From: Candidatus Woesearchaeota archaeon
Lineage (GTDB): Archaea > Nanobdellota > Nanobdellia > Woesearchaeales > UBA10216
Direction of reading: 5' to 3'
Length of the DNA: 64,000 nt
NCBI GenBank assembly: GCA_016192915.1
Contig: JACPTF010000011.1
Coordinates: forward strand, 2,118 to 66,117
Part shown: in pieces, positions 1 to 64,000 of the stretch
How the letters are laid out: the number at the start of each line of letters is the position of its first letter
How positions within the stretch are numbered: position 1 is the stretch's first letter
Translations under genes and position numbers: made by a program
Notes under the pieces: model-generated
Seen by the model: the letters and a program-made list of their open reading frames with translations, nothing else
Databases searched by the model: none
Told to the model about the DNA's origin: nothing

Positions 1-1
1 T

Positions 2-1243
2 TGCGCCAACAACAGCCTTGGCAGCCTCGACCGCTGAAAAAGCAAAAGCGCTTCCCACAACAATAGCGATAACAATAACAGAAGCGCTGAAATTCAGCAG
101 CCGCAAACCGCCAGCCTTAACAAAAATCCTGTCAAGGCCAACAGCCCATATAATGGCAAGGGCAGGAAGGGCAGGAAGGAAAAGACGAGCCTGAGTGCCG
201 CCCGTGTTCATTACGTAAAGGACAAGCGCAACCAGAAAAAGGGCAAGCCAGCCAAAAACAAGGCCCCTGTGCTTTTTAACGGAGAACAGCCCGGCAACAA
301 CCGGGAAAAAGAACACGAAAGTAATGGCAAGCCATGCGGAGATGAAAAATCCTGAGAATGGAATGCTTACAAAGGAAAGGGCCGCCAGGCTGCCCAGTGG
401 CACGCCAAAGCTTTCAAGGTAAAACCTTGCTGCGTGCACTGGGAAAAAAGCAGAAGCGACTGAAAAGTCAGGGACATGCGAAACTATCTTTCCCCCAAGA
501 ATCTTATAAAGGTAAGGCCACAACGGGTTGCCAAGCAGGACATAATTGCGAATGAACCAAGGAAGGCCAATGACACCCATGATTAATCCTGAAACAGCTG
601 ATTTGGAAAGAAAAATTCTTGGCTGCTGCCTGTAATAAACAAGCAGCGCAACAAAAAACAGGGGAAGCATGAAAAACATGTGCTGCTTCGACACCAGCCC
701 AAGCCCCATAAAAACAGCAGAGAGGTAAATCCTCCTGCAGAAAAGCAAATAGACGGAAACAACAGCAAGAAAAAGGGCAAGCGACTCAACAAACGAAATG
801 GCGCTGGCATTCATGTGCAAAGGCAGGAAAGCAACGAACAGGGTGGCAAAAAAACCAATCCTCGAATTGAACAGCTTTCTTCCAAGAAGGAAAATGAAAG
901 GCAACGACAGTGTTCCAAACAGCGGCGAAACGAACTTAACAGCAAACTCGGCAGCAGGAATGCTGAGTAAGCTGAAGATTTTGTAAACGGAGGCAGTGAT
1001 AACGTGGTAAAGCGGCGGGGCAGCGAAAACCTCCCTCTCACTGATGCCAAAAGGCTCCAGAAAAGGCATGCGGCCGTTCTCAGCAATAAACCTTGAGACA
1101 GAAAGGTGCCAGCACGCATCACCGGCAGGATGGCTCAGCGCAGCAAGGGCAAAACGAAGCACAGCCGCAGCCACTATGACGGCAACGGCGAGCTTAAAAT
1201 AATTGTCCTTAAACTCGCATTTAAGCCTGCCAATGAACCCCAT
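2..1243 (-). CDS. GT-C fold membrane glycosyltransferase (ArnT/PMT-like), 3' end beyond window edge
   Basis: Not in the ORF track because it runs off the edge. Hand translation from ATG at 1243 gives MGFIGRLKCEFKDNYFKLAVAVIVAAAVLRFALAALSHPAGDACWHL...PPLYH...PWFIRNYVLLGNPLWP...ARLFLPALP, with many TM segments and no stop to the edge. Confidence 0.85.
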   Translation of the reverse strand, partial: MGFIGRLKCEFKDNYFKLAVAVIVAAAVLRFALAALSHPAGDACWHLSVSRFIAENGRMPFLEPFGISEREVFAAPPLYHVITASVYKIFSLLSIPAAEFAVKFVSPLFGTLSLPFIFLLGRKLFNSRIGFFATLFVAFLPLHMNASAISFVESLALFLAVVSVYLLFCRRIYLSAVFMGLGLVSKQHMFFMLPLFFVALLVYYRQQPRIFLSKSAVSGLIMGVIGLPWFIRNYVLLGNPLWPYLYKILGGKIVSHVPDFSVASAFFPVHAARFYLESFGVPLGSLAALSFVSIPFSGFFISAWLAITFVFFFPVVAGLFSVKKHRGLVFGWLALFLVALVLYVMNTGGTQARLFLPALPALAIIWAVGLDRIFVKAGGLRLLNFSASVIVIAIVVGSAFAFSAVEAAKAVVGA

Positions 1244-1322
1244 AGCAGAGAAGAACCTTCAAAATAATATATAAACATTGCTGAAAATTAGAAAACGACA
1301 TAAGTTAAGCGGACTAAGCCGT

Positions 1323-1441
1323 TTCAGCATCGGCACAAGTCGGCAGTAGCCGACTGTGCAATCCTGCCAAAGCAGGATTTGCAGCAGCCGATGCGCATTC
1401 AGCATCGGTAGTAACCGATGCGCATCGACCGAAGGTCGATG
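1323..1441. repeat. Cluster of GC-rich nested hairpins (palindromic element)
   Basis: Outer stem GCATCGGC/GCCGATGC (1327-1334/1387-1394) encloses two hairpins at 1333-1359 and 1358-1382. Two further perfect hairpins lie at 1402-1421 and 1423-1441. TTCAGCATCGG occurs twice. Confidence 0.85.
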
Positions 1442-1445
1442 GACC

Positions 1446-3656
1446 CTAGGTCAATGTAAACACAAAAGCCGCCTCGCCCTGGTTAGCAATGGTGAAAAGG
1501 CCCGAAGAGGCAACAGCATTAATTAAGGAAACAGTCCTGTTCAGGCCAAAGTTCTTCACTTCAATCCCGCCAATAATAAAGTAGTCGTAGCTGTTGTCGC
1601 GAAGAAAGCTGTGAAGCTCAGATGGCGTGACGTTAAAGAAGCGCTGCCTCATTCTGTATTCAGGCTCGCACCAGCCGCAGGAGTACTTGTCAGAGCCAAT
1701 AACCTGGTCAGGATTCGAGAAAGTGAAAACCTTGGTGTTAGGCGGCAGTGTCCTGAGCCAGCCGTAAACGAGCAGCTCACTAGGCACAGGGCAGTTTGAG
1801 CCCTGCTCAAGCACATAGTTGCCGCCCCAGAACGCCCCGGAAGGCCAGCAAGCAGTATTCAAGTCAAGCTTCGGCTTTGCCGACGTGAAAAAAATTCCCA
1901 CAACAAAGACAGCTATGATTGCAAGCTTTACAGCCGTAACCGCTGAAGCATCAAGCTTAAAGCGGCTCACCAATCCCAGCAGGGCAAAAAGGCCCTCGGA
2001 AGCCAGCATAGCTGCAGGAACTGCCAGGATCATCCAAAAACGGAAGGCAAAAAGGCCAACCGGAAGGTCAAAGGTCTGGTTGTTGACGCCAAGGAAGGCA
2101 AAAAGAAGCCAGCCAAGAAGAATTGCAAGATAGATCACCTGCCTGCGCTCAGCATTGCGCCTCGCAGCTGCAATAACTGCAACAACTGAAAGCAGGAAAG
2201 CCACAGCAAGCAAAACAAGAACCAGCGAAATTGCAAAAACACCGCCATACGAAGGAGGATTAACCCAATTCTGGGGCCTCAAGGGGCCATCACGCCCGTA
2301 AAAGCCCTGCTGGAACTCAAGCGTGCTTGAAGTCAGCAGGATTACCAAAATAATGACAACGACAGCAGCAACAGGAATAACCACCCTGGGCCTTGGCAGG
2401 AGCTTAACAAAGCCAAGAACTGCAGACACCAAACCTGCGGCCATGAGAATGAAGGCAAAAACCCCAAAGCCAACAGGATTATTAACCATGTTCTGGCTCT
2501 GTGCAATAAAGAAGTCCCTAAAAGTGTAAACCCTTGTGGCAGTACCGCTGTCAGGATTCAAAGCGTGAGTGACCAGCCTGATAAGCTTGACTATGACGTT
2601 TGGGGATTGCCTGATGGCGGCCGTGGCAGCCTCAGGACCGTCCTTGAAACTGCCAGCGGCCTTGCTTGCAAAAACCCTCCACTTGAATCCCCACCAGAAA
2701 AGCGAGAGCAAAACACCCAGAATTGCAGCCTTGATGCTGCCTGCATTCTGCTGCACCCACGATTTATTGTCAGCGATTAAGCCCGAAAGCAGCTTAATGC
2801 CAAGGTAGATTGCAACGAAAACAGAAAGCTTTACTGCATGCGTGGGATGGATAAGCAGGACTGAAGCAAAACAGATGGCAGCCACAACCCACCATTTCCT
2901 GCCATGCCTGATCATCTCAAATGCGTACATTGCCGGGAAGAAAGCCACAAGGGCAAAAGCAGGAGCCCAGATAAAATGGCTCAGGTAAGCAGGAACGCTT
3001 GCCAGGACAAAAGTGGCGAACAGGGCCTTTTTACTGCTGCCCATGAACTCCTTGGCAAAAAAATAAAAGAATATTATGCTCAAGGAGATGACCAAGGCGT
3101 TGAAGAACTTCACAACCCAGTAAACTGATGAAGACACCTGGTTAAGCACGCCAAAAAACATGTCATAGCCTGGAGGATAAGGGTCCATGTACTGGCTCTG
3201 GAAGAATTGGGACGCAAAGGCCGTCTTCTCGATTGAGACATACGCTATGCCACGAACATGGGTCCAAGAGTCATCATCCTCAAGGTAAGCATAGCTGAAA
3301 GCCCCTGAAATGTACATGTAAGCAGTAAAGGCGAATACCAGCAGAAGGATGAGGACATTGACATCCGAAAGCCTGAGCCTCAAAGAGGGGGCATTCAGCT
3401 GCCTGTAACCCTTCCTGAAGATAAGACAATATAAAGGCACAGCAACCGACGCAAAAAGGAAAACCCGCCAGTCCAGTGGAATGCGAAACGCATTAAGGGC
3501 CATGCCCAAAACAGTGAATGCTGAAAAGCCAATTCCTAAGCGCATCAGGTTGCGCTCAAGGAAATGCTCACTCTCCCTCGCCAGCCTGGTTGCTGAAAAG
3601 CCAAGCCCCCACGTGTAAACGAAGAAAAGCAGGATTGCGAAAAGCGAAGCAGCCAT
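1446..3656 (-). CDS. Large multi-pass membrane protein, probable GT-C glycosyltransferase
   Basis: More than 12 hydrophobic segments, an acidic first-loop motif EDDDSWTH, YPPGY, and a C-terminal soluble domain. ATG at 3656 is preferred because of its spacing from the TATA-like box at ~3680-3688. Confidence 0.75.
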   Translation of the reverse strand: MAASLFAILLFFVYTWGLGFSATRLARESEHFLERNLMRLGIGFSAFTVLGMALNAFRIPLDWRVFLFASVAVPLYCLIFRKGYRQLNAPSLRLRLSDVNVLILLLVFAFTAYMYISGAFSYAYLEDDDSWTHVRGIAYVSIEKTAFASQFFQSQYMDPYPPGYDMFFGVLNQVSSSVYWVVKFFNALVISLSIIFFYFFAKEFMGSSKKALFATFVLASVPAYLSHFIWAPAFALVAFFPAMYAFEMIRHGRKWWVVAAICFASVLLIHPTHAVKLSVFVAIYLGIKLLSGLIADNKSWVQQNAGSIKAAILGVLLSLFWWGFKWRVFASKAAGSFKDGPEAATAAIRQSPNVIVKLIRLVTHALNPDSGTATRVYTFRDFFIAQSQNMVNNPVGFGVFAFILMAAGLVSAVLGFVKLLPRPRVVIPVAAVVVIILVILLTSSTLEFQQGFYGRDGPLRPQNWVNPPSYGGVFAISLVLVLLAVAFLLSVVAVIAAARRNAERRQVIYLAILLGWLLFAFLGVNNQTFDLPVGLFAFRFWMILAVPAAMLASEGLFALLGLVSRFKLDASAVTAVKLAIIAVFVVGIFFTSAKPKLDLNTACWPSGAFWGGNYVLEQGSNCPVPSELLVYGWLRTLPPNTKVFTFSNPDQVIGSDKYSCGWCEPEYRMRQRFFNVTPSELHSFLRDNSYDYFIIGGIEVKNFGLNRTVSLINAVASSGLFTIANQGEAAFVFTLT

Positions 3657-3711
3657 TGACGGGGAAGGCTGCTGCAAAGATATATAAATTTAACTGGGGC
3701 AACTGGGAAAT

Positions 3712-3819
3712 ATGAATGATTTACAAAGGGTAATTGCTGCCTTGGCATTCTTGTGGACAGCCTTCCTGTTCGCGCTTTACATCTTCAACTACTACAAGCT
3801 ATACACGGGTGGGGCTTGA
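3712..3819 (+). CDS. 35-aa single-TM microprotein preceding GT-C gene
   Basis: MNDLQRVIAALAFLWTAFLFALYIFNYYKLYTGGA*. A TATA-like box lies ~25 bp upstream, and it is similar to the ORF at 28564-28671. Confidence 0.7.
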   Translation: MNDLQRVIAALAFLWTAFLFALYIFNYYKLYTGGA

Positions 3820-5688
3820 GTGATAACCGAACTTGCTTACCTCATATTTATTGCAGCCGGGGCATTAGCTGTTGGCAACATCGCCAGACAGCCCTTTCAT
3901 AAATCCCAATCAAGGCTGGAGGAGTTCCTCGTAAGCAGCGGATTGGGGTTCGTAATCATCTCGGCCGCTTTTTTTATCCTCGGAGCCTTAAAGCTGTACA
4001 TAACGCCAGTATTAGTAGCTGCTGATGTTGTGCTGCTGCTCCTGATTGCTGTACAGGCAAAGAATCTCGCTGCAATTGCAATACCAGACATATCTTGGCT
4101 TAAAGATTCACCGCCAATATCAAAGCTCATCTTTGCTGCCTTTGTTCTGTTTGCCGCCCTTAATTTTATTGCCTCAGCCGCACCGCCAACAAGCGCTGAC
4201 GCGCTCGTGCACCACTTGACAGCCCCGAAGATTTACCTTTCTGAGCACGGCATCGTAAACATTCCCTCATTGCAGCTGATGACAGAAGCGCCAATGTCTG
4301 TCAACATGATTTACCTCTACGGGCTGCAGCTGCTGAACGGAAAATTGGCGCAGATGACTGCGTGGTACCTCTCTTTCCTTGCGGCGCTTGCTGTGTTTAT
4401 GATTACGGCCAGGATAACAACCAAACAAGCTGCTGTTGTGGCTGCAACATTATTCGCGACCATGCCAATATTCTCTGTGTTTAACGTAAGGCCTTACGTT
4501 GACATACCACTGGCGTTCTTTGCGCTGCTTGCAACACACTTGTTCCTGCAGTGGCTGGAACGAAATGAGACAAAACATGCCGTACTTACCGGGCTTTTCA
4601 TGGGAATGGCTGTATCAGCCAAGAACACAGGCCTACTCACCGGGGCGGCATTTGCAATAACAATAGCTGTAATGTTCCTGAGGGCACCGGCTGACAAAAA
4701 AGCCAGATTTGCCGCACAGGCTGCCATAATCGGAGTAGTTGCCGCGGCAATGCTGGCGCCGTGGCTGATTAAAAGCTACCTGAACACAGGAGACCCAATG
4801 CACCCGTTCCTGTATGAATACTTCCAGGGCACTTACTGGAACAACGACCTGGGAAGGACGCTGCTGGAGTTTCACAGAAGCCACGGAATAGGATTTTCGC
4901 TGCCATCACTTATTTCATTTCCATTCAAAATAACCGTAAATCCGCAGCTGTTCGCTGACACTGCAGGCGTAACCCCTGTTTTTCTGGGTTTTCTGCCGCT
5001 GCTGTGGCCGCTGCGAAAGAAAGTTCCAAGGCAAATAACTACCCTGCTAATGTTCGTTGCCATGCTGGTTGTGCTGCAGTTCTTCACCGCCCAGCAGACA
5101 AGATACATGTTCCTGGCATGGGGAATACTGAGCATCATCACGGCTTACATAGTGCACTCATTCAGGACAGAAAGACTTATTCAGGCAGGGCTTTATGCGC
5201 TTGTTGCAATGAGCCTGGCAATGAATGCTGCACTTTGGGCGGCTGCGAATCTGGATGACTTGCCTGCGGCTGCCGGACTGCAACCTGAAAAGGAGTACTT
5301 AATGAAGAAAGTGCCAACCTATGCTGCCACAGAATACCTTGCTGCCGCAGATAAAAACGGAACTGCGTGCTGGTACGGGGAAGGCAGGGGATTCTGGGCC
5401 AAAAACCCTTACGTGTGGTGCAACCCGCTCTACCAGGCGTATGTTGACTTTTTGGAAATAAAAACGCCACAGCAGCTCTCACAAAGGCTAAAGGAGATCA
5501 ACATTTCATACGTCCTTTACGAGAAAAGGATGCGGCAACCTCCCCTTTACGGAAAGAAAAAAGTATACTCTGACAAAACTGCAGAATACTACTTCAGCAG
5601 CAACCAGCTTATGCAGGCTTACCTTGGCGGCTTTGGCACGAAGATTTACGAAGACAACAATACAGAGGTGTACAAAGTTGCAGGGTAG
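3820..5688 (+). CDS. GT-C fold membrane glycosyltransferase (paralog of 28673-30562)
   Basis: Motifs APPTSADALVHHLTAPKIY and PWLIKSYLNTGDPMHPF, many TM helices and a C-terminal extracellular domain. Confidence 0.8.
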   Translation: MITELAYLIFIAAGALAVGNIARQPFHKSQSRLEEFLVSSGLGFVIISAAFFILGALKLYITPVLVAADVVLLLLIAVQAKNLAAIAIPDISWLKDSPPISKLIFAAFVLFAALNFIASAAPPTSADALVHHLTAPKIYLSEHGIVNIPSLQLMTEAPMSVNMIYLYGLQLLNGKLAQMTAWYLSFLAALAVFMITARITTKQAAVVAATLFATMPIFSVFNVRPYVDIPLAFFALLATHLFLQWLERNETKHAVLTGLFMGMAVSAKNTGLLTGAAFAITIAVMFLRAPADKKARFAAQAAIIGVVAAAMLAPWLIKSYLNTGDPMHPFLYEYFQGTYWNNDLGRTLLEFHRSHGIGFSLPSLISFPFKITVNPQLFADTAGVTPVFLGFLPLLWPLRKKVPRQITTLLMFVAMLVVLQFFTAQQTRYMFLAWGILSIITAYIVHSFRTERLIQAGLYALVAMSLAMNAALWAAANLDDLPAAAGLQPEKEYLMKKVPTYAATEYLAAADKNGTACWYGEGRGFWAKNPYVWCNPLYQAYVDFLEIKTPQQLSQRLKEINISYVLYEKRMRQPPLYGKKKVYSDKTAEYYFSSNQLMQAYLGGFGTKIYEDNNTEVYKVAG

Positions 5689-5752
5689 CTTAACAGTGTG
5701 TAGCTTAACAGCAAAATTTTTAAGCATGGGCTGAACTTCGGAGCTGAGAAAA

Positions 5753-6952
5753 ATGGCTGATCCTGGCACAAAATATGACGCGGCAATCGTTGGAGGGCTG
5801 GGGCACGTAGGGCTGCCGCTGGCGATAACCTTTGCAGACAAGGGCCTCAGAGTTTGCGCTTACGACATCAGCAAGGAGCATGCTGAGCTTGTAAGGAGAG
5901 GGGCAATGCCGTTCATTGAGTACGGGGCAGAGCCAGTCCTCAAGAAGGTCCTCGCAAATGGCATGCTCACCATCTCAACAGACCCAAACGAGCTGTCAGC
6001 TGCAAAACACATCATAATTGCGATAGGCACTCCAGTTGACGAATACCTGAACCCGAAGACAAGGCAATTCATGGAAATAATCAGCGGGCTGAAAAAGCAC
6101 ATTAGCAACAGCCAAACCATAATCATAAGAAGCACAGTCTACCCGAACACGTGCAGGCAGCTTTACAACATGCTCAGCCAAAACGGCAAAGAAGAATGGC
6201 ACGTGGCATACTGCCCTGAAAGGATAGTGCAGGGCCACTCCATGAAAGAGCTTCTTGAGCTGCCACAACTAGTAGCAGGATTCAGCGAGAAAGCCATAAA
6301 AGAGGCCGGCGACCTTTTCGGCAGAATCTCGCCAAAGATAATCCACGTTGCAATGGGTGAAGCAGAACTGGCGAAGCTTTTTGCCAATGCCTGGAGATAC
6401 ATCCAATTTGCGGTAACAAACCAATTTTACATGATAGCGCACAGCTTCGGAACGGATTATAACAAGGTCAGAAAGGCAATGATGGACGGCTACAAAAGGG
6501 CTGAAGCCATTCCAACAGCAGGGTTTGCTGCCGGGCCATGCCTGCTGAAAGACACAATGCAGCTTGCTGCCTACAGCGGGAACAGCTTCCTTCTCGGCCA
6601 CACCGCAATGATGGTAAATGAGGGGCTGCCGCACTTCATTGTTGAAGACATAAAGAAAAGGCACGACATTGCCAAGGCAAAAGTTGGAATACTTGGAATG
6701 GCTTTCAAGGCAGACATCGATGACGTCCGCGATTCCTTGTCGTTCAAGCTCGGAAAAATCCTGAGGTTTAACGGCGCAAAGGTGTACTATTCTGACGAGT
6801 ATGCGAAGAACCCTGACTTTGTCACAAAAGAAGAGCTCATAAAGCAAAGCGATGTCGTCATAGTGGCTGTTCCGCATTCGGCATACAAAGGGCTGGCCAT
6901 CCCAAAGGGGAAGGAAGTGGTAGACCTCTGGGACGTAGTCAAGCAGGAATGA
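5753..6952 (+). CDS. Nucleotide-sugar dehydrogenase (UDP-glucose/GDP-mannose dehydrogenase family)
   Basis: GGLGHVGLP Rossmann motif, IRSTVYP, YCPERI, AELAKL, catalytic GPCLLKD and GMAFKADIDDVRDS. Confidence 0.9.
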   Translation: MADPGTKYDAAIVGGLGHVGLPLAITFADKGLRVCAYDISKEHAELVRRGAMPFIEYGAEPVLKKVLANGMLTISTDPNELSAAKHIIIAIGTPVDEYLNPKTRQFMEIISGLKKHISNSQTIIIRSTVYPNTCRQLYNMLSQNGKEEWHVAYCPERIVQGHSMKELLELPQLVAGFSEKAIKEAGDLFGRISPKIIHVAMGEAELAKLFANAWRYIQFAVTNQFYMIAHSFGTDYNKVRKAMMDGYKRAEAIPTAGFAAGPCLLKDTMQLAAYSGNSFLLGHTAMMVNEGLPHFIVEDIKKRHDIAKAKVGILGMAFKADIDDVRDSLSFKLGKILRFNGAKVYYSDEYAKNPDFVTKEELIKQSDVVIVAVPHSAYKGLAIPKGKEVVDLWDVVKQE

Positions 6953-7026
6953 TTTTTTCGGCATGATTCTGGCATAATACCGACCTGACCAAATCATTTA
7001 AATATCGCAGTTCAGGCACACCGCCC

Positions 7027-7791
7027 ATGAAATACGGCAAGGTACTGCTCACCGGAGGCTCGGGCACTCTGGGGGGGCACATACTCAAGTCAGGGCTGTT
7101 CAAGAACATTATTGCACCGAGCAGCGCAGAACTGGACATAACAAACGCAGCCGCTGTTGAAAAATTCTTTGAAGAGAACGACTTTGATGCCGTGATACAC
7201 TGCGCTGCCCTTGCCAGGATTAGCGAGTGCGAGAAAGAGCCTGAAAAAGCCATGCTGATAAACGCAGTAGGAACGAGCAACCTAGTGGTTGCAGCCATCA
7301 AAAAAGAGGCCGAAACAGGCAGAAAGACAAGGTTCATCCACATTTCAACAGATGGCGTTTACCAGAGCACAAAAGGAGACTACTCTGAAACAGATGAAGC
7401 CATGCCATACAACAGGTACGGGTGGGCAAAGCTCGCGGCAGAAGCATCGGTAAATGTGCTGGCAAACTTCTGCATCATAAGGACAAGATTCCTTGACACG
7501 AAAAACATAAAATATGACGCCTATGCGACAGACTCATACACATCGATAATACCCGTCGATGAACTGGTGAAGGCAATAGCCATCATGGCTGACAGCGAAT
7601 TCGTAGGCACAATAAACGTTGGCGGACAGAAAGTATCCGACTACGACGCCTACAAAAGATACAAGCCAACGATAAAGCCGTGCAAATTCGAAGACATACA
7701 GGGCAAAACCCCTTTCAAGCTGTCAAAAGACGCGTCAATGAATGTTTCGCTGTGGAAAAAGATACAGAAGCAAGCGGGAGCCGAGAAATGA
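7027..7791 (+). CDS. RmlD-like NDP-4-keto-sugar reductase (SDR)
   Basis: TGGSGTLG, VIHCAA, HISTDGVY and YGWAK (YxxxK). Confidence 0.8.
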   Translation: MKYGKVLLTGGSGTLGGHILKSGLFKNIIAPSSAELDITNAAAVEKFFEENDFDAVIHCAALARISECEKEPEKAMLINAVGTSNLVVAAIKKEAETGRKTRFIHISTDGVYQSTKGDYSETDEAMPYNRYGWAKLAAEASVNVLANFCIIRTRFLDTKNIKYDAYATDSYTSIIPVDELVKAIAIMADSEFVGTINVGGQKVSDYDAYKRYKPTIKPCKFEDIQGKTPFKLSKDASMNVSLWKKIQKQAGAEK

Positions 7792-8537
7792 AAACAGCAA
7801 CGCCAGCAAAAACATCACAGAAGCTGAAGCTGACTATAATAATGCCGGTCAGAAATGAGGGCGTTAACCTGAAGATGATACTCAAGATAATCAACTCGCT
7901 GATGGAGGAGCCTTACGAGACACTTGTCGTATATGACAGCCCAGAAGACGACAGCATACCAGTTGCAGCAGAAATGCAAAAGAAAAACCCTGCTGTTAAG
8001 CTGCTGCACAACGCACTAGGAAGAGGGGTTATCAACGCAGTGAAAACAGGGGTTGCTGCTGCGAAAGGAGAGTATGTGCTCATCCTGCCAGCAGATGACA
8101 TGGGAGCAATATTTGGGATAAGCAAGATGCTTGCAGAGGTAGAAAAAGGCTACGACATGGTCAGCGCAACAAGATATGCGAAAGGCGGCAAGGTAGTTGG
8201 AGGCGCGTTAATTAGCAGGCTACTGTCAAGAATAGCAAACAAGCTCTTCAGGGTGTTTGCAGGCTCGGCACTAACAGACTCGACAGTGGGAATAAAAATG
8301 TTCAAACGCAGCGTGTTTAACAGGATAAATTTTGAGTGCAAACCGGTAGGATGGGCATTCGCGTTTGAGATGGCAATAAAATCGCACATGCTTGGGCTGA
8401 AAGTGTCAGAAGTGCCCATTGTCTCAATAAACAGGTTCTACGGAGGAACATCAACATTCAAGCTCAACAAATGGGCATCAGAATACCTAAGATGGTTCAT
8501 GTGGGGGCTGGTGCATGTGAGGTTCAGAAAAAAGTGA
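7788..8537 (+). CDS. GT2 polyprenol-phosphate glycosyltransferase (DPM1-like)
   Basis: IIMPVRNEG, VVYDS, PADD and SATRYAKGG. The ATG at 7788 overlaps the upstream stop (ATGA). Confidence 0.85.
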   Translation: MKTATPAKTSQKLKLTIIMPVRNEGVNLKMILKIINSLMEEPYETLVVYDSPEDDSIPVAAEMQKKNPAVKLLHNALGRGVINAVKTGVAAAKGEYVLILPADDMGAIFGISKMLAEVEKGYDMVSATRYAKGGKVVGGALISRLLSRIANKLFRVFAGSALTDSTVGIKMFKRSVFNRINFECKPVGWAFAFEMAIKSHMLGLKVSEVPIVSINRFYGGTSTFKLNKWASEYLRWFMWGLVHVRFRKK

Positions 8538-9544
8538 AACCGAAGAAATACCTTGTCACAGGAGGAAGCGGATTTATCGGGAGCGCCATTGTAAAGAGGC
8601 TTGTGAAAGCAGGAAACGAAGTCAGGGTGCTCGACAACGATTTGAGGGGGGCTTCTGAAAGGCTAAAGGAAGTGGCCAGAAAAATAGAGCTTGTGCAAGC
8701 TGATATACGCGATGCTGAAGCAGTCAGGAAAGCGTGCAGAGGCGTTGACTCAGTGATACACCTCGCATATTTGCAAGGAACCCAGTTCTTCTACACAAAG
8801 CCCGAGCTAGTGCTTGACATAGGAGTAAAGGGCATGATAAACGTAATTGACGGCTGCATAAAGGAAAACGTGAAGGAGATTGCAGTGGCATCAAGCTCAG
8901 AAGTCTACAACATGCCGCCAAAAATCCCCACAGACGAAACCGCCCCTCTTACGATTCCAGACCCGCTCAACCCCAGATACTCGTACTCTGCCGGAAAAAT
9001 AATAAGCGAGATGATGGCAATAAACTACGGGAGAAAGCACTTTGACCGCGCACTAATATTCAGGCCGCACAATGTCTACGGCCCGGACATGGGATGGGAG
9101 CACGTAATACCGCAACTCACGCTAAAAATAAGGGGAATAGCCGCTGCTGCCGGAAAAACGATAAAAGTCCCAATACAAGGCACAGGAAAGGAAACAAGGG
9201 CATTCATCTACATCGAGGACTTTGCAGATGGCCTGATGATCCTGCTTGAGAAAGGGGAGCACCTGGGAATATACCACATAGGAACAATGGACGAGATGAC
9301 AATAGCAGACGTCGCAAAGGAGATAGGCAACTACTTTGGGAAAATTGCCGAAATCGTACCAGGAAAGGCTGCAAAAGGCTCGCCAGCAAGAAGGTGCCCT
9401 GACACAACAAAGCTCAAAAAGCTCGGATTCAAAACAAAAACGCCATTCAGGGAAGGGCTTGCAATGACAGCCAAATGGTACGACCAGAACGCTGATAAGC
9501 AGCCAAAGGTTTCAAGCGAAGGCGGGAGGCTATATGAACGCTAG
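8534..9544 (+). CDS. NAD-dependent nucleotide-sugar epimerase/decarboxylase (extended SDR)
   Basis: TGGSGFIGS, ASSSEVY, YSAGK, RPHNVYGP and RRCPD. The GTG start overlaps the previous stop. Confidence 0.85.
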   Translation: MKPKKYLVTGGSGFIGSAIVKRLVKAGNEVRVLDNDLRGASERLKEVARKIELVQADIRDAEAVRKACRGVDSVIHLAYLQGTQFFYTKPELVLDIGVKGMINVIDGCIKENVKEIAVASSSEVYNMPPKIPTDETAPLTIPDPLNPRYSYSAGKIISEMMAINYGRKHFDRALIFRPHNVYGPDMGWEHVIPQLTLKIRGIAAAAGKTIKVPIQGTGKETRAFIYIEDFADGLMILLEKGEHLGIYHIGTMDEMTIADVAKEIGNYFGKIAEIVPGKAAKGSPARRCPDTTKLKKLGFKTKTPFREGLAMTAKWYDQNADKQPKVSSEGGRLYER

Positions 9545-10793
9545 ATTAGCATTCAACACAGGCTCAAGCGTTGTTGTGGAAAAATGCCAGGTATGCGACA
9601 ACACCCCACTGGAGCCAATACTCTTCCTCGGATATTTGCCGCCAGTAAACACAATGCCCAAAATAGGAGCCAAGCCGAGAGAGCAGCCAAGCTACCCGGC
9701 ACAGATGCTATACTGCCCAAGATGCGGCCTGGCACAGCTAGGGCTGATTGTTGACCCGAAAATACTCTTTCCGCCGGAATACCCTTACACAAGCAGCACA
9801 ACAAAGATTCTACGGGATAACTTTGCGGAGCTTTACTCTGAGTGCAAGACAATCATACCGCTATCAAAGAATGACCTCGTAGTGGACATTGGCTCAAATG
9901 ACGGTAATTTGCTTAGCAACTTCAAGGACAACCACCGAGTCCTGGGAATAACCCCTGAGGAGATTGGAAAATTGGCGATTGAACGCGGAATACCAACAAT
10001 CATCAGCTACTTCAGCCACGAATTGGCAAAGAAAATCGCTGCCGAAAAAGGAAAGGCAAAAATCATAACTGCAACAAATGTCTTTGCCCACATAGAAAAC
10101 ATACACGGCATCCTTGACGGGATACTTGAATTGCTCGCAGATGACGGCGTTTTCATATCAGAATCACACTACCTGCTATCGCTGGTACAAACACTGCAGT
10201 ACGACACAATCTACCATGAGCACCTGAGATATTATTCTTTGCACAGCCTCAAGTATTTGCTTGAAATGCACGGGCTGGAAGTAATACACGCCAAGAAGAT
10301 ACCAACGCACGGCGGCTCAGTAAGGGTATATGCTGCACGAAAGGGAAAATACCCTGTAAAGCAAACCGGTGCGGAACTGCTCGCTGAGGAAAAGCCTGTA
10401 GTGCTTGACAAGAAAAACTTGCTGGAATTCAAGAAGAGGGTAACAGTTTCAAAGCTCGCACTGCACTCGCTGCTGCTTGGCATCAAAAAGAAAGGCAAAA
10501 GGGTTTACGGCATAGGGGCGCCATCAAGGGCGAGCACCCTGGTCAACTACGTTGGAATAGACGACGGCATAATGGACTGCGTTCTGGAAATAAAAGGCTC
10601 GCACAAGGCAGGAAAGTACATGCCCGGAACACTCATACCAGTGCTGGACGAGGCGAAGCTCTATGAAGACCAGCCAGAATACGCTATGCTGCTTTCATGG
10701 CACATAGCAGATGAGCTGATGCCAAAGATACGGCAGAAAGGCTTCAAAGGAAGCTTCATAGTGCCGCTGCCGGAGCCGAGGATTGTAAGATAG
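9534..10793 (+). CDS. NDP-hexose C-methyltransferase (TylCIII/EryBIII-like, Zn-binding N-terminus)
   Basis: CQVC...CPRC zinc motif, DIGSNDG SAM motif, NVFAH, YDTIYHEH, THGGS and GKYMPGTLIPV. Confidence 0.9.
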   Translation: MNARLAFNTGSSVVVEKCQVCDNTPLEPILFLGYLPPVNTMPKIGAKPREQPSYPAQMLYCPRCGLAQLGLIVDPKILFPPEYPYTSSTTKILRDNFAELYSECKTIIPLSKNDLVVDIGSNDGNLLSNFKDNHRVLGITPEEIGKLAIERGIPTIISYFSHELAKKIAAEKGKAKIITATNVFAHIENIHGILDGILELLADDGVFISESHYLLSLVQTLQYDTIYHEHLRYYSLHSLKYLLEMHGLEVIHAKKIPTHGGSVRVYAARKGKYPVKQTGAELLAEEKPVVLDKKNLLEFKKRVTVSKLALHSLLLGIKKKGKRVYGIGAPSRASTLVNYVGIDDGIMDCVLEIKGSHKAGKYMPGTLIPVLDEAKLYEDQPEYAMLLSWHIADELMPKIRQKGFKGSFIVPLPEPRIVR

Positions 10794-10841
10794 AAAAGCT
10801 TTTATATAACCGCTACATAGCCATTCTATAGGTGATTATAT

Positions 10842-11063
10842 ATGGCGGATGTTTCAACGATACAACTTGAAAAGGAAGTAATCGAACAGCTAAAGAAAAC
10901 CAAGGAGTATCCGAGGCAGACTTATAACGAGCTCATAGCAAGAATGACTAAAATGTTCGCGAGTAGGAGGAACCAGTATGACGAGTTTCTGCACAAGATA
11001 CAGCAGCCAAAGATGAAAGAGCTTTGGGACAACCCTGAAGACGAAGCGTGGGAACATGCGTAG
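10842..11063 (+). CDS. Putative antitoxin (RHH-like)
   Basis: Small protein with STIQL...LKKTKEYPRQTYNELI and an acidic tail LWDNPEDEAW, overlapping the downstream toxin. Confidence 0.7.
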   Translation: MADVSTIQLEKEVIEQLKKTKEYPRQTYNELIARMTKMFASRRNQYDEFLHKIQQPKMKELWDNPEDEAWEHA

Positions 11064-11367
11064 GCTGGGGGAAGTTGTACTAGCGGAAATGCAATTCACA
11101 GATACTTTTGAGATAAAGCAGCGCCCTGCCGTAGTTTTATTTGAGGAATACGGCAATATTGTTGTGGCTGGCATTACGAGCAACACCGATATGAAAGGAA
11201 TTCCGCTCTCAAAAAAGGAAGGCGCCATAAAAGAGAGCGTGATAAAGCTCAATTACATATTTACCGTATCTGAAAAAATGATTAAAAAATCGCTTTTTTC
11301 CCTTTCTGCCGAAAAGAAAAAAGTTGTAGTTACAGAAATTGTAAAAAAATTACAGGCAAGGTCATAA
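11056..11367 (+). CDS. mazF: PemK/MazF family toxin
   Basis: GEVVLAEMQFTD...KQRPAVV...VVAGITSN. Confidence 0.8.
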   Translation: MRRLGEVVLAEMQFTDTFEIKQRPAVVLFEEYGNIVVAGITSNTDMKGIPLSKKEGAIKESVIKLNYIFTVSEKMIKKSLFSLSAEKKKVVVTEIVKKLQARS

Positions 11368-11371
11368 TTAA

Positions 11372-12412
11372 TCATTCAAACAGCTTTTTATTCTCAGAAA
11401 CAAACTCCACGAGCTTCTTGACGCCTTCTGCGGGGGAGACCTTTGGCTCCCAGCCAAGAGCCTTCTTTGCCGAAGATATGTCCGCAACGAAGACCTTTTG
11501 GTCGCTGGGGCGCCAGTCAGAATAACTTATTTTGCTCCTCTTACCAGTAAACTTTTCCAATAAGTCCAGCAGCTGCAGCAAGGATAACGCATTCTTTTGG
11601 CCGCCGCCAGCGGTAAAAACGCCATGCTTGAGACTGCTTTTCAGGAACCTGTCATAAATGTCAAGAAGGTCTGAAACGTAAAGCACATCCCTGACCTGCT
11701 TGCCGTCACCATAGATAGTAAGGGGCTTTCCCAGAAGAGTAGCGATGGCAAACCACGCAATCCAGCCCTGGTCCTCAACCCCAAACTGCCTGGTTCCATA
11801 AATACAGCTCATCCTGAAAACGCCAGTCTTCAGGCCGTACACATGCGCGTAGTCCTGGACGTAAAGATCGCCCGCCAGCTTGGAAACGCCGTAAGGCGTG
11901 TGCTCACACATGTCAATGGAGAAGTCCGAAGGAACCCCGTTCCTGAAGGAAGGCTCAAACTCATAATGGTCCTGCTTTTCAACAATCCGGATTTTGTTAA
12001 CGTTACTGCCAAAGACCTTGTTAGTTGAGCAATGGATGAAAGATGTGCTTTTGCCAGATTTTCTGGCTGCTTCCAAAACGTTAAAAGTTCCCTGGATGTT
12101 GACCTCAAAATCAGGCCGTGGGTCAGTGATGGAAGTTGTAACGGCTGTCTGGGCGGCAGCGTGAAAGATAACATCAGCATCCTTCGCAGCTGCAGCGATT
12201 TCCTTCTCGTTCCTGACATCCCCTTTGATGAATTTGACATTTTTGAACTGCTCAAGGTATTTCTTGTTGTAGTCAGCGTGCTTGATGGGCTTTTTCAGCA
12301 ATTCTGAACGGGAAAGGTTGTCAAACACGGCAACATCATGACCTTCCTTAGCGTATCTTTCAGCTATGTGGCTGCCGATAAAGCCAGCTCCGCCAGTAAC
12401 AAGAATTTTCAT
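11372..12412 (-). CDS. CDP-paratose 2-epimerase-like SDR
   Basis: [73 protein letters not shown] and WRPSDQK. Confidence 0.85.
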   Translation of the reverse strand: MKILVTGGAGFIGSHIAERYAKEGHDVAVFDNLSRSELLKKPIKHADYNKKYLEQFKNVKFIKGDVRNEKEIAAAAKDADVIFHAAAQTAVTTSITDPRPDFEVNIQGTFNVLEAARKSGKSTSFIHCSTNKVFGSNVNKIRIVEKQDHYEFEPSFRNGVPSDFSIDMCEHTPYGVSKLAGDLYVQDYAHVYGLKTGVFRMSCIYGTRQFGVEDQGWIAWFAIATLLGKPLTIYGDGKQVRDVLYVSDLLDIYDRFLKSSLKHGVFTAGGGQKNALSLLQLLDLLEKFTGKRSKISYSDWRPSDQKVFVADISSAKKALGWEPKVSPAEGVKKLVEFVSENKKLFE

Positions 12413-12465
12413 TTCAGCGTCAGGCAAAGCAGCCAAAAAACGCACTATAAAAAGTTTATTGAACA

Positions 12466-12557
12466 TAGACAACTTTGATTATCTATTCTTACTTGTCAAA
12501 GTTGTCTAGGAGAACTTTGAACAAAAGTTAAATATAAGGGGTTATTCAAAGTTCTCC
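12466..12557. repeat. Two abutting perfect 13-bp inverted-repeat pairs in a divergent intergenic region
   Basis: TAGACAACTTTGA (12466-78)/TCAAAGTTGTCTA (12496-508) and GGAGAACTTTGAA (12509-21)/TTCAAAGTTCTCC (12545-57), sharing the core AACTTTGA. Confidence 0.85.
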
Positions 12558-12595
12558 ATAACATATTTAAATCGGCAGAAAGCTACAAAAACAGA

Positions 12596-13486
12596 ATGAA
12601 CGTCGTAGTCAGCATACCGGCTTACAATGAAGAGGCAACCATAGCTGCCGTAATAAGGAACATAAAGGGAGTTCTGGGAAAGCACCGTAGCTATGTGTAC
12701 AGGGTGTTGGTTGTGGATGACGGCTCAACAGACAGGACTGCGGAAGTGGCCAAAAATGAAGGGGCAGTAGTTTACTCTCACCCAAAGAATTATGGGCTTG
12801 CCGAGGCATTCAGGACAGAAATACAGCAGTTCCTGAAGCTAAAGCCTGAAGCTGACGTGATGGTGCACATTGACGCAGACGGGCAGTACAAGGCAGAGGA
12901 AATACCGCTACTGCTGCAAAAAATAGAGCACGGCAACGACTTCGTTCTCGGCTCAAGGTTCAAAGGGCACATTGAAAGCATGCCCCTAATCAAAAAAATG
13001 GGGAACAAGGCATTCTCAAAGGTTATTTCACAGATAACAAGGACAAAGGTGTCAGACGCGCAGTCAGGGTTCAGGGCGTTCACCCGCGAGGTTGCCGAGG
13101 CAATACCAATAATATCAGGCCACACATACACGCAGGAGCAGGTAATAAGGGTAGTAAGGAACAAGTTTAGGATGGTGGAGGTTCCGGTTTACTTTGCTGA
13201 AAGGAAAGGCAAAAGCCGCCTCATAAGAAACCCATTTGAGTACGCAATAAAGGCGTGGATAAACATACTGCGAATATACAGGGACTACGAACCGATAAGG
13301 TTCTTTGGCATGACCGGCGGGGTAATCTTCGCAGCCGGATTTGCCCTTGGGCTCAGGCTGCTGTACTTTTACTTCACAACAGGCATCGTAGGCCACATCC
13401 CAAGCCTTATACTGAGCATGCTCCTAATGAGCGTAGGAGTGCAGGTGATAACGTTCGGGTTTTTGGCGGACATGATGAAAAAATAG
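12596..13486 (+). CDS. GT2 polyprenol-phosphate glycosyltransferase with two C-terminal TM helices
   Basis: IPAYNEE, VVDDGSTDRT, DADGQY, GSRF and DAQSGFRAF. Confidence 0.9.
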   Translation: MNVVVSIPAYNEEATIAAVIRNIKGVLGKHRSYVYRVLVVDDGSTDRTAEVAKNEGAVVYSHPKNYGLAEAFRTEIQQFLKLKPEADVMVHIDADGQYKAEEIPLLLQKIEHGNDFVLGSRFKGHIESMPLIKKMGNKAFSKVISQITRTKVSDAQSGFRAFTREVAEAIPIISGHTYTQEQVIRVVRNKFRMVEVPVYFAERKGKSRLIRNPFEYAIKAWINILRIYRDYEPIRFFGMTGGVIFAAGFALGLRLLYFYFTTGIVGHIPSLILSMLLMSVGVQVITFGFLADMMKK

Positions 13487-13490
13487 GAAA

Positions 13491-14264
13491 ATGAAAGTTG
13501 TAATATTATGCGGAGGAAAAGGCACCAGGTTCAGGGAATACCCTGAAGAAATTCCAAAGCCCCTTGCCGTAATTGGTGGGAAGCCGATACTGTGGCACCT
13601 AATGAAAACGTATTCCCACTACGGCTACAAGGACTTCATACTCTGCCTGGGCTACAAGGGAGACATGATAAAAAAATACTTCATCGAAGAGGAATGGAGG
13701 GCTTCTGATTTTACCATGAACCTCAAGAACAGGCAAAAGCAAACCCTGGCTGCAGGGGAGGAAGAGGACTGGAACATCACATTTGCCGACACAGGACTGG
13801 AAACAAACACAGGCGGCAGGATAAAAAGGATAGAAAAATACATACCTCAAGGCGAGGACTTCTTTGCAACATACGGGGACGGACTTGCGAACATTGACAT
13901 ACGGCAACTGCTTGAATTCCACAAGAAAAAAGGCGGGATTGCAACAATCACCTGCCTCAGGCCATACTCGCAATTCGGCATAGTTGAAATAGACGACAAC
14001 AGCAGCGCAGTAACATCGTTCAAAGAAAAACCAAGGCTTGACTACTGGATAAACGGAGGATTCTTTGTTTTTAAAAAGGAAATTTTCAATTACCTTGGCG
14101 ACAATGACGTCCTTGAGCAGAAGCCATTTGAAACACTTGCCGCAAAAAAAGAGATAGCAGCATACAAGTTCGAGGGCTTCTGGCAGTGCATGGACACGTT
14201 CAAGGACTACCAATCATTCAACGAGCTGTGGGAGAAAGGCGCGCCGTGGAAGGTGTGGAGATGA
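13491..14264 (+). CDS. rfbF: Glucose-1-phosphate cytidylyltransferase
   Basis: ILCGGKGTR, PKPL, ILWHLMK, CLGYKG, TGGRIKR, TYGDG, INGGFFV and FWQCMDT. Confidence 0.9.
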   Translation: MKVVILCGGKGTRFREYPEEIPKPLAVIGGKPILWHLMKTYSHYGYKDFILCLGYKGDMIKKYFIEEEWRASDFTMNLKNRQKQTLAAGEEEDWNITFADTGLETNTGGRIKRIEKYIPQGEDFFATYGDGLANIDIRQLLEFHKKKGGIATITCLRPYSQFGIVEIDDNSSAVTSFKEKPRLDYWINGGFFVFKKEIFNYLGDNDVLEQKPFETLAAKKEIAAYKFEGFWQCMDTFKDYQSFNELWEKGAPWKVWR

Positions 14265-14794
14265 CCACGCTGGAAGAATCAGAAGTTGCAATACCAGTAA
14301 TCTCGGCAATAGTTGAGCGTACTGCAGGGGCAGCTAAAAAAGAAATCTTACTCCAAACCCGAATCGCTAAATATGATCGACTGTATAATGGCTCAATAGA
14401 AATTCCAGCAGGGCGAATTGGAGCTTTTGAGAACGTATACGAAACCATAAAAAGAGAGGTAAAGGAAGAAACAGGGCTAGATGTAATAGAAATAATACCG
14501 AATGACAAATCGAAGATCTTCACTTCAGGACGTAGTGATGCGGGTTTTGCATTTCAGCCATACTGCTGCCAACAGCTGTTAAAAGGCAATATCCCTTGGA
14601 TAGGGTTTGTGTTCATAGTGAGAGTAGCGGAAGGCAAATTGAAACCTGCAGAAGATGAAACCAAGGATTTAAGATGGGCAACCGTTGAAGAGGTAAGGAA
14701 ACTCGTAGACGACACGCCCGAAAAGATATTTACTTTACAGTTACCAGTCCTAGATTTTTATCTTAAACAGCAAGAAAGTAAAATTGGAAAATAA
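14261..14794 (+). CDS. NUDIX hydrolase
   Basis: Nudix box AGRIGAFENVYETIKREVKEETGL. The ATG overlaps the rfbF stop. Confidence 0.85.
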   Translation: MTTLEESEVAIPVISAIVERTAGAAKKEILLQTRIAKYDRLYNGSIEIPAGRIGAFENVYETIKREVKEETGLDVIEIIPNDKSKIFTSGRSDAGFAFQPYCCQQLLKGNIPWIGFVFIVRVAEGKLKPAEDETKDLRWATVEEVRKLVDDTPEKIFTLQLPVLDFYLKQQESKIGK

Positions 14795-14855
14795 AATGAC
14801 ATTCAGCAGGAACAAGCAGTAAATTCCAAGAATCAATAAAAACTTAACCCCTGCT

Positions 14856-15596
14856 TCATGTGGAACTTTGCGGCGCGACACGCACCCCACGAGCAGACCC
14901 GCCGCTGCCGACGATGCCGACGTCGGCATAGATGACGAAGACGTCGTTGAGGCTGCTGACGCCAAGCACCAACGCCCGCTCAGTACCAATTTCAGGAGCC
15001 TTGTCTATTCTCCATAAATAGCTTTTCTTTCCAGTTATCCATTTGTAAACATCGCTCACTCTTTTTACATCCGGACTTCCAAGAAGCGCCTGCATTTCTC
15101 CACTCATTCCATCATCGATACGGCCATTTGGCCCTGCCAGACGAGCTTCCAGCGTTCTTTCCTCAGGCGTCCCGGCATCGTGCGTCACTATGCCAGATGC
15201 GCCAGCCCGGTAAGTTACTCCAGTGGCTGTCATCATCCACCTGTTTCTGAAATCACCAGCAAAAAGACTTCTTAACTTTTTAACACTCGCGAGAGTCACC
15301 CTTAACTTTTCAGCGTCCCCGCGGCCTTCAGCAAGGGCTGCGAGAATTGCTATATTGTTGTCATAAACAGCTGAATGGAGCGCAAACTGCAATGGCGCAC
15401 TGCCAGGCCCCCACCCGGTCTCATTCCTGTAAGCCTGCCATCCTGCCTGGGTTCTGAACCGGCCATTATCCAACAGCTTTTCTGTGACTTGCACAGCACC
15501 ATAGGAACCGCTTGGAAGCATGATACCATGAACAATGTAGAAACTCTGAGACCTTACTATTTCGAAAGGCGTAACGGCTAAAGTCTGTTGTGACAC
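14856..15596 (-). CDS. Hypothetical protein with DGR-type C-terminal variable region (putative C-type-lectin-fold DGR target)
   Basis: The C-terminus ERALVLGVSSLNDVFVIYADVGIVGSGGSARGVRVAPQSST is encoded by 21 consecutive NNY codons (20 of them NNC) at 14901-14963, followed by a GC-rich segment. Confidence 0.7.
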   Translation of the reverse strand: MSQQTLAVTPFEIVRSQSFYIVHGIMLPSGSYGAVQVTEKLLDNGRFRTQAGWQAYRNETGWGPGSAPLQFALHSAVYDNNIAILAALAEGRGDAEKLRVTLASVKKLRSLFAGDFRNRWMMTATGVTYRAGASGIVTHDAGTPEERTLEARLAGPNGRIDDGMSGEMQALLGSPDVKRVSDVYKWITGKKSYLWRIDKAPEIGTERALVLGVSSLNDVFVIYADVGIVGSGGSARGVRVAPQSST

Positions 15597-15660
15597 GTGA
15601 ATAAGGAAATGAAGAATTGCTTATAAATAATACGGTTTTGACAACGTCAAAAACAAAAAC

Positions 15661-15692
15661 CTTTATAAAGTTCGTAAGTACTTAAGTACTTA
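15661..15692 (+). promoter_or_regulatory. TATA box and 18-bp perfect palindrome (probable antitoxin operator)
   Basis: CTTTATAAAG at 15661-70, then TAAGTACTTAAGTACTTA at 15675-92 running into the ATG. Confidence 0.65.
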
Positions 15693-15964
15693 TGGGAGAA
15701 GTAAAGGTAAAGCTGAGCGATGAAGCGGAGGCGGCTTTCAGGAAAGCAGCAATGGAAAAGTTCGGCTACTCAAAGGGCTCGCTTAGTTCGGCTGCCGAAG
15801 AAGCTGTATGGGGCTGGGTGGCGGCACGGTCAAAAGCAGCCGATGTGACAGAGTCCCTAAGCGAGCTGAGAGGCGTATTAAAGCACGTTAAGAAATCGTC
15901 CGTAGAGCTGCAGCATGAAATAGGAGAGGTTAGGAGAGCAAGATACCATGCTCATAGACGCTAA
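15692..15964 (+). CDS. RHH-type antitoxin (VapB-like)
   Basis: VKVKLSDEAEAAFRKAA...KGSLSSAAEEA...SSVELQHE, overlapping the PIN toxin. Confidence 0.75.
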   Translation: MGEVKVKLSDEAEAAFRKAAMEKFGYSKGSLSSAAEEAVWGWVAARSKAADVTESLSELRGVLKHVKKSSVELQHEIGEVRRARYHAHRR

Positions 15965-16352
15965 CATATTTCTGGAATTCCTGCTTGACCAGCAAGAAGC
16001 GCAGAGATGCTTGGATTTTCTGGAAAAAGTCAGAGAAGGAGCAGTACGTGCAGTTGTTTCCACGTTCACGATTGACAGCATCCTGATAGAGCTCGAAAGG
16101 CACCAACACGATGCTGAAATCATGAAAAGATTTCTTCAAAGCCTTCTAGGACATAAGGGGTTGAGAATTTATGTGCCAACAATGGATGATAGGCTCAAGG
16201 CCATCGCCCATCTGGCGCTTGGACTTGACTTTGAAGACGCCCTTACTCTTCAGAGCGCAATAGCCAACAATGAAAAAGAAATAATGAGCTTTGACAAGGA
16301 TTTTGACAAGATAAAAAGCATTAAAAGGACACAGCCGCCACTGCCGAATTAA
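15948..16352 (+). CDS. vapC: PIN-domain toxin
   Basis: LIDANIFLE, LDFEDAL and SFDKDFD. Confidence 0.9.
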   Translation: MLIDANIFLEFLLDQQEAQRCLDFLEKVREGAVRAVVSTFTIDSILIELERHQHDAEIMKRFLQSLLGHKGLRIYVPTMDDRLKAIAHLALGLDFEDALTLQSAIANNEKEIMSFDKDFDKIKSIKRTQPPLPN

Positions 16353-16362
16353 GGAGGTAAAA

Positions 16363-17343
16363 ATGCTCGACTGGAAAGACAAAAACGTGTTCGTGACAGG
16401 CGGGAACGGCTTTGTGGGAAGCTGGCTCGTCAACGAGCTGGTGAAAAAAGAAGCGAACGTCACGTGCATAGTACGAGACCCGGTCAAGGGCTCAAACCTT
16501 GAGTTCCTGGGCATAGCTGACCAGGTGAACACGGTCAAGGGAAGCATAGAGGACTACAACGCCGTTGAGAAGGCAATGAAGGAGACAGGCGCGGAGGTTT
16601 GCTTTCACTTGGCAGCCCAGGCGATAGTTGGAACAGCCAATAAAACTCCCCTGCCAACTTTCGAGACAAACATAAAAGGCACGTGGAACGTGCTCGAGGC
16701 ATGCAGGCAGCTCGGCGTGAAAAGGACCATGGTTGCGTCAAGTGACAAGGCATACGGCGAGCACGAAAAGCTGCCGTACAAGGAGGACTTCTGCCTCAAC
16801 GGCTTAACGCCATACGAGGCGTCAAAGAGCTGCGCAGACCTGCTTGCAAGGGCATACGCAAAAACTTACGGGCTACCGGTTGCAGTCACAAGGTGCGGAA
16901 ACATCTATGGAGGGGGGGATTTGAACTGGAGCAGGATAATCCCCGGCACAATAAAGGCAGTGCTGAACAATGAAAGCCCGATAATCCGCAGCGACGGCAC
17001 TCCAATACGGGATTACATTTACGTGCTGGACGTTGTAGCTGCCTATCTTGCAGCTGCTGAGCAGCTTGACAAGGAAGAAGTGGCTGGCGAGGCATTCAAC
17101 TTCGGGACTGAAACCCCTGTCAGCGTGCTTGAGCTTGCAAAAAAGATAATCACTGTTGCCGGAAAGAAGGTTGAGCTGCAGATACTCAACGAGGCAAAAA
17201 ACGAGCTCCAGAAGCAGTACCTTGACTGGACGAAAGCCAGAACAGTGCTGGGATGGCAGCCGCAATTCGGGCTGGATGACGGCCTGAAGGAAACAATAAA
17301 GTGGTACGAAGAATTTTTCTCAAGACAGGGAGGCAGGGAATGA
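16363..17343 (+). CDS. rfbG: CDP-glucose 4,6-dehydratase-like SDR
   Basis: WKDKNVFVTGGNGFVGSWL, FHLAAQAIV, SSDKAY, PYEASKSCADL, RCGNIYGGGDLNWSRIIP. rfbF lies nearby. Confidence 0.7.
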   Translation: MLDWKDKNVFVTGGNGFVGSWLVNELVKKEANVTCIVRDPVKGSNLEFLGIADQVNTVKGSIEDYNAVEKAMKETGAEVCFHLAAQAIVGTANKTPLPTFETNIKGTWNVLEACRQLGVKRTMVASSDKAYGEHEKLPYKEDFCLNGLTPYEASKSCADLLARAYAKTYGLPVAVTRCGNIYGGGDLNWSRIIPGTIKAVLNNESPIIRSDGTPIRDYIYVLDVVAAYLAAAEQLDKEEVAGEAFNFGTETPVSVLELAKKIITVAGKKVELQILNEAKNELQKQYLDWTKARTVLGWQPQFGLDDGLKETIKWYEEFFSRQGGRE

Positions 17344-17636
17344 ACTGGGAAATTTTCGGGCTGGCAGCGGGGGCAATAACTGTTTCCGGCTTTGTGCCTC
17401 AGATACTAAAGGGCTACAAGACAAAGCACCTGAAGGACCTGTCGTACATGATGAATGCGCTGCTTTGCCTTGGCATGGGCATGTGGCTCATATACGGCAT
17501 CAACAAGCGGGATGTTGCAATAATAACTGCAAACATTGCAGGCGTTACTTTCAACATTATACTTATGGCTATGAAATACTATTACAGCAAAGCCTTCTCT
17601 ACAGCAGAAAAGTACGGGGAAAACCGCTACTCCTAA
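17340..17636 (+). CDS. SemiSWEET/PQ-loop family transporter
   Basis: GFVPQILKGYKTK..KDLS, WLIYG and IITAN, with three TM helices. The ATG overlaps the previous stop. Confidence 0.85.
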   Translation: MNWEIFGLAAGAITVSGFVPQILKGYKTKHLKDLSYMMNALLCLGMGMWLIYGINKRDVAIITANIAGVTFNIILMAMKYYYSKAFSTAEKYGENRYS

Positions 17637-17672
17637 ACCTTTAAATACCGTTACGGCAGACCCCTCTGTGGC

Positions 17673-18776
17673 ATGAAAATACTGCTGCTCATGAAGAGGT
17701 TCTCCACCAATCGCGATATGATAATGGAGAATTTTGGCAGGGAGGTAAGGCTTTTTTCTGAAATAAACCGGCTTGGACACAATGTCACAATCCTGTGCGC
17801 TGACCAGGTAAAAAGGGAAAGGAAAACGGTCAAGCTGAACGGCATGCCAGTGGAAATTCACCCGTTCGGCATCTCCAGCATTTTCAGATTCACAGCAACA
17901 GCAAGAAAAATGGCTGATGATAACGATGTAGTGGTTGGGGCAACCCATCCCTTGCTTGGCTACATTGCCCACCTAGCAACAGCAGGCAAGAAAAGAATGG
18001 TTTACGACATAAGGGACAACTACGAAACCTACAATTTTACCAATTTGCCGCTGCTGAAAAAAGGGCTAATACCCAATTTGATAAACAACCACGTCATAAA
18101 AAGGTGCGACCTTGCAATATGCGTAAGCGAATCCCTGCTGCAAAAGATTGCAGCTAAAAGAAGGAACAAGCCCACAGTTGTAGTGCAAAACGGGGTTAAT
18201 GCAAAGTTATTCAGGCCGCTAGACAAGGCCATATGCCGAAGAAAGCTTAGCCTGCCGCCAAAGGCAAAAATAATAGTTTACACAGGCAATATTTCAAGGG
18301 AAAGGGGGGCAGACAATCTAATAGAAGCTTTCAAAACCGTGAAGGCAAAATACCCTGACGCCATCCTGCTACTTAGCGGCCAAGTCAACAAGGACCTGAA
18401 CATAAACCAGGAAGGCGTAGTTTACAAGGAATTGCCCAACAGAAAAGACGTTGTTGCAGCAGTGAACAGCTCAGATGCAGCGGTAATACCGCAGCCTGAA
18501 AACAAAACAACAAAATATGCTTTCCCGTACAAGCTAATGGAGTACGTGGCCTGCAACGTGCCTGTCGTAGCAACATCAGTTGGCGATATGAAAGACGTCC
18601 TAAAAAGCCATCCTGAAAGCCTATGCCAGCCTGGCAACGCACAAGACCTTGCCCAGAAGATAATCAGCATCATAGAAGCAAAGAAAAAGCCCAATTACAG
18701 GGATGTTGCTGGGCAGTACAAGTGGGAAAAACTGGCGAGAAAGCTTAACTCCGAGCTGGTAAAGCTGAGGCACTAG
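17673..18776 (+). CDS. GT4 glycosyltransferase
   Basis: ICVSE, NGVN, YTGNI..ERG and FPYKLMEYVACNVPVVAT. Confidence 0.85.
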   Translation: MKILLLMKRFSTNRDMIMENFGREVRLFSEINRLGHNVTILCADQVKRERKTVKLNGMPVEIHPFGISSIFRFTATARKMADDNDVVVGATHPLLGYIAHLATAGKKRMVYDIRDNYETYNFTNLPLLKKGLIPNLINNHVIKRCDLAICVSESLLQKIAAKRRNKPTVVVQNGVNAKLFRPLDKAICRRKLSLPPKAKIIVYTGNISRERGADNLIEAFKTVKAKYPDAILLLSGQVNKDLNINQEGVVYKELPNRKDVVAAVNSSDAAVIPQPENKTTKYAFPYKLMEYVACNVPVVATSVGDMKDVLKSHPESLCQPGNAQDLAQKIISIIEAKKKPNYRDVAGQYKWEKLARKLNSELVKLRH

Positions 18777-18788
18777 AGCTCATTTGGC

Positions 18789-19583
18789 TCATCTGTACCT
18801 TATAGGGTTCCTGCCCTGAAGCATCTTGTAAATATACTCAAACTCTTCGTAACTCATCTCCTTATCGTTGTACTTCTTAAGAACAACCAAAAAACCATAA
18901 GGGCTTGAGGAAACCCTGAGATACTTGACTACCCTGAACCCCATAAAATCAAGGAAAGTCTCATACAACGTGCTCACATAACTCCCAAAAGCATGGATGC
19001 TGTAACCATTAATCTTTGTCAGGTTTGCGAATGTGGAATACATTTCCATGCTACGGCGGACATTTGAGTGAAGCCCGTCATCAATGCCTGAGGCATCATG
19101 AAGCAGCCAGCTTGAGAAAGTCAGGTCAAACTTCCCTTTAACGAAATCCTTATAATTTTTCAAACCGACAGGCGCGGTTCCAACGTTAAAACTGCCGAAG
19201 CTGCCTCCCATCCCGCTGAAAACACTGCCAAGCCCGGCAACGCCTTTTGGGACAAGTTCAAAGAGGCTCAACCCAGTGAAAATCTTTTTCCGGACAGCGT
19301 CCTTAAGCAGCTCGTTCGCCTTCACATCCTCAAAGCCAAGCACCCCCTTTGCATGATCGAACTCAACGTAAGGCTCTATCATCCTATAAAAACCCATAAG
19401 GTCGCCTCTCAGCTTGAAAGCGGCGTTTAAAAGAAAGAAAAGCACACAATCAGAATCATTATTCAACAGCTTGGGAAAACTGTCTTTCTCAAACGAAACA
19501 AAGTCAGAGCCGAACTTCTCAGAGAAGATCTGCAGCTTGCTGTCAATAACATCATTCACAGCATCACCAGGTTCTTCGACCAT
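18789..19583 (-). CDS. Hypothetical protein, possibly a divergent class I methyltransferase fold
   Basis: KFDLTFSSWLLH and ANLTKINGYSIH resemble motifs II/III, but there is no clear glycine-rich motif I. Confidence 0.45.
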   Translation of the reverse strand: MVEEPGDAVNDVIDSKLQIFSEKFGSDFVSFEKDSFPKLLNNDSDCVLFFLLNAAFKLRGDLMGFYRMIEPYVEFDHAKGVLGFEDVKANELLKDAVRKKIFTGLSLFELVPKGVAGLGSVFSGMGGSFGSFNVGTAPVGLKNYKDFVKGKFDLTFSSWLLHDASGIDDGLHSNVRRSMEMYSTFANLTKINGYSIHAFGSYVSTLYETFLDFMGFRVVKYLRVSSSPYGFLVVLKKYNDKEMSYEEFEYIYKMLQGRNPIRYR

Positions 19584-19682
19584 TCAAAGCCCGGCATCCG
19601 GCATAATTTATAAAGTTTATTCCACCAGGCCGTCAACAGGCTTCAATAAAGTTTATAAAGCTCTCAAACACCATGTTTCGAT

Positions 19683-21086
19683 ATGAACATTTTGCTCATC
19701 CTGCCTCCCAACATTGGCAGATATGTGGTGGCCACCATTCCCCATGCAGGCATCGCCTACCTGGCAGCGTTTCTGGAGAGGGAAGGCCATTCTGTCGACA
19801 TAGCAGACATGAGGATTGACCCAAGCGACGAGAACCTGTTCGCGCAAATCGAGAGGTTCAAGCCGCAGCTAATTGGCCTGAGCACTGCCAGCATAGGCTA
19901 CAAGATGTCCTATGAGCTTGTTTCCAAGCTGAAGAAAAACTTTCCACAGATTCCAATAGCAATTGGCGGCTCCCACGTCTCCACAGTCCACACAAAGGCC
20001 CTTGAAGAGACCGAGGCAGACTATGGAGTATACGGGGAGGGCGAGAAGACATTCATTGAATTGGCAAGGAATGAACCTGCCGAGAACATCAAAGGCCTGA
20101 TCTGGAGAAAAAAAGGCAGCATAGTCATGAACCCTCCTGCCCCGCTGGCACAAGACCTGGACGACTTCCCCTACCCGGCCTATCAAAAGTTCCAGCTAAA
20201 CAAGTTCCTTGAAAAAAGAATCCCGCTGGTAACATCAAGAGGATGCCCGAACAGGTGCACCTTCTGTTCCATCCAGCTTGTTATGGGCTACCCGTTCAGG
20301 ACCAGGAGCCCAAAGAACGTTGTAGATGAAATGGAGCACTGGCACAAAAAGGGCTATGACACTTTCGAAATCAGCGATGACAACTTCACCTTCAACCTGC
20401 CGAGGGCTGAGAAAATATGCGACCTCATCATTGAAAGGGGTCTCAAGATAAAAATGATATTCGGCAACGGCCTGAGGGCTGACAGGGTTAATGAGCAGCT
20501 CCTTGCCAAGCTGAAGCAGGCAGGCTGCGTGTGGATAGCATACGGCCTCGAAACGTCAGACATCTTAGGCCTGCAGCTGCTTAAGAAAGACCTTTCCGTA
20601 GACAAGCTGAAAAGCGCTGTAGAAATGACAAAAAAACTGGGAATTGAGGTGCAGGTAAACTTCATCATAGGATGCCCGGGGCAAACATTTGAAAAATTCA
20701 AGAGGGACCTTGAGTTTGCCGACGAGCTTGGAGTTGACCAAGTCAGGTTCTACAACCTCATACCATATCCTGGCACTGAGATGTTTGAGTGGGTGCAGCA
20801 AAATGGAAGGTTCCTCTACCCTTCTGAAAAATACCTGAACGACTTCAACTACTGGTCTGAGGAGCCAGTCTTTGAGACTGACGAATTCCCCAGGACAGAA
20901 AGGATCCTCGCGTATAAAATGGGGCAAAGCAAGATAATGGAGCTCTTCCTTAAAAGGCACTTTGGCAAGAAACTTGGCACAGTTGGCCACAGGCTCTGGC
21001 GACAGGAATTTGTACAAAAGCACTTAAGGGGAATAGCTACCAAGGCATGGGTAGGTATGAAGAGACTGAAGATAAAGCAGTACTGA
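19683..21086 (+). CDS. B12-binding-domain radical SAM protein
   Basis: GIAYLAA, GGSHVS, GEGE, SRGCPNRCTFC, DDNF and PYPGT. Confidence 0.9.
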   Translation: MNILLILPPNIGRYVVATIPHAGIAYLAAFLEREGHSVDIADMRIDPSDENLFAQIERFKPQLIGLSTASIGYKMSYELVSKLKKNFPQIPIAIGGSHVSTVHTKALEETEADYGVYGEGEKTFIELARNEPAENIKGLIWRKKGSIVMNPPAPLAQDLDDFPYPAYQKFQLNKFLEKRIPLVTSRGCPNRCTFCSIQLVMGYPFRTRSPKNVVDEMEHWHKKGYDTFEISDDNFTFNLPRAEKICDLIIERGLKIKMIFGNGLRADRVNEQLLAKLKQAGCVWIAYGLETSDILGLQLLKKDLSVDKLKSAVEMTKKLGIEVQVNFIIGCPGQTFEKFKRDLEFADELGVDQVRFYNLIPYPGTEMFEWVQQNGRFLYPSEKYLNDFNYWSEEPVFETDEFPRTERILAYKMGQSKIMELFLKRHFGKKLGTVGHRLWRQEFVQKHLRGIATKAWVGMKRLKIKQY

Positions 21087-21112
21087 TTCTCATCAGGAAA
21101 GCTGAGGCAAAA

Positions 21113-22057
21113 ATGAACAGGACAGCAATAAACGTTGCCAAGGCCGCAGTAGGCGCTGCGATACTTGCTTACCTGATTAATTTTGCAGGAGCAAGCAAGC
21201 TTTACGACACGCTTATCAGCATGAAACTGGCTTACATTCCGCCAATAATTGCCGTGCTTCTGCTTTCCATTGCAATCAGGGCACTCAACTTCAAGGTTCT
21301 CCTGCTCCCACACGAAAATAAGGAAAGAACATTCAAACTAAAAAGCCTCGTAAGGATAAGCTTCATCAGCTGGGCTGCAGGGATATTCACCCCTGGAAAG
21401 CTCGGAGAGTTCTCCTCCATTTACATGCTGAAAAAAGAAGGGCTGGACACAAGCACCAGCGCTGCAGTCAGCATGCTCAACAAAGTGCTGTCCACGGTCA
21501 CGCTCTTCCCGTTCGCAATAGTCGGGCTTGTCAAGCTGTTTGGGGTAACGGAATCAGTTCACCGCTTGCAAATCGCCGCAGCCATCGTGGCCCTGACCCT
21601 GGTCCCTTACTTCATGCTGACAAGTGCATGGTCAAGGGAGCTTATGAAAAAGATTTTTGCAAAGCTCATCAGAAGGTACGAAAGGCAGTTTGCAGGGTTT
21701 GTTGATGAGCTCGACAATTACCTCTCAAGGAGGAGGAAGCTGCTGCTGTACAGCCTTGCCCTGAACTTTTTGTGGATAGCCATATCGTCCTGGCTCGTCA
21801 TCCTTGCCTTCGCAGCCTTTGGGCAAAGGGCAGGCTTTGTCAACACAGCATTGATAAATTCAATAGGAACAGTAACATCACTGATTCCAGTAACGATTGG
21901 GGGCACGGGCGTAAGGGAGGCGACAGCCGTAGTTTTCTTCGGAAAGGTTGGCCTAAGCAGCGCAGTAGTGCTTAGCTCGCACATCATAATGGCGGCGTTA
22001 AGCTTTGCTTTTGCAGGGCTAGTAATCCTTGCTACGCTGTTTGGAAAGAACAGGTAA
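21113..22057 (+). CDS. Flippase-like membrane protein (lysylphosphatidylglycerol synthase TM domain family)
   Basis: FTPGKLGE and IPVTIGGTGVRE, with about 8 TM helices. Confidence 0.85.
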   Translation: MNRTAINVAKAAVGAAILAYLINFAGASKLYDTLISMKLAYIPPIIAVLLLSIAIRALNFKVLLLPHENKERTFKLKSLVRISFISWAAGIFTPGKLGEFSSIYMLKKEGLDTSTSAAVSMLNKVLSTVTLFPFAIVGLVKLFGVTESVHRLQIAAAIVALTLVPYFMLTSAWSRELMKKIFAKLIRRYERQFAGFVDELDNYLSRRRKLLLYSLALNFLWIAISSWLVILAFAAFGQRAGFVNTALINSIGTVTSLIPVTIGGTGVREATAVVFFGKVGLSSAVVLSSHIIMAALSFAFAGLVILATLFGKNR

Positions 22058-23296
22058 CTGGGCAACAGCAACAGACGAAAAAACGCCATAGAACAAGGAA
22101 GCTACCATGGGCCACGAATAATTCCCCGCAACGTGCTTTTTTGCTTCTGCAGAAAGCTTTTTCCCCAGTTCAGAACCTGCAAACAGGGATTTAATCGCGG
22201 CTGCCAGCTCTTCATGATTCTTCTGCTCAACAAGCAAGCCAGTCTTGCCGTTGACAACTATGTCCGGAATGCCACCCACCCTGCTTGCAACAACAGGAGT
22301 CCCGGCAGCGATTGCCTCAAGGAGAACAACACCCAATCCCTCAGTATCCCCTTTGCTATCAACAATTGACGGAAGGACAAAAACATCAGCAGCCCTGTAA
22401 AAGGCGGGCAGCTCATTATTAGGAACGCTGCCAGCGAATGCAACCGCCGAAGACAACCCAAGCTGTTGCGACTGCCTTACAAGGAAGGCTTTCTCAGGGC
22501 CTTCTCCAACAACAACAAGCTTGCAGCCAGGGAATCTTTTTACAACATCCTTCATGGCTGCAATCAGGTAAGTGACTCCCTTCTTTTCAGCCAGCCTGCC
22601 AACAAACAGAACCATTTTTCCGCTTTTGCCAGTAATGCCAAACTTTTTCCTAATCGCAGCCGCCGCAAACGATGACGCAGAAGAGAACATCTTCATGTCA
22701 ACACCCATCGGAATGACTTTGATGCCTGGCAGGCCAGAAATTTTGGCAACAGCTGATTTTGTAAAGGCGCTATTAACGGTTATGGCTGAGGCGGAATTGA
22801 TGGAAAATTTTGAAAGCATGCGAAAAACGAAATTATTAAGGGGGAAGACATCACCAGCATGAGCCGTAACAACAACGGGAATCTTTAGTAATTTGCCTAT
22901 TATTGCCGCAACAAAGCCCTGCGGAAGAATCCAGTGGGCATGAATAATGTCCGGGCGCTCCTTCTTTGCGACTTTCCAGAGCGAAAAAAACTCGGCAGCA
23001 ATGAAAAAAGGCAGCTGAACCCTTGCAAGAAAGCTCTTCTTCATGTTAGGAAGGATGCCACCACCATAACACAGGCGCTCAAGGCCGCTTGGAAGGAAAT
23101 ACCTGAACCTGTAAACGCGCATGCCATCAACTGTTTCAAAAAGCCTGCTGCCGGGATGGTGCGGCACCAAAACAGAGACACCAAGGCCCTTTTGTGAAAG
23201 GCGCTTTGAAAGGCCGTAGACAAATGCAGGAGAAGGGTCATTCTTCCAGCGGGGAAAGGCGCTGCTGCCAAAAACAAGCAGTTTAATTGGCATCAT
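22019..23296 (-). CDS. GT4 glycosyltransferase
   Basis: HAHWILPQG, PMGVD, FVGRLAEKKG and TEGLGVVLLEA. Confidence 0.9.
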   Translation of the reverse strand: MMPIKLLVFGSSAFPRWKNDPSPAFVYGLSKRLSQKGLGVSVLVPHHPGSRLFETVDGMRVYRFRYFLPSGLERLCYGGGILPNMKKSFLARVQLPFFIAAEFFSLWKVAKKERPDIIHAHWILPQGFVAAIIGKLLKIPVVVTAHAGDVFPLNNFVFRMLSKFSINSASAITVNSAFTKSAVAKISGLPGIKVIPMGVDMKMFSSASSFAAAAIRKKFGITGKSGKMVLFVGRLAEKKGVTYLIAAMKDVVKRFPGCKLVVVGEGPEKAFLVRQSQQLGLSSAVAFAGSVPNNELPAFYRAADVFVLPSIVDSKGDTEGLGVVLLEAIAAGTPVVASRVGGIPDIVVNGKTGLLVEQKNHEELAAAIKSLFAGSELGKKLSAEAKKHVAGNYSWPMVASLFYGVFSSVAVAQLPVLSKQRSKDY

Positions 23297-24228
23297 AAGC
23301 TCCTCCTCCAGTAGTCAAGCATTTCAGACAGTGTTGTCTCAAACTTGATTGATGGCTTCCAGCCGGTTGCCTTCCTAAACTTGGCATTATCACCAACAAG
23401 CTCAGGAATATCAGTTTTCCTTGTTTTTGAGACATCCTTCACAATCCTGGCCGATTTCGCCTTTGCAGAGAAAGAAATGAGCGTATCAAGGACATACCTC
23501 ATTGAGTAGCTGCTGCCGCTGCAGACGTTATAGATTTCCCCGGGCTTCCCTTTCTGAAGAGCCAAAAGATAGGCACCAACAGCATCACGCACATCAGTAA
23601 AGTCACGCCTGATATCAAGGTTACCAACGACAATCTCCTTCCTGATGCCATGCTCAGCCTCAACAACCTGCCTCGCAAAGTCAGAGCACACAAACGCTGA
23701 CGGCTGGCCAGGGCCTGTCTGGTTAAAGCTGCGCGAGATGACAAGCCGGACTCCTTTAGAGCGGAAATAGCTGAGGGCCACTTTTTCCTGCTCGACCCTT
23801 GACTCGCCATACGGAGTTATGGGCCGCAGCGGATGGTCTTCTGTTATTGGAAGCTTCTCCGGAATGCCGTAAACCTCAGCAGACGACACAATAAGGATTT
23901 TGGGATTAAGCCCCGCAGCGGCAACCGCACCCAAAAGGTTTTTTGCACCAATAACGTGAACTGTCCTTGTGAGTTCAGGCTCTTTCCAGCTTCGCTCAAC
24001 AGAGCTCTGCCCGGCAAGATGAAAAACAAAATCAGGCCTTACCCTTTTGACAACAGAAAAAACAGAATCATAATCCATTACGTCGCACTTGTCAACAACG
24101 CAGCCATCAACCGCGCTGCCTTTTCTGTCGCAGCCAAAAACCTCAAAGCCGCTTGCCATGAGGTGCCTCACAAGATAAGGGCCAACAAAGCCGCTAACAC
24201 CCGTAATAAGAGCCTTCTGCGCATTCAT
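23293..24228 (-). CDS. GDP-4-keto-6-deoxy-D-mannose reductase/GMD-like SDR
   Basis: ITGVSGFVG, FHLAGQSSV, SSAEVYG, RSFNQTGPGQ and GNLDIRRDFTDVRD. It lies downstream of gmd. The YxxxK motif reads YGESR. Confidence 0.8.
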   Translation of the reverse strand: MNAQKALITGVSGFVGPYLVRHLMASGFEVFGCDRKGSAVDGCVVDKCDVMDYDSVFSVVKRVRPDFVFHLAGQSSVERSWKEPELTRTVHVIGAKNLLGAVAAAGLNPKILIVSSAEVYGIPEKLPITEDHPLRPITPYGESRVEQEKVALSYFRSKGVRLVISRSFNQTGPGQPSAFVCSDFARQVVEAEHGIRKEIVVGNLDIRRDFTDVRDAVGAYLLALQKGKPGEIYNVCSGSSYSMRYVLDTLISFSAKAKSARIVKDVSKTRKTDIPELVGDNAKFRKATGWKPSIKFETTLSEMLDYWRRSL

Positions 24229-24298
24229 AGCATAAAATAACATTAACGATTATTTAAAATGTTAACTCAAAAAAAAGGAATCACAAAGAAATCAGGCA

Positions 24299-25143
<845 letters not shown>

Positions 25144-25179
25144 GGATTTGAGTTCAGGGAACAGGTATTTAAATGTTGT

Positions 25180-26118
25180 TCAGTTCTCCCTGAACCACTC
25201 AATCACCCTCTTCAGGCCGTCGTCAACAGACACTTTCGGCTCCCACTTCAGCAGCTTTTTTGCCTTCGTGATGTCAGGACATCTTGTTTTAGGGTCATCT
25301 ATCGGGAGCGGTTTGAACGTTATTTTGCTGCCGCTGCTTGTAAGCTTAATCACTTTTTTTGCAAATTCCAGGATTGTGCACTCCTCAGGGTTTCCGAGGT
25401 TGACCGGCTCATTCACCTTTGACAGCATCAATTTGTAAATGCCTTCAACCAAGTCGCTAACGTAACAAAAGCTCCTTGTCTGGCTGCCATCACCGAAAAC
25501 TGTCAATGGCTTGTTTGCCAAAGCTTGTGTTACGAATGTCGGAACAGCCCTGCCGTCGTTCTTGCGCATAAAAGGGCCGTACGTGTTGAATATTCTTGCA
25601 ATCTTCGTGTCCATCCCGTGAAAGGCGTGGTAAGCCATTGTAATGGCTTCGGCAAAGCGCTTGGCCTCGTCGTAAACTCCCCTTGGGCCAACCGGGTTGA
25701 CGTTACCCCAGTAGCTTTCAGGCTGCGGATGGACAAGAGGGTCTCCATAAACCTCTGAGGTCGAAGCAAGAAGGAAAACAGAGTTCTTAACCTTGGCCAG
25801 GCCAAGCATGTTATGGGTGCCCATCGCTCCAACCTTAAGTGTCTGAATGGGAAAAGTCGCATAATCAAAAGGCGATGCAGGGCTGGCAAAATGAAGAACA
25901 TAATGAATTGCCTCAGGAATTTCAAGGGGCTTCGTAACATCATGGCTAATGAAAATAAAATCGCTGTTGCCCTTCAATTCAGATATGTTGCTGCTGTTGC
26001 CTGTAAGAAAATTGTCAACGCAGACAACCCTGAAGCCCTTATCCAGGAGAAACCTGCACAAATGGCTGCCGATAAAACCGGCTCCGCCGGTAACAAGAAC
26101 AGTACGTTTCATAATCAA
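25180..26118 (-). CDS. UDP-glucuronate decarboxylase (UDP-xylose synthase)
   Basis: [51 protein letters not shown] and [10 protein letters not shown]. Confidence 0.9.
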
Positions 26119-26206
26119 AACGCAGCAAAGACAAGCTTTTAAATATTGTTACTCTGGACGGCTCTGGACGCAACATTTAAAAACGCGCTTTTTTTGCTGG
26201 CACTTC

Positions 26207-26914
26207 ATGAAGAAGACCTTGTCAATAATAATGCCTGTTTACAATGAGAAAAACACTGTTGCATCGGCAATTGAGCACGCAAAGGAAGCAGACATTGGAA
26301 ACTATAACAGGGAAATCATTGTCGTTGATGACGGCTCTACTGACGGCTCAACTGAGCTGATTAAGAGGATTAACGGAGTCAAAAAAGTTTTCATGCCCAA
26401 GAACGGGGGAAAGGGCAGGGCGCTAAGGGAAGGAATAAGGCACGCAACCGGCTACTACGTTGTTTTCCACGACGCAGATATGGAATACGAGCCTGCTGAT
26501 TTCAAGTACATGCTGCCGCTGATGGAGTCCGGCCTTGCAGACATTGTCATTGGCTCCCGCTTTTTGGGAAGGAAACAGAACTTGTTTGGCAGCAAAAAGA
26601 ATGTCATCTTTACCAACTATATTGGCAACATGGCGATAAGGTGCGCGTGGAATTTCCTTTACCGCCACAACCTGACAGACATATACCCGTGCTACAAGCT
26701 GATGCGGCTTAGTGACCTGAAAGAGGTCACCATCAAGGCCAACGGCTTTGTCTTTGACCTTGAAATGATGCTTAAGCTGAAAAAGAAAGGCAAGGTGTTT
26801 GTTGAGGTGCCAATCCACTTTAAATTCCGGGACTACAAGGAAGGCAAGAAGATAGGCATGGGTGTCGGCTTTGCCAGCATCTGGTACATGCTGTGGCACC
26901 GTTTTTTTGATTGA
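26207..26914 (+). CDS. GT2 polyprenol-phosphate glycosyltransferase
   Basis: IIMPVYNE, VVDDGSTDGS, NGGKG, HDADMEY, GSRF and EGKKI. Confidence 0.9.
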   Translation: MKKTLSIIMPVYNEKNTVASAIEHAKEADIGNYNREIIVVDDGSTDGSTELIKRINGVKKVFMPKNGGKGRALREGIRHATGYYVVFHDADMEYEPADFKYMLPLMESGLADIVIGSRFLGRKQNLFGSKKNVIFTNYIGNMAIRCAWNFLYRHNLTDIYPCYKLMRLSDLKEVTIKANGFVFDLEMMLKLKKKGKVFVEVPIHFKFRDYKEGKKIGMGVGFASIWYMLWHRFFD

Positions 26915-26954
26915 CACTCAAGTCGACAACAGTCGCCCAAAGGCGAATTGGGGG

Positions 26955-28400
26955 TCACGCCCTGCCCACAAGAACCTTCTCAAAAGCCAGCTTTAGCAGG
27001 CCATTGCCTCCCATGAAGTTGCTCTTAAACTCGTTCCAGCTTCTAACCCTGCTAAGCTTTCTAAGAATATAGCTTGGCCTCAGGTAGAACTCCAAGACAG
27101 CCCTGCCAGTCCAGTACCTCAGCTGCCTGGAAGTCAGCTTAGTTGTCCTTAGCAGTGGGTCAGTTCCGTGAATGATATGGCCTTCAAAATTGTCAGGCTG
27201 CTCGAAAAGCTTGTTTGCAATGACCTCATCGTAGACAGGAGTTCCAGGGTACGGGTTCAATACGTTAAAGAATGTCAGGTCAGCATCAACCTTTTTGGCG
27301 AACTTTATCGTAGCCTTAAGCTCCTCTTCGCCCTCCCATGGGAAGCCCATGATAAAAGAGGCCTTGACCATAATTTTGTGCTTCTGGGCCATCCTCACAG
27401 CTTTTAAAACCATGTCGCACGTGATAGGCTTGTTTACCTTCTTGAAGCCCTCATCGTAGCCTGTTTCTACGCCAAAAACCATGCTTCTGCAGCCAGCACT
27501 GGCCATGGCACTAAGCAGCTCATCATCCATGTGATTGACTCGCGCCAGGCACTCCCAGGCCAAGTCCATCTTGGCCTCCTTAATCTTATCACATATTTCA
27601 ATAACCCTCTTATGATTAACGGCGAACTCGTCGTCCTGGAAATAAATGTGCCTAACCCCATATTTATCGTAAAGGAGCTTAATCTCCTCAAATACTTTTT
27701 CGGGCGACCTCTGGCGCCAATACTTGGCCTGTATTGAGCTCTGGCAGAAGTTGCACTTGAACGGGCAGCCACGGGAGGTCACCATTGTTGTAAACTTTCT
27801 GCCGAGATTCAGCCAGCCGTACGAGTGATACTTCTCCATTGGGAAAAGGTGATAAGCGGGCATGGGCAAAGAGTCCAAATTTTTCACAACAGGCCTCTCG
27901 GCGGTCCTGACCTTATTCTTATTTGAATCCAGATACATCAGCCCCTTTATCTCACTTAGCGGGGTATTGCTCTTTTTGTAAATGTAGTCCAGCAGCTCAA
28001 CTATAGTTTCCTCTGCTTCATTGATCACAACGTAATCAACAACACCTTCTTCCTGAAAGGCAGAGCCCGGGTTTACGGTAACGTGAGGGCCCCCGATAAT
28101 ATTAATGACAGACGGGTTGTTTTCCTTGGCTTTCTTTAAAATAGACATTGCTATTTTGAAATTGGCAGTAACTGCACCCAGAAGAACTAATTTTGGGTTA
28201 TGCCCCTCTATCTCCCTGGCTACCTCAGCTTCGGTAAGCTCCAAGCCAAAGCAATCGAGAATCTTCACATCGTAGCCAAGCCTCTCTATTACGGCGGCTA
28301 TTACACCGAGGCCCAAATTCGGGCATTTTGGCCCTATGGCACCGAGCCTTCCATAACTGAAAGGCGGTGCCACGCACAATATCTCTGTCACAGTGCACAC
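26955..28400 (-). CDS. B12-binding-domain radical SAM protein
   Basis: PNLGLG, GGPHVT, SRGCPFKCNFC, FQDDEF, FGVETG and PYPGT. Confidence 0.9.
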   Translation of the reverse strand: MCTVTEILCVAPPFSYGRLGAIGPKCPNLGLGVIAAVIERLGYDVKILDCFGLELTEAEVAREIEGHNPKLVLLGAVTANFKIAMSILKKAKENNPSVINIIGGPHVTVNPGSAFQEEGVVDYVVINEAEETIVELLDYIYKKSNTPLSEIKGLMYLDSNKNKVRTAERPVVKNLDSLPMPAYHLFPMEKYHSYGWLNLGRKFTTMVTSRGCPFKCNFCQSSIQAKYWRQRSPEKVFEEIKLLYDKYGVRHIYFQDDEFAVNHKRVIEICDKIKEAKMDLAWECLARVNHMDDELLSAMASAGCRSMVFGVETGYDEGFKKVNKPITCDMVLKAVRMAQKHKIMVKASFIMGFPWEGEEELKATIKFAKKVDADLTFFNVLNPYPGTPVYDEVIANKLFEQPDNFEGHIIHGTDPLLRTTKLTSRQLRYWTGRAVLEFYLRPSYILRKLSRVRSWNEFKSNFMGGNGLLKLAFEKVLVGRA

Positions 28401-28563
28401 TCCAAGCTCATCAGTCCCTTTTTAATATGACTTCACCATAGTGAATAATCTCAACATAACTAGTTAATAAAACTATCGCCCAATCGCCTATTCCCCATTT
28501 GGCTATTCACGGGACATTCACAAAAATTTATAAAGTTTCTCTTTTGCTGCGACTGCTGTTACG

Positions 28564-28671
28564 ATGAGGACTGTTTACTTGGTTATTGCTGCAGCCTGGA
28601 TTGCTGCTGTTGTCTCATTTTACTTCTTTTTTACCATAAGAACGCTTCTGCCATACGCTGGAGGAGGCTGA
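28564..28671 (+). CDS. 35-aa single-TM microprotein preceding GT-C gene
   Basis: MRTVYLVIAAAWIAAVVSFYFFFTIRTLLPYAGGG*. A TATA box (TTTATAAA, ~28527-34) lies upstream, and it is similar to 3712-3819. Confidence 0.7.
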   Translation: MRTVYLVIAAAWIAAVVSFYFFFTIRTLLPYAGGG

Positions 28672-28672
28672 G

Positions 28673-30562
28673 ATGCTCGAGCTCATCTTTCTGGCTTTTT
28701 TTGTGCTTGCCGCTTTCGGCACAGGCTCCCTGCTGCTTAGCATCTTCAGGTTTCGTTTTCATTCCTTTTCAGAGGAGTTTTTCTTTTCCATTGCAATTGG
28801 CTATGGCGTGGTTGCCTTGCTGACTTACCTGCTGGGATTTTATGGCCTGCTTTACAGGCAGGTCTTTACGCTGCTGTTTCTCGCGTTGCTTGCGGTGTCT
28901 TTTGGCAGGGTGAAGCATGCGGTTACGCAACTACTGGCCTCTCAGAAGGTAATACCGAAGCTTAACACTTTTTCAGTCCTCGTTGCAGTTATAATATTCT
29001 TTTCAGTTTTCAACCTTGTTGCCAGCCTTGCCCCGCCCTGGAGCTACGACACTACAACATACCACTTGGCTGTCCCTAAGATTTATGCAATGGAGCATGG
29101 CTTTGTTGCCCTGCCTTCGCTTTTCCACTCCAACTTTGTCATGATACCGGGCATGGCGTTTCTGGCTGCGTTCGTGGTTAAGAATGGCGTTCTTGCAAAC
29201 CTTGTAAACTTCACCTTCAGCGTTCTGTTGGCTTTGGGCATTTACTCTTTTTGCAGCCGTTTCCTTAACAAAAAGGCAGGCGTTATCGCTTCTGCCATTT
29301 TCCTCACGCTTCCAATCATAGCGGTCTACTCGGCCTCAGCCCATGCAGACATTCCGCAGGCTTTTTTCGCTTTTTCGGCTTTTTACGCCTTCATTGTTTG
29401 GGCAGAGAGAAGCAGCAATAGCAGCCCGGTGCTGGGCTGGTTCATTGTTTCAGCGTTTATGACCGGCCTTGTAGCAGCTTCAAAATTCACAGGGCTTGCT
29501 TTCGTTGCCATAATGGCATCTTTGATGTTTTTTTATGGAATTTTTGCCGGAAAGCATGGGCCTTTGCCCCGGTTATTGAAAACAACAGTTCTTTCAACAG
29601 CCGCCTTCATTTTATTAGCGCTGGTTGTGGCTTTTCCCGCTTACCTAAAAAACTGGGTGTACTCAGGCAATCCTTTCTTCCCGCTGTACTATAATATTTT
29701 TGGCGGAAAATTCCTTAATGCTAACGTGTCCGAGTTTTTCTCAACAACGCTCCAGCACGGCACTGGCATAAGCCTTGGCAGCTTTCTCATCACCCCATGG
29801 AACATAACCATGCATCCGCTGATGTTCATTGAGCTTATCGGGATAGGACCCCTGTTTCTGGCATTTATCCCCCTGCTGCTTTTTGTGAAGCGGAACAGGA
29901 TTATCGTGCTCACTCTTGCCACAGGCCTGCTTCCCTTAATTCCATGGTTCCTCACTTCACAGAACCTGAGGTATTTGACTTACACATTTCCTTTCCTTTC
30001 GATAGTAACCGCTTTCGTGATATACTCCCTGGCAAATTCCGCAGCCAGCAAGGCGCTTAGAAGCTTTATTGCAGTGGTTGTCGCTGTTGTTCTTGTGTCA
30101 AATACCGTGCTGCTGTTCGGCGCCAATGCCAAGCAGCTGCCCGTAGCTTTAGGGCTTGAGTCAGAGGCAGATTTCTTTGCAAAGCTTAAAGACGGCCAGA
30201 TATACGGCATGTGCCAATTCACCAACTCAAACCTCCCTGCCAGTGCAAGAATTTTGCTGCTTTACGAAGACAGGGGATACCATTGCGATACGCCTTACAT
30301 TATTGGGGACCCAAGGCAGCAGGCTTTCATCGACTATTCAAAAATCTCTAATGCTGAGGACTACGCCAAAAGGCTTTGGGAAATTGGAGTGACTCATATT
30401 ATTGTTAACAAGGCAAACACCATTCACAAGCCAGGTGACATGTTTTACAGTAATGAAACAGCGGCCATTATCGAAAGCCTTATAAAAAATTACGGCACTT
30501 TAGCCCATTCTGAAGGGGGGGCTGAGCTTTACTCATTCGCCTACGGTCCGGGAGCTTCTTAA
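28673..30562 (+). CDS. GT-C fold membrane glycosyltransferase (paralog of 3820-5688)
   Basis: APPWSYDTTTYHLAVPKIY, AYLKNWVYSGNPFFP and QNLRY, with many TM helices. Confidence 0.8.
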   Translation: MLELIFLAFFVLAAFGTGSLLLSIFRFRFHSFSEEFFFSIAIGYGVVALLTYLLGFYGLLYRQVFTLLFLALLAVSFGRVKHAVTQLLASQKVIPKLNTFSVLVAVIIFFSVFNLVASLAPPWSYDTTTYHLAVPKIYAMEHGFVALPSLFHSNFVMIPGMAFLAAFVVKNGVLANLVNFTFSVLLALGIYSFCSRFLNKKAGVIASAIFLTLPIIAVYSASAHADIPQAFFAFSAFYAFIVWAERSSNSSPVLGWFIVSAFMTGLVAASKFTGLAFVAIMASLMFFYGIFAGKHGPLPRLLKTTVLSTAAFILLALVVAFPAYLKNWVYSGNPFFPLYYNIFGGKFLNANVSEFFSTTLQHGTGISLGSFLITPWNITMHPLMFIELIGIGPLFLAFIPLLLFVKRNRIIVLTLATGLLPLIPWFLTSQNLRYLTYTFPFLSIVTAFVIYSLANSAASKALRSFIAVVVAVVLVSNTVLLFGANAKQLPVALGLESEADFFAKLKDGQIYGMCQFTNSNLPASARILLLYEDRGYHCDTPYIIGDPRQQAFIDYSKISNAEDYAKRLWEIGVTHIIVNKANTIHKPGDMFYSNETAAIIESLIKNYGTLAHSEGGAELYSFAYGPGAS

Positions 30563-30563
30563 A

Positions 30564-31895
30564 ATGGCCAAAGCCGCAGGATTCATCAAAAACTTAAGCC
30601 CGGAAGTAAAGCTGCTTCTGCTGCTTCTTGTGCCAGTAGCTGTTGTCATCCTGCTGCACTACCTAATAACAGGGTTCATCATTTACAATGATGGCATGTC
30701 TTACTACATATACGGCAGGTCGCTTGTAATCGATAGGGACCTTAACTTCACCAACGAATGGAACTTTTACAATACGTCATACAGCAAATTTTCTTCTGTG
30801 CCGAGGGGCATTAACGCACCGCAGGCAAAAACGCCGAAAGGCTACCCGGAAAGCACATACCTTATTGGCAATTCTGTGATGTGGCTGCCATTTTTCCTTA
30901 CAGCACATGCTGCTGCGATGATTCTAAGCTCCCTAGGGCTGCCTGTAAGGGCTGACGGCTACAGCTGGCCTTACGAGATTGCAATAGGCCTTGCCACGCT
31001 GATATACGGCTTCTTTGCCATGCTGCTGATTTACAAGTTCTGCACGAAATGGTTTGACAAAAAAACTTCGCTTCTGGCAACAATAGCCGTATGGTATGGA
31101 ACCGCAGTTTTCTGGTACCACGCCATAGAGCCAAGCCTTTCCCACATAAACTCCATGCTGGCCATAACAGCGTTTACATATTTCTGGCACAACACCCTGG
31201 GAAAAAGGACAAAGCTGCAATGGCTGCTTCTTGGGCTGCTGCTCGGACTTATTTACCTGGTAAGGCAGCAGGACATACTGCTTGGCATACTGCCTATGCT
31301 TGAGTTGCTGAAAAGGTCATTAAGAGGCGTCAATCTTTACATGATAAGAAAAACAGCAGCCGAAGGGCTCACATTCGCCACAGGCGCAATAACGGCAATA
31401 CTGCCTCAAATGCTTGCGTGGAAAAAGCTTTACGGAAGCTACATTGTCTACTCATATGCCAACACAGCACAGTACTGGCACTGGACAATACCGCAGTTGC
31501 TGCCGTTTTTTCTCTCACCACAGCACGGGATGTGGAAAGTTCCTGTCATGCTCGCTGCCCTCATAGGGCTGGCAGTGTTCACATTCAGAAGAGGTGGAAT
31601 TGCGTGGTATTTCCTTGCTGTTGTGGTTGCAGAGATACTCGTGACATCAGCATGGACGGGTTGGATGAACGGGTACGGGCAAAGGTTCCTACTCGGAACT
31701 TCAGCATTCTTAACCCTGGGAGCAGCTGAGCTCATACAAAAGCTGAAGGAAAAAGCAGGAATGAAAGCAGTCGTTGCCGCCATGGCTGCGCTAATAGCCG
31801 CAAACGCCGTGAACATGACGCTGGTAATGCTAAAAGAGGTCACTTCGAAGGTGCCGCTTTCAGAATTCCCAAACATTATCAGAAGCCTATTCTAA
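30564..31895 (+). CDS. GT-C-like membrane glycosyltransferase
   Basis: NDGMSYYIYGRSLVIDRDLNF.NE, LVRQQD and YGQRFL, multi-TM. Confidence 0.75.
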   Translation: MAKAAGFIKNLSPEVKLLLLLLVPVAVVILLHYLITGFIIYNDGMSYYIYGRSLVIDRDLNFTNEWNFYNTSYSKFSSVPRGINAPQAKTPKGYPESTYLIGNSVMWLPFFLTAHAAAMILSSLGLPVRADGYSWPYEIAIGLATLIYGFFAMLLIYKFCTKWFDKKTSLLATIAVWYGTAVFWYHAIEPSLSHINSMLAITAFTYFWHNTLGKRTKLQWLLLGLLLGLIYLVRQQDILLGILPMLELLKRSLRGVNLYMIRKTAAEGLTFATGAITAILPQMLAWKKLYGSYIVYSYANTAQYWHWTIPQLLPFFLSPQHGMWKVPVMLAALIGLAVFTFRRGGIAWYFLAVVVAEILVTSAWTGWMNGYGQRFLLGTSAFLTLGAAELIQKLKEKAGMKAVVAAMAALIAANAVNMTLVMLKEVTSKVPLSEFPNIIRSLF

Positions 31896-33364
31896 AAGTC
31901 CCCCCTGAGCTTTGCCTTAATAATGGTCTGTAGGGTTGTCAGGAAATCCCCCCTCATGAAATACCGGACTAAGTACCTTGGGCTGAAATAGTAATCAACA
32001 AAGCTCTTCTCAGACAATCGTTCAAGGTAGTGCTCGTCAAACTCGCCAGAAATCCTCATTGAGGCAGAATAGCTGCCAAGCTTGTCAAAGCCCTCGCTGG
32101 TAAGCCATTTGTTCTCCTTTGCCATCTTGTAAAGCATTGTGCCGGGGAATGGCGTTGCGATCTTGTACTCAGTCTGGCTGCCAAAAAGCTTCCTGCTGAA
32201 TTCAATGGTCTCCTCCATCGTCTGCTTTGTAGAGCCAGGCAACCCAAGGATAAAAAAGCATGATGTCCTAATGCCCGCCTTCTCACAGCGGTGGATTGTG
32301 TCAAGGATTTTGTCAAGAGGAAGCGGCAGCCTGTTAATCTTTTTCAGAATTTCCGGGTGAATATCCTCAACACCAAAGTTAATCGTCCTGCAGCCAGCCT
32401 TCGCGAGCTTTTCGATAAGGCCGGGCTTGCTAAGAAGCTCAGGCCTGGTTTCAAAGCAGAACTGAATCTTAATGCCGCTCTGGATGATAAGGTCGCAAAG
32501 CTTTTCGGCGCGCTCCTGGTTTGCCGTGAAAAGAGGGTCACGGAAGAAGACCGCCTTAATGCCAAACTTTTCAACATCCCACTTAATCTCCTCAAAAACG
32601 CTCTCAGCGCTCCTTGCCCGCCACAGCCTTCCTTGGTTAGCCGGATAAGGGCAGTAGCCGCACCCGTAAGGGCAGCCGCGAGATGCCTGAATCAGGACAA
32701 CAGGGGTTTTTGTAAGCATAGGATAATAAGAGTAGTGCTTATAAGGCCACAGGCCCCAGTCAGGGAAAGGCAGCTTCTCAAGCTCCTCAACAGGGATAAA
32801 GCGCTTGCCGCCCTCGCTTTTCCTGACTTCATTATTCTCCTGCCAAATAATGGACTGAATCTCTTTGTAAGGCACACCCTCAACAATCAAGGGCACAGAC
32901 TGCTCAACCTCACCCATGACTGCAAAGTCAAAATAAGGCAGAAGCTCCTGCGGCATCTCTGTAATCATGTCACCGGCAGCAATAACCTTAACGCCGGGAA
33001 TTTCCTCTTTTAATCTTCGGGCAACATCATCGCGCTCAAACTTGAAGCAGCCGCTGCTCACACCCATAAGGACAAACTGCGGGCCAAAAGCCTTTGCCTC
33101 CTTAAGGACGTGCTCAATGCCTTCTCCGGTGTTAATCGCGTCAATTATTTTGAGCTCGTGGCCGCGCTGCTTCAGAACAGTAGCAGCGTTAACAAGGTGC
33201 GTCATGGGGATGTGGATGACGATGCTTTTTATCCTGAAGATAATCTTGGCCCTTATGTCCCTTCCCGGGGGAGCGTTATGCACACCCATCCCGCCCATCA
33301 GGTCGCGATTAATGTAAGACGCATCAGGGCTTGGAGGATTAAGAATCAAAACCTTGGCAGGCAT
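31892..33364 (-). CDS. B12-binding-domain radical SAM protein
   Basis: LNPPSP..YINRDLMGGMG, GEVE, ASRGCPYGCGYC, FRDPLFT and TPFPGT. Confidence 0.9.
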   Translation of the reverse strand: MPAKVLILNPPSPDASYINRDLMGGMGVHNAPPGRDIRAKIIFRIKSIVIHIPMTHLVNAATVLKQRGHELKIIDAINTGEGIEHVLKEAKAFGPQFVLMGVSSGCFKFERDDVARRLKEEIPGVKVIAAGDMITEMPQELLPYFDFAVMGEVEQSVPLIVEGVPYKEIQSIIWQENNEVRKSEGGKRFIPVEELEKLPFPDWGLWPYKHYSYYPMLTKTPVVLIQASRGCPYGCGYCPYPANQGRLWRARSAESVFEEIKWDVEKFGIKAVFFRDPLFTANQERAEKLCDLIIQSGIKIQFCFETRPELLSKPGLIEKLAKAGCRTINFGVEDIHPEILKKINRLPLPLDKILDTIHRCEKAGIRTSCFFILGLPGSTKQTMEETIEFSRKLFGSQTEYKIATPFPGTMLYKMAKENKWLTSEGFDKLGSYSASMRISGEFDEHYLERLSEKSFVDYYFSPRYLVRYFMRGDFLTTLQTIIKAKLRGDF

Positions 33365-33390
33365 ACCACAGCGAGGTGAAAGGGTGTTTT

Positions 33391-34284
33391 TTAAAGCTTT
33401 CTATGGATTATTTTCTTAAGCCCTTCGCTGAAAGCCAAGGGGGAGAACCTGAAATCCCTGGCAGCATCATCACACCTGAACACCCTGTTGGCAGAAAGGA
33501 AATCAAGCTGGCTCCTGTCAAATGCTGACTTAAACAGCTTTATTGGAAGAAGGCCAAAAATCATCAATGCCATCTTCAGTGCAAATGGGGGCACGGAAAT
33601 GAGAAGCCGCTTAAGGCGAAGCCCGGAAACAATCGCTTTGACAAGCTCCCTGTACGTTATGGCAGGGCCTGCAATGTAATACATCCTGCCTTTCGGCCTG
33701 CTTTCAGAAGCTGCAACAACCGCCTTGACAGCATCACCAACGTAAACCGGCTGGAGAGGGCTGCTACCTGAACCAAGGATGGGCACAACAGGGCTTCGTT
33801 TGATAAAGCCAACAAGCCCGCCAATTGCCCTGGTGTCTTTTTCGCCATAAATAAGCGATATGCGGAGGATGGTAAAAGGCACGCCCGAGTTCCTAACGAT
33901 TTCCTCCGCAGCAAGCTTGCTTTTCCCATAAGGGGTCGTGTTTTGATACGAGGCGAGCACGGAGCTCAGAAAAATAAAGTGCTTGACCTTTGATGATTTC
34001 GCAGCCTCAACAAGGTTTCTTGTGCCATCAACATTGACCCTCAGGTAATCCGCCGAGTCCCTTGCCTTTATAACTGCTGCAGCATGAATTATGATGTCAA
34101 CGCCTTTAACGGCCCTTGAAACAGCTCCCTTGTCTGAAAGATCCCCAATTGCCAACCCGCAGCCGCATTTCTCCAACCGGGAGGCAGCAGAAACATCCCT
34201 GACAAGGCAGCGCAGCCTTTTGCCTTTAAGCATCTTAAGCAGCTCCATTCCAAGAAAACCTGTTGCGCCTGTAAGCAAAAGCAT
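33391..34284 (-). CDS. NAD(P)-dependent epimerase/oxidoreductase (atypical SDR)
   Basis: LTGATGFLG, IIHAAA, YGKSKLAAE and QPVYVGD. Confidence 0.8.
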   Translation of the reverse strand: MLLLTGATGFLGMELLKMLKGKRLRCLVRDVSAASRLEKCGCGLAIGDLSDKGAVSRAVKGVDIIIHAAAVIKARDSADYLRVNVDGTRNLVEAAKSSKVKHFIFLSSVLASYQNTTPYGKSKLAAEEIVRNSGVPFTILRISLIYGEKDTRAIGGLVGFIKRSPVVPILGSGSSPLQPVYVGDAVKAVVAASESRPKGRMYYIAGPAITYRELVKAIVSGLRLKRLLISVPPFALKMALMIFGLLPIKLFKSAFDRSQLDFLSANRVFRCDDAARDFRFSPLAFSEGLKKIIHRKL

Positions 34285-34291
34285 TTTTGCC

Positions 34292-34999
34292 TCAATCCAC
34301 AAACCTGAACTTAACAAGGCACCACGCTGCCTTCATGCCGTCCTTCCAAGTGATTTTCTTGCCCTGGCTGAAGTCCCTTGCAAAATATCTGATAGGAACC
34401 TCAACTACCTTAACGCGCCTCTTGAGCAGCTTTGACGTAATTTCAGGCTCCATATCAAAGCGGTTCGCCCTGAAATCAAGGCCCTTTATCACGCTGCCCC
34501 TGAAAACCTTATAGCCAGTCTCCATGTCAGTGAGCTTCTGGCCGTAAAAAATATTCGTGATAAACGTGAGGATTTTATTGCCCATGAAATGGGCGGGAAG
34601 CACAAGCCGGCCATGACCAAGCTCTGAAAGGGACTTTCCCAAAAAGCGCGAGCCAAACACGACATCGGCTTTGCCATCAACTATTGGCTGAATGAGCTTG
34701 CCGTAATCATTCGGGTCGTATTCCACATCAGCATCCTGGAATATTATTATGTCACCGGTAGCGTGCCGCAACCCTGTCCGGACGGCGCAGCCCTTGCCCA
34801 TGTTCTTTTCATGAAAGACAACCTTCACTTTCCCGCTCTTAACTTCGGCAAGAAACTCGCGGGTGCCATCTGTGGAAAAATCATCAACAACTATAATCTC
34901 CTTCTTAATTCCCGGGAGCACTACAGAAGAAACCCTTGATAAAATCTGCCCAATCGTGTTAATCTCGTTGTAAACAGGCATAACAACAGACAGCTTCAT
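34292..34999 (-). CDS. GT2 polyprenol-phosphate glycosyltransferase
   Basis: MKLSVVMPVYNE, VVDDFSTDGT, QDADVEYDP, LTDMETGYKVF and GKKITWKDG. Confidence 0.9.
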   Translation of the reverse strand: MKLSVVMPVYNEINTIGQILSRVSSVVLPGIKKEIIVVDDFSTDGTREFLAEVKSGKVKVVFHEKNMGKGCAVRTGLRHATGDIIIFQDADVEYDPNDYGKLIQPIVDGKADVVFGSRFLGKSLSELGHGRLVLPAHFMGNKILTFITNIFYGQKLTDMETGYKVFRGSVIKGLDFRANRFDMEPEITSKLLKRRVKVVEVPIRYFARDFSQGKKITWKDGMKAAWCLVKFRFVD

Positions 35000-35039
35000 G
35001 GGCGAAGCTGACGGCGACCGTTTTAAATATCTTTCTCTG

Positions 35040-35783
35040 TTAAGGCTCAAACTCCTTCCTCGCCGCTTCAAGCGCCTCAATCCAGCCGATGTCAAACCAC
35101 TTTTCAGTGTAAACGTAGCCAAGGACCTTCTCAAGCTTCATAAGCCACATAAGGAAAAAGCCCATCTTGTCAGGGCTGTTCTTTTCAGCAATGTATTTTT
35201 TAATCAGATTAAGCTTTGGCTGCGGAAAAAAATAAATGCCTAAAGAGATCAAAGTGGATTTCGGCATAGGAGATTTTTCCATAAACTCAACGAAATCGTT
35301 AGTTTCCTCGTCAATGACAACGCTTCCTGACTCGCGAGCTGCCTTGTAAGATTTTGACTCGTACAGCGGGTTCAGGATTCGCTGCCGCTGCAAAAAAGTA
35401 TTGTACGCCGGCAAAAGCGAGAAATTGAACAGGTTATCCCCAGCAACAACAAGAAGGTCATCGTTGACGCTTTCCTTTTCCATGACAAAATGGATGTCAC
35501 CAACCTGGCCAAGACGGTCATCATTTGATGTGGTACCATCGTTTACAAGCTTAACAGGTAAGGCAATACCAGCCCTGGCTTCCAGCAGCCATTCCTCAAA
35601 TAATGAATAAAATTTAGCATTCGTTACAATAAAAATTTCATCAACTTCAGAAATTTCAGCAATCCTGTTAACTATGTGCTCAACAATAGGCCTGCCCCTT
35701 ACCTCAAGAAGCGGCTTAGGAACGTCCTTTGTCAAAGGCCACAGCCGCGAGGCATAGCCAGCAGCTGTTACAATGGCTTTCAC
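35040..35783 (-). CDS. Sugar-phosphate nucleotidyltransferase
   Basis: AAGYASRLWPLT...PKPLL, VAGDNLF and WFDIG. Confidence 0.85.
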   Translation of the reverse strand: MKAIVTAAGYASRLWPLTKDVPKPLLEVRGRPIVEHIVNRIAEISEVDEIFIVTNAKFYSLFEEWLLEARAGIALPVKLVNDGTTSNDDRLGQVGDIHFVMEKESVNDDLLVVAGDNLFNFSLLPAYNTFLQRQRILNPLYESKSYKAARESGSVVIDEETNDFVEFMEKSPMPKSTLISLGIYFFPQPKLNLIKKYIAEKNSPDKMGFFLMWLMKLEKVLGYVYTEKWFDIGWIEALEAARKEFEP

Positions 35784-35787
35784 GCAA

Positions 35788-37089
35788 TCAACCCCTCCCT
35801 ACACCAACATAGTTAAAGCCTAGGCTGCGCATCTCATCGGGCTCGTAAATGTTGCGGCCGTCAACAATGTTGGGCGCAGCCATCAGCTTTTTCATCCTGT
35901 CCTTGTCAAGCTCCCTGAACAAATCCCACTCTGTGACAACCACAAGGCAGTGGGCGCCCTCAAGGGCTCCAAGAGGCGTCTCGGCAAAGTGAACGCCTGA
36001 GAGCAGCTTCCTAGCATTCCTTTCTGAAACAGGGTCAAACGCGCTTATTTCAGCACCAAGCTGCTGAAGCTGCTCAATAACCACTATCGAAGGGGCTTCC
36101 CTCATGTCATCGGTCTTCGGCTTGAAAGACAAGCCCCAGATTGCAACTTTCTTGCCTTTCAAGTCAGGGACAAGCTTCCTGACCTTTGGAACAATTGAGG
36201 ACTTCTGTAACTCATTAACGCCCTCAACAGCCGCAATAAGCCGGGAATCGCAGCCGTACTCCTCCAGCGTCTGAACCAAAGCCCTCACATCTTTTGGAAA
36301 ACAGCTGCCGCCATAACCGGCTCCCGCCTGCAGGAATCTTGAACCAATCCTGCTGTCAAGGCCAACACCCCTGGCTATGATTTTTACGTCAGCCCCAACC
36401 TTCTCACACAAATGCGAAAGCTCGTTCATGAACGAAATGCGCATGGCAAGCATGGCATTGCTGGCATACTTGATGAGTTCAGAACTCTTAACATCAGTAA
36501 TCATGATTGGCCTGCCTGTCCTCTCAACAGGGCGGTAAAGCGCAAGCATGACATCCTTTGCCTTACCGTTGTCAATGCCAATGACAATCCTGTCCGGAAT
36601 CATGAAGTCATTAACGGCTTCGCCCTCCCTCAGGAATTCCGGATTTGAAACCACATCGAACTCAACCCGCTGCTTCATCCTCTGCCTCATGTGGTCACGG
36701 ATTTTGTGGCAGGTGCCAACAGGCACAGTGCTCTTCACAACAACAACCTTGTAAGCATCAATGTACTTGGCTATGTGGTCGGCAACCGCAAAAACAGCAG
36801 ACAAATCAGCTTTGCCATTGCCATCAGAAGGCGTGCCAACAGCGATGAAGATAACATCAGAGTTCCTTATAGCGAGCTCAGAGTCTGTGGTGAACATGAG
36901 CCGCTTCTGGGCAAGGTTCATCTCAACCATGTCCCTAAGGCCAGGCTCAAAAAAGGGGATAATGCCCTTGCGGAGGTTGGAGATTTTTTCATCATCAATG
37001 TCAACGCATATCACGTCATTGCCAAGGTTCGCCAAGCCAGCACCAGTCACGAGACCTACGTAGCCACACCCAATAACAGCTATTTTCAT
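35788..37089 (-). CDS. ugd: UDP-glucose 6-dehydrogenase
   Basis: GCGYVG, IAVGTP, KSTVPVGT, SNPEFLREG, GYGGSCFPKD and FKPKTDDMREAP. Confidence 0.92.
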   Translation of the reverse strand: MKIAVIGCGYVGLVTGAGLANLGNDVICVDIDDEKISNLRKGIIPFFEPGLRDMVEMNLAQKRLMFTTDSELAIRNSDVIFIAVGTPSDGNGKADLSAVFAVADHIAKYIDAYKVVVVKSTVPVGTCHKIRDHMRQRMKQRVEFDVVSNPEFLREGEAVNDFMIPDRIVIGIDNGKAKDVMLALYRPVERTGRPIMITDVKSSELIKYASNAMLAMRISFMNELSHLCEKVGADVKIIARGVGLDSRIGSRFLQAGAGYGGSCFPKDVRALVQTLEEYGCDSRLIAAVEGVNELQKSSIVPKVRKLVPDLKGKKVAIWGLSFKPKTDDMREAPSIVVIEQLQQLGAEISAFDPVSERNARKLLSGVHFAETPLGALEGAHCLVVVTEWDLFRELDKDRMKKLMAAPNIVDGRNIYEPDEMRSLGFNYVGVGRG

Positions 37090-37215
37090 AAGAAACTCAC
37101 AAAAAGCAGCAGGTATAAATATCTTACCATTATCCTACTTTATCCGATAAGTTTATATACTCTTTTGTTCGTCAGCAGCAATTAATTTATCGCTGCAGCC
37201 ACAACGGTAACGAAG

Positions 37216-38022
37216 ATGAAACGCAAAATAAGCATCACAATTGAGGATAGCGTCCTCAATGGGATAGACTCGGTCGTAGACAACGTCTTCATCAGGAACA
37301 GGTCTCATGCGATAGAGTTCCTTGCCAAGACAGCGCTTGGGGAGCACAAGCAGGCAGTCATGCTGGCTGGAGGGCCGGAGGAAAAGCTCAGGATTTCAGA
37401 TTCGGAGTTTAGGATAACAGCCAAAATTGGCAATTCAACTGTTGTTGAGAAAGCAGTAAAAAGGCTGCGGGAGAACGGCTTCAGGGACATATTTATCGTC
37501 GCAAGGCACAACGTCCTCACCAGGGTGTTTGACATCCTCAAGGACGGCAGCAGCCACAACGTCAAGGTCAGCTACATTGAGGAGAAGGAAAGCGGCGGAA
37601 GCGCAGACAGCCTGCGGCTGCTGAAAGGCAAAATCAATGCAAATTTCCTAGCCGTTTATGGCCACATACTCTTTGATAAGGTAAACATCCAGGAGCTTTG
37701 GAACCAGCACATAAAGCAGGCAACAGCCGTAGCAACGCTCATAGTGACGACAGCTCCTAACCCGAGCGAGAAAGGCACAGTCAAGGTAGAAGGCAGCCGC
37801 ATACTCGAGTTCATACAGAAACCGAAAAAGACAGACGTTTACCTCGTTTTCTCGCCAATCTTTGTTGCAACGCCTGAGATTTTCAACATCAGCGGCAGCA
37901 GCCTTGAGTACGATGTTTTCCCGAAGCTGGCAGAGCAGGGCCTGCTGTTTGGGCACACCTCTGCAGAAAAGGAGCAGCACGTGCACACGGCTGCGGATGC
38001 AAGAGCAATAGTAAAGTCATAG
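37216..38022 (+). CDS. Ribbon-helix-helix domain fused to a degenerate nucleotidyltransferase domain
   Basis: The N-terminus KISITIEDSVLNGIDSVVD...NRSHAIEFL is CopG/NikR-like. The NTP-transferase part has LAGGPEEKLR instead of LAGGxGTRL and YGH instead of xGD. Confidence 0.75.
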   Translation: MKRKISITIEDSVLNGIDSVVDNVFIRNRSHAIEFLAKTALGEHKQAVMLAGGPEEKLRISDSEFRITAKIGNSTVVEKAVKRLRENGFRDIFIVARHNVLTRVFDILKDGSSHNVKVSYIEEKESGGSADSLRLLKGKINANFLAVYGHILFDKVNIQELWNQHIKQATAVATLIVTTAPNPSEKGTVKVEGSRILEFIQKPKKTDVYLVFSPIFVATPEIFNISGSSLEYDVFPKLAEQGLLFGHTSAEKEQHVHTAADARAIVKS

Positions 38023-38037
38023 ATAAGTAGGTCAAAC

Positions 38038-38412
38038 TCACTTAACAAACTCAACATTAGCCTTGTTGCGGAACTTCTCATCACCAGTAAGAAACTTTAT
38101 TCCAAGCTCAACTGCAACAGCATAACCAATGCAGTCAGCATAGCTTAGCGCCTCATCTTTGAATTGCAGCTTAAACTGCATGGCAGCGGCTATCGAAGAA
38201 AGAGAAACAGTGACCAAGAATCCAGAATAAAAATCAAAGTAGCGATTAGCCTCCTCAAAAGAGTAAAACCTCAGCAAGTGGTAGTACAGCTCAGCAAGGT
38301 GAAACTTAGTAGTTGCCAGGACAGAATTCAGATAAGGAGCACAGCTTCGGTTTCCCCCTATAATTTCAATAAGTGCGTATGTATCTGCCAAAAACTGGCC
38401 TGGCTCAGTCAT
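38038..38412 (-). CDS. vapC: PIN-domain toxin
   Basis: ADTYALIE, LSYADCIGY and LTGDEKF. Confidence 0.88.
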   Translation of the reverse strand: MTEPGQFLADTYALIEIIGGNRSCAPYLNSVLATTKFHLAELYYHLLRFYSFEEANRYFDFYSGFLVTVSLSSIAAAMQFKLQFKDEALSYADCIGYAVAVELGIKFLTGDEKFRNKANVEFVK

Positions 38413-38626
38413 GGTACTCCCTATCAATCTCTTCCATTGCCTTTTGGGTAGGCATTTTAAGCTTTAACGAGCCAAATACCTTACGCAGCCTGCCAGACTG
38501 GTCAGCCACAACAAACACCCTAACCCTTCTGCCAGGAGAAAGGCGCTCACTGTCAACAATCTCCTTCGGGATAGTCACCCCCAACGAATTCCCCCACTTC
38601 TTCGGAACTGTCTCAAAGCCCTGCAT
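38405..38626 (-). CDS. AbrB/MazE-family antitoxin
   Basis: KKWGNSLGVTIPKEIV. Confidence 0.85.
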   Translation of the reverse strand: MQGFETVPKKWGNSLGVTIPKEIVDSERLSPGRRVRVFVVADQSGRLRKVFGSLKLKMPTQKAMEEIDREYHD

Positions 38627-38775
38627 TTCACATCACCACAGCTTAATATAATCTAATTATATATAAACTTTTCCATTATAAAATAGTAACTACTTTTTAG
38701 TTGCTAAAATAGAAAGGTTTATATGCTTGGTTGCTTTTGAATCCTGCACGTAAAAAAGCGAAAGGGCTGCAAAAA

Positions 38776-40233
38776 ATGGCTGATGAGCTGCAACAGAACC
38801 TAAAGCACCTTGAAGAACTAGTTAATGGGGAAAAAACATACGACAGAGACACAATTCTGAGCCTTTTCGGGACGTGGAAAGAAAAGCCGAACAACAGCAT
38901 AGAATTAGACCAGTACGTAATCTGCAACAGACACAACAGGGTTGAACGCAGAAGCGATTTAACAGAAGTTCCTGGCGTATCGCTGTACATGGCCATGGGA
39001 GCCTTAAGAAAGGCTGGCGTTCTGCTCACAAGCGCCGACTGCACAGATTACAAGCCACAGCAACAAGAAGCAACCTCACAACAAAAACAACAGCTAACAA
39101 CGCCAACACCAGGCTTTATAACAGCCCCAATAGGAGAGAAGACGGCTTCACAGCTCTCGGCCGACGACCAGGGCATTGCTGAGAAGATAAGGCAGATAGA
39201 GGAGGAAACCAGAGGCACCGGAGACCGGAAAGTTGAGCGGGAAAGGATTCTGGCGCTGTTAAAGCCCAGATTCAGGGGAAAAGACCCTGCAGCTGTAATC
39301 AAGGTCTGCAGTATACCGAACAATGACACGGGCAACGATTGGCACACCTACTACTTCTACGAAACAGAGGCAGCGACAGAAGCGCCAGGAAGTTTGCCAG
39401 ATGCCAAGGCAATACCTCCGCACACAGCAGAGTTGCTCAGAGGAGGAGAGTCAGAGCCGTGCCTGAAGCACACCATAGAGATGAGCATTGGCGTAACAGG
39501 GCCATGGGTTAGCCAAAAGAAAATAGTTCCATACGAAGTTCTCCCAGCCAAGGCGAAAAATCAGCAGGAGCTGGAAAGGCTGGTTACCGCAGCAACAGAG
39601 GATTACGTCTTAGTCGGCAAGGAAATACGACTGCCTTTCTATATGAGGGAAGGAAGAAGAAAAATTGCTGCCGTAGTGTTCAAAAACTCTGAGCTTTACA
39701 AAAGCGAAGAAGACAGGAAGCAGGTTGCACAGCTGCTGCAGAAAATAGACGACGCCATCACTTTGCGAAGTGAAGGAAAGATTAGTGAGGAGGAGGTAAT
39801 GCGGCTCGTAGCAAGGCTCAGGGAAAAGCCAACGGCAGCAGCGCCACAAGTTGCAGCTTTAGAACAAGCGGCACAGCAAGCTGCGCAACAGCAGCCGCAG
39901 CTGGAAGGAACAGTCTCAGAAGCCTATGTGCAGGGAATGTATGCAATCCCTGCAAGGCTTAAGCACGGCGACATGATAAACGCCTTCCTCAGACGGTTCG
40001 AGCAGCCATACGAGGTTGCACTGGATGTGGAAGCTGGGCTAAGCCTGTTCAGATTCACAAAGCCAGGCCTAGACGAGCCAGAAGCAGTAGAAAAAGCAAG
40101 GGATAAAATACTGTGGCTTGAGACCTTTATCGGAATGATAAGAGGCATTGGAACAAAGGAAGGGCGGGAACAGAAAATAAACGAGTTATTACCAACAATA
40201 TACCAACGCTTCGGCAACCCGGAACAAAAGTGA
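38776..40233 (+). CDS. Hypothetical protein
   Basis: Long ORF of ~485 aa with Q/A/T-rich linkers and no recognised motif. Confidence 0.7.
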   Translation: MADELQQNLKHLEELVNGEKTYDRDTILSLFGTWKEKPNNSIELDQYVICNRHNRVERRSDLTEVPGVSLYMAMGALRKAGVLLTSADCTDYKPQQQEATSQQKQQLTTPTPGFITAPIGEKTASQLSADDQGIAEKIRQIEEETRGTGDRKVERERILALLKPRFRGKDPAAVIKVCSIPNNDTGNDWHTYYFYETEAATEAPGSLPDAKAIPPHTAELLRGGESEPCLKHTIEMSIGVTGPWVSQKKIVPYEVLPAKAKNQQELERLVTAATEDYVLVGKEIRLPFYMREGRRKIAAVVFKNSELYKSEEDRKQVAQLLQKIDDAITLRSEGKISEEEVMRLVARLREKPTAAAPQVAALEQAAQQAAQQQPQLEGTVSEAYVQGMYAIPARLKHGDMINAFLRRFEQPYEVALDVEAGLSLFRFTKPGLDEPEAVEKARDKILWLETFIGMIRGIGTKEGREQKINELLPTIYQRFGNPEQK

Positions 40234-40513
40234 CGGTAGCAGATGTCAAGGCATTATTCCAATCAAAAGCAGAGGCAGATAACTTTATAAAGGCAACACC
40301 CATTCCATACATCGTGAACGGCCATGGCCGCCTGGTAATACCTGATCCCATTTCGAACTCAGAAGTCAAGCGGGCGCACGTTCCTGCCAGTACTGCACGT
40401 CGTGCGGAAACGCAGGGTCGCTGTTCACACTTTTTATTCTAGGAGACAAAATCATGATAGTCAACAAAACCGAGTACATAAAGCACTTCGCAGAGCACTT
40501 CAGGATTAAGTAG
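40230..40513 (+). other. Small hypothetical ORF, possibly frameshifted into a Cys-rich continuation
   Basis: ORF 40230-40442 overlaps the upstream stop. Another frame reads SCQYCTSCGNAGSLFTLFILGDKIMIVNKTEYIKHFAEHFRIK* to 40513. Confidence 0.3.
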
Positions 40514-40952
40514 GGACTTCGGAAACCCTGTAAAAGTAAGCCCTGCGGGCCCTGTAATTCTCTGGGTTCTCAACGATGCCTTCAAGCTCAAACCTCACAA
40601 CACCTTTCCTGCTGGTCACCTTGCGAACCCTCAAGTGATTGCCCATGTTAACGACCAGGAAGTATCTGAGGGTGTTACTACCGTCGACGTAAGGAACAGC
40701 CTGCTTAGAAAAAGCGAGCGAGATAAACTGGCCACTGCCTTCCTCATTAACCTCCACAGGATTTTCTCCAATATCAACATCAAGGCCATTAACAGCATAT
40801 GCGTTGAGCTTTCCAAAAAGGCGGGCTTTTGGAAGCTCGGAAATTTCACTCCGTGCCTGCATCACGCTCACCCTCTCAACCTTGCTTAATGTGAGCAGGG
40901 AGTAAAGAGCATCCGTTATCCTCTCAAGTGCCATAAAATGTGGGTTTTCCAC
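40506..40952 (-). CDS. Hypothetical protein
   Basis: 148-aa ORF with protein-like composition and an AT-rich TATA-like element upstream. Confidence 0.55.
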   Translation of the reverse strand: MENPHFMALERITDALYSLLTLSKVERVSVMQARSEISELPKARLFGKLNAYAVNGLDVDIGENPVEVNEEGSGQFISLAFSKQAVPYVDGSNTLRYFLVVNMGNHLRVRKVTSRKGVVRFELEGIVENPENYRARRAYFYRVSEVPT

Positions 40953-41056
40953 TTTATTTATAAAGAATTTGGCAGCATGGGAATTTCATATACTAGCATA
41001 GGATACCAAAACCTTTATCTATCACCTAGTGCCTAAATGCTTCCCGGTGCTTCGGA

Positions 41057-41544
41057 ATGGTTTTTGTAAGAATCAAACGGATTTCCGGAAAAGAGTATGC
41101 CTACCTGGTTGCGAACAGCTGGACAGGCTCAGGGCCAAGGCAGAAGGTGGCAGAATACCTCGGAAGGGTAATAAGGCCTGAAAAGGCAAAAAGTGAGGCT
41201 TTGCAGGCATTTCTGGAGCTTACAAGCGAACAGGATTTGCAGCAATGGATAGGGAAAAGCGGCTTCAAAGAGATAACTGCTGCTTTGATTAGATGGGAGC
41301 TGGATAACTACGGAATTGAAGATGGCACGACGGATTCCTATGCGGCCACACCGCAAAAAAACTGCTGGAATACGATGCCGCGACCGATTATTCGGGATAC
41401 AACCTGGCTGATGCCCTCACGGCAGCAGGAATAGACGCAGGGAAGGACGTGTTCATCTCCCTCTTCGGGAAGGCCCAGGGAACAGTCGGAAAGGGCAAAA
41501 AAGAAACTGCAGAAGAGGCCGCTTTCAAGGACTTCTACTACTGA
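41057..41544 (+). pseudogene. Conserved-looking hypothetical gene broken by frameshift (probable deletion) near 41326
   Basis: The N-part reads MVFVRIKRISGKEYAYLV...RQKVAEYLGRV. A second frame continues HDGFLCGHTAKKLLEY...GYNLADALTAAGI...DVFISLFGK...KDFYY* to 41544. Confidence 0.6.
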
Positions 41545-42689
41545 ATTTCAAGCGTAATCTGGCCAGTTTTCTCGTCGATGGACTTCACGATTTTGTTGCT
41601 GCTGAAGTACCCCCTAAGCTGCTCTGGCGTGAATGTCTTCCTGAGCGTGTTGTAGTCGTCAAGGATACCCTTGACATCCTGGTAATGCTCGTAAATAAGC
41701 TCTGCGATGCGAGTGTTTTCACCTGCTACCTTCCCCATCTCTGCAACCATTGATTCCTGCTGCGCGATAGCTATCTCAAGCTCCTTAATGCGCCGCAAGG
41801 AAGGTGATTCCCTCAACGCTGAAAAGGAGGACTCAAGCTGCCTGAGCGAGAGTGCTTCCACAGCCTCGCTGAATGAAGGGAAAGGCTTGGTTTTCGCGGC
41901 TGCGGCAGAGGCTGTCGGAAACGGAAACACCTCAACCACGCTGCCGCTGCCGTCGAGAATGGCTATTGGAGAGGGCTTCCTGGACAGCATCTGCTTAAGC
42001 GAAGAAAAAAGGCCCTGAATTTCCTGCTGCGACAGCTGCGATGGCTTTTTCGCCTTGTCAACAGCAGCTGCCAAGCAAAGCTCCTCAGCATATGCGCCAG
42101 AAAGGCCGAGGTCAACGGCCAGGGCCTTTACAACAGAGTCCTTTTCCGACGACAAAACAGCCTTCTGGAACTGCGCTTCGCTAATGGATGCGAAGTCAGC
42201 TGTTGCCGGAGGAGGCATGTAATTGAAGCCGGGCCTGATGGTGCGGTCCTTCCACGCCTGATGCTCTGCAGCAGCCAGTATTACGCCCTTGTCATCCGCA
42301 AGGATTATGTTGCCCTTGCTGAACAATTCAATGATGAGCTTAACCTGCTGTTTTCTCGACGAGAAAATCAGCTCCAATATGCGCTCGGAGCCAAGCTGAC
42401 TGACCGAGACCAGCTTTGCATTGCCAAGGTGCTGCCTGAGCATGCTGCAAAAGCCGCCTGGCTTCTCTGAAGTCGCGGGCTTTGCCGCCGAGGAGAAAAC
42501 CACAGAGGGTGCAAGGACTGCCAAGAACCACTTGCCCTCACTTGTGCTTAGCTGGATAGCTATTTCCTTGCTGCCTTTCCTGCCACTTGCCGTTGCCAGC
42601 TCATAAACCTGGCCAACCCAAGAGCCTTCAAGCTGCTTCAGCTCACTCGCCAGCGCCCTTAACTCGATTGAAGCAAGCTGGTTCCTCAT
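41538..42689 (-). CDS. NFACT/Rqc2 (FbpA-like) protein, N-terminal portion only
   Basis: FCSMLRQHLGNAKL..VSQLGSERI, LIIELFSKGNIIL, DRTIRPG..Y.PP, GLSGAYAEELC and a coiled coil. It ends at 383 aa without an NFACT-R domain. Confidence 0.85.
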   Translation of the reverse strand: MRNQLASIELRALASELKQLEGSWVGQVYELATASGRKGSKEIAIQLSTSEGKWFLAVLAPSVVFSSAAKPATSEKPGGFCSMLRQHLGNAKLVSVSQLGSERILELIFSSRKQQVKLIIELFSKGNIILADDKGVILAAAEHQAWKDRTIRPGFNYMPPPATADFASISEAQFQKAVLSSEKDSVVKALAVDLGLSGAYAEELCLAAAVDKAKKPSQLSQQEIQGLFSSLKQMLSRKPSPIAILDGSGSVVEVFPFPTASAAAAKTKPFPSFSEAVEALSLRQLESSFSALRESPSLRRIKELEIAIAQQESMVAEMGKVAGENTRIAELIYEHYQDVKGILDDYNTLRKTFTPEQLRGYFSSNKIVKSIDEKTGQITLEIQ

Positions 42690-42798
42690 TTTGCACTCAC
42701 TTTTACATTTTTAGACGAACTTTTAGTGTATGGAATGCCCATCCTGACACTGTTGAGCAAAGTATTTAAATACGTTTCCCATTGAAGAAGCTTCAAAA

Positions 42799-43440
42799 AT
42801 GGGGTTTTTTGGCTTATTCGGCTCTAAAAAGGAAAGGAGGGAAGAAAAACCCTCGACAGAGCTCTCACTTTCGCCCTTTGCAGTCATAGAAGGCAAGGTA
42901 ATATCTGCGTTCTCCAAGGTAAAGCAGGACATAACACTCATAAGCTCCTGGCTCAAGTACCTCAGGCACAAGGACCTGCTGCACGAGCAAAGGCACACCA
43001 AAACGCACAGGGAGCTTGGGGAGCACAAAGTAAGGATTGAAAGGCTGCAAGCGGAAATGGCAGAGCTCAAGGCATTCTTCAGGGAGGCAAAAGAGGCAAA
43101 AACCGCTGCCCAAACAGGTTCGTTTCCGAACCTAATCCGGACTAAATCCGAACCTAAAGCGGACCTAAAACGAACCCAGTTTGAAAACAGGGTTGTAAGC
43201 ACGCTTAGGAGCAGAAGAAAGGACTATGTTTTGAAGCAAATTCTTGAATTAGCAGCGAAAGAAACGCATTCAACAAGTGAAATAGAGCAAATTGTCGTCG
43301 GAGAAAAAGCTTTGTGCGGAAGGACCGCATTCTACGATTATTTGAGGGAGCTTAAGCACAAAAAGATGATAAGGCAGGGCGAAAATGGCGCAAAAAAAGT
43401 GATTTTGCTCGCTGAAGCCGGTTTGGAGCAGGTTCGTTAA
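42799..43440 (+). CDS. Coiled-coil / C-terminal winged-helix DNA-binding-like protein
   Basis: Amphipathic-looking N-terminus MGFFGLFGSKK, coiled coil, repeat-encoded linker, then ILEL...TSEIEQIVVGEKALCGRTAFYDYLRELKHKKMI (HTH-like). Confidence 0.7.
   Translation: MGFFGLFGSKKERREEKPSTELSLSPFAVIEGKVISAFSKVKQDITLISSWLKYLRHKDLLHEQRHTKTHRELGEHKVRIERLQAEMAELKAFFREAKEAKTAAQTGSFPNLIRTKSEPKADLKRTQFENRVVSTLRSRRKDYVLKQILELAAKETHSTSEIEQIVVGEKALCGRTAFYDYLRELKHKKMIRQGENGAKKVILLAEAGLEQVR
43115..43179 (+). repeat. 11-bp tandem repeat array A (intragenic)
   Basis: CAGGTTCGTT then TCCGAACCTAA TCCGGACTAAA TCCGAACCTAA AGCGGACCTAA AACGAACCCAG. Confidence 0.85.
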
Positions 43441-43482
43441 CGAACTAAGTCCGGACTTAATCCGAACCTAGTCCGGACCTAC
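43429..43482 (+). repeat. 11-bp tandem repeat array B (gene end/intergenic)
   Basis: CAGGTTCGTT then AACGAACTAAG TCCGGACTTAA TCCGAACCTAG TCCGGACCTAC. Confidence 0.85.
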
Positions 43483-44012
43483 ATCAGCAGCTTCTTGATT
43501 TTGGCCGCAAATGCCTTGACATCGGCTGTTTTTGCTGTTGTGGTGTTGAACGTAACAACCCTATGGCCGTTTTCCTGTGCCTCGGCAAGGCAGGTGTCAA
43601 AAATCTCGGCATCGAGGTTTTCGCGGATTTTAGCCCTACCGTAGCCCTTCTCCTGCAGGCGGTGCTGAAGGGTTTTTAGGCTGCAGCGGGTTACAAGGCA
43701 CAAATCAGCGTACTTCCCGGGCAGGAAGTGAGACAGGTGAGAGTCAAAAATGATGCCATTCTGGGCTGTTTTTGAGGCCTTAAGCGCTTTTTCCCTCACT
43801 TTTACAAGCTTCCGGGCTAATTTAGCCTCGTCTACAACGTAAGAGTGCCTTTTGGCATCGTAGCTGCCATAGAGGTGAGCCTTCTTCACGAATGAATTGA
43901 CATCAAAGTACGTATAATCCAGCAGAAGTGAGAGCTTTTTGGCGAGTGTTGTCTTGCCAGTGCCTGGAGTGCCTGTGACAATCAGGGTTACAAAGCGGGG
44001 TTTCATCTCCAA
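43479..44012 (-). CDS. Adenylate kinase, AK6/Fap7 archaeal type
   Basis: VTGTPGTGKTT P-loop, DSHLSH and L..KGY...KIRENLDAEI. Confidence 0.88.
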   Translation of the reverse strand: MEMKPRFVTLIVTGTPGTGKTTLAKKLSLLLDYTYFDVNSFVKKAHLYGSYDAKRHSYVVDEAKLARKLVKVREKALKASKTAQNGIIFDSHLSHFLPGKYADLCLVTRCSLKTLQHRLQEKGYGRAKIRENLDAEIFDTCLAEAQENGHRVVTFNTTTAKTADVKAFAAKIKKLLM

Positions 44013-44278
44013 GCCTCCTGTCTTTTAGGCACTAGGTTGAAAAGTGAGTTTAAGACGCAATTCCGCGAAGAGCGGAATGCGCAATCGGGCGCATCCCGAT
44101 TTGCGTCTTTTTCAACTGCCCCATCGGCTTCCAGAATAAGAATTGCGGCGGTTGCGTGAGGCGCATAAACTAGGCAGATGCCACCTTTAACGCCAAAATC
44201 AGCCACTATTGCTTCCACTTTGGCTGTTATGTCTATGATTTCGTCCTTTCTCGTCGTGGAAAGCCTTATCTCCTTCAT
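44003..44278 (-). pseudogene. yjbQ: Truncated YjbQ (UPF0047) with in-frame palindromic insertion
   Basis: EIIDIT..V, GICLVYAPHATAA..I.E, then EKD-[16 extra aa]-VLNSLFNLVP. The C-terminal half (H..N...H, LGTWQ, EFDGPR) is missing. Confidence 0.75.
44052..44109. repeat. Palindromic three-way-junction element
   Basis: Stem AAGACGCAA/TTGCGTCTT enclosing the hairpins TTCCGC-GAAGA-GCGGAA and ATCGGG-CGCAT-CCCGAT. Confidence 0.8.
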
Positions 44279-44311
44279 ACGCGTTGGTTAGTCAGGCTAG
44301 TATAAATTAAT

Positions 44312-44350
44312 AACTGCAATTGGAGTTGAAGTTTTGAAAGGATATAAATA
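44312..44350 (+). promoter_or_regulatory. Inverted-repeat operator followed by TATA box
   Basis: AACTGCAA-N6-TTGAAGTT (44312-33), then GATATAAATA (44341-50). It matches the site at 45405. Confidence 0.55.
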
Positions 44351-44379
44351 CTGGCAGCGGCTGCTACGGTCAGGTTAAG

Positions 44380-45072
44380 ATGGCATCAAGAAACTTTCTG
44401 CTAGTATCTTTGGAAGAGAGCAAAGCGAAGCAGCTTGCGCAGATAGTCAGCAACGATGTATGCAGGAGAATCCTTGACTATCTGGCTGCAAAGGAGAAGC
44501 ACGCGACAGAAACAGAGGTAGCAAAGGACTTAGGAATGCCTTTGTCGACAGTGCATTACAACCTCAAGCAGCTTCTTCAGAGCGGGATTGTAAAAACCGA
44601 GGAGTTTCATTACTCTGAAAAGGGCAGGGAGGTGCTGCACTACAGCCTCGCCAATAAGTACATCATTATTGCTCCAAAAGCCAGTGCTACGGAAAGCTTA
44701 GCCAATAAGCTCAGGAAGATCCTGCCGGTTGTTGGGGTAGTTGCTGCTACAGGGATTGCCATACAGCTGTTTAGCACTCTGCAGCAGGGAGCGATAGGCA
44801 GAAGCTTTGCGGCATCGTATTCTGCACAGAGAACTTTAGAGCAGGGAGTAGTCCAGAAAGCTGCAGAGGCTGTAGTTCCGCAAGCAGCAACAGCAGCATC
44901 GGCAGTCACAGAAAAGGTTGCGAATGAAACAGCAGCGCCTGCAATTAGGGAAGTGGTTGTGCAGACAGTTCAGCAGCCGGCAAACATAGCCTTGTGGTTT
45001 GCAATTGGGGCCTTATTCGCGCTGGTTGTGTACCTGATTTATGATGTTGTCAGGGAGAGAAGGCAAAAGTGA
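44380..45072 (+). CDS. ArsR-family HTH regulator with two C-terminal TM helices
   Basis: RRILDYL...TETEVAKDLGMPLSTVHYNLKQL..SGIV and YSEKGREV, plus two hydrophobic segments. Confidence 0.85.
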   Translation: MASRNFLLVSLEESKAKQLAQIVSNDVCRRILDYLAAKEKHATETEVAKDLGMPLSTVHYNLKQLLQSGIVKTEEFHYSEKGREVLHYSLANKYIIIAPKASATESLANKLRKILPVVGVVAATGIAIQLFSTLQQGAIGRSFAASYSAQRTLEQGVVQKAAEAVVPQAATAASAVTEKVANETAAPAIREVVVQTVQQPANIALWFAIGALFALVVYLIYDVVRERRQK

Positions 45073-45386
45073 TTTGCATGATTAAAAAGACCCTGGCAAT
45101 CGCAATTGCTGCAATCATAACAGTGGCTTTAGCAGCTTTATTCTGGCCGAAAGATGCAGGTGGCACTTGCGGATTCTGCCCATCGTCTCCAGCTGTTCAA
45201 AGAATAGAGCACGGATGCCTAGGCTTCAAGCACGACATAGAACCATCAAATTGCCTAGACTGCGGCATAAAAGTCCAGTGCTACGGCATTGTTACCGATG
45301 ACAAAACGTGCTATACCTACCTGAACGGCTTTAACAACACGCCAACAGAGGTACCTTGCACATCAGGCGTTAAGGGAGTCAGATAG
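45069..45386 (+). CDS. Small secreted/membrane-anchored Cys-rich protein
   Basis: N-terminal hydrophobic helix, PKDAGGTCGFCP, CLGFK, CLDCG and CYG. Confidence 0.65.
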   Translation: MICMIKKTLAIAIAAIITVALAALFWPKDAGGTCGFCPSSPAVQRIEHGCLGFKHDIEPSNCLDCGIKVQCYGIVTDDKTCYTYLNGFNNTPTEVPCTSGVKGVR

Positions 45387-45404
45387 GAAGATTTTCATTG
45401 CCAT

Positions 45405-45447
45405 AACTTCAAACCGAATTGAAGCTTACTTCTGGTTATATATAAAA
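45405..45447 (+). promoter_or_regulatory. Inverted-repeat operator followed by TATA box
   Basis: AACTTCAA-N6-TTGAAGCT (45405-26), then TTATATATAAAA (45436-47). Confidence 0.55.
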
Positions 45448-45469
45448 CGGCGTCTTACCACTGCAAAAG

Positions 45470-47692
45470 GTGACTATGATGGAAAAGAAAATCGTATCTG
45501 CAACGCTTTTGGCAATATTTGTTGTTGCTATGGTAAGCGCAGCACTATTTTTTGCCACTACAGAGAGTGATTTGGCTGAGTCAAACCAGCTGAAGAAGTT
45601 TAGCTCGTACGATGAGCTGAAGGACTTTCTTAAGACTAACAGAGAAAGGGTAAGCTACGGTTATGGCGGTTTTGGGTTTGGAAGAATCGTAACAAAGGCC
45701 CAGACATTTGCAACCGCCACAGGTGCTTTAGAATCAACGTCAGCAGCTCCAAGCGGCTCTGAAGACTACTCAGCCACGAACATACAAGTGGCTGGTGTTG
45801 ATGAGGCTGATATCGTAAAGAACGATGGCAAATACATATACGCGATAGCTGGCAATAAGCTGGTCATTGTTGATGCCTACCCTGCTGAAAACGCGAAGGT
45901 AATTTCGGAAACAGCGCTTAAAGGCTACCCGACCGAGATTTTTGTTAACAATGACAAGCTGGTTGTTTTTGCACAGGACTACAGCTACAGCACACAGCCG
46001 CTTGAGAAGACGTTTGAAGAAACAAAAGGCGTAAGTACTGCGAGCCCGACAATTGCAAGGCCTTACTCCGGAACCCTGACGCGCATAGACGTTTACGACA
46101 TAAGCAGCAGAGAAAGCCCTGTGCTGGCAAGGAGCATAGTTGTGAGCGGCAACTACTTTGATTCCAGAATGATTGAAGACTATGTTTATGCTGTTGTCAA
46201 CCAGCCGGTGTATTATGATGAACTGCAACCTCCACCATTTCCTGAAATAGCTGAAAACGGGGCTGTAAAGAAAATTGCTGCCCAAGATATCTATTATTTT
46301 GACGTTCCAGACTACAGCTACAACTACGTGAACATCATTGCTGTCAACACGCAAACTGATGAAGAGGAATACAACAGCAAAACCTTCTTGGCTGGAAGCA
46401 CGCAGAACATGTATGTTTCCTTAGGCAACATCTACGTGACTTACACAGGGAGGAACAATTTTTACGCAACAGATAGTATAATTGACCAAGTGGTTGTTCC
46501 CATACTGCCAGGGGCTGTTGGAGCTAAAATTGGCGAGATAAGGAAATCAGCTCTGGACGTTAGTGAGAAAATGCGGCAGATTTCTGAAGAGCTGAACAGT
46601 TATACCAGCAGCCTAAGCCAGGAAGAAAGAGATGAGTTTGAGAAAAAAGCTCAGCAGAGGATGATTGGCTTTGAGGAGAAGCTGGCTAAGGAAACAGAAA
46701 AAACTGTAGTGCATAAGATAGCAATAAGCGATGGGGCTATAGACTACAAAGGGCAAGGTTTGGTCCCTGGGCATGTGCTGAACCAGTTCTCAATGGACGA
46801 GCACAAAGGCTACTTCAGGATAGCCACAACAACAGGAGAGGTTTCACGGTTTGAAGGAGGGGCAAAATCGCAAAACCACATATACGTCCTTGACGAAAGC
46901 CTCAAAGTTGTTGGGTCTGTTGAGGACCTAGCTCCCGGAGAGAAGATTTACTCTGCAAGGTTTATGGGAGACAGGGCTTACATGGTCACTTTCAAGAAGG
47001 TTGACCCGCTCTTCGTGATAGACCTGAGCGAACCAACAAATCCTAAAGTTCTTGGCAAACTCAAGATACCCGGCTATTCTGACTACCTGCACCCTTATGA
47101 TGAGAACCACATAATCGGCCTGGGAAAGGAAGCTGCAGAGGCTGAAACAGAGGGGGGAAGAGAAGCAAACTTTGCATGGTACCAGGGCATAAAGATTGCC
47201 TTGTTTGACGTTTCAGACCCTGAAAATCCGAGGGAGGTTTCAAAGTACAACATTGGCGACAGGGGAACAGACTCTTACGCACTGCAGGACCACAAGGCTT
47301 TCCTGTTCAGCAGGCAGAAAAACCTGCTTGTGATCCCTATACAGCTTGCCGAGATTGATGAAAGCCGCTATTCGGGAGGAAAGTTACCGCCTAACGCCTA
47401 TGGCGACTTTGTATGGCAAGGCGCTTACGTGCTCAGCCTAGACACCGAAAACGGATTCAAGCTTAAAGGCAGGGTAACCCACCTTGACACCGAAGAAGGG
47501 GAACAGAAACTGCTAAAGAGCGGATACTACTTCCGCTCAGAATACGATGTGAAAAGAAGCCTATACATGGATGACGTGCTGTACACCTTATCAGACAGGA
47601 TGATAAAGATGAATAAGCTTGAAGACTTGGAAGAAGTCAACAGGGTAAGGCTACCAAACGGTGAAAACCAAAAAAGATTCAGAGGCGTTTAG
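45470..47692 (+). CDS. Secreted beta-propeller domain protein
   Basis: Signal/anchor, YSATNIQVAGVDEADIVKNDG, LNQFSMDEH, LAPGEKIYSARF, VTFKKVDPLFVIDL and LKIPGYSDYLHP. Confidence 0.9.
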   Translation: MTMMEKKIVSATLLAIFVVAMVSAALFFATTESDLAESNQLKKFSSYDELKDFLKTNRERVSYGYGGFGFGRIVTKAQTFATATGALESTSAAPSGSEDYSATNIQVAGVDEADIVKNDGKYIYAIAGNKLVIVDAYPAENAKVISETALKGYPTEIFVNNDKLVVFAQDYSYSTQPLEKTFEETKGVSTASPTIARPYSGTLTRIDVYDISSRESPVLARSIVVSGNYFDSRMIEDYVYAVVNQPVYYDELQPPPFPEIAENGAVKKIAAQDIYYFDVPDYSYNYVNIIAVNTQTDEEEYNSKTFLAGSTQNMYVSLGNIYVTYTGRNNFYATDSIIDQVVVPILPGAVGAKIGEIRKSALDVSEKMRQISEELNSYTSSLSQEERDEFEKKAQQRMIGFEEKLAKETEKTVVHKIAISDGAIDYKGQGLVPGHVLNQFSMDEHKGYFRIATTTGEVSRFEGGAKSQNHIYVLDESLKVVGSVEDLAPGEKIYSARFMGDRAYMVTFKKVDPLFVIDLSEPTNPKVLGKLKIPGYSDYLHPYDENHIIGLGKEAAEAETEGGREANFAWYQGIKIALFDVSDPENPREVSKYNIGDRGTDSYALQDHKAFLFSRQKNLLVIPIQLAEIDESRYSGGKLPPNAYGDFVWQGAYVLSLDTENGFKLKGRVTHLDTEEGEQKLLKSGYYFRSEYDVKRSLYMDDVLYTLSDRMIKMNKLEDLEEVNRVRLPNGENQKRFRGV

Positions 47693-47743
47693 CTAAACCA
47701 ATAAACCAAAAGAATTATAAAAATTCGAAGCCAAAACAAGAAT

Positions 47744-48079
47744 ATGAAGGCAGGCTTCACGGCTTTTGTTCTTACTCTTCTATCAGCTGTTGTAATTGTT
47801 ATTGCGGCTTGCCAGCCACTGCAACCTCAGCAGCCACAAGGGAATGAGAGCGCTGATGGCACAGAATGCAGCACTAATTCTGATTGCGGCATTGGGGGGT
47901 GTTCTGGACAGGTCTGCACAGCAGCCTCTGAGGCTACTGGGGTAATAACGACTTGCGAATACAGGGCGGAGTATGACTGCCTGAAGCTGACGAGCTGTTG
48001 GTGTGTTGAAGGCAAATGCGCCTGGAAGGAGACTGCTGACTACAAGGCATGCGTTGACATAAAAACGAAAAATATTTAA
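47744..48079 (+). CDS. Eight-cysteine-cluster domain secreted protein
   Basis: Signal peptide, then CSTNSDC..GGCSGQVC...TTCEYRAEYDCLK...C.C..GKC.W. Confidence 0.8.
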   Translation: MKAGFTAFVLTLLSAVVIVIAACQPLQPQQPQGNESADGTECSTNSDCGIGGCSGQVCTAASEATGVITTCEYRAEYDCLKLTSCWCVEGKCAWKETADYKACVDIKTKNI

Positions 48080-48104
48080 GCACGTTCATAGTAATACGAA
48101 CAGT

Positions 48105-48401
48105 ATGATTGGTATGAAAACTATAACGTCAAGGCGGATAAGGACAGTAAGCGTGAATGAGCGCGGCCAACTCGTAATACCTGAAGATATCAGAAGGGAT
48201 TTTGGGATAAAGGGGAATTCAACGCTCGTCCTGTTGGAATATAGCGAAGGGCTTGTCCTGAAAAAGGAATCTGAGGTTTTTGAGGCACTTGATAGCATCT
48301 TCTGGGAAGCGTTGTCCAAAAAAGCTCTGCAAAACGCATGGGGCAGGGAAGATGAGGTATGGGACAAGATTGCTGAGAAGAGCCTGTCGCAAAAAAAATG
48401 A
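48105..48401 (+). CDS. AbrB/MazE-family antitoxin
   Basis: VSVNERGQLVIPEDIRRDFGI and an acidic tail W.REDEVWD. Confidence 0.85.
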   Translation: MIGMKTITSRRIRTVSVNERGQLVIPEDIRRDFGIKGNSTLVLLEYSEGLVLKKESEVFEALDSIFWEALSKKALQNAWGREDEVWDKIAEKSLSQKK

Positions 48402-48742
48402 AACAGCAAGACCTCGTGTGGGTAAAGTTGCCTTTCTCAAATTTCGGCGGAAGCAAAACCAGGCCTGCGGTCGTACTGTCCAATAACAGCTATAATGGGC
48501 AAGGAAAGGACGTTGTTGTGTGCGCTGTAACATCAAAACTTGAACCTAGACCGTACAGCATCACACTCAACCAGGAAAACCTGTCAGAGGGAGTACTCCC
48601 GCTAAAAAGCCTAATCCGAACTGACAAAATCCTGCAGATTGAAAAAAGCCTCATAGAAGCGCCATTTGCAACGATTAACAACGAAACATTTGACAGGCTG
48701 GTTAACGAAGCCGTTAAGCTGCTCAAAAGAGGCAAGGAATAG
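48398..48742 (+). CDS. mazF: PemK/MazF family toxin
   Basis: QDLVWVKLPFSN..GSKTRPAVVLSNNSYN...VVVCAVTS. Confidence 0.88.
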   Translation: MKQQDLVWVKLPFSNFGGSKTRPAVVLSNNSYNGQGKDVVVCAVTSKLEPRPYSITLNQENLSEGVLPLKSLIRTDKILQIEKSLIEAPFATINNETFDRLVNEAVKLLKRGKE

Positions 48743-48744
48743 AA

Positions 48745-49221
48745 ATGGATTGTGACATGTGCGGAAGGGAGCAGGCCACTCTTAAGGCAGCTGTGGAAGG
48801 CAGCGTGCTGAGCCTGTGCGAGGGCTGCAGCAAATACGGGAAAGTTGTTGGGAAGGTTTCGGTTGCTGGTGCTGCGATGAAAAAAGAGGAAAAATCCATC
48901 GTTGCTGCCGAAGATGAAACAGAAGCAGTTGTTGCCGATTTCGGGACCCTGATAAAGCAGAAGAGGGAGGAGATTGGCAGGAAGCGGGAAGACGGCTTCA
49001 TGAGGACTGAGGACTTTGCAAAGGTGATCGGGGTGAAGGAGTCTGTACTTCACAAGATGGAGACCGGAACTTTAAAGCCGAGCGTTGAGGAAGCGAAAAG
49101 GATAGGGAGAGCCATTGGAATAAAGCTTGTGGAAAAGGCTGAGGCTGTGGAAGACATAGTGCCGCAGCCGAAGAAGGACCAGCTCACGCTTGGCGACATG
49201 ATAAAGGTAAAGAAGAAATAA
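48745..49221 (+). CDS. mbf1: Archaeal multiprotein bridging factor 1 (Zn ribbon + HTH)
   Basis: CDMCG...VEGS.L.LCEGCSKYG, HTH FAKVIGVKESVLHKMETG.LKP, and TLGDMIK. Confidence 0.9.
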   Translation: MDCDMCGREQATLKAAVEGSVLSLCEGCSKYGKVVGKVSVAGAAMKKEEKSIVAAEDETEAVVADFGTLIKQKREEIGRKREDGFMRTEDFAKVIGVKESVLHKMETGTLKPSVEEAKRIGRAIGIKLVEKAEAVEDIVPQPKKDQLTLGDMIKVKKK

Positions 49222-49229
49222 CATGTTTT

Positions 49230-49289
49230 ATGGAGCAGAACGGCTACTCAACAATAAAGGAGATGGTTGGGATAGCGCATAAGGAGTAG
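49230..49289 (+). pseudogene. Possible relic of the dihydroorotate dehydrogenase C-terminus
   Basis: (F)MEQNGYSTIKEMVGIAHKE* resembles the terminal helix of family 1 PyrD, recognised by eye only. Confidence 0.4.
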
Positions 49290-49369
49290 AGAATGGACTA
49301 ACTTAGCGGTAATTACAAATAGAAAAGCTTTAAATATAATTCGTTGTTTGCTATGGTGGGGAAAGCTGA

Positions 49370-50260
49370 ATGACAACAAAAACTGAGCTTGAAAAAACAA
49401 CATCTTGGGGGCGAAGAATTGGAGGAATCAGCGAAGAGTCTGCCGCGTTTTTCTATAACGAATTTGGCTGGAAGGCTTATAATGATGCCCAGAAGTGGGC
49501 AAAGAAAAATAACGGCTACCTAGCATCAGCACACGGAATACTGGAACAAAGAGTTCAAGAGTCGTTAGACGGCCCTTCGTGGAATAGTTGGCTTACTCCT
49601 GACTATGAGGAAGATATAGGCTTAGATGCTGAAGGAAGATTCGGGAAGAGCGGAGAAGTTGTTCTCTTGGCAATCCAGGGCGGGGGAATAATGCTCAGCA
49701 GCCCAAAACGCCTGCAAGAAGCCTACAAAAAGAGAACACCGCAGGGAGAGCCATCCTTGAGGCAGGAAGAAATAAGCCAAGCGCTGGCAGGAATGCTGCC
49801 AAACGGACAACAAATCAAGGTCTACACCTTACAATCACTGTCCAAAGAAGACCCGGAACAGCTTCCGCGAACCTACGCGATAGTAGCGCCAGCACGAACA
49901 CTTCAGGAAACACCATCAGGATTAGTAGCTGTTGGAAAGCTGCCAAAAAGCGGGCTATTCGTAATGAGAGCTGGGCACCCAACAACAGCAGAAGATTACG
50001 ACAGAGCACTACAAAGAGCAGGAATCTCGGAATATGGAAATGAGCATGATATCTCTTTTAAAGAAGCGGACGGCGAAAACCCATCTTGGCGTTTGCTCAC
50101 CATCCATGGTCACTACAGTGGCCTTGAGGTAAATCGCATTGTGCCAGTGCCAAACACAGAATGTGACATCAATGATGCGCGATTCGTCGTGGTAGTACGT
50201 CAGGGGCGCGCCGGGGGAAGTCTACCGAAAGGTCCGGTACTGGAAGTAAATAAAAGGTAA
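49370..50260 (+). CDS. Hypothetical protein resembling DPANN DGR-target-like proteins
   Basis: WNSW.T..EE, IQGGG, G.LPNG..I.VY and LPRTY, ending in RLL...GL......ARFVVV. Confidence 0.6.
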   Translation: MTTKTELEKTTSWGRRIGGISEESAAFFYNEFGWKAYNDAQKWAKKNNGYLASAHGILEQRVQESLDGPSWNSWLTPDYEEDIGLDAEGRFGKSGEVVLLAIQGGGIMLSSPKRLQEAYKKRTPQGEPSLRQEEISQALAGMLPNGQQIKVYTLQSLSKEDPEQLPRTYAIVAPARTLQETPSGLVAVGKLPKSGLFVMRAGHPTTAEDYDRALQRAGISEYGNEHDISFKEADGENPSWRLLTIHGHYSGLEVNRIVPVPNTECDINDARFVVVVRQGRAGGSLPKGPVLEVNKR

Positions 50261-50334
50261 CCGGGGCAGTTACGCAGCAGTCAGGTAAAAGGGCAGGCCA
50301 TAATCTTAATCTAATTGGTGGAAGCAGATAGAGT

Positions 50335-51855
50335 TCACTTGCTTCCATACAGCGACTCGTTGACAAAAACATAGTAGCTTAGTTGGCCGTCGTAGTAGGT
50401 GCCGTTGAACACCTGCCTGAAGCTTGACTGCAGGTAGCTGTGCATGTTGGCCTTGGCGGTTTCGCATTCGAAGTCACCTGCTGGGCAGAAGAGCGTTTCT
50501 GAACTAAAAATAACTGCCTCAAACGCCTTGTTCTGCTCCCACTCGTTCAAAGCTTTAAGCTCCTGCGGAATGCCTTGGAAGGACGTGAAGTAGTAAGGGA
50601 AAAAGCGGTTGTTGCTGTAAGCGGCGAAAACAGGCTCTGATGTCAGAACAGCCCCCCTAATGCCGAGTGCTGAGACAGACTTGTAAAGCTCTGACGCCAC
50701 AGCAGGCTCGGATGATGGGCGCCAGCTGTAAAAGTGGTAATCTTTGTAGGCAGCAACGGCAAAGGAGAGGAGCAAAAGCGCTATCATGGCAACGAGTGCA
50801 AATGAACGCGCAGGCTTCAGCTTTGTGCTTATGCTGCGGCTAAGCTTCAACAACTCAAAGAACGCTGCAGCTGCAAAAATGCAGATTGCAGGCAGGAACA
50901 AAATCAGGAAGCGCTCGTCCTTGTTCTGGATGTAAGTGAAGTATGCTGCATAAATTGCAAAGTAAGAGGCCAGCAGCAGCTTGCCTGAGTCGGAAAACCA
51001 TTTCCTTTTCCAGAACAGGAATGCTGCGGCAATGGCTAGCACAAAAACAAAGTGCTGCTTGAACGCCTCAATCGCATAGAAAGAGTAGTTCAGCAGCGGC
51101 TCGGTTATGGCCTTTGCAGGGTTTGACTGGTGCCACGCTCCCAATATGAAAGGCCTGAATATTGCATCGTATGGGTTGCTGGTGAAAGGCCTGTAGAAGA
51201 CGTAATTGAAAACAAGGAAAGGCAGGGTAACCATGAAGAATGCTGTTGAAGTTTTAATTAGCGGCCATAACTGCGATTTCTTGGAGATTAATCCAGGAAT
51301 AATAACTGCTGCCGCTATTGCAGCCAGCACAAGCCCGTTTGGAAACTTGAAAAGCATTGCTAACGCTGCAGCAGCACCGGAAAGGTAGTAGCGCTTATTG
51401 ACGAAGAAATAGATTGTTGCCAGAACAAAAAAAAGCGAAGGAACTTCGGTGAGGATGTAGGAGGAGTATAGGAAGAAAAGTGGTGAGGCTGCAAGGAGGG
51501 CAGAGGCAAGAAACGCGACGTTTCTGTTGAAAAGCCTTTTCCCAGTAAGGTAGCACAGGATTATGCTGCCTGCTCCGAAAGCGACAGTTACGATTTCCGA
51601 AAAGAGCATTTGCGGCAGCTGCAGTTTCCAAACCAGGCCTGTAATCAGCGGCAGCCCTGGAGGCCTGAGCATCTCCCAAAGGCCAGAGCTGCCCAGAGAA
51701 TAAATGTACTTGCCCATGCCAAGGTAGACTGCCTCGTCCCAGATTGGAAGATGATACCTTAGTAGGAAAGCGACCTTTGCAGCGGCAAAAACAGCTAAGA
51801 TTAGCAGAAGTGGCTGCAATTGCTTATCCTGTAGTGTTTTCTGAAGCAGCCTCAT
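50335..51855 (-). CDS. GT-C (PMT/ArnT-like) membrane glycosyltransferase
   Basis: IWDEAVYLGMGK, RPPGLP, ILTEVPS and KDERFL, multi-TM. Confidence 0.85.
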   Translation of the reverse strand: MRLLQKTLQDKQLQPLLLILAVFAAAKVAFLLRYHLPIWDEAVYLGMGKYIYSLGSSGLWEMLRPPGLPLITGLVWKLQLPQMLFSEIVTVAFGAGSIILCYLTGKRLFNRNVAFLASALLAASPLFFLYSSYILTEVPSLFFVLATIYFFVNKRYYLSGAAAALAMLFKFPNGLVLAAIAAAVIIPGLISKKSQLWPLIKTSTAFFMVTLPFLVFNYVFYRPFTSNPYDAIFRPFILGAWHQSNPAKAITEPLLNYSFYAIEAFKQHFVFVLAIAAAFLFWKRKWFSDSGKLLLASYFAIYAAYFTYIQNKDERFLILFLPAICIFAAAAFFELLKLSRSISTKLKPARSFALVAMIALLLLSFAVAAYKDYHFYSWRPSSEPAVASELYKSVSALGIRGAVLTSEPVFAAYSNNRFFPYYFTSFQGIPQELKALNEWEQNKAFEAVIFSSETLFCPAGDFECETAKANMHSYLQSSFRQVFNGTYYDGQLSYYVFVNESLYGSK

Positions 51856-52576
51856 CGTCTTCCTCCAAAATTGCAGAAGAAATCCCTGAGCACTCTTCAA
51901 CAGGGGTTTTGAAAGAGCCGCAGACTATGGGCAGGAGGTTGCTTTTGGAGACGACGCCTTCGTACTTGCCCTCCCCAACTATTATGGTTGGGTAAGTGGT
52001 TACGTTGTAGCGCTTCTTCAGCATCTCAATCGATGCCTCATCGGCTTCAAGGTCTGTGTTTATCGGGAAAACAAGCAGCCTGTCGCCAAGGAGCTTCTTG
52101 TAGTAGGACAGTATTACGCCCTGGTCGGGGCATATGCTGCATTTTTCGTCAGAATAAAAGTAGAGGACTGATACAAAGTCCAGGTCACAGAGCTCCTTTG
52201 TTCTCTTCGCAAAAAGCCAGTACCTCAGGTTGTCAAGCACGTAAGCCCTGGCGAGTTCGTTGAACTCCTCCTGGTTGAAGTTAGCGGAAACCTTGTAGCT
52301 TTCCATTCTTTCAAGCGAGTCTGTCAGGCTTTTGATGCTGCTCTGGAGGCTAAGCCCAAACACAGGGCAGGAATCAGTGTTGTTCGTAAGCGTGTTGAGG
52401 TAAAGCTGCTGGAACTGCAGGCTCTTGTAGTTGAGCTCCTGCACCTTGGTTGCCTTCTCAACCTTCACCAGGCGCTGGTCATCAATCAGAACACTGAGCA
52501 GAAAGCCCAGGCTGAAGACAAGCAGCGAGATAAATCCAACGACAACGTACGTTTTCAGGTAGATTTGCCTAGCCAT
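51824..52576 (-). CDS. Membrane-anchored protein with C-terminal thioredoxin-like domain
   Basis: N-terminal TM helix, helical region, YFYSDEKCSICPDQG (CxxC) and YNVTTYPTIIV (cis-Pro loop). Confidence 0.75.
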   Translation of the reverse strand: MARQIYLKTYVVVGFISLLVFSLGFLLSVLIDDQRLVKVEKATKVQELNYKSLQFQQLYLNTLTNNTDSCPVFGLSLQSSIKSLTDSLERMESYKVSANFNQEEFNELARAYVLDNLRYWLFAKRTKELCDLDFVSVLYFYSDEKCSICPDQGVILSYYKKLLGDRLLVFPINTDLEADEASIEMLKKRYNVTTYPTIIVGEGKYEGVVSKSNLLPIVCGSFKTPVEECSGISSAILEEDDEAASENTTG

Positions 52577-53856
52577 TTATCCTTCCTCCCAAAAACAACC
52601 AACTGGAGCGCTGCCAGGACATACATGAAAGACAGAAGAATATAGTAAAAAAGGAAGTAGAACGGCAGGTAGACCATGCCGTGCTTCAAAACCGCCTCCC
52701 TGCTGCTCTTGTGAGCGAGCAGGAAAGTTGTAATAGCGAATGCCGTAAGGGTAAGTATTATGAAGAGCTTGCCAAAGTCGTACATTAAAACATCGAAGGA
52801 GAAATTAATGCTCCTTAACAGGGTTGGCAGGTCAAACCCTACAAGGTAAAGCTCATAAGCCCTTTGCCACCAGGGCAGGATTGTGAAATAAGTGAAGAAA
52901 AAGACCACAAAGCAGACGGTTATGTAGCCGAGCATAATCATGGGAAGCTGAAAAACGCCGAAATGGCCGTACTTTGGATTAAGGAACAGGGACTTGTACA
53001 TGATAAAGTTCAGCAGGCTTCCCCTCCACCACCTGCTTCGCTGCCTGTAAAGCTGCCTTACGCTGCCAGGCGCTGTCGTGTAAACATAGGCATCAAAACA
53101 GTGCTTAAGCCCGTAATTGTGCTTCTGCATCCTGTAGCCTATTTCCTGGTCCTCGGTAAGGTTGTGCTCATCAAAACCCCCAAGCTCCACCACAATGCTT
53201 TTCCTGTACAGGCTGAACGGCCCTGGCGCAACGTACAATGCATCGAATTGCGACAATAACCTGTTGGAGAAGAGCGTGACGATGTACTCAAGGCGCTGGA
53301 ACTTCTGGATAAAGCTTTTTGGCCTGAAGACCTTCATCGCAGGGGTAACTATCGCAAGCTCGGGGCCGTGCTGCCCGAAAACGTAAAGCATCCTGTGCAA
53401 CGTTTCCGGCTCAACAAACGAGTCCGAGTCAAGGCAGGCAAAAAACTCTCCCGAACACGATTTCAGGCCGTTGTTCATGGCAGCACCCTTGCCAAGGTTT
53501 TCCTGGCTCATCAGTTTTATATCGGCACCTTTGCAGCTGCGGATTAGCTCAGAAACAATTGCGGCTGTGTTGTCTGCAGAGCCGTCGTTGACAACCATTA
53601 TTTCAAGCATATCTTTCGGATAGTCTAAGTTGGCAACGGAAAGAACACACTCCCTTATAGTTGCTTCAGCATTATAAGCGGGGATTATCACAGAAACCTT
53701 TGGAAAACGGCTAAGCCTTCTCTTGCCTGAGGCAGAGCTCTTAGCTTCTTCCCTGAACAGCTCATACCTCTCAAGAAAGGCGTAGAGCCAGAAAATGGTG
53801 AAGTACAGGCCAAGAAGGTACATGGCCCAGACCAAAACCTCAACACCGCCAATCAT
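52555..53856 (-). CDS. Processive GT2 (PgaC/IcaA/cellulose-synthase-like)
   Basis: IIPAYN, VNDGS, LDSDS, LTED and QRSRW (QxxRW), with flanking TM helices. Confidence 0.9.
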   Translation of the reverse strand: MIGGVEVLVWAMYLLGLYFTIFWLYAFLERYELFREEAKSSASGKRRLSRFPKVSVIIPAYNAEATIRECVLSVANLDYPKDMLEIMVVNDGSADNTAAIVSELIRSCKGADIKLMSQENLGKGAAMNNGLKSCSGEFFACLDSDSFVEPETLHRMLYVFGQHGPELAIVTPAMKVFRPKSFIQKFQRLEYIVTLFSNRLLSQFDALYVAPGPFSLYRKSIVVELGGFDEHNLTEDQEIGYRMQKHNYGLKHCFDAYVYTTAPGSVRQLYRQRSRWWRGSLLNFIMYKSLFLNPKYGHFGVFQLPMIMLGYITVCFVVFFFTYFTILPWWQRAYELYLVGFDLPTLLRSINFSFDVLMYDFGKLFIILTLTAFAITTFLLAHKSSREAVLKHGMVYLPFYFLFYYILLSFMYVLAALQLVVFGRKDKWLGKST

Positions 53857-53882
53857 GAGCAGAAAGCACGCACAAGGCTTTT

Positions 53883-54836
53883 TTAAAGGTTTGTAAACGA
53901 AACCAGCTCAAAATCCTCGCTGCCGATTTTGAATTTCTTCAGCACCTTTGGTTTGAACTTGCAATCCGCAGCGGCAACCGAAACGGCATCTTTGTCCTTT
54001 AGCAAAAAAACGATAGAGCCGTCCTTTTTAAGGAAATATCGAGCCTGATAAAAGAATTCTCTGTACATCTTAGCCAGCTTATCATTCTCAGCTATTGCAA
54101 AAACACCTTGACCGCTCCTGAACTGCGGCGGATAACTAACAACCAAGTCAATGGAGTGTTCATCCAGCTTGGCATCAAGCCAGTTAATGTCCAGACGGCT
54201 GAACCGAATTAGCTTGTTAACACCAGCAATCTTGGCGTTCTTCTCAGCAAACCTGACGTTCTGCATTGAGGAAGAGGAGGAAAGTATTTTGGGCTTTGAG
54301 CTTTTAACACGCTTTTTAGCGGCTGCAGCCGCCTCTTTTTCAGCAGCAAAGAATTCAGCCAAATTCAGTCCCGAGAAGCGTTGCTGATGCGAAAAAGCCG
54401 AAGCCAGGACGTCTTTGCGGTAATAATTGACAGGAAAGCCAGAGCTGTAAAGGGCTGCTTCAATGGCTATCGAGCCAGACCTTGTGAAGGGGTCAAAAAG
54501 GAACTCCCTGCCGCTGTAGCCGGAAGCCCTGAGAAGCAGGTAAGCAAGGCAGCTGCTGACACCGCCGGGGTCACCAAAAACATTGTATTCCCTGCTGCCT
54601 AGGTCAAACAGGCTTATTTTCCTGCCATTAAAAAAAACAGAATTTGCCGATTGCGAAAGGTAGCAAAGTTTGCACAAATCAGAAAAGCTTTGGGCAGTGA
54701 AGTTAACCATTCCAGCCGCTGTTTTTGCTGCCTTTGCGCCAATAAGCTCGCTAACCTCAGCAGCTGCGATGCCCTCAAAGCCAGGGATGGTTACGACTGC
54801 CGCATTATGCTGAGCTTTCATGGTTGTCGGTGCCAT
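53883..54836 (-). CDS. Divergent THUMP-family RNA methyltransferase-like protein (RlmL/Trm14-like)
   Basis: [38 protein letters not shown] and VVSYPP. The THUMP region looks shortened. Confidence 0.65.
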
Positions 54837-57306
54837 TGCTTGCGCCGTTGCTGCCGTTTGCGCTTTCTTTAGGCACCTTGGCTAGTGAGACAACAGAATC
54901 GCCCTCGTCAAGCTTCATAAGCCTTACCCCCTGGGTGTTCCGGCCAATCTCTGAAACGCCTTGCGCTGCAACCCTGATTATGTTGCCCTTTTTGCTTATG
55001 GCTATAATGTCGTCATCCCCTGTGACAGAGGCAATTGCTGCGACAGGGCCGTTCCTTTCAGTTGTTTGTATGTTAATAACCCCAGAACCGCCTCGTGAAA
55101 TCAGCCTGTAGTCGCTCACAGGGCTGCGCTTGCCAAAGCCATTAACGGTTATTGTGAAAAGGGATTTTGACTCGTCAGCAACAACCATGCCTATGACAGA
55201 GTCGCTGCCCTTGAGCTTTATCGCCTTTACCCCTTTTGCAGACCTGCCAACAGGCCTGACATCCTGCTCGTCAAAGCGTACAGCAAGCCCGTTGCCTGTT
55301 GCGACAATCAGCTGCTGGCTTCCGGAAGTGGCAACAACATTAATCAGCTCGTCCTTTTCTTCGAGCGTAATTGCAATAATGCCCCCCCTCCTGGGGTTTG
55401 AATAAGCTGACAGCCCTGTCTTCTTTATAGTGCCGCTCTTTGTAATCATGACCAGGTTGCCTGCAAATTCAGTGACGGGGATGAAAGCTGTTATTTTTTC
55501 GTTCTCACGAAGCTGCAGCAAATTAACGATTGCCTTTCCAGAAGCGTACCTTGACGCCTCGGGAACCTCATGAACCTTGAGCCAGTGCACCATGCCCATG
55601 CTTGTAAAGAACAGCAGGAACGAGTGAGTGTTGGCAACAAATATGCTCTCAACAAAGTCTCCTTCCCTTGTTGCTGCAGCGATTATGCCTTTCCCCCCTC
55701 TTCTCTGCTGCCTGTACGCGTCAACCGAGATGCGCTTGATGTAACCGGCATGGGTTACTGTAACAACAACATCCTCAGGCTTTATGGTGTCCTCAGCAAC
55801 AATCTCCTCGCCAGAATCAACAATCTCTGTCCTCCTGCCGTCGCCAAACTTCTGTGAAATCCCGGAGATTTCTGAAATTATAATCTTAGATACCCTGGAC
55901 TCTGAAGCCAGGATGCCGTGGTAATCGGCAATGTCCTTAAGCAGACCAGCGTGCTCATCCCTGATGCTCTGCTGCTCCAAGGAGACGAGGCGCTGCAGCT
56001 TCATCTCAAGGACTGCCTCGGCCTGCTTCTCAGACAAGGAGAACTGCGATGTTAAAGATGACCTGGCAGATGCCTTATCATCGCTACCCCTGATTAGGCT
56101 TATCACGGCATCAATGTTTTTCAAAGCAACCAGCAAGCCCTCAAGAAGGTGAGCCTTGTCCTGGGCAGTCCTCAGCAGGAAGGCTGTCCTCTTCCTGACA
56201 ACCTCACGCCTGTGCACGATAAAAGAGTCAATCATGCCGCGCAGGGTGACCTGCTTGGGAACACGGCCAACAAGCGCTATCAATGCGATTGGAAAAGAGC
56301 TGTCAAGCCTGCTGTGGACAAGCAGCTGGTTCAGAATAATCTCAGGGTTAGCGTCCTTCTTCAAATCTATGACAACGCGAATCCCCTCCCTGTTGCTTTC
56401 ATCCCGGATGTCCTCAACTCCAGTAACAACCTTATCCCTGACCAAGCCAGCTAATTCCTCTACCATCAATGATTTGTTAACCTGATAAGGAATCTCTGAG
56501 ACTATTATACTGGTACGGCCTTTTCTCTGCTCAAAGGCAGTACGGGCCCTGACGCGGATGATGCCCCTGCCGTTAAGGTATGCTTCGCGGATGCCGCCAG
56601 TGCCGCAGATGATGCCACCAGTAGGAAAATCCGGGCCTGGAACAAGCCGGACAAGCTCTTCAAAGGATAAATCAGGATTGTTAATGGCAGCAACAATAGC
56701 TGCACAGATTTCCATCAAATTATGGGGAGGAATATTAGTTGCCATGCCTACAGCTATCCCTGAGCTGCCGTTGACAAGAAGGGTGGGGAACTTCCCGGGA
56801 AGTACAACAGGCTCCTCAAGGCTGCCGTCAAAATTCTTTGCAAAGCCAACAGTTTCCTTGTCAATGTCCTCAAGAAGAAGCTCGGCAATCGCTGACAGCC
56901 TAGCTTCAGTATACCTCTGGGCCGCAGCTCCATCCCCGTCGACGCTACCGAAATTCCCTTGCCCGTCAACAAGTGGGTAACGCAGGGAGAATCCCTGAGC
57001 CATCCTAACAAGAGCATCATAAACGGCCATGTCGCCATGGGGGTGGTACTTGCCCATAGTGTCACCCACAATCCTGGCGCACTTCCTGTAAGGCTTGTTG
57101 TGCTGCAGACCCAAATCAAGCATGGCAAAAAGAATCCTCCTCTGAACCGGTTTTAACCCATCGCGGACGTCAGGCAAGGCCCTGGAGACAAGGACAGACA
57201 TGGCATAATCCAGGTAAGAAGACTTCATTTCCTCTTCAATCTCACGATTAAGGATGGATGATTTCAACCCGGTTTCCGGTACCTTTTCTGGGAGATTTTC
57301 TGCCAT
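54805..57306 (-). CDS. gyrA: DNA gyrase subunit A
   Basis: [38 protein letters not shown] catalytic Tyr, GyrA-box QRRGGKG and C-terminal repeats. Confidence 0.97.
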
Positions 57307-57493
57307 TTTTACCGACGAGAAACATGAAGAAACATGGCTTTAAAAAGGTTTAGGAAAAAAACATATTAAAAAACGCAAAAAGAGCAGTGCAGCAACAAAA
57401 AATATAAACAAAGCAGCTAAAAGAGGCTTTTTTAAGGGGATTTTTTTGGGAGCAAGAAACATTCACAAGGTGCAAAGAAGCAGGGATAAAGCC

Positions 57494-57841
57494 ATGCTGA
57501 GGCAGCTTTCTTATGAGCTAAACAGCGTATTTGGTGAACTTAAGCGGGCAAGGGCAATAGGCGCAATAGCTGTGGCAGAGGAGCTAACCGGAAATTATAA
57601 TTCCGCCAGAGAAAACTATGGCAGCGCGCTTGAGCTCCTGAGAGGAATTGAAACGGCAATCCAGGAAAACCCCTCAATAGGCGAGACGTTGGCAGATGTT
57701 GTCGAAGAGGAGCTAAAGCATGCTCGGGAAGGGCTGAAGTCAAAGCAGTTATCTGATACCGTAGTTTTACCAGAGTACCTTCAAATGGGAACTAAGCTTT
57801 ACAAGACCGATACTAATATGTCAAAGCTTCTGAACAACTGA
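57494..57841 (+). CDS. Hypothetical helical protein
   Basis: ORF divergent from gyrA with no recognised motif. Confidence 0.5.
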   Translation: MLRQLSYELNSVFGELKRARAIGAIAVAEELTGNYNSARENYGSALELLRGIETAIQENPSIGETLADVVEEELKHAREGLKSKQLSDTVVLPEYLQMGTKLYKTDTNMSKLLNN

Positions 57842-57976
57842 CTTATTGACGTTAAAAGAGAAATTGCAGTAAACGCACTTCTTGACCTTTTTGAAAACAT
57901 CGCCATCGCCGCTGCCGGCTTTTGCAGGCTGGTACTTCATCCTGTTATGGCACCTGGGGCACTCAAGAAGGAGCAT
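57821..57976 (-). CDS. 51-aa zinc-ribbon protein
   Basis: Below the ORF-track cutoff. MLLLECPRCHNRMKYQPAKAGSGDGDVFKKVKKCVYCNFSFNVNKSVVQKL* has two CxxC motifs, and its start overlaps the scpB end. Confidence 0.75.
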   Translation of the reverse strand: MLLLECPRCHNRMKYQPAKAGSGDGDVFKKVKKCVYCNFSFNVNKSVVQKL

Positions 57977-58571
57977 TTTCCGGCCCTCCTGGCGCGGCAG
58001 GCGCGGCTTGCGGCTGCTGTGGCTGTAATTGTGGCGAATTTGCGGCTGCTTCAGGCATGCCCTTGAACTTTTCCCTGACTTCCTGCTCTGTTTTCACGTC
58101 GAAATACTTGAAGAAGCGCTCGGTAAGCTTAATCATCTTCGACCTGCCGTGCTTCTCCCTGGTTATGAAGCCGGATTTTTCGAGGGCTGCGAGGTGGTCG
58201 TAGGCCTTGTTTGTCCTTATCCTTATCACGTTAGACTGCAGAACAGGAGCCTTCCAAGCGATTACAGCAAGGGTCTCAATCATGGTCCTTGTAAGCTCAG
58301 TCTCGGCAACAATCTTCTGCACAACAGGGGCATACTGCTCCCGCACAGTGAGTTTCCATCCGTCAGCTTCGTCTATCAGCAACAGCGATGAATCCTTGCT
58401 TTCGTACTCGCTTTTCAACTGCTGCAGCTGCTGCTGAACTACAACAGCAGTTGTCCGGCACAGCCGTGCAAGCTCGTCAACAGGCATTTTCCTGCCGGAA
58501 GCAAACAAGATGGCTTCAAGCTGCTTCCTCAAATCCTGCTTAACAACATTCTCAGACATAGTGGATGACAT
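57963..58571 (-). CDS. scpB: SMC-Scp complex subunit ScpB
   Basis: LEAILFASG, ETLAVIAWKAPV.QS.VI.IR and LTERFFKYF. Confidence 0.9.
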   Translation of the reverse strand: MSSTMSENVVKQDLRKQLEAILFASGRKMPVDELARLCRTTAVVVQQQLQQLKSEYESKDSSLLLIDEADGWKLTVREQYAPVVQKIVAETELTRTMIETLAVIAWKAPVLQSNVIRIRTNKAYDHLAALEKSGFITREKHGRSKMIKLTERFFKYFDVKTEQEVREKFKGMPEAAANSPQLQPQQPQAAPAAPGGPENAPS

Positions 58572-58612
58572 TGCGGCAGCTGTTATTAAATTTTTACTTT
58601 TAACCAGCCAGC

Positions 58613-59218
58613 TTACCTTTTGACAAGGCTTGTGTAATGGTGGCCGTCTTTTTTAACCAGTTTCTCTTCGGCGAACTTGGCGAGGAAGGGCTCAAGCTGC
58701 TGCTCAGCTATGCCAACCTTGATCGAGAGCTCACCAAGGGTCTTGGAACCCGATTCGAGGAGCAGAAGCACAATATTTTTCAGGAGGTTGTAAAGGTTCC
58801 TGTCAAGCAAGACATTGGCTGCATTAGTATTCTTGAGGCGCATGTCAACCTCGTGAAGCCTGCCAAGCAAATCGTTAAAAAGGTTTGAGAACTCCAGAGG
58901 CGCAAGCTTGAACTGTGCCGGCTCAACAATCTCAACAGACGAAGGCATGTAGTTAAAACAGATGTTGACAAGGGTTGCAAAATTCTTCACAAGAACCTGA
59001 AGCTCGGCAAACGTGCTAAAAAAAAGGCCCTGTGCCTTCGGCTCATGAACCTTGCCGCCCAAAACAAGAACGCCTGCCTCCTCGCGGAGCTGCTTAAGGA
59101 CCATACGCAGGGTTTCCTCAACATGCGCCTGGGGAGCCCCCACTATCTCAATGACAGTGCTAATCCTCATGTAGCCTTGCTCGAGCTTTTCCCTAATCTC
59201 TGCCTCGCCAACAGCCAT
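58613..59218 (-). CDS. Conserved hypothetical protein with C-terminal HTH-like region
   Basis: IEIVGAPQAHVEETL, FSTFAE and FNYMPSSVEIVEP. Confidence 0.7.
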   Translation of the reverse strand: MAVGEAEIREKLEQGYMRISTVIEIVGAPQAHVEETLRMVLKQLREEAGVLVLGGKVHEPKAQGLFFSTFAELQVLVKNFATLVNICFNYMPSSVEIVEPAQFKLAPLEFSNLFNDLLGRLHEVDMRLKNTNAANVLLDRNLYNLLKNIVLLLLESGSKTLGELSIKVGIAEQQLEPFLAKFAEEKLVKKDGHHYTSLVKR

Positions 59219-59254
59219 AGCAAAGAAGCAACAGGGAACGGTTTAAAAAGATTG

Positions 59255-59881
59255 CTAGAACTTCAGCGCCTCAAGCACCTTTGCAATATCCACCTCGGCA
59301 ACGACGAAAAGAGTCTCTGACCAGCAGCTCATAGTTTCAAGCACGTTTATTCCCCTGTCGCTAAGCAGGCCTGAGAGATAGCTGAAAACGCCAGGAGTTT
59401 CCTCAATCTCTTCAGGGCTGGCAATTACAACAAGGGCCAATTCAGCCCACACTTTGATGACGCTAGACTTGAAGCTGCTTCGGATGTCACCCAAAAAAGC
59501 TGCTGCGGTTATTATTGTTATGGCATTCGTGCCCTCTATAATGTAGAAAACGTTGCGGCTCTTCTTAATTTTTCGCTCAAGCTCAAGAAGGTCATCTGTG
59601 AAAACGTGCTTGTCAATCACCACAACAACAATTTTGGTTTTAACATCTATCCTGCTGTTTGACAGGATGTTTCTTACCCCTTCCTCTGCTGCTGATTTCG
59701 AAAGCCTCAAAAAAAATCTTCGGGCGGCAATCAGGACGGCATCAAAGTCGCTGCTTTTTAAGTTGTGTTCCCTGATTACCAACCGTGACAGCTTAGAGTA
59801 ATTAACCAGCTTCTTTTTCAGGCAGTCCTTAATGCTTGGGCGCTCGTTGATGTAATGCTCTGCCAGCTTAGTTATGTTCAT
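59255..59881 (-). CDS. ACT-domain protein with N-terminal helical DNA-binding-like domain
   Basis: PSIKDCL...VNYSKLSR and SPEEIEETPGV...L...GINVLETMSCWSETLFVV. Confidence 0.8.
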   Translation of the reverse strand: MNITKLAEHYINERPSIKDCLKKKLVNYSKLSRLVIREHNLKSSDFDAVLIAARRFFLRLSKSAAEEGVRNILSNSRIDVKTKIVVVVIDKHVFTDDLLELERKIKKSRNVFYIIEGTNAITIITAAAFLGDIRSSFKSSVIKVWAELALVVIASPEEIEETPGVFSYLSGLLSDRGINVLETMSCWSETLFVVAEVDIAKVLEALKF

Positions 59882-60024
59882 GACCTTTTTCATAAAAAGG
59901 TCAGTCGAAAACCGCACTTATAAATGTTTTGTTTAGGACATTTTTGTTTAATTTTGTCTGGAGTGGGGCAATAGGCTTTTAAGAGAGTGCATTTACCGCC
60001 ACAAGGCAAGCCAGTTTTTAGGCA

Positions 60025-61320
60025 ATGGGAAAAACAGCAGGGGGTGATAGTTTAGTGGTGCAGAACAATCAATACACAAAAGTCGCAAGCTACGAAGCTG
60101 AAAAGGGAAAAGTGAAGAAAATCGTGCTCCTTTATTCAGGAGGGCTGGACACCAGCTGCATGCTCACGTGGATACAGGAGGAATACGGGGTAAAGGTAGT
60201 AACGGTAACTTTGGACCTTGGGCAGCAGGGTGATGACCTGGAAGCCATAAAGCAGAAGGCACTGAAATTCGGTGCTGTGAAGGCCTACGTCATTGATGTC
60301 AAGGACGAGTTCGCCGATAACTACCTATCAAAGCTGATAAAGGCCAACGGGTCATACCAGGGAGACTACCACATAAGCACAATCAGCCGCTATTTGATGG
60401 CCAAGGTTGCCATAGATGTTGCCAAGAAGGAAGGAGCAGATGCCATTGCCCATGGATGCACAGGCAAAGGCAACGACCAGGTGAGGATTGAAGCAGCTGC
60501 CTTGACGCTGAAGCCTGACATCAAGATAATAGGGCCTGTTAGGGAGTGGAGCATGGGCCGAGATGAGGAAATTGAATATGCGGCCAGGCACGGCATACCG
60601 GTTCCTGCCAAGAAGGACTTTCCCTACAGCGTTGATGACAACATGTGGGGCATGACCTGGGAGAGCGGAGAGATAGAGGACCCTTCACAGGTTCCGAAAT
60701 TTGAGAAGTTCCTTACAACGTACACACTGCCAGAGAAGGCTCCTGACGCTCCTGAGTATGTGAAACTGGAATTCAAAAAGGGAATCCCTGTTGCGCTGAA
60801 TGGAAAGAAAATGAAGCTTTCACAGCTGATAATGCAGCTGAACAGGATTGCAGGCAGGCACGGCATCGGCATTGTGACGCACATAGAGGACAGGATAATG
60901 GGGCTGAAAGTGAGGGGTGTTTACGAGATGCCGGCTGCGCACACAATCATAGAGGCGCACCGCAACCTGGAAAAGTATGTAAGCACGAGGATGCTTAATG
61001 AGGTAAAAAGCATGATGGACACAAAATGGGCGTACCTGTGCTACGGAGCATTGTGGTTTGAGCCGCTGATGGACGCGATACATGCCTTCAATGACAATGT
61101 GAACGAGAAAGTCACAGGGACAGTGACGGTGAAGCTGCTCAAGGGAAAGGCGGAAGCGGTTGCGATTGACACGCCCTACGCACTTTATGACAGCAGGCTG
61201 GCAACGTTCATGAAAGACTACAGCTTCAACCAGAATGCAAGCGCAGGCTTTATAGAGCTTTACAGCCTGCAGATGAAGCTGGCAAAACAGGCCGAGAAGA
61301 AAGTGAAAGGCAAAAAATGA
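60025..61320 (+). CDS. argG: Argininosuccinate synthase
   Basis: LYSGGLDTS, AHGCTGKGNDQVR, YSVDDNMWG and KVRGVYE. The true start may be a GTG near 60055-60058. Confidence 0.95.
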   Translation: MGKTAGGDSLVVQNNQYTKVASYEAEKGKVKKIVLLYSGGLDTSCMLTWIQEEYGVKVVTVTLDLGQQGDDLEAIKQKALKFGAVKAYVIDVKDEFADNYLSKLIKANGSYQGDYHISTISRYLMAKVAIDVAKKEGADAIAHGCTGKGNDQVRIEAAALTLKPDIKIIGPVREWSMGRDEEIEYAARHGIPVPAKKDFPYSVDDNMWGMTWESGEIEDPSQVPKFEKFLTTYTLPEKAPDAPEYVKLEFKKGIPVALNGKKMKLSQLIMQLNRIAGRHGIGIVTHIEDRIMGLKVRGVYEMPAAHTIIEAHRNLEKYVSTRMLNEVKSMMDTKWAYLCYGALWFEPLMDAIHAFNDNVNEKVTGTVTVKLLKGKAEAVAIDTPYALYDSRLATFMKDYSFNQNASAGFIELYSLQMKLAKQAEKKVKGKK

Positions 61321-62507
61321 CAAAGCTATGGCATAAGGGGCAAGATCTGAACAGCGAGGTAGAGAAGTTCACTGTCAGCAATGACTACATATTAGACAGA
61401 AATCTGTTGAAATATGATGCTACAGCGAGCATTGCCCATGCCGAGATGCTGCACAAGATTGGAGTCATAAGCAGCGGCGAATTGGCAAAACTAAAAGCCG
61501 CCCTGAAAGAAATCACTGTTGCCGCTGAAAAAGGAAAATTCGGGATCAGGCAGGAGGACGAGGATTGCCACACGGCAATAGAGAATTATCTTGTCAGCAA
61601 AGCCGGGGAAGCAGGAAAGAAAATTCACACGGCAAGAAGCAGGAATGACCAGGCTGCTGCTGCTCTGAGGCTGTACATGCTGGATAAATTGGGAGAAATT
61701 GCAGCTGCTGCCACGGGACTGAAAAAAGAAATTTCTGCTGCAGCCAAACTGAACAAAAACATCCCGCTGCCTGGCTATACCCACATGCGGAAGGCAATGC
61801 CCTCATCTGTCGCAATGTGGTGCGCAGGATTTGAGGCTGCGCTGGAGGATGATTTGAAATTAATCGCTGCTGTCAAAGGAATACTCAACCAGAACCCGTT
61901 GGGCAGCGGGGCAGGCTACGGGCTGCCAATCAAGGCTGACAGGGAGCTGACTGCGAAGCTGCTCGGATTTGAAAGGGTTCAGGAAACAACTTACGTGCAG
62001 AACAGCCGGGGCAAATTCGAGCTGCTAGTGCTGCAGGCACTGCAGCAGCTGATGCTGGACATTAACAAGCTTGCAACCGACCTGATGCTGTTTTCGACTT
62101 CCGAATTCGGATTTGTAACGTTGCCGCAAAACTTCCTTACCGGCAGCAGCATCATGCCGCAGAAGAACAACTATGATGTTTTTGAATTGGCAAGGGGAAA
62201 ATACGGGGTGGTTAGCGGATGCGTAACAGCTGTTGCCACTATGGCAGCCAACCTGCCAAGCGGGTACAACCGCGATTTCCAGCTGACCAAGGAGCCCCTG
62301 ATGAAAGGCGTAGAAGCCACTTTGGCAACAGCGAGCATAATGGCTGCGGCAATGCGCAACTTAAGGTTCAACGAGCAAAGATGCAATGCAGCCATGACTC
62401 ACGAGCTGTACGCTACCCAAAAGGCCTACGAGCTTGTGAAGAAAGGCGTGCCGTTCAGGGATGCATACAGGAAGGTTGGCAACAAACTTTCAGGCCAGAA
62501 AAAATGA
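61317..62507 (+). CDS. argH: Argininosuccinate lyase
   Basis: IHTARSRNDQ, PGYTHM..AMP, TGSSIMPQK.N, GYNRDFQ and PFRDAY. Confidence 0.95.
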   Translation: MTKLWHKGQDLNSEVEKFTVSNDYILDRNLLKYDATASIAHAEMLHKIGVISSGELAKLKAALKEITVAAEKGKFGIRQEDEDCHTAIENYLVSKAGEAGKKIHTARSRNDQAAAALRLYMLDKLGEIAAAATGLKKEISAAAKLNKNIPLPGYTHMRKAMPSSVAMWCAGFEAALEDDLKLIAAVKGILNQNPLGSGAGYGLPIKADRELTAKLLGFERVQETTYVQNSRGKFELLVLQALQQLMLDINKLATDLMLFSTSEFGFVTLPQNFLTGSSIMPQKNNYDVFELARGKYGVVSGCVTAVATMAANLPSGYNRDFQLTKEPLMKGVEATLATASIMAAAMRNLRFNEQRCNAAMTHELYATQKAYELVKKGVPFRDAYRKVGNKLSGQKK

Positions 62508-63625
62508 CAAAGACAGAGGTAATTCTGGAGTATTTGCAGCACACCGGAGCCAAGAAAGAGGCAGACATGTACCTGAAGCTGTTTAAGGAGGTTGAACCGC
62601 ACAGGTTCGCGATAATTGCAATTGACGCCAAGACCCTTGCTGTTTATGAGAAGGATGTTGCTGTCGCACTGGGCTACTTATCAAGTCTTGGACTAACACC
62701 AATTATCCTGCATGACGCAACCGGCGCGCTTGGGAAGCAGCTTGTTTCTGACATCTGGACAAATGTAGGAAAATGTCAGGCTATAATGGCTGGGCTGCAC
62801 ACTGGCACTGACTCAGCAAGGAGCATAGCGGCAAAGGCGAAGGAACTTATGCAGGCAAAAACGATGCCGATAGTGGAGACTGAAAATGTTGACAACTTCA
62901 TTAAACAGCTGCTGCAGGCAATAAAGCCGAGAAAGCTCGTCCTGCTGAACAAGTTCGGAGGGGTAAGAACTGAAAAGGACGAGCTGCTCAGCTACATCAA
63001 CCTGCCAAACGAGTATGATAAAGTTTCAGAAATAGCTGCAGCTGAATATCGCCCACTGCTTAAAACAGCATCAGAAGCTCTGGCAGCAGCAGACTGGAAG
63101 CTGCACGTTGAAATAGTGTCGCCAACCGGGCTGCTTACAGAGCTGTTCACAATAAAAGGCAGCGGCACTTTTATCAAGAAAGGGCCGAAGGTGGTGAAGT
63201 TAAACGGCAGCAAGGCTGATAAAAGCAAAATCGTGCAGCTGCTTGAGAAGAGCTTTGGGAAAAAACTTGGCAGCAGTTATTTTGGCAGTAGCAATAAGAC
63301 GATGTTTTTTGTTGAGGAAAACTACAACGGCATTGCTGTTGTTAATAAAATATGCGACACCTATTACATTGACAAGCTTGCTGTTTTACCAGAGGTGCAG
63401 GGCGAAGGATTAGCCAGAGACATCATAACAGCTGTAATTAATAGCTGTGGCAAAATATTTTGGCGAGCAAAGCCAGAAAATCACATAAACGACTGGTACT
63501 TCCGGCTGTGCTCAGGCATGCAGAAGGCAGGAGACTGGTTTGTTTACTGGAGCGGCCTTGACACTGATGAGATAAAAGAAGCAATACTATACGCCTCTGA
63601 GAAGCCTGCTGATTTTGTGAGCTAG
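62504..63625 (+). CDS. N-acetylglutamate synthase/kinase-like protein (degenerate kinase domain + DUF619-type GNAT domain)
   Basis: EADMYLKLF...RFAII, INLPNEYD, LLTELFTIKGSGTFI, YIDKLAV....QGEG and FWRAKPENHINDWYF. Confidence 0.8.
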   Translation: MTKTEVILEYLQHTGAKKEADMYLKLFKEVEPHRFAIIAIDAKTLAVYEKDVAVALGYLSSLGLTPIILHDATGALGKQLVSDIWTNVGKCQAIMAGLHTGTDSARSIAAKAKELMQAKTMPIVETENVDNFIKQLLQAIKPRKLVLLNKFGGVRTEKDELLSYINLPNEYDKVSEIAAAEYRPLLKTASEALAAADWKLHVEIVSPTGLLTELFTIKGSGTFIKKGPKVVKLNGSKADKSKIVQLLEKSFGKKLGSSYFGSSNKTMFFVEENYNGIAVVNKICDTYYIDKLAVLPEVQGEGLARDIITAVINSCGKIFWRAKPENHINDWYFRLCSGMQKAGDWFVYWSGLDTDEIKEAILYASEKPADFVS

Positions 63626-63685
63626 GCAGAATGGCTTCTTGCAGCCAGAAAAACTTTATAAACTGCGCCAGAGCATCCCTAAGCC

Positions 63686-64000
63686 ATGGAAAAAAAGGGA
63701 ATAACCAGGCACATTCCGGTTTCTGAACCGCTTCTTGGAGGAAACGAGGAAAAATACGTCCTTGAATGCATAAGAAGCAGCTGGATAAGCTCCCTTGGAA
63801 AATTTATACCCGAATTTGAGGAGAAGTTTGCAAAATTCTGCGGCACCAAATACGGAGTTAGCGTGATGAACGGAACTGTTGCCCTTCAGCTAGCCCTCGC
63901 AGCCCTCGGCATAAAAAATGGCGATGAGGTTATCATGCCAGACCTAACGTTTGTGGCAACAGCAAATGCCGTTATGCACGCAGGGGCAAAACCGGTTTTT
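63686..64000 (+). CDS. DegT/DnrJ family aminotransferase (perosamine synthase-like), partial
   Basis: Hand translation gives IPVSEPLLGGNEEKYVLECIRSSWISSLGKFI.EFE...NGTVALQLALAALGI..GDEVIMPDLTFVATANAV. Confidence 0.9.
   Translation, partial: MEKKGITRHIPVSEPLLGGNEEKYVLECIRSSWISSLGKFIPEFEEKFAKFCGTKYGVSVMNGTVALQLALAALGIKNGDEVIMPDLTFVATANAVMHAGAKPVF

Follow-up and report, generated by a model that had tools for sequence, protein, structure and literature searches.

GT-C glycosyltransferases build or decorate the cell envelopes and glycoproteins of all domains of life, and work on those of bacteria and archaea generally treats and expresses them as single polypeptides. In the eukaryotic oligosaccharyltransferase, the GT-C enzyme STT3 is bound by OST4, a single-pass subunit of roughly 36 aa for which Pfam has a model. 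GtrA/GtcA-type proteins, which have several helices and about 120–150 aa, are proposed flippases of systems made up of a GT2 enzyme, a flippase, and a GT-C enzyme. Leader peptides of the SecM/MifM type exert their effect in cis while they are themselves being translated, and so have to be encoded upstream. The gene of a small membrane subunit may stand at either end of its partner's operon, with kdpF at the head and cydX at the tail. Among the small membrane proteins of bacteria, KdpF (29 aa) and AcrZ (49 aa), both described in a review (PMC12648545), and CydX (37 aa), of cytochrome bd (PMC4325964), serve as subunits of larger membrane machines. The accessible text of that review contains 0 occurrences of glycosyltransferase, ArnT, or GT-C, and the literature search returned no publication in which a microprotein is described as a partner of prokaryotic GT-C enzymes.

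The window (the whole stretch of 64,000 nucleotides that was analysed) is a surface-glycan island, in which GT2 and GT4 genes, sugar-nucleotide enzymes, and three B12-radical-SAM genes are found together with five GT-C-like genes. A small ORF is found at only two of these five, here called GT-C1 and GT-C2, the other three having none, and GT2 genes lie near both copies. The features concerned are as follows.

3680..3689, TATA box ATATATAAAT, putative promoter of microprotein gene 1 and GT-C1
3712..3819, forward strand, microprotein gene 1, ATG start, TGA stop, 35 aa, MNDLQRVIAALAFLWTAFLFALYIFNYYKLYTGGA
3807..3814, forward strand, Shine-Dalgarno-like GGGTGGGG, putatively serving GT-C1, within the last codons (T-G-G-A) of microprotein gene 1
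3820..5688, forward strand, GT-C1, 622-aa ArnT/PMT-like GT-C glycosyltransferase, GTG start, Pfam PMT_2 at 3e-09
28527..28534, forward strand, TATA box TTTATAAA, putative promoter, 29 nt ahead of the ATG at 28564
28564..28671, forward strand, microprotein gene 2, ATG start, TGA stop, 35 aa, MRTVYLVIAAAWIAAVVSFYFFFTIRTLLPYAGGG
28660..28667, forward strand, Shine-Dalgarno-like GGAGGAGG, putatively serving GT-C2, within the A-G-G-G codons of microprotein gene 2
28673..30562, forward strand, GT-C2, 629-aa paralogue of GT-C1, Pfam PMT_2 match

Both ORFs are best explained as genes of an unnamed, cross-domain family of single-pass membrane microproteins. Their coordinates and sequences, given in an earlier note on this DNA, were exact on re-reading, and the TATA box that it had placed ahead of each ORF was likewise read in the sequence, as were the stop codons 0 or 1 nt before a GT-C gene. 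The GTG at 3820 of the 622-aa ORF abuts the TGA of copy 1 and is in the same frame, and the ATG at 28673 of the 629-aa ORF lies 1 nt past the TGA of copy 2, in frame +1. Each peptide has one transmembrane helix, with W15-x7-Y23 and the tail NYYKLYTGGA in microprotein 1 and with W12-x7-Y20 and R26 in microprotein 2, and the hydrophobic stretch runs from V7 to F25 in the former and from V4 to F23 in the latter. The letters common to the two peptides prove nothing by themselves, given that BLASTP between the copies yields a non-significant E of 0.54. Among those that the earlier note had listed, only W-x7-Y proved to be a family feature (as did a K or R six residues later), but VIAA, which varies even among the orthologues of copy 1, and the terminal Y-x-GG did not.

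The partner genes are GT-C fold glycosyltransferases, as indicated by Pfam PMT_2, an ArnT profile match, the fold, and an invariant Asp. The two are paralogous, as had been claimed, with 30% identity over 547 aa (E 7e-63) and a PMT_2 match in both. A profile of 68 homologues, when compared with solved structures, matched ArnT (5ezm, E 1.7e-6), and D127 of GT-C1 is invariant across 68 sequences. The AlphaFold2 model of GT-C1 (pLDDT 96.3, pTM 0.95) retrieved STT3, ArnT, AglB, PglB, AftA, and DPY19 in a Foldseek search, in which the top matches were STT3 chains (7oci_F, E 2.9e-7) and the best target-normalised TM-score, 0.61, was that of ArnT. In this model, the helices 2-23, 32-56, and 62-87 lie ahead of the canonical first GT-C helix (99-118) and D127. 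The NCBIfam model LIC_10190_fam is matched over nearly its whole length by both enzymes, with 38.2 and 32.5 bits (E 7.2e-10 for GT-C1), which is below its curated cut-off of 100 bits and makes them related, sub-threshold sequences. The named close relatives of the partner enzymes are from Candidatus Woesearchaeota, and the N-terminus of GT-C1 is common to the homologues P0004-P0009, which begin at the residue of the window's GTG.

The microproteins are similar to OST4 in their size, their single transmembrane helix, and their GT-C partner. The partner is nevertheless ArnT/PMT-like here, closer to ArnT than to STT3 or AglB, and the genes of microprotein and enzyme form a prokaryotic operon with gene overlap. 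The parallel with OST4 is an analogy only, and no Ost4 match was obtained for 11 family peptides with hmmscan against Pfam-A at E up to 10. KdpF, CydX, and AcrZ are likewise proteins of fewer than 50 aa with one helix, encoded in an operon with their partner and conserved with it, and the same size, single helix, and operon linkage conserved across taxa are found in the microproteins; their partners, on the other hand, are a transporter, an oxidase, and an efflux pump, and no sequence similarity to them was seen. The genes of GtrA/GtcA-type proteins likewise accompany GT2 and GT-C genes that serve surface-glycan modification, but a GtrA/GtcA-type identity was rejected, given the single helix of 30–47 aa and the absence of a GtrA Pfam match.

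A scan of genome contigs for GT-C homologues provided 72 loci. In two of these, L001 and L002, both from Woesearchaeota, the enzyme is 51% identical to GT-C1 and a small ORF occupies the equivalent place:

L001, 2832-2942, orthologue of copy 1, encodes ..SLVWTSLLFALYMLHYYRLYAG
L002, 2880-2978, orthologue of copy 1, encodes MNRHVVIFLTFLWTGLLFLLYFFNYFRLLRPL

The check that the earlier note had proposed, which was to look for a small ORF upstream of the GT-C homologues, thus came out in its favour at these two loci and at further ones, as did its check for purifying selection on the ORF, both in the copy 1 set, where pS exceeds pN, and in other loci, where the dN/dS is 0.09–0.36. In the comparison of the window with L001 and L002, pS is 0.79–0.90 (saturated) against a pN of 0.36–0.45 in frame, and the two are about equal in the other two frames; third codon positions differ in 21–24 of 31 codons, against 6–13 at second positions. 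The identity of the peptides, 42–52%, is similar to that of the enzymes (51–52%). In the protein collection, which was searched with the 41-aa ORF of L001 as the first row of the query, a peptide identical to copy 1 is found on 10 contigs, and P0024 is a further 35-aa relative. Copy 1 is thus almost certainly a real gene. The description of the peptide as conserved and unannotated stands as regards its conservation and the absence of a Pfam or NCBIfam model, but protein collections do have nameless entries for the same or related small proteins.

Beyond these orthologues, the family extends over DPANN and other archaea and several bacterial phyla. Its members begin with a short stretch rich in K/R, continue into one helix with W-x7-[Y/F], and end in an aromatic/basic tail; they are about 30–47 aa long when standing alone, or up to 58–80 aa when they have N-terminal extensions. 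The first profile, composed of six archaeal peptides, was run on the six-frame translation of all the loci and the window, and three of its four best non-seed matches (L062, L064, and L060) end exactly at the start of a bacterial GT-C gene. The iterated profile recovered 21 pieces at E ≤ 1.3e-6, the next best having an E of 0.064; these are from 19 of the 72 loci plus the two window copies. The rankings by the later profiles are circular for the seeds, because these profiles contain the matches that they rank. The peptide gene lies upstream of the GT-C gene in 14 of the 19 positive loci, directly downstream of it in four, and before a neighbouring membrane gene in one, L053, where it precedes a 587-aa membrane ORF one gene ahead of the GT-C gene. 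Counted by enzyme, there are 81 GT-C-like frames; a peptide is encoded upstream in 16 of the 75 that have at least 150 nt on that side (14 loci and the two window copies), and directly downstream in 4 of the 77 that have at least 150 nt on the other. No stand-alone microprotein was recognised by the iterated profile at 53 of the 72 homologous loci, so the enzyme fold does not need the peptide in general.

A test that used the motif only, free of any profile, counted start-coupled hydrophobic ORFs of 25–90 aa with W-x7-[YF]. Such ORFs were found before 9 of 60 GT-C genes; for comparison, the same DNA has 367 other ORFs with a length of 150 aa or more, and only 1 of these, the L053 neighbour, was preceded by such an ORF (Fisher p 1.1e-7). 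In seven unsaturated pairs of loci (an eighth was saturated), the dN/dS of the microprotein is 0.09–0.36, compared with 0.12–0.21 for the adjacent enzyme. Among 1.84 billion representative proteins, the profile found at least 13 matches at E ≤ 1e-3, a count that is a lower bound for so short a profile. Eleven of these have 33–58 aa, six of them new relative to the loci and the window, and the other two are long proteins, of 2294 and 706 aa, in which numerous stretches are repeated. Neither Pfam-A (hmmscan with 11 family peptides, E up to 10) nor NCBIfam has a family model for these peptides, and a search of the ESM Atlas with them returned nothing usable, with a best score of 0.82. All of the positive loci are from metagenome-assembled genomes, with no cultured isolate among the 19. 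Taken from gene sequences, this is a new cross-domain family of microproteins tied to one ArnT/PMT-like (LIC_10190-like) GT-C subfamily, and its function is proposed below.

The junctions are tight. Among 17 upstream cases, 16 place the stop of the microprotein between -22 and +13 nt from the start of the enzyme, and the remaining one, L071, leaves a gap of 76 nt. L001 and L002 have gaps of 4 and 13 nt, with frames that differ from that of the enzyme, and in bacteria the two genes share up to 22 nt at the junction, read in different frames. The tight coupling to GT-C genes that had been claimed for the window was therefore borne out, with abutting or overlapping junctions and a linkage seen in archaea and in several bacterial phyla.

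The order of the two genes is not fixed. At four archaeal loci (L003, L004, L013, and L059), the peptide gene abuts or overlaps the stop of the enzyme, starting at it or 1 nt after it, and is followed by unrelated genes. These four archaeal enzymes are the nearest relatives of GT-C2 in the trees and, together with L006, which has no peptide gene, its closest relatives with available DNA. The four form a clade with a support of 100 in both trees, and the clade, the GT-C1 group, and GT-C2 make up a 12-row group (FastTree 98, IQ-TREE quick SH-aLRT 94).

The relationship between the peptide and fused helices is less uniform. At 20 loci, the enzyme is extended in frame at its N-terminus by 30 residues or more, with a hydrophobic helix in about 13 of these extensions. 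The N-terminal helix of L032 (..ILWAAFISSCYWTNFFFPGG.., with W-x7-Y) is the only one of the 20 to score above all 479 control helices; the extensions of L070, L019, and L044 fall within the top 1–5% of these controls, and the scores of the other 16 are indistinguishable from those of ordinary transmembrane helices. AlphaFold2 does predict a helix at the N-terminus of L032, the candidate natural fusion, but at a low pLDDT of 50–59, so that its packing is placed with little confidence. Some bacterial homologues may thus carry the peptide fused as an N-terminal helix, and the earlier expectation of a fusion as TM0 has a candidate in L032 but finds nothing beyond ordinary helices in 16 of the 20 extensions. 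Similarly, the idea of a split-off first helix agrees with the in-frame N-terminal helices of some bacteria but less well with the four archaeal loci in which the peptide gene lies downstream, and, because of these loci, a free-standing subunit fits better than a detached N-terminal helix.

From these observations on gene, family, coupling, and selection, we infer a topology, a binding mode, and a function. The favoured reading, held as likely with modest confidence and argued by analogy, is that the peptide would be a translationally coupled transmembrane accessory subunit of the GT-C enzyme; that it binds the enzyme is put at slightly better than even. Each peptide would be the first cistron of a transcript that begins just past the TATA box, leaderless or nearly so, and peptide and enzyme would be made together, because the enzyme gene's putative Shine-Dalgarno site lies within the last codons of the peptide.

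In the GT-C fold, the first canonical helix runs outward to a loop with the catalytic Asp. Given that helix 99-118 leads outward to D127 in GT-C1 and that three helices precede it, the N-terminus of the enzyme should lie outside, and the K/R-rich N-termini of the peptides would, by the positive-inside rule, favour an N-in/C-out insertion. The C-terminus of the peptide would then be found beside the N-terminus of the enzyme, as required of a helix in trans (or of a fused one, perhaps as in L032), and the peptide would add a further helix ("TM0 in trans"), packed on the N-terminal three-helix module. The conserved W of the family lies in mid-helix and the conserved Y/F is interfacial. The overlapping junctions, a linkage that survives the move from before to after the enzyme, the enzyme-like selection, and these conserved residues all point to a stoichiometric accessory helix, which may stabilise or tune the GT-C enzyme, much as OST4 does for STT3, KdpF for KdpABC, and CydX for cytochrome bd.

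A stronger form of this reading, which is tentative and falls short of an even chance, is that the GT-C subfamily would be a two-chain enzyme whose second chain is an ancient cross-domain helix of 30–45 aa, encoded before, after, or fused to the first, and needed for stability, donor-lipid binding, or activity. If this were so, the pair would be a prokaryotic counterpart of OST4 and STT3, and would suggest an ancient origin and a general occurrence of "helix in trans" subunits among GT-C enzymes.

The most serious competitor of the accessory subunit, although fairly unlikely, is a genuine small membrane protein that acts in the glycosylation pathway of the GT-C enzyme without binding it and whose gene travels along because the pathway is shared, for example, by handling the polyprenyl-phosphate sugar donor, marking the acceptor, or helping membrane insertion. 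The conservation, selection, and linkage data apply equally to such a protein, and the conserved Trp in mid-membrane could face lipid instead of protein. The L053 peptide, which lies ahead of a different membrane ORF, also fits a pathway protein. It is to the GT-C gene, however, that the peptide gene is linked, before or after it, and the rest of the neighbourhood varies (radical SAM, GT2, or another membrane protein); the overlapping or near-overlapping junctions are usual for equimolar partners, and L032 provides a candidate fusion.

A separate question is whether copy 2 shares in the family at all, or whether copy 1 is the only gene and copy 2 a hydrophobic ORF that arose by chance within a 5' leader, which is improbable. 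In addition to the non-significant BLASTP comparison, the chance-ORF explanation may draw on the nearest GT-C2 relatives with DNA (L003, L004, L006, L013, and L059), none of which has a small transmembrane ORF upstream; all of these except L006, however, do have a family member, downstream. In the protein collection, searched with the 45-aa stop-to-stop frame as the query, a peptide identical to copy 2 is found on 12 contigs, and P0026, a longer gene call, is the sole other relative. The C-terminal 35 aa of P0026 have 29 of 35 residues in common with copy 2 and no indel, and all six changes keep the hydrophobic or basic character, which counts against a chance ORF; P0026 is nonetheless too close for a test of selection, because the translation of the upstream non-coding DNA is conserved too.

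The profile scores point in the same two directions. With copy 2 left out of the profile, it scores 15.3 bits, above all 479 transmembrane-helix controls (maximum 11.6 bits), but the best of 360 small hydrophobic control pieces, itself a chance match, reaches 15.2 bits, on a par with it. The control piece L018(-) 550-648, which had a high score, was rejected as a chance match that lies inside a 117-aa ORF of another frame. When copy 2 and P0026 were aligned with the 26 other members by hhalign, P was 2.7e-4 and the probability 42%, with W and Y in register. Given also the length and position that copy 2 shares with copy 1 and its possession of the family's W-x7-Y-x5-[KR] register, there is moderate sequence evidence that copy 2 belongs to the family; it is very probably a real gene, and the homology of copies 1 and 2 is probable.

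It is also quite improbable that the small ORF serves solely for regulation or coupling, as a uORF similar to SecM or MifM, the translation of which delivers ribosomes to the start of the enzyme or senses membrane or secretion stress, the peptide itself having no job. Like those leaders, the small ORF lies directly before a membrane-protein gene and is coupled to it; it is the first cistron, abuts or overlaps the start of the enzyme, and carries the enzyme's Shine-Dalgarno sequence in its 3' codons, and a chain of 35 aa would presumably barely clear the ribosome tunnel before termination. This does not account for the conservation at the amino-acid level from archaea to bacteria and the low dN/dS, nor for the location of the conserved residues in the helix and not at the 3' end. 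Leader action is, moreover, impossible at the four loci where the gene follows that of the enzyme, unlike in SecM and MifM, and an assignment to the leader or arrest peptides, which are always upstream and function in translation, was rejected on account of these downstream loci and the amino-acid-level selection.

Stop-codon readthrough or frameshifting that yields one fused protein, with the peptide as TM0 in cis, is very improbable indeed, for although just one TGA separates copy 1 from GT-C1 in the same reading frame and some bacterial homologues have in-frame N-terminal helices, the frame relation varies (+1 in copy 2, other frames across the gaps of L001 and L002, and different frames in the bacterial overlaps), the peptide gene lies downstream at four loci, and the database homologues of GT-C1 begin at its GTG residue, so that simple readthrough is excluded as a general rule, as the earlier note had already argued from copy 1 being the only one in frame.

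If the accessory-subunit reading holds, a conserved partner would explain failed expression or reconstitution of members of this GT-C subfamily and would change how their structures should be solved. For the small-protein field, it would provide a new cross-domain family with an obvious candidate partner. Annotation pipelines miss these genes or leave them nameless, and the profile built here could seed a family model.

As for signals around the small ORFs, scans with Rfam at gathering thresholds gave no RNA family at either site, the sole match in the window being a 5S rRNA elsewhere, and a scan for sigma-70 promoters did not outperform shuffled sequences, an outcome that is to be expected in an archaeon. 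An archaeal TATA box sits about 26–27 nt upstream of the transcription start. In the window, the TATA boxes end 22 nt (copy 1) and 29 nt (copy 2) before the ATGs, and no Shine-Dalgarno sequence was found ahead of either small ORF; this spacing, taken with the archaeal rule, would give leaderless or near-leaderless transcripts in which the ATG of the peptide is the first codon. About 27 nt separate the box at 3680-3689 from the ATG at 3712 on the forward strand, and about 28 nt separate it from the ATG at 3656 on the reverse strand, which is the start of a divergent 743-aa GT-C-like gene, and this suggests a putative bidirectional promoter with leaderless transcripts. The same type of TATA box precedes the orthologous small ORFs in L001 and L002. 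In bacteria, a strong Shine-Dalgarno site lies ahead of the peptide gene at L046, L020, and L060, and the Actinomycetota loci L036 and L030 have a TTGACA-17 nt-TAnnnT promoter that ends about 7 nt before the ATG.

The coincidence of the GG codons with a Shine-Dalgarno-like sequence, pointed out in the earlier note, is seen in both copies and again in L001, where GGGGTGA lies before the ATG at 2947 in the same layout, and would serve initiation of the enzyme. In L002, the Shine-Dalgarno site of the enzyme is found past the stop of the peptide, which ends in ..RLLRPL, and the terminal G-G is best read as the enzyme's Shine-Dalgarno site and not as a feature of the protein. Leaderless first cistrons with embedded Shine-Dalgarno sites can, in this way, shape the C-terminus of an archaeal peptide.

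In a bacterial clade of seven homologous loci (L020, L028, L034, L035, L046, L047 and L053), the GT-C reading frame starts at position 36-44 of the enzyme profile, so that, of the three additional N-terminal helices that precede the canonical first GT-C helix in GT-C1 (3820-5688, plus strand), the first is missing. At these same loci, the GT-C start is overlapped by 7-22 nt of the peptide gene, and the peptide might be a substitute for the missing helix.

An N-terminal module of the form ..E(H/N)FLERNLMRLG(I/F)G.. is common to the 743-aa protein encoded on the minus strand of the window (module at 3500-3656) and to a 609-aa reading frame of the homologous locus L059 (5087-6916). Given its similarity to the S-x-LE-x-F ... 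G-x-G module of GT-C1 and its paralogue GT-C2 (28673-30562, plus strand), the three-helix module may be common to several GT-C subfamilies.

The gene of the 743-aa GT-C-like protein starts at ATG 3656 (minus strand), and the interval 3654-3714 contains one near-palindromic TATA box (3680-3689), which lies some 27-28 nt both from this ATG and from the ATG at 3712 (plus strand) and looks like one archaeal promoter that works in both directions and gives rise to a pair of leaderless transcripts.

Closely similar enzyme-plus-peptide gene pairs were also found in bins of different phyla, i.e., L034 versus L047 (Gammaproteobacteria and Daviesbacteria; GT-C pS 0.43) and L004 versus L013 (Nanoarchaeota and Methanosarcinales; pS 0.40), a likeness that points to recent horizontal transfer or mis-binning.

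The Patescibacteria member of the peptide family is an 80-aa reading frame (L071, 2338-2580), in which approximately eight tandem WFRQ repeats at the N-terminus are followed by the conserved helix. A two-helix reading frame of 72 aa at locus L012 (1886-2101), about 125 nt upstream of a GT-C gene, has an end (..ICIWFFIILGLYFPRL..) that contains the W-x7-Y motif, and may be a diverged family member unrecognised by the profile. The microprotein profile also matched two long proteins, P0031 (2294 aa; 34 separate stretches) and P0033 (706 aa; 10 stretches), which are probably matches to repetitive aromatic or hydrophobic sequence.

The window carries a large surface-glycan island (1446-37089 and 50335-53856), in which five GT-C-like and three B12-binding radical SAM genes are accompanied by several genes of the GT2 and GT4 types, by sugar-nucleotide enzymes and by a C-methyltransferase.

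GT-C-like and B12-binding radical SAM genes of the island
1446-3656, minus strand, GT-C-like gene
3820-5688, plus strand, GT-C-like gene
28673-30562, plus strand, GT-C-like gene
30564-31895, plus strand, GT-C-like gene
50335-51900, minus strand, GT-C-like gene
19683-21086, plus strand, B12-binding radical SAM gene
26955-28400, minus strand, B12-binding radical SAM gene
31892-33364, minus strand, B12-binding radical SAM gene

A solitary 5S rRNA gene is located at 40314-40429 (Rfam, 67.7 bits), and the whole 64 kb window contains no tRNA gene. Finally, an RmlD-like reading frame of 254 aa (7027-7791), whose match does not extend beyond the domain's first half, is overlapped by 112 nt in the longest reading of the following GT2 frame (7680-8537); either the GT2 gene has a later start, or the RmlD-like gene has been cut short.

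Follow-up and report, generated by a model that had tools for sequence, protein, structure and literature searches.

What writes a gene that carries the codons of a diversity-generating retroelement (DGR) target and has no reverse transcriptase (RT) beside it? The question is raised by an open reading frame (ORF) of 246 aa on the minus strand of the woesearchaeal DNA analysed here, a stretch of 64 kb that we refer to as the window. The initial annotation had singled out 21 codons of this ORF, at 14963-14901, and on re-reading the quoted codons were confirmed: 20 have the form NNC and one is TAT, the NNC/NNY pattern that is a feature of the variable codons of DGR targets. The run is in frame within the ORF (14856..15596, minus strand) and is flanked by ERALVLG and (GS)ARGVR. 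In the remainder of the gene, 39 of 225 codons (17.3%) end in C, and sliding 21-codon windows outside the C-terminus contain between one and seven such codons each. When 127,876 21-codon positions were scanned across the six frames of the 64 kb, a single one reached 20 C-ending codons, the next independent best having 16; the binomial probability of at least 20 in 21 is 1e-14, so that approximately 1.3e-9 such windows would be expected in 64 kb. The codon run is genuine and lies far beyond chance. The features at this end of the gene are as follows.

14856..15596, minus strand: target gene, a stand-alone variable protein; GTG start, stop codon at 14858..14856; whole protein modelled as one globular domain
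14887..14981, minus strand: proposed variable repeat (VR), from GAG CGG GCG TTG GTG CTT GGC (ERALVLG) to GCT CGT GG
14895..14960, minus strand: hypervariable codons V213-S234 (22 codons), supported by the codon run, the variable block of homologues and the match to the template repeat of locus L001
14870..14888, minus strand: GC-rich 3′ element GGGGTGCGTGTCGCGCCGC, at the 3′ boundary of variation

The boundaries of the VR were set by analogy with the 93-nt template repeat (TR) cores of two related loci, L003 and L001, which are described below. Three codons within the hypervariable block are unvarying and belong to the scaffold, namely TTC (F220), ATC (I222) and GCC (A224). As originally delimited, the 21-codon run (14901..14963) additionally covers G212, whose GGC is a scaffold codon. 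The block has a high content of G, V, D and S and adjoins GC-rich DNA. The 19-mer GGGGTGCGTGTCGCGCCGC is predicted to function as an IMH-like recipient mark.

The gene is longer than its stored call (P0001, 221 aa), which begins at Met26; homologues can be aligned N-terminally as far back as the GTG start codon at 15596, and the call is therefore truncated. Pfam assigned the 246-aa protein to no family at E≤10, the FGE-sulfatase and Lcl_C (DUF1566) CLec domains of DGR targets from bacteria and phages included. NCBIfam gave no family for the protein, and a Pfam search with 116 family members found no CLec family of the FGE-sulfatase/Lcl_C type at E≤0.01. Sequence searches place the protein in a large archaeal family that has no Pfam match: a word-indexed search returned 21 close relatives, and an exhaustive profile search recovered 688 representative clusters (50% identity) at E≤1e-3, 129 of these at E≤1e-30. 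Two family members (P0041 and P0136) carry an N-terminal Ser/Thr kinase (Pkinase) domain, one (P0165) is fused to a prokaryotic RING finger, and many have a non-hydrophobic N-terminal extension.

Could the run have arisen without a DGR, as a compositional accident or as a Gly/Val/Asp/Ser-rich low-complexity tail with a local codon bias? The composition of the block and of the adjoining DNA would fit such an origin, but a run expected some 1e-9 times in the window would not, and neither would the pattern of variation among homologues. Aligned close relatives conserve ERALVLG and ARGVR.APQNSTGSKG, with approximately 20 scrambled residues in between, this block being the sole scrambled part of an alignable family. 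NNC codons cannot encode K, E, Q or M, and it is precisely these residues that the block avoids: they make up 0 of 393 residues in the variable block of 20 homologues, compared with 864 of 4459 residues (19.4%) for K/E/Q/M/W outside the block in the same close relatives. All five W residues of the homologue block share a single column, which alternates between R, W and G and would be accounted for by an AGG codon in the template. The wider family retains the architecture in two flavours, ...ARGV... and ...LGVR. Furthermore, TRs and RTs of relatives act on the same position, as set out below, and the non-DGR explanation, to which we assign a negligible probability, is effectively refuted.

The relatives with complete cassettes came from a scan of genome contigs. 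A scan with alignment A1 gave 16 pattern matches, none of them a relative, and a second scan with the tighter alignment A3 yielded four loci (L001-L004), all of which have an NNC run at the same C-terminal position. L003 lies on contig JAGVYM010000011.1 of Candidatus Woesearchaeota archaeon RIFCSPLOWO2_01_FULL_45_21, and L001 belongs to the Aenigmatarchaeota. The features of these two loci that matter here are the following.

L003, 7893..7801, minus strand: TR core, 93 nt, 31 A
L003, 9755..10615 and 12294..13136: target genes, two members of the family
L001, 14384..14476: TR, before the RT

The L003 TR encodes ERVLVLG-C-NN-V-NNN-F-N-I-N-A-N-D-N-I-NNN-R-PAR and lies directly before a 448-aa ORF with an RVT_1 domain (E=6e-26) and the motifs LGNWTSQ and YVDD; (I/L/V)GxxxSQ is a mark of DGR RTs. 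TR and RT are situated 2.6-5.2 kb from the two VRs of the locus, and a 462- or 554-aa gene precedes each target. All 15 mismatches between the first VR and the TR are at TR adenines, as are 17 of 21 for the second. The RT of L001 is 62% identical to that of L003; this locus has four family paralogues, and in two of their VRs TR adenines account for 19 of 23 and 13 of 16 mismatches. Judged by these sequences, the relatives in L003 and L001 are demonstrable DGR targets with their VR at the C-terminal position of the window gene. The initial annotation had read the window codons as a DGR variable region, and this reading is borne out by relatives whose VRs, at the same position, differ from an RT-adjacent TR almost solely at TR adenines. 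The template that it had deduced for the window gene, RALVLG-Nn-F-N-I-N-A-Nn-I-Nn-xARG, is nearly what the L003 TR encodes.

NCBIfam includes no model specific to DGR RTs; the best match of the RTs there, below cut-off, was to group II intron RT. A candidate for a reverse-strand Avd, 'orf116', which is antisense to the L003 TR, was rejected: its hydrophobic, low-complexity sequence is a translation of the TR, and Pfam gave no match. Because this low-complexity antisense translation is the sole ORF near the L003 TR, the two cassettes are bare TR-RT units without Avd, an architecture that accounts for 75 of the 372 DGRs of Wu et al. 2018 (PMC5758913). Targets in the related loci are arranged in arrays of two to six paralogues, interleaved with a 550-640-aa partner. 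In L001 the partner has a VWA domain (E=1.2e-6), and a gene encoding AAA_5 (MoxR/dynein-type ATPase; E=7.7e-7) precedes the first target; neither a VMAP nor an effector domain came to light in the archaeal loci of the family. L004 comprises six tandem paralogues and L002 a partner and a target, with no RT seen in either; the L004 contig is merely 8.2 kb long, and that of L002 is merely 3,658 nt, with the same sequence of at least 100 nt at both ends. DGRs are described as prominent in DPANN archaea (PMC7495880). The window gene stands by itself; in the large DPANN family to which it belongs, arrays beside an Avd-less TR-RT are the norm.

How closely is the window VR tied to these cassettes? 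The window protein and the L003 targets belong to the same family (31-32% identity, tblastn E ~1e-22 to 1e-24) and share the C-terminal position of the VR, the scaffold ER.LVLG ... F.I.A ... ARG and a GC-rich, recipient-like end. In an alignment, the window VR carries the scaffold codons of the L003 and L001 TRs, and the sole T-ending codon of its run (ATC TAT GCC) matches ATC AAT GCC in the L001 TR. The scaffold codons of the window gene and of the first L003 target are identical at 36 of 39 nt, against 271 of 597 nt in the remainder of the gene. At identical residues, the third position agrees in 38 of 50 scaffold codons and in 111 of 289 codons elsewhere, both counts being sums over five non-independent comparisons. 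The 3′ end of the window VR has the form seen in proven VRs, GG(G/A)GTG...GCGC...CAAA, and differs from the donor form of the L003 and L001 TRs, G(G)AATGGCC. Proven VR 3′ ends resembling GGGGTGCGTGTCGCGCCGC are GGAGTGGTCGC.CGTCGCGCGC in L003 and GGGGTGGTCGTCGGCGCGCC in L001. Unlike L003, the window has no TR, RT or 462-/554-aa gene near its target within the 64 kb; its VR also carries S directly ahead of ARG, a position at which P is found in most relatives, and, with one more variable codon, is one codon longer than the L003 TR, so that the window's own TR, if it exists, differs from both TRs seen. If neutrality and template codons of the form AAY are assumed, the finding that 0 of 21 third positions have decayed leads us to estimate that fewer than approximately 0.13 substitutions per site (95% bound) have accumulated since the VR was last written.

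In the model that we favour, an RT would copy the RNA of an AAC-rich template repeat, with random bases going in opposite the template adenines, and the resulting cDNA would replace the VR up to the GC-rich IMH mark. The outcome would be NNC codons at approximately 18 positions, on a β-hairpin and loop of a C-type-lectin-like domain, where they would form a hypervariable binding site around the unvarying F220, I222 and A224. The writing cassette would lie elsewhere in the same woesearchaeal genome and act in trans, and would have done so recently on the scale of synonymous drift. In our judgement, the block is the VR of a DGR target and was probably written recently, in trans, by a cassette of this kind. 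We infer the writing of this particular copy by such a cassette and the cassette's persistence in the genome, as well as the lectin fold and the cytoplasmic ligand binding discussed below.

A Pfam scan of the 66 ORFs of the window revealed a sugar/glycosylation island with GT2 and GT4 transferases, many NAD-dependent epimerases/dehydratases, three B12-binding radical-SAM enzymes and PMT_2 proteins, together with the housekeeping genes gyrA, scpB, argG and argH. The nearest relatives of the GyrA protein are 78-85% identical and are labelled Woesearchaeota or Nanoarchaeota, which identifies the host as a DPANN archaeon, in keeping with the initial annotation. A NUDIX gene (14186..14791) converges on the target gene, which also adjoins a PIN toxin-antitoxin pair (15692..16349).

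The earlier statement that the 64 kb hold no RT, Avd or TR withstood four kinds of search. None of the 66 ORFs of the window had a Pfam match to RVT_1 or Avd at E≤1e-5, and tblastn of the L003 DGR RT against the window returned nothing at E<1. An adenine-tolerant ungapped scan of the 64 kb with the VR found no template-like copy, the best non-self match having at least 12 non-A mismatches in 63 nt, and a generic scan for A-biased repeat pairs gave 0 candidates in the window and two pairs each in the positive controls L001 and L003. This last scan superseded one for the density of AAY codons, which was non-discriminating (a maximum of 8 in 25 codons in the window, against 9 and 12 for true TRs).

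The window extends 14.9 kb to one side of the gene and 48.4 kb to the other without a TR-RT, which makes the gene a non-adjacent target. The absence of an RT within 64 kb does not exclude the status of a DGR target, because non-adjacent targets are known: the survey of Wu et al. assigns 73 of them to 45 of 372 DGRs, 29 of which (from 10 DGRs) are more than 100 kb away, and reports experimental proof of action in trans, in that avd-TR-brt works from a plasmid (PMC5758913). Such remote targets, the tvpA paralogues of Treponema denticola among them, resemble the window gene in having a VR gene far from the RT (PMC5758913). For those targets, unlike the window gene, the TR had been identified and the A-to-N comparison could be carried out; in the same survey, remote targets were found just around Lineage 4 and not in the CPR/DPANN set (PMC5758913). 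Metagenome surveys miss remote targets by design (PMC8144416), and fragmentary nanoarchaeal DGRs have already been discussed by Paul et al. in terms of action in trans versus stranding (PMC4372165).

Stranding would make the window gene a former target, once written by a DGR, whose cognate TR-RT has been lost or which has itself moved away, leaving the block frozen. The emptiness of the 64 kb with respect to RT, TR and Avd fits this history, as does the solitary state of the copy, around which the paralogue array, the 550-640-aa VWA partner and the AAA_5 gene of the related loci L001-L004 are lacking throughout the 64 kb. Its site between the NUDIX gene and the PIN toxin-antitoxin pair, in a sugar-modification island, looks secondary. 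Moreover, 3 of 22 groundwater AvpA homologues lie outside DGRs according to Handa et al. 2016 (PMC5006420), and L004 and L002 are likewise without an RT, on contigs of just 8.2 and 3.7 kb. However, the template-type third base has been kept in 21 of 21 codons, against 17% C-ending codons elsewhere in the gene, so that any stranding must have been recent. In addition, the ORF and the IMH-like end are both intact, this end looks like that of a recipient, and the scaffold codons continue to agree with foreign TRs in their synonymous positions. Because the third positions and the ORF are intact and the 3′ end is recipient-like, we think it likelier that the gene was recently served in trans than that it is a relic stranded long ago, and consider stranding a credible but rather unlikely history.

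The TR-RT could also have been supplied in trans by a non-chromosomal DGR, carried by a virus, a small episome or an element of a co-resident partner. An RT identity of 62% between L001 (Aenigmatarchaeota) and L003 (Woesearchaeota), together with TR flanks that resemble the window VR at the nucleotide level, suggests movement of cassettes between lineages, and the repeated ends of L002 make a small circular element with partner and target conceivable. On the other hand, tblastn against 50,697 phage and 72,556 plasmid records found no relative of the target, and both known cassettes are surrounded by ordinary genes of the cell, such as that for TruD in the case of L003 and those for RtcB and an M17 peptidase in that of L001. 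Remote targets are, in addition, not expected of phage-borne DGRs, as Wu et al. argue (PMC5758913). We regard a non-chromosomal supplier as highly improbable, and a cassette elsewhere in the same genome as the preferred source.

What kind of protein would be diversified in this way? The initial annotation had proposed a C-type lectin fold and a cytoplasmic location. A first AF2 model built from 21 sequences (pLDDT 82) gave weak fold matches and was replaced by a model from 116 sequences (pLDDT 95, pTM 0.92). The top PDB match of the latter is AvpA (5ioo_A; prob 0.96, TMq 0.41, TMt 0.47, 240 columns), with an E value of 0.016 that is below significance, and the human C-type lectin MCL ranks third (TMt 0.48). 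The BFVD viral library gave no match at E≤1e-3; ranked by probability, crAss-like tail fibres came out best (0.96 and 0.85), along with a TvpA-like protein (0.47). None of the three fold searches gave a match at E≤1e-3, and the TM score to AvpA is below 0.5. Searches of solved structures with profiles A1, A2 and A4 gave chance-level matches alone and did not reach 5ioo at E≤10; an atlas lead to Lcl_C was weak, its score of 0.80 being under the guide value of 0.9. The lectin fold is thus moderately supported, with AvpA as the top PDB match of a confident model but without statistical significance.

In the AF2 model, residues 213-234 lie on a strand-loop-strand-loop ahead of the last strand. Residues 11-41 are modelled confidently as strands of the fold, not as a signal peptide, which makes a cytoplasmic location plausible, as do the Pkinase and RING fusions in the family. 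Taken together, these analyses point to a hypervariable, probably cytoplasmic protein with a predicted ligand-binding role. Since none of the relatives' partner genes is found in the window, the role of this copy is one that we infer.

AvpA, the C-type-lectin variable protein of a DGR of the Nanoarchaeota (PDB 5IOO; PMC5006420), is likewise a small single-domain archaeal protein, with a VR of approximately 20-27 residues near the C-terminus and an unvarying aromatic residue within it (F185 in AvpA; F220 in the window protein). Its last strand is encoded by the IMH (PMC5006420), a layout that resembles the place of the variable residues ahead of the last strand in our model. The AvpA-type 'CLec' VRs in the supplement text of Wu et al. 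also have a similar look, with ...F.LYAD...ARGVR and ...LGV.... In contrast, of the AvpA motifs GxxVVVYAH, HPxxxPFxG and RFxGV, none of the three is present in the window protein, and a count over 116 family members gave 0, 0 and 1 occurrences, respectively. With these motifs absent and no sequence similarity detected, AvpA belongs at most to the same fold subclass and not to the same family.

A second comparison is with the CLec sensors that DGRs diversify in ternary MoxR-vWA (VMAP-type) conflict systems, a subject reportedly treated by Kaur et al. 2020 (PMC7159879). The AAA_5 and VWA genes of L001 and the Pkinase and RING fusions in the family recall these systems, but genes for AAA+, vWA, VMAP or effector proteins are absent around the window copy throughout the 64 kb. 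According to Dore et al. 2024, MoxR-adjacent DGR targets have domain-less N-terminal extensions and are predicted to be mostly cytoplasmic, and DGR targets associated with MoxR-vWA are interpreted as antigen sensors (PMC10907252). For the present family, the usual AAA+/vWA context and the kinase fusions point to intracellular sensing over surface adhesion. It is a speculative and, taken as a whole, improbable proposition that the family is the archaeal counterpart of DGR-diversified intracellular antigen sensors known from bacterial conflict systems of the MoxR-vWA and kinase kinds and the window copy a live member that is rewritten in trans by an Avd-less TR-RT. If true, one small retroelement would service dispersed receptors across tens of kilobases or more in a reduced genome.

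Our analysis leaves the overall picture of these elements unchanged, since the presence of DGRs in DPANN archaea, their C-type-lectin variable proteins and their use of targets at non-adjacent sites had been established before. What the locus does demonstrate is that the codon pattern alone sufficed to recognize a DGR target, and that the template was predicted correctly. It also allowed us to delimit a large uncharacterized archaeal target family, with no Pfam or NCBIfam model, whose confident structural model is closest to AvpA. This specific family was not found described in the literature searched, which included the supplement text of Wu et al. (PMC5758913) and did not extend to the CPR/DPANN survey of Paul et al. 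2017; when that supplement text was compared with the family motifs, no member was recognized, just the related-looking 'CLec' class VRs. The family may already appear in the survey of Paul et al. 2017, because L003 stems from the same groundwater data set. Should the cognate TR-RT be found, the window gene would provide a test case for trans-acting, Avd-independent retrohoming in an archaeon.

Lastly, one further element was read from the sequence upstream of the target gene.

15621..15627, minus strand: TTTATAA, TATA-box-like, ending 25 nt upstream of the GTG start

This element would fit a promoter of its own and a leaderless mRNA for the target gene.

Complete DGR cassettes that lack Avd, the usual accessory protein, are present in two of the related archaeal loci, and a third locus carries a long tandem array of target-family genes:

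L001 7676..15603, complete Avd-less DGR cassette, Aenigmatarchaeota MAG
L003 6459..13136, complete Avd-less DGR cassette, Woesearchaeota MAG
L004 863..7275, six target-family paralogues in tandem after one partner gene, Nanoarchaeota contig

The reverse transcriptases (RTs) of L001 and L003 are 62% identical, and in both cassettes the core of the template (TR) lies flush against the start of the RT ORF or overlaps with it. L001 carries four targets and L003 two, and the L001 operon additionally includes an AAA_5 ATPase gene and a partner bearing a VWA domain. Neither an RT nor a TR was found within the 8.2 kb of L004. A further Woesearchaeota contig, L002 (3,658 nt), has an exact repeat of at least 100 nt close to both of its ends (251..350 and 3529..3628), in each case within a copy of the target gene; these repeats could reflect a circular element, the collapse of tandem paralogues or an assembly wrap-around.

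Several members of the target family are joined to other domains or are internally repeated. P0041 and P0136 each carry a Ser/Thr protein kinase domain at the N-terminus (E=2e-31 and 4e-34), P0165 is joined to a prokaryotic RING finger (E=7.6e-8), and P0022 (767 aa) contains three stretches resembling the family.

The stored gene call for the DGR target of the window (P0001, 221 aa) begins at Met26, leaving out 15522..15596. The N-termini of homologues, together with confidently predicted strands at model residues 12–26, support the GTG at 15596 as the real start. Directly upstream of the target lies the first of two PIN-domain loci:

15692..16349 (+), PIN-domain gene (PIN match E=7.5e-13) and overlapping 90-aa ORF
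38041..38427 (−), second PIN gene

The PIN-domain gene and 90-aa ORF at 15692..16349 are typical of a VapBC-like toxin-antitoxin pair.

In the glycosylation island of the window, two overlapping ORFs share a single split GDP-mannose 4,6-dehydratase (24302..25143, −), and three B12-binding radical-SAM enzymes are dispersed along the length of the island:

24700..25143 (−), GDP-mannose 4,6-dehydratase piece, profile positions 1–147
24302..24742 (−), GDP-mannose 4,6-dehydratase piece, profile positions 191–332
19683..21083, B12-binding radical-SAM enzyme
26958..28400, B12-binding radical-SAM enzyme
31895..33364, B12-binding radical-SAM enzyme

An intact paralogue at 23296..24243 adjoins the split copy, whose state is due to a frameshift, decay into a pseudogene or an error in sequencing. 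The three radical-SAM enzymes suggest unusual methylations of sugar or lipid.

Elsewhere in the window, a direct repeat with an 11-nt period (repeat family D1) occurs in two patches approximately 300 nt apart (43115..43178 and 43418..43481), close to the end of the ORF at 42799..43437, with units resembling CCGAACCTAAT / CCGGACTAAAT.

Follow-up and report, generated by a model that had tools for sequence, protein, structure and literature searches.

The question raised by the locus described here is what two matched arrays of 11-bp repeats do when one lies within a gene and the other runs across its stop codon, and whether the gene and its repeats belong together as a functional unit. The locus lies in a 64-kb stretch of archaeal DNA (henceforth the window, taken at its full length), and in our search of the literature we found neither a paper on the encoded protein family nor a description of a protein gene that carries its own repeat sites.

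The gene and its two repeat arrays

The gene (42799..43440, plus strand), recognized from its ORF and translation, codes for a 213-aa protein, P0001. About 30 bp upstream of its ATG a TATA-like box, TATTTAAATA (42763..42772, plus strand), can be read from the sequence; going by what is generally known of archaeal promoters it is a putative promoter from which a leaderless or short-leader mRNA would be made, and a TTTATA/TTTAAA box is found at about -35 to -28 in distant homologs too. Array A (43115..43179, plus strand) opens with CAGGTTCGTT (inverted core GTTCG at 43118-43122) and continues with TCCGAACCTAA, TCCGGACTAAA, TCCGAACCTAA once more, AGCGGACCTAA and AACGAACCCAG, with direct CGRAC cores at 43127, 43138, 43149, 43160 and 43171; it encodes residues about 106-127 of P0001 (TGSFPNLIRTKSEPKADLKRT), its units being read in three codon phases. 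Array B (43429..43482, plus strand) opens with the same CAGGTTCGTT (inverted core at 43432-43436), followed by AACGAACTAAG, TCCGGACTTAA, TCCGAACCTAG and TCCGGACCTAC, with direct CGRAC cores at 43441, 43452, 43463 and 43474. The stop codon of P0001 (TAA, 43438-43440) lies inside array B, and the stop of the convergent gene (43479-43481, minus strand) falls inside its last unit, so that array B fills the entire intergenic gap.

Both arrays thus consist of one inverted core and then 4-5 direct cores at a period of 11 bp, and the alternation of GAAC and GGAC is seen in both alike. Within the window the 10-mer CAGGTTCGTT has exactly two occurrences, offset by 314 bp, a repeat search recovered 53-nt copies at 43115-43167 and 43429-43481 with 83% identity, and TRF detected both arrays, with periods of 22 and 11. 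The first-pass annotation, which had described two matched 11-bp arrays led by an identical inverted unit and offset by 314 bp, agrees with these coordinates and sequences.

Single units with two mismatches number 18 in the window against 18.5 expected from shuffles, and hence show no excess; all five window matches with no or one mismatch are at this locus. In the 1.2-Mb genome of origin, a two-unit pattern gave 7 matches, all at the locus (reversed control, 1), and three CGRAC cores at 11 bp spacing gave 5, again all at the locus (control, none); across the order, the latter pattern turned up in 4 of 151 genomes, at a single locus per genome, and its control matched once. The genome scan for repeat units that had been suggested earlier thus confines the arrays to this locus under both patterns. 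Comparison across genomes shows that the arrays, as far as such patterns define them, are unique in each genome and physically coupled to the gene.

Domain architecture of the predicted protein

P0001 is predicted to comprise an N-terminal MGFFGLFG motif, a long helix of 80 residues (26-105), a linker (106-126) and a C-terminal winged helix (127-204). An AlphaFold2 model (mean pLDDT 77) agrees with the arrangement read earlier from the sequence, namely an N-terminal tip, a coiled coil, a linker encoded by array A and a C-terminal HTH: residues 106-126 are modeled with low confidence, pointing to a disordered linker, and residues 127-204 form helices and a β-hairpin, i.e. a helix-turn-helix with a wing. 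The winged-helix domain, including its recognition helix CGRTAFYDYLREL (residues 173-185), is encoded by the segment between the two arrays (43180..43428, plus strand). The tip, MGFFGLFGSKK, is short, hydrophobic and then basic in its make-up; this pattern recurs across the family, with M1 and F7 nearly invariant, and the long helix displays a conserved polar face formed by F38, W51, Y54, K58, D59 and H66. A homodimer prediction with two copies of residues 24-110 scored 0.02, which gives no verdict.

Structural searches with the C-terminal domain (Foldseek, VIA) recovered generic winged-helix domains only, from which no subfamily can be named; Z-scores of 8-10 were obtained with PadR/LmrR, PerR, MecI, the Rpa2 WH domain and the cullin WHB domain, and the likeness to PadR/LmrR (Z about 9) is one of fold and not of family membership. 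At the level of sequence, a Pfam search at E<=0.1 yielded coiled-coil noise with neither an HTH family nor a ParB domain, a profile search of PDB sequences again yielded coiled-coil noise alone (E>=0.028), and NCBIfam and PHROGs returned nothing. Matches in the ESM Atlas were clusters of hypothetical proteins from Woesearchaeota and Nanobdellota, and distant homologs of P0001 gave only sub-threshold matches to FUR, PadR and HTH_27.

Conservation of the arrays and the level at which they act

Both arrays are present in 20 of the 23 related loci, down to about 35% protein identity (array A in 22, array B in 21). Two loci are cut by a contig end and keep one array each (L016, L029), and one has array A without a CGRAC array B (L028); partial loci (L014, L016, L029) were excluded from the codon and unit statistics, and L032, which also has both arrays, was left out of the third-position and unit-consensus statistics as a near-duplicate of L025. 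Given that these are independent assemblies, an assembly artefact is excluded, in keeping with the earlier judgment that a spurious duplication of array B was unlikely. A contig from one public DNA run, which may be the source of this DNA, also spans 42600-43700 with 2 differences. In an RNA library, a contig from a relative at ~90% identity runs over 42880-43142 and stops within array A, for which a break in assembly at the repeat is the simplest account; the library may contain DNA.

The consensus WWTC-CGRAC-YWR is common to the coding units of array A (n = 94) and the units of array B (n = 85). The coding units are distributed over the three codon phases as 28/25/41, and 84 of the 85 array B units (21 loci) are non-coding. 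Third-position identity reaches 0.69 in codons 107-122, the winged helix and the long helix having 0.45 and 0.37 respectively, and the best 16-codon window for third-position conservation in the whole gene is array A. The variable residues of the linker peptide (N/D, E/G, I/V) are the products of tolerated base changes, and R114, at which the R of the CGRAC core falls on a synonymous site, is invariant. The three phases, the third-position peak, the consensus common to coding and non-coding units and the conservation in relatives together argue, by comparison of sequences, that arrays A and B are under selection at the level of nucleic acid; the earlier claim that the repeat acts as DNA is borne out in this form.

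These observations leave the idea of neutral slippage repeats in a disordered linker, with array B resembling them by chance, extremely improbable. Some distant clades do have a linker repeat with a period of 12 bp, which yields plain peptide repeats such as VQTA/VQTP, but the period of 11 bp is not a multiple of three, the unit persists where the proteins are only ~35% identical, coding and non-coding arrays agree in consensus, and three-core arrays are confined to this gene in 151 genomes; for the window's clade slippage is contradicted.

The 53-nt repeats, 83% identical, exactly flank the segment that codes for the winged helix, and it might be supposed that they are recombination substrates by which this cassette is deleted, duplicated or exchanged, as in phase variation or domain shuffling. 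Arrays A and B of the same genome are also more alike (0.751) than those of different genomes (0.684), a weak signal of concerted evolution; the pair from one locus is the top-ranking one at just 4 of 17 loci, and relatedness is a confounder here. Against this, no A-B joint was seen in the contigs of 4 sequencing runs (contigs drop rare variants), deletion of 314 bp would shift the frame, the arrays stand upstream of the gene in other clades, and both are kept in the great majority of related loci. We consider recombination as the role of the arrays to be very improbable. The distance between arrays A and B varies from 295 to 346 bp among related loci with no common helical remainder, and nothing favors a helically phased form of the loop that had been suggested for the DNA between them.

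The wider family and its repeat types

A word-index search recovered 55 homologs of P0001, and 153 representatives were collected at E<=1e-3; a broad profile places the family in 144 of the class's 205 high-quality genomes. No relatives were recovered from the viral contigs, plasmids and phages searched, and this, together with the synteny within the clade, indicates by sequence comparison that the family is chromosomal and vertically inherited. The relatives bear the label Woesearchaeota, consistent with the original assignment of the locus to DPANN.

Distant homologs have other units of 10-12 bp, which occur at no locus but that of the homolog itself and in many cases precede the TATA box. 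Units of the type CGTCTAC were recovered in 3 of 4 genomes, those of the type GTYCAAAC in 4 of 5 and three copies of TCCCA in 2 of 5, always confined to the homolog's own gene and with no match for the control in each case. Each locus carries 9-20 units. A scan for exact 6-mer periodicity found at least three periodic copies in 37 of 49 gene regions as against 10 of 97 control flanks, and most of these 10 seem to overlie a neighboring paralog's own arrays; the window's own score is 2 since its units alternate, and the scan misses degenerate arrays of this kind.

Across 49 loci, six types of recognition helix pair with six types of unit, a correspondence in which the unit types were assigned by hand, clade by clade, from TRF output, and in which each clade is one evolutionary event, so that the covariation rests on about six events. 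Poor fits are a locus with its arrays downstream (L042) and two with weak arrays (L052, L055); one locus with an in-frame stop in its ORF (L041) was excluded from the unit analysis. Comparison of sequences shows that unit type apparently goes with recognition-helix type. The expectation that lineage-specific repeats would covary with the recognition helix is thereby upheld for the wider family, and fails within the window's clade, where CGRAC is constant down to ~35% identity.

The placement of the arrays in these clades also bears on whether they are read as DNA or as RNA. In the window's clade the sense strand invariably carries arrays A and B, which would be included in the transcript and could, as coding-region (A) and 3' UTR (B) elements of the mRNA, structured or protein-bound, control translation or stability. 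Their RNA folding is stronger than that of shuffled sequences (z = -4.4 and -2.8; equaled by 0 and 1 of 200 shuffles), but the antisense strand folds equally well (z = -4.1 and -4.0), as near-palindromic units should. Of 43 leading hairpin pairings, 34 are intact and 9 disrupted, which makes no case for a selected stem, and no Rfam family reached threshold, the best two scoring 18 and 15 bits against gathering thresholds of 70 and 58. Moreover, the GTCCCA and GTCTCA clades carry their arrays between -40 and -260, beyond the TATA box as seen from the gene, and either orientation occurs, which points to action as DNA rather than mRNA. We regard an mRNA-level function as quite improbable.

Genomic neighborhoods and the proposed origin and partition functions

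Two neighbors supply context only: the convergent gene (43479..44012, minus strand) codes for an AAA_18 (adenylate-kinase-6-like) NTPase and is the +1 neighbor in 22 of 22 clade loci, and the divergent gene (41538..42689, minus strand), present upstream in 20 of 22, codes for an NFACT_N protein (both by Pfam). Further along, at 44380-45072, is a gene for an ArsR-type HTH_20 protein (Pfam) that has a hydrophobic segment at its C-terminal end and recurs in 8 related loci; the arrays could be read by a different protein such as this one.

The first-pass annotation had offered a partition or segregation element as one interpretation. No partition-system NTPase was found beside the gene, either among its neighbors or among 27 ORFs at 26.9-40.2 kb and 45.0-59.9 kb, and no ParA-type (AAA_31-type) ATPase was detected in the genome of origin by a search whose control matched 14 of 14 genomes; hence motor-driven partition is unsupported.

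Its other suggestion, an origin module, would make the arrays origin iterons or a terminus-type site and give P0001 the part of an initiator or of a factor that binds the origin. Plasmid origins typically have phased direct repeats within or next to the gene of their initiator, and the helically phased repeats of the locus resemble these; in one of three other genomes (G275) the homolog is also only 7 kb from orc1/cdc6. However, in the genome of origin orc1/cdc6 (Cdc6_C) is on contig C1 and the P0001 locus on C9, and in the remaining two genomes the distances are 328 kb (G095) and 123 and 280 kb (G177), a lack of linkage that makes a replication origin at this locus unlikely. In addition, the DNA between the arrays is coding sequence with a GC content of 0.48-0.49, as elsewhere in the window, and has no AT-rich unwinding element; P0001 is a single winged helix without an ATPase; and the GC skew that was to be checked tracks gene orientation in the window and is uninformative on an origin. 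An initiator role for P0001 at such iterons accordingly appears highly unlikely.

Comparison with known systems

In the type II system of plasmid R1, ParR is reported to need two 11-bp repeats, and around the parA promoter lie ten direct repeats (PMC9426499), with ParR building a superstructure on its repeats (PMC3130281). The likeness to the P0001 locus lies in direct repeats of ~10-11 bp, close to one helical turn, arranged in two clusters beside the gene of the binding protein; the parC repeats are centromere and operator at once. Unlike P0001, ParR is a ribbon-helix-helix protein, and the actin-like ParM has no counterpart beside P0001, whose neighbors are the NFACT_N and AAA_18 genes, nor among the 27 ORFs scanned; moreover, the P0001 module is chromosomal and archaeal, and its arrays lie in and after the coding sequence whereas parC lies around the promoter.

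The type III centromere tubC is built of 12-bp repeats. Its binding protein TubR is described as a winged-helix protein that coats the centromere and forms a nucleoprotein superhelix (PMC9178275). The fold class of P0001 and its tandem repeats are compatible with assembly of this kind, but there is no TubZ GTPase among the neighbors and the ORFs scanned, no sequence relationship to TubR was detected, and TubR has neither the long coiled coil nor the hydrophobic N-terminal tip. A tip of comparable make-up is offered by Noc of Bacillus subtilis, for which site-specific DNA binding and recruitment of DNA to the membrane by an N-terminal amphipathic helix are reported (PMC4331003). The tip of P0001 is likewise hydrophobic and then basic; Noc is a ParB-family CTPase with many chromosomal sites, whereas P0001 lacks a ParB domain and has one locus per genome.

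Head-to-tail oligomerization on direct repeats of variable number is described for BldC, a small HTH protein of Streptomyces (PMC5859096). BldC, a MerR-like protein without a coiled coil, governs a regulon, unlike P0001 with its single self-locus. [quoted passage not shown] Its partner is the ParA-type ATPase SegA, a class that was not detected in the P0001 genome, and no sequence relationship between SegB and P0001 was seen. Finally, plasmid Rep initiators are winged-helix proteins that bind phased direct repeats in or beside their own gene and are autoregulated; they have two winged-helix domains and iterons of 17-22 bp beside an AT-rich region. P0001 differs in having one winged helix, a chromosomal location unlinked to orc1/cdc6 and no plasmid relatives.

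A proposed mechanism for the module

On balance we think it fairly probable that the gene and its arrays constitute one self-contained module, in which P0001 would bind its own arrays as DNA, limit its own expression and form a single nucleoprotein landmark on each chromosome. The winged-helix domain would read the 5-bp core CGRAC, and binding might begin at the inverted pair GTYCG-N4-CGRAC. We infer that binding would be cooperative, with further copies of P0001, possibly oligomerizing through the long helix, joining along the 4-5 direct units, one per helical turn and on the same face of the DNA, such that arrays A and B, on either side of the segment coding for the winged helix, would both become coated. 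Arrays so occupied, within the gene and at its 3' end, would then act as a roadblock that impedes RNA polymerase and makes the system self-limiting; sister clades, whose arrays immediately precede the TATA box, would use them as ordinary operators. As the arrays are found nowhere else in the genome, the protein-DNA complex would be a single landmark per chromosome. The N-terminal half, with its hydrophobic-basic tip and conserved long helix, may link this complex to something elsewhere, most simply the membrane or a partner protein; such an anchoring or positioning role we put forward tentatively, as a doubtful part of the proposal.

A plainer account would make P0001 an ordinary autoregulated transcription factor, whose arrays are operators or roadblocks that set its level and whose real job lies elsewhere, for example at weak single sites or off DNA, with no structural or anchoring role. 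The arrays of sister clades abut the TATA box as operators do, the fold is closest to regulators of the PadR, Fur and MarR type, and a partition NTPase is absent nearby. Such a factor is hard to reconcile with the absence of further arrays in any tested genome, with a number of units per locus far above what a repressor needs, and with the departure of the arrays from the promoter in the window's clade; the conserved tip and polar helix face, for their part, point to a second interaction. We hold this account to be unlikely, and favor the self-contained module with a single landmark.

Conclusions

A family that had no annotation can now be assigned a predicted binding site, a unique genomic target and a predicted specificity code in which six helix types answer to six units. 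The module also provides a case of a DNA signal overprinted on coding sequence, in that an 11-bp repeat running through all three frames fixes the sequence of a disordered linker. Array A thereby mimics a conserved peptide motif, which calls for caution with regard to short linear motifs inferred from conservation alone.

The module may bear on how DPANN archaea organize, position and segregate their small chromosomes. In its boldest form, which we think improbable, the proposal would be that of a centromere-like or anchoring system of a large DPANN group, in which P0001 coats its own gene, fixes that point to the membrane or the division apparatus by means of its hydrophobic tip and long helix, and sets its own level, while the lineages co-evolve recognition helix and unit. 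If true, this would be a chromosomal landmark present once, its sites embedded in the very coding sequence that specifies their reader.

The P0001 gene and its repeat arrays

The gene for the winged-helix protein P0001 is an ORF of 213 codons on the forward strand (42799-43440), preceded by a TATA-like box (TATTTAAATA, 42763-42772, +). Array A of its 11-bp repeats (43115-43179, +) lies within the coding sequence and consists of CAGGTTCGTT followed by TCCGAACCTAA, TCCGGACTAAA, TCCGAACCTAA, AGCGGACCTAA and AACGAACCCAG; array B (43429-43482, +) opens with the same CAGGTTCGTT and continues with AACGAACTAAG, TCCGGACTTAA, TCCGAACCTAG and TCCGGACCTAC. Since the P0001 stop codon (43438-43440, +) falls within array B and that of the convergent AAA_18 gene (43479-43481, -) within its last unit, array B occupies the whole intergenic gap. 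Both arrays are picked up by TRF, and the pair of 53-nt copies that they contain is 83% identical. The 10-mer opening each array has no third exact occurrence in the window; its two copies lie 314 bp from each other. The locus has 9 direct and 2 inverted units (up to about 20 per locus in sister clades), and the repeat is real and far beyond chance. A DNA contig from one public run, which may be the source of the window DNA, covers 42600-43700 with 2 differences; no contig from the public runs contains the joint between A and B. A contig from an RNA (metatranscriptomic) library, representing a relative of ~90% identity, spans the 5' half of the gene (42880-43142) and ends inside array A. The simplest explanation of this end is that the assembly broke at the repeat; alternatively, it could be a real 3' end, as predicted by a transcriptional roadblock.

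P0001 has no family match in Pfam, NCBIfam or PHROG, and no solved structure related to it by sequence was found. Modelling with AlphaFold2 from 37 homologues (mean pLDDT 77) predicts a low-confidence N-terminus, a single long helix (residues 26-105, pLDDT >90), a low-confidence stretch (106-126) and a winged helix (127-204), with array A coding for exactly the low-confidence linker. In Foldseek and VIA-align comparisons only the C-terminal domain recovered matches, to varied winged-helix domains (PadR/LmrR, PerR/Fur, MecI, the Rpa2 WH, cullin WHB and pNOB8 AspA), whose Z-scores of 8-10 and E-values of 0.015 or worse indicate that the fold is generic. The N-terminal tip of the family displays a conserved M-G-[FIL]-[FL]-x-[LF]-F motif (conservation of M1 and F7 being 90% or higher) with basic residues after it, and the long helix bears a conserved polar face. 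The strongest conservation in the alignment outside the recognition helix is seen in the linker peptide SFPNLIRTKSEP, with R114, T115 and S117 being invariant, which is odd for a segment of a disordered linker.

The conserved linker as the shadow of a nucleic acid signal

Among 23 loci of the window's clade from named genome assemblies (35-79% identity), both CGRAC arrays were found with 11-bp spacing in 20, at an A-B distance of 295-346 bp. In L016 and L029 contig ends truncate the locus, leaving one array visible in each, while L028 has array A and no CGRAC array B; the further relative L032 has both. The complete L028 locus also contains another 11-bp repeat (ATAGAGGGATA, ~2.8 copies, 2358-2407) about 110 bp past the stop. 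Each array opens with an inverted pair, GTYCG-N4-CGRAC. Across 21 loci the array A units (n=94) are distributed 28/25/41 over the three codon phases and 84 of the 85 array B units are non-coding; nevertheless, both share the consensus WWTC-CGRAC-YWR, including flanking positions unused in unit selection. At third codon positions, identity reaches 0.69 for codons 107-122, compared with 0.45 for the winged helix and 0.37 for the long helix, and array A holds the highest-identity 16-codon third-position window of the entire gene. The residue changes in the linker peptide (N/D, E/G, I/V, L/Q) are the products of tolerated base changes, and R114 is invariant because the degenerate R of the core falls there on a synonymous third position. 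The shared unit consensus, the third-position constraint and the residue variation thus reveal the linker "motif" to be a shadow cast by a signal in DNA or RNA. The lineage-specific unit envisaged in the first-pass annotation is not seen within this clade, as the CGRAC unit is common to loci across its whole identity range.

Other units in the wider family

Distant homologues lack CGRAC arrays; instead, their genes are accompanied by tandem arrays of different units, 10-12 bp long. These comprise GTCCCA/TTCCCA and GTCTCA units (period 11) and a CGTCTAC unit (period 11), all upstream of the homologue gene, and GTTCATGAAC (period 10) and GTCCAAAC (period 12) units in the linker, the latter yielding VQTx peptide repeats. 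In the genomes scanned for them, such arrays turned up nowhere but at the homologue gene, being present in 3 of 4 genomes (CGTCTAC), 4 of 5 (GTYCAAAC) and 2 of 5 (three TCCCA copies), with a control count of 0 in each case. An exact-6-mer periodicity scan recovered at least 3 copies in only 37/49 gene regions, versus 10/97 control flanks. The aligned recognition helices of 49 loci partition cleanly by unit type, with CGRTAFYDY accompanying GTCCGRAC, C/A-SKSSFYRL GTCCCA, CSKA(T/S)FYRY GTCTCA, RSTVSEY CGTCTAC, KSTIRGQIN GTCCAAAC and VTVRRHIN GTTCATGAAC, the unit labels having been set by us clade by clade from TRF and each clade representing one evolutionary event. Exceptions are L042, with arrays downstream, and L052 and L055, which are weak.

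A signal acting in the mRNA might be considered for the window's clade, whose arrays, taken as RNA, have favourable folding scores (z = -4.4 and -2.8). However, their antisense strands fold equally well, the leading hairpin is broken in 9/43 cases, and no Rfam family fits. In the GTCCCA/GTCTCA clades the arrays occupy positions -40 to -260 in both orientations, frequently as a pair of blocks flanking a palindrome; they are upstream of a canonical TATA box (~-30) and hence not expected in the mRNA. The economical reading of these sequence comparisons is that the arrays are a DNA site for the gene's own winged helix. The earlier proposal, that the protein's gene contains phased sites for the protein itself, receives strong comparative support. 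Nearby DNA sites might instead be read by an ArsR-type HTH_20 protein (44380-45072, +), which has a hydrophobic C-terminal segment and is probably membrane-anchored; 8 related loci have a homologue two genes downstream.

Further elements were observed around the distant loci. Roughly 100-150 bp before the ATG, a conserved palindrome, TTATCGTCGATAA, separates the two GTCCCA-type blocks (L037, L043, L048, L049, L053); another factor may bind there. Upstream of the gene in L033, L038, L044 and L056 a longer element, the 24-bp unit TCCACAGGAAAYAARGGGGTGTC, is repeated besides the GTCTCA units; L056 has two copies of it. In 19 loci among L035-L060 the adjacent gene belongs to another family of the same build (e.g. 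L039:2526-3182:-, L052:3-779:+, L035:796-1362:-), in which a linker joins an N-terminal SFxxVKxDI helix to a C-terminal winged helix. This linker likewise has tandem DNA arrays of its own (for example period-10 TCAACAA units, or ACAGAC/TGTCTG units encoding PTDKQTN-type peptides), suggesting that the self-array design may be a superfamily-wide trait, often as gene pairs.

Genomic distribution and inheritance

A single unit is not enriched in the window (18 matches at up to 2 mismatches versus 18.5 expected). In the organism's own genome (1.2 Mb, 20 contigs), where the P0001 gene is single-copy, all 7 matches of a two-unit pattern (reversed control, 1) and all 5 of three CGRAC cores spaced 11 bp lie at the P0001 locus. 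The three-core pattern is present in 4/151 sampled genomes of the order, at a single locus each (control, 1 match); genome G385 has two such arrays, 337 bp apart.

A word-index search recovered 55 homologues, the named ones all being hypothetical proteins of Woesearchaeota or Nanoarchaeota, and an exhaustive phmmer search 153 related cluster representatives (E<=1e-3). Of 301 class genomes, 87 had matches to a clade profile and 163 to a broader one; among the 205 high-quality genomes the broader profile detected the family in 144. In 22/22 loci the gene faces a convergent AAA_18 neighbour, an NFACT_N gene lies upstream in 20/22, and the viral contigs, plasmids and phages searched yielded no relatives. 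The locus is chromosomal and vertically inherited, and its ordinary housekeeping and glycosylation neighbours give no sign of a mobile element. Genes for ScpB (57963-58571, -) and gyrase A (54805-57306, -) are situated 11-15 kb downstream. A UPF0047 gene (44003-44278, -) is truncated, matching only residues 16-84 of the 150-aa L009 homologue, and its ORF extends into the 5' end of AAA_18.

Functional implications

A protein with arrays only in its own gene either regulates itself alone or forms a complex that is itself the product. P0001 would coat its own arrays and so limit its own expression. Against self-regulation alone, and in favour of the complex as product, stand the many units per locus, the shift of the arrays from the promoter to inside and behind the ORF without loss, the conserved N-terminal tip with its basic residues and the conserved polar face of the long helix. 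Such a complex, present once per chromosome, might constitute an anchoring or positioning landmark, a role that we regard as rather doubtful. A classical partition system would call for an NTPase of the partition type, but none adjoins the P0001 gene, and a search positive in 14/14 control genomes found no AAA_31-type ATPase in the 93%-complete genome. The origin of replication suggested by the first-pass annotation is disfavoured, as orc1/cdc6 lies on a different contig from the locus and is distant from the homologue in 2/3 other genomes, and an AT-rich element is absent; GC skew is uninformative here. Nor is the suggested DNA loop between arrays A and B supported, and the membrane tether put forward with it is hypothetical.

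In its working the module comes closest to centromere-binding proteins on short direct repeats. The autoregulated R1 ParR/parC system has 11-bp repeats, of which ten flank its promoter (PMC9426499; PMC3130281), TubR is a winged-helix protein acting on tubC (PMC9178275), BldC forms head-to-tail oligomers on direct repeats (PMC5859096), and Noc combines an N-terminal membrane helix with site-specific DNA binding (PMC4331003); SegB is the archaeal comparator. P0001 belongs to none of these: no sequence relationship to them was detected, its fold differs from that of ParR, it has no ParB domain and, unlike the partition systems compared, no partner NTPase. A full-text literature search, covering main articles, found no account of the family or of winged-helix/direct-repeat modules in DPANN. 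The P0001 family is unannotated and widespread in DPANN, and the P0001 gene is a striking overprint of a DNA signal on coding sequence.
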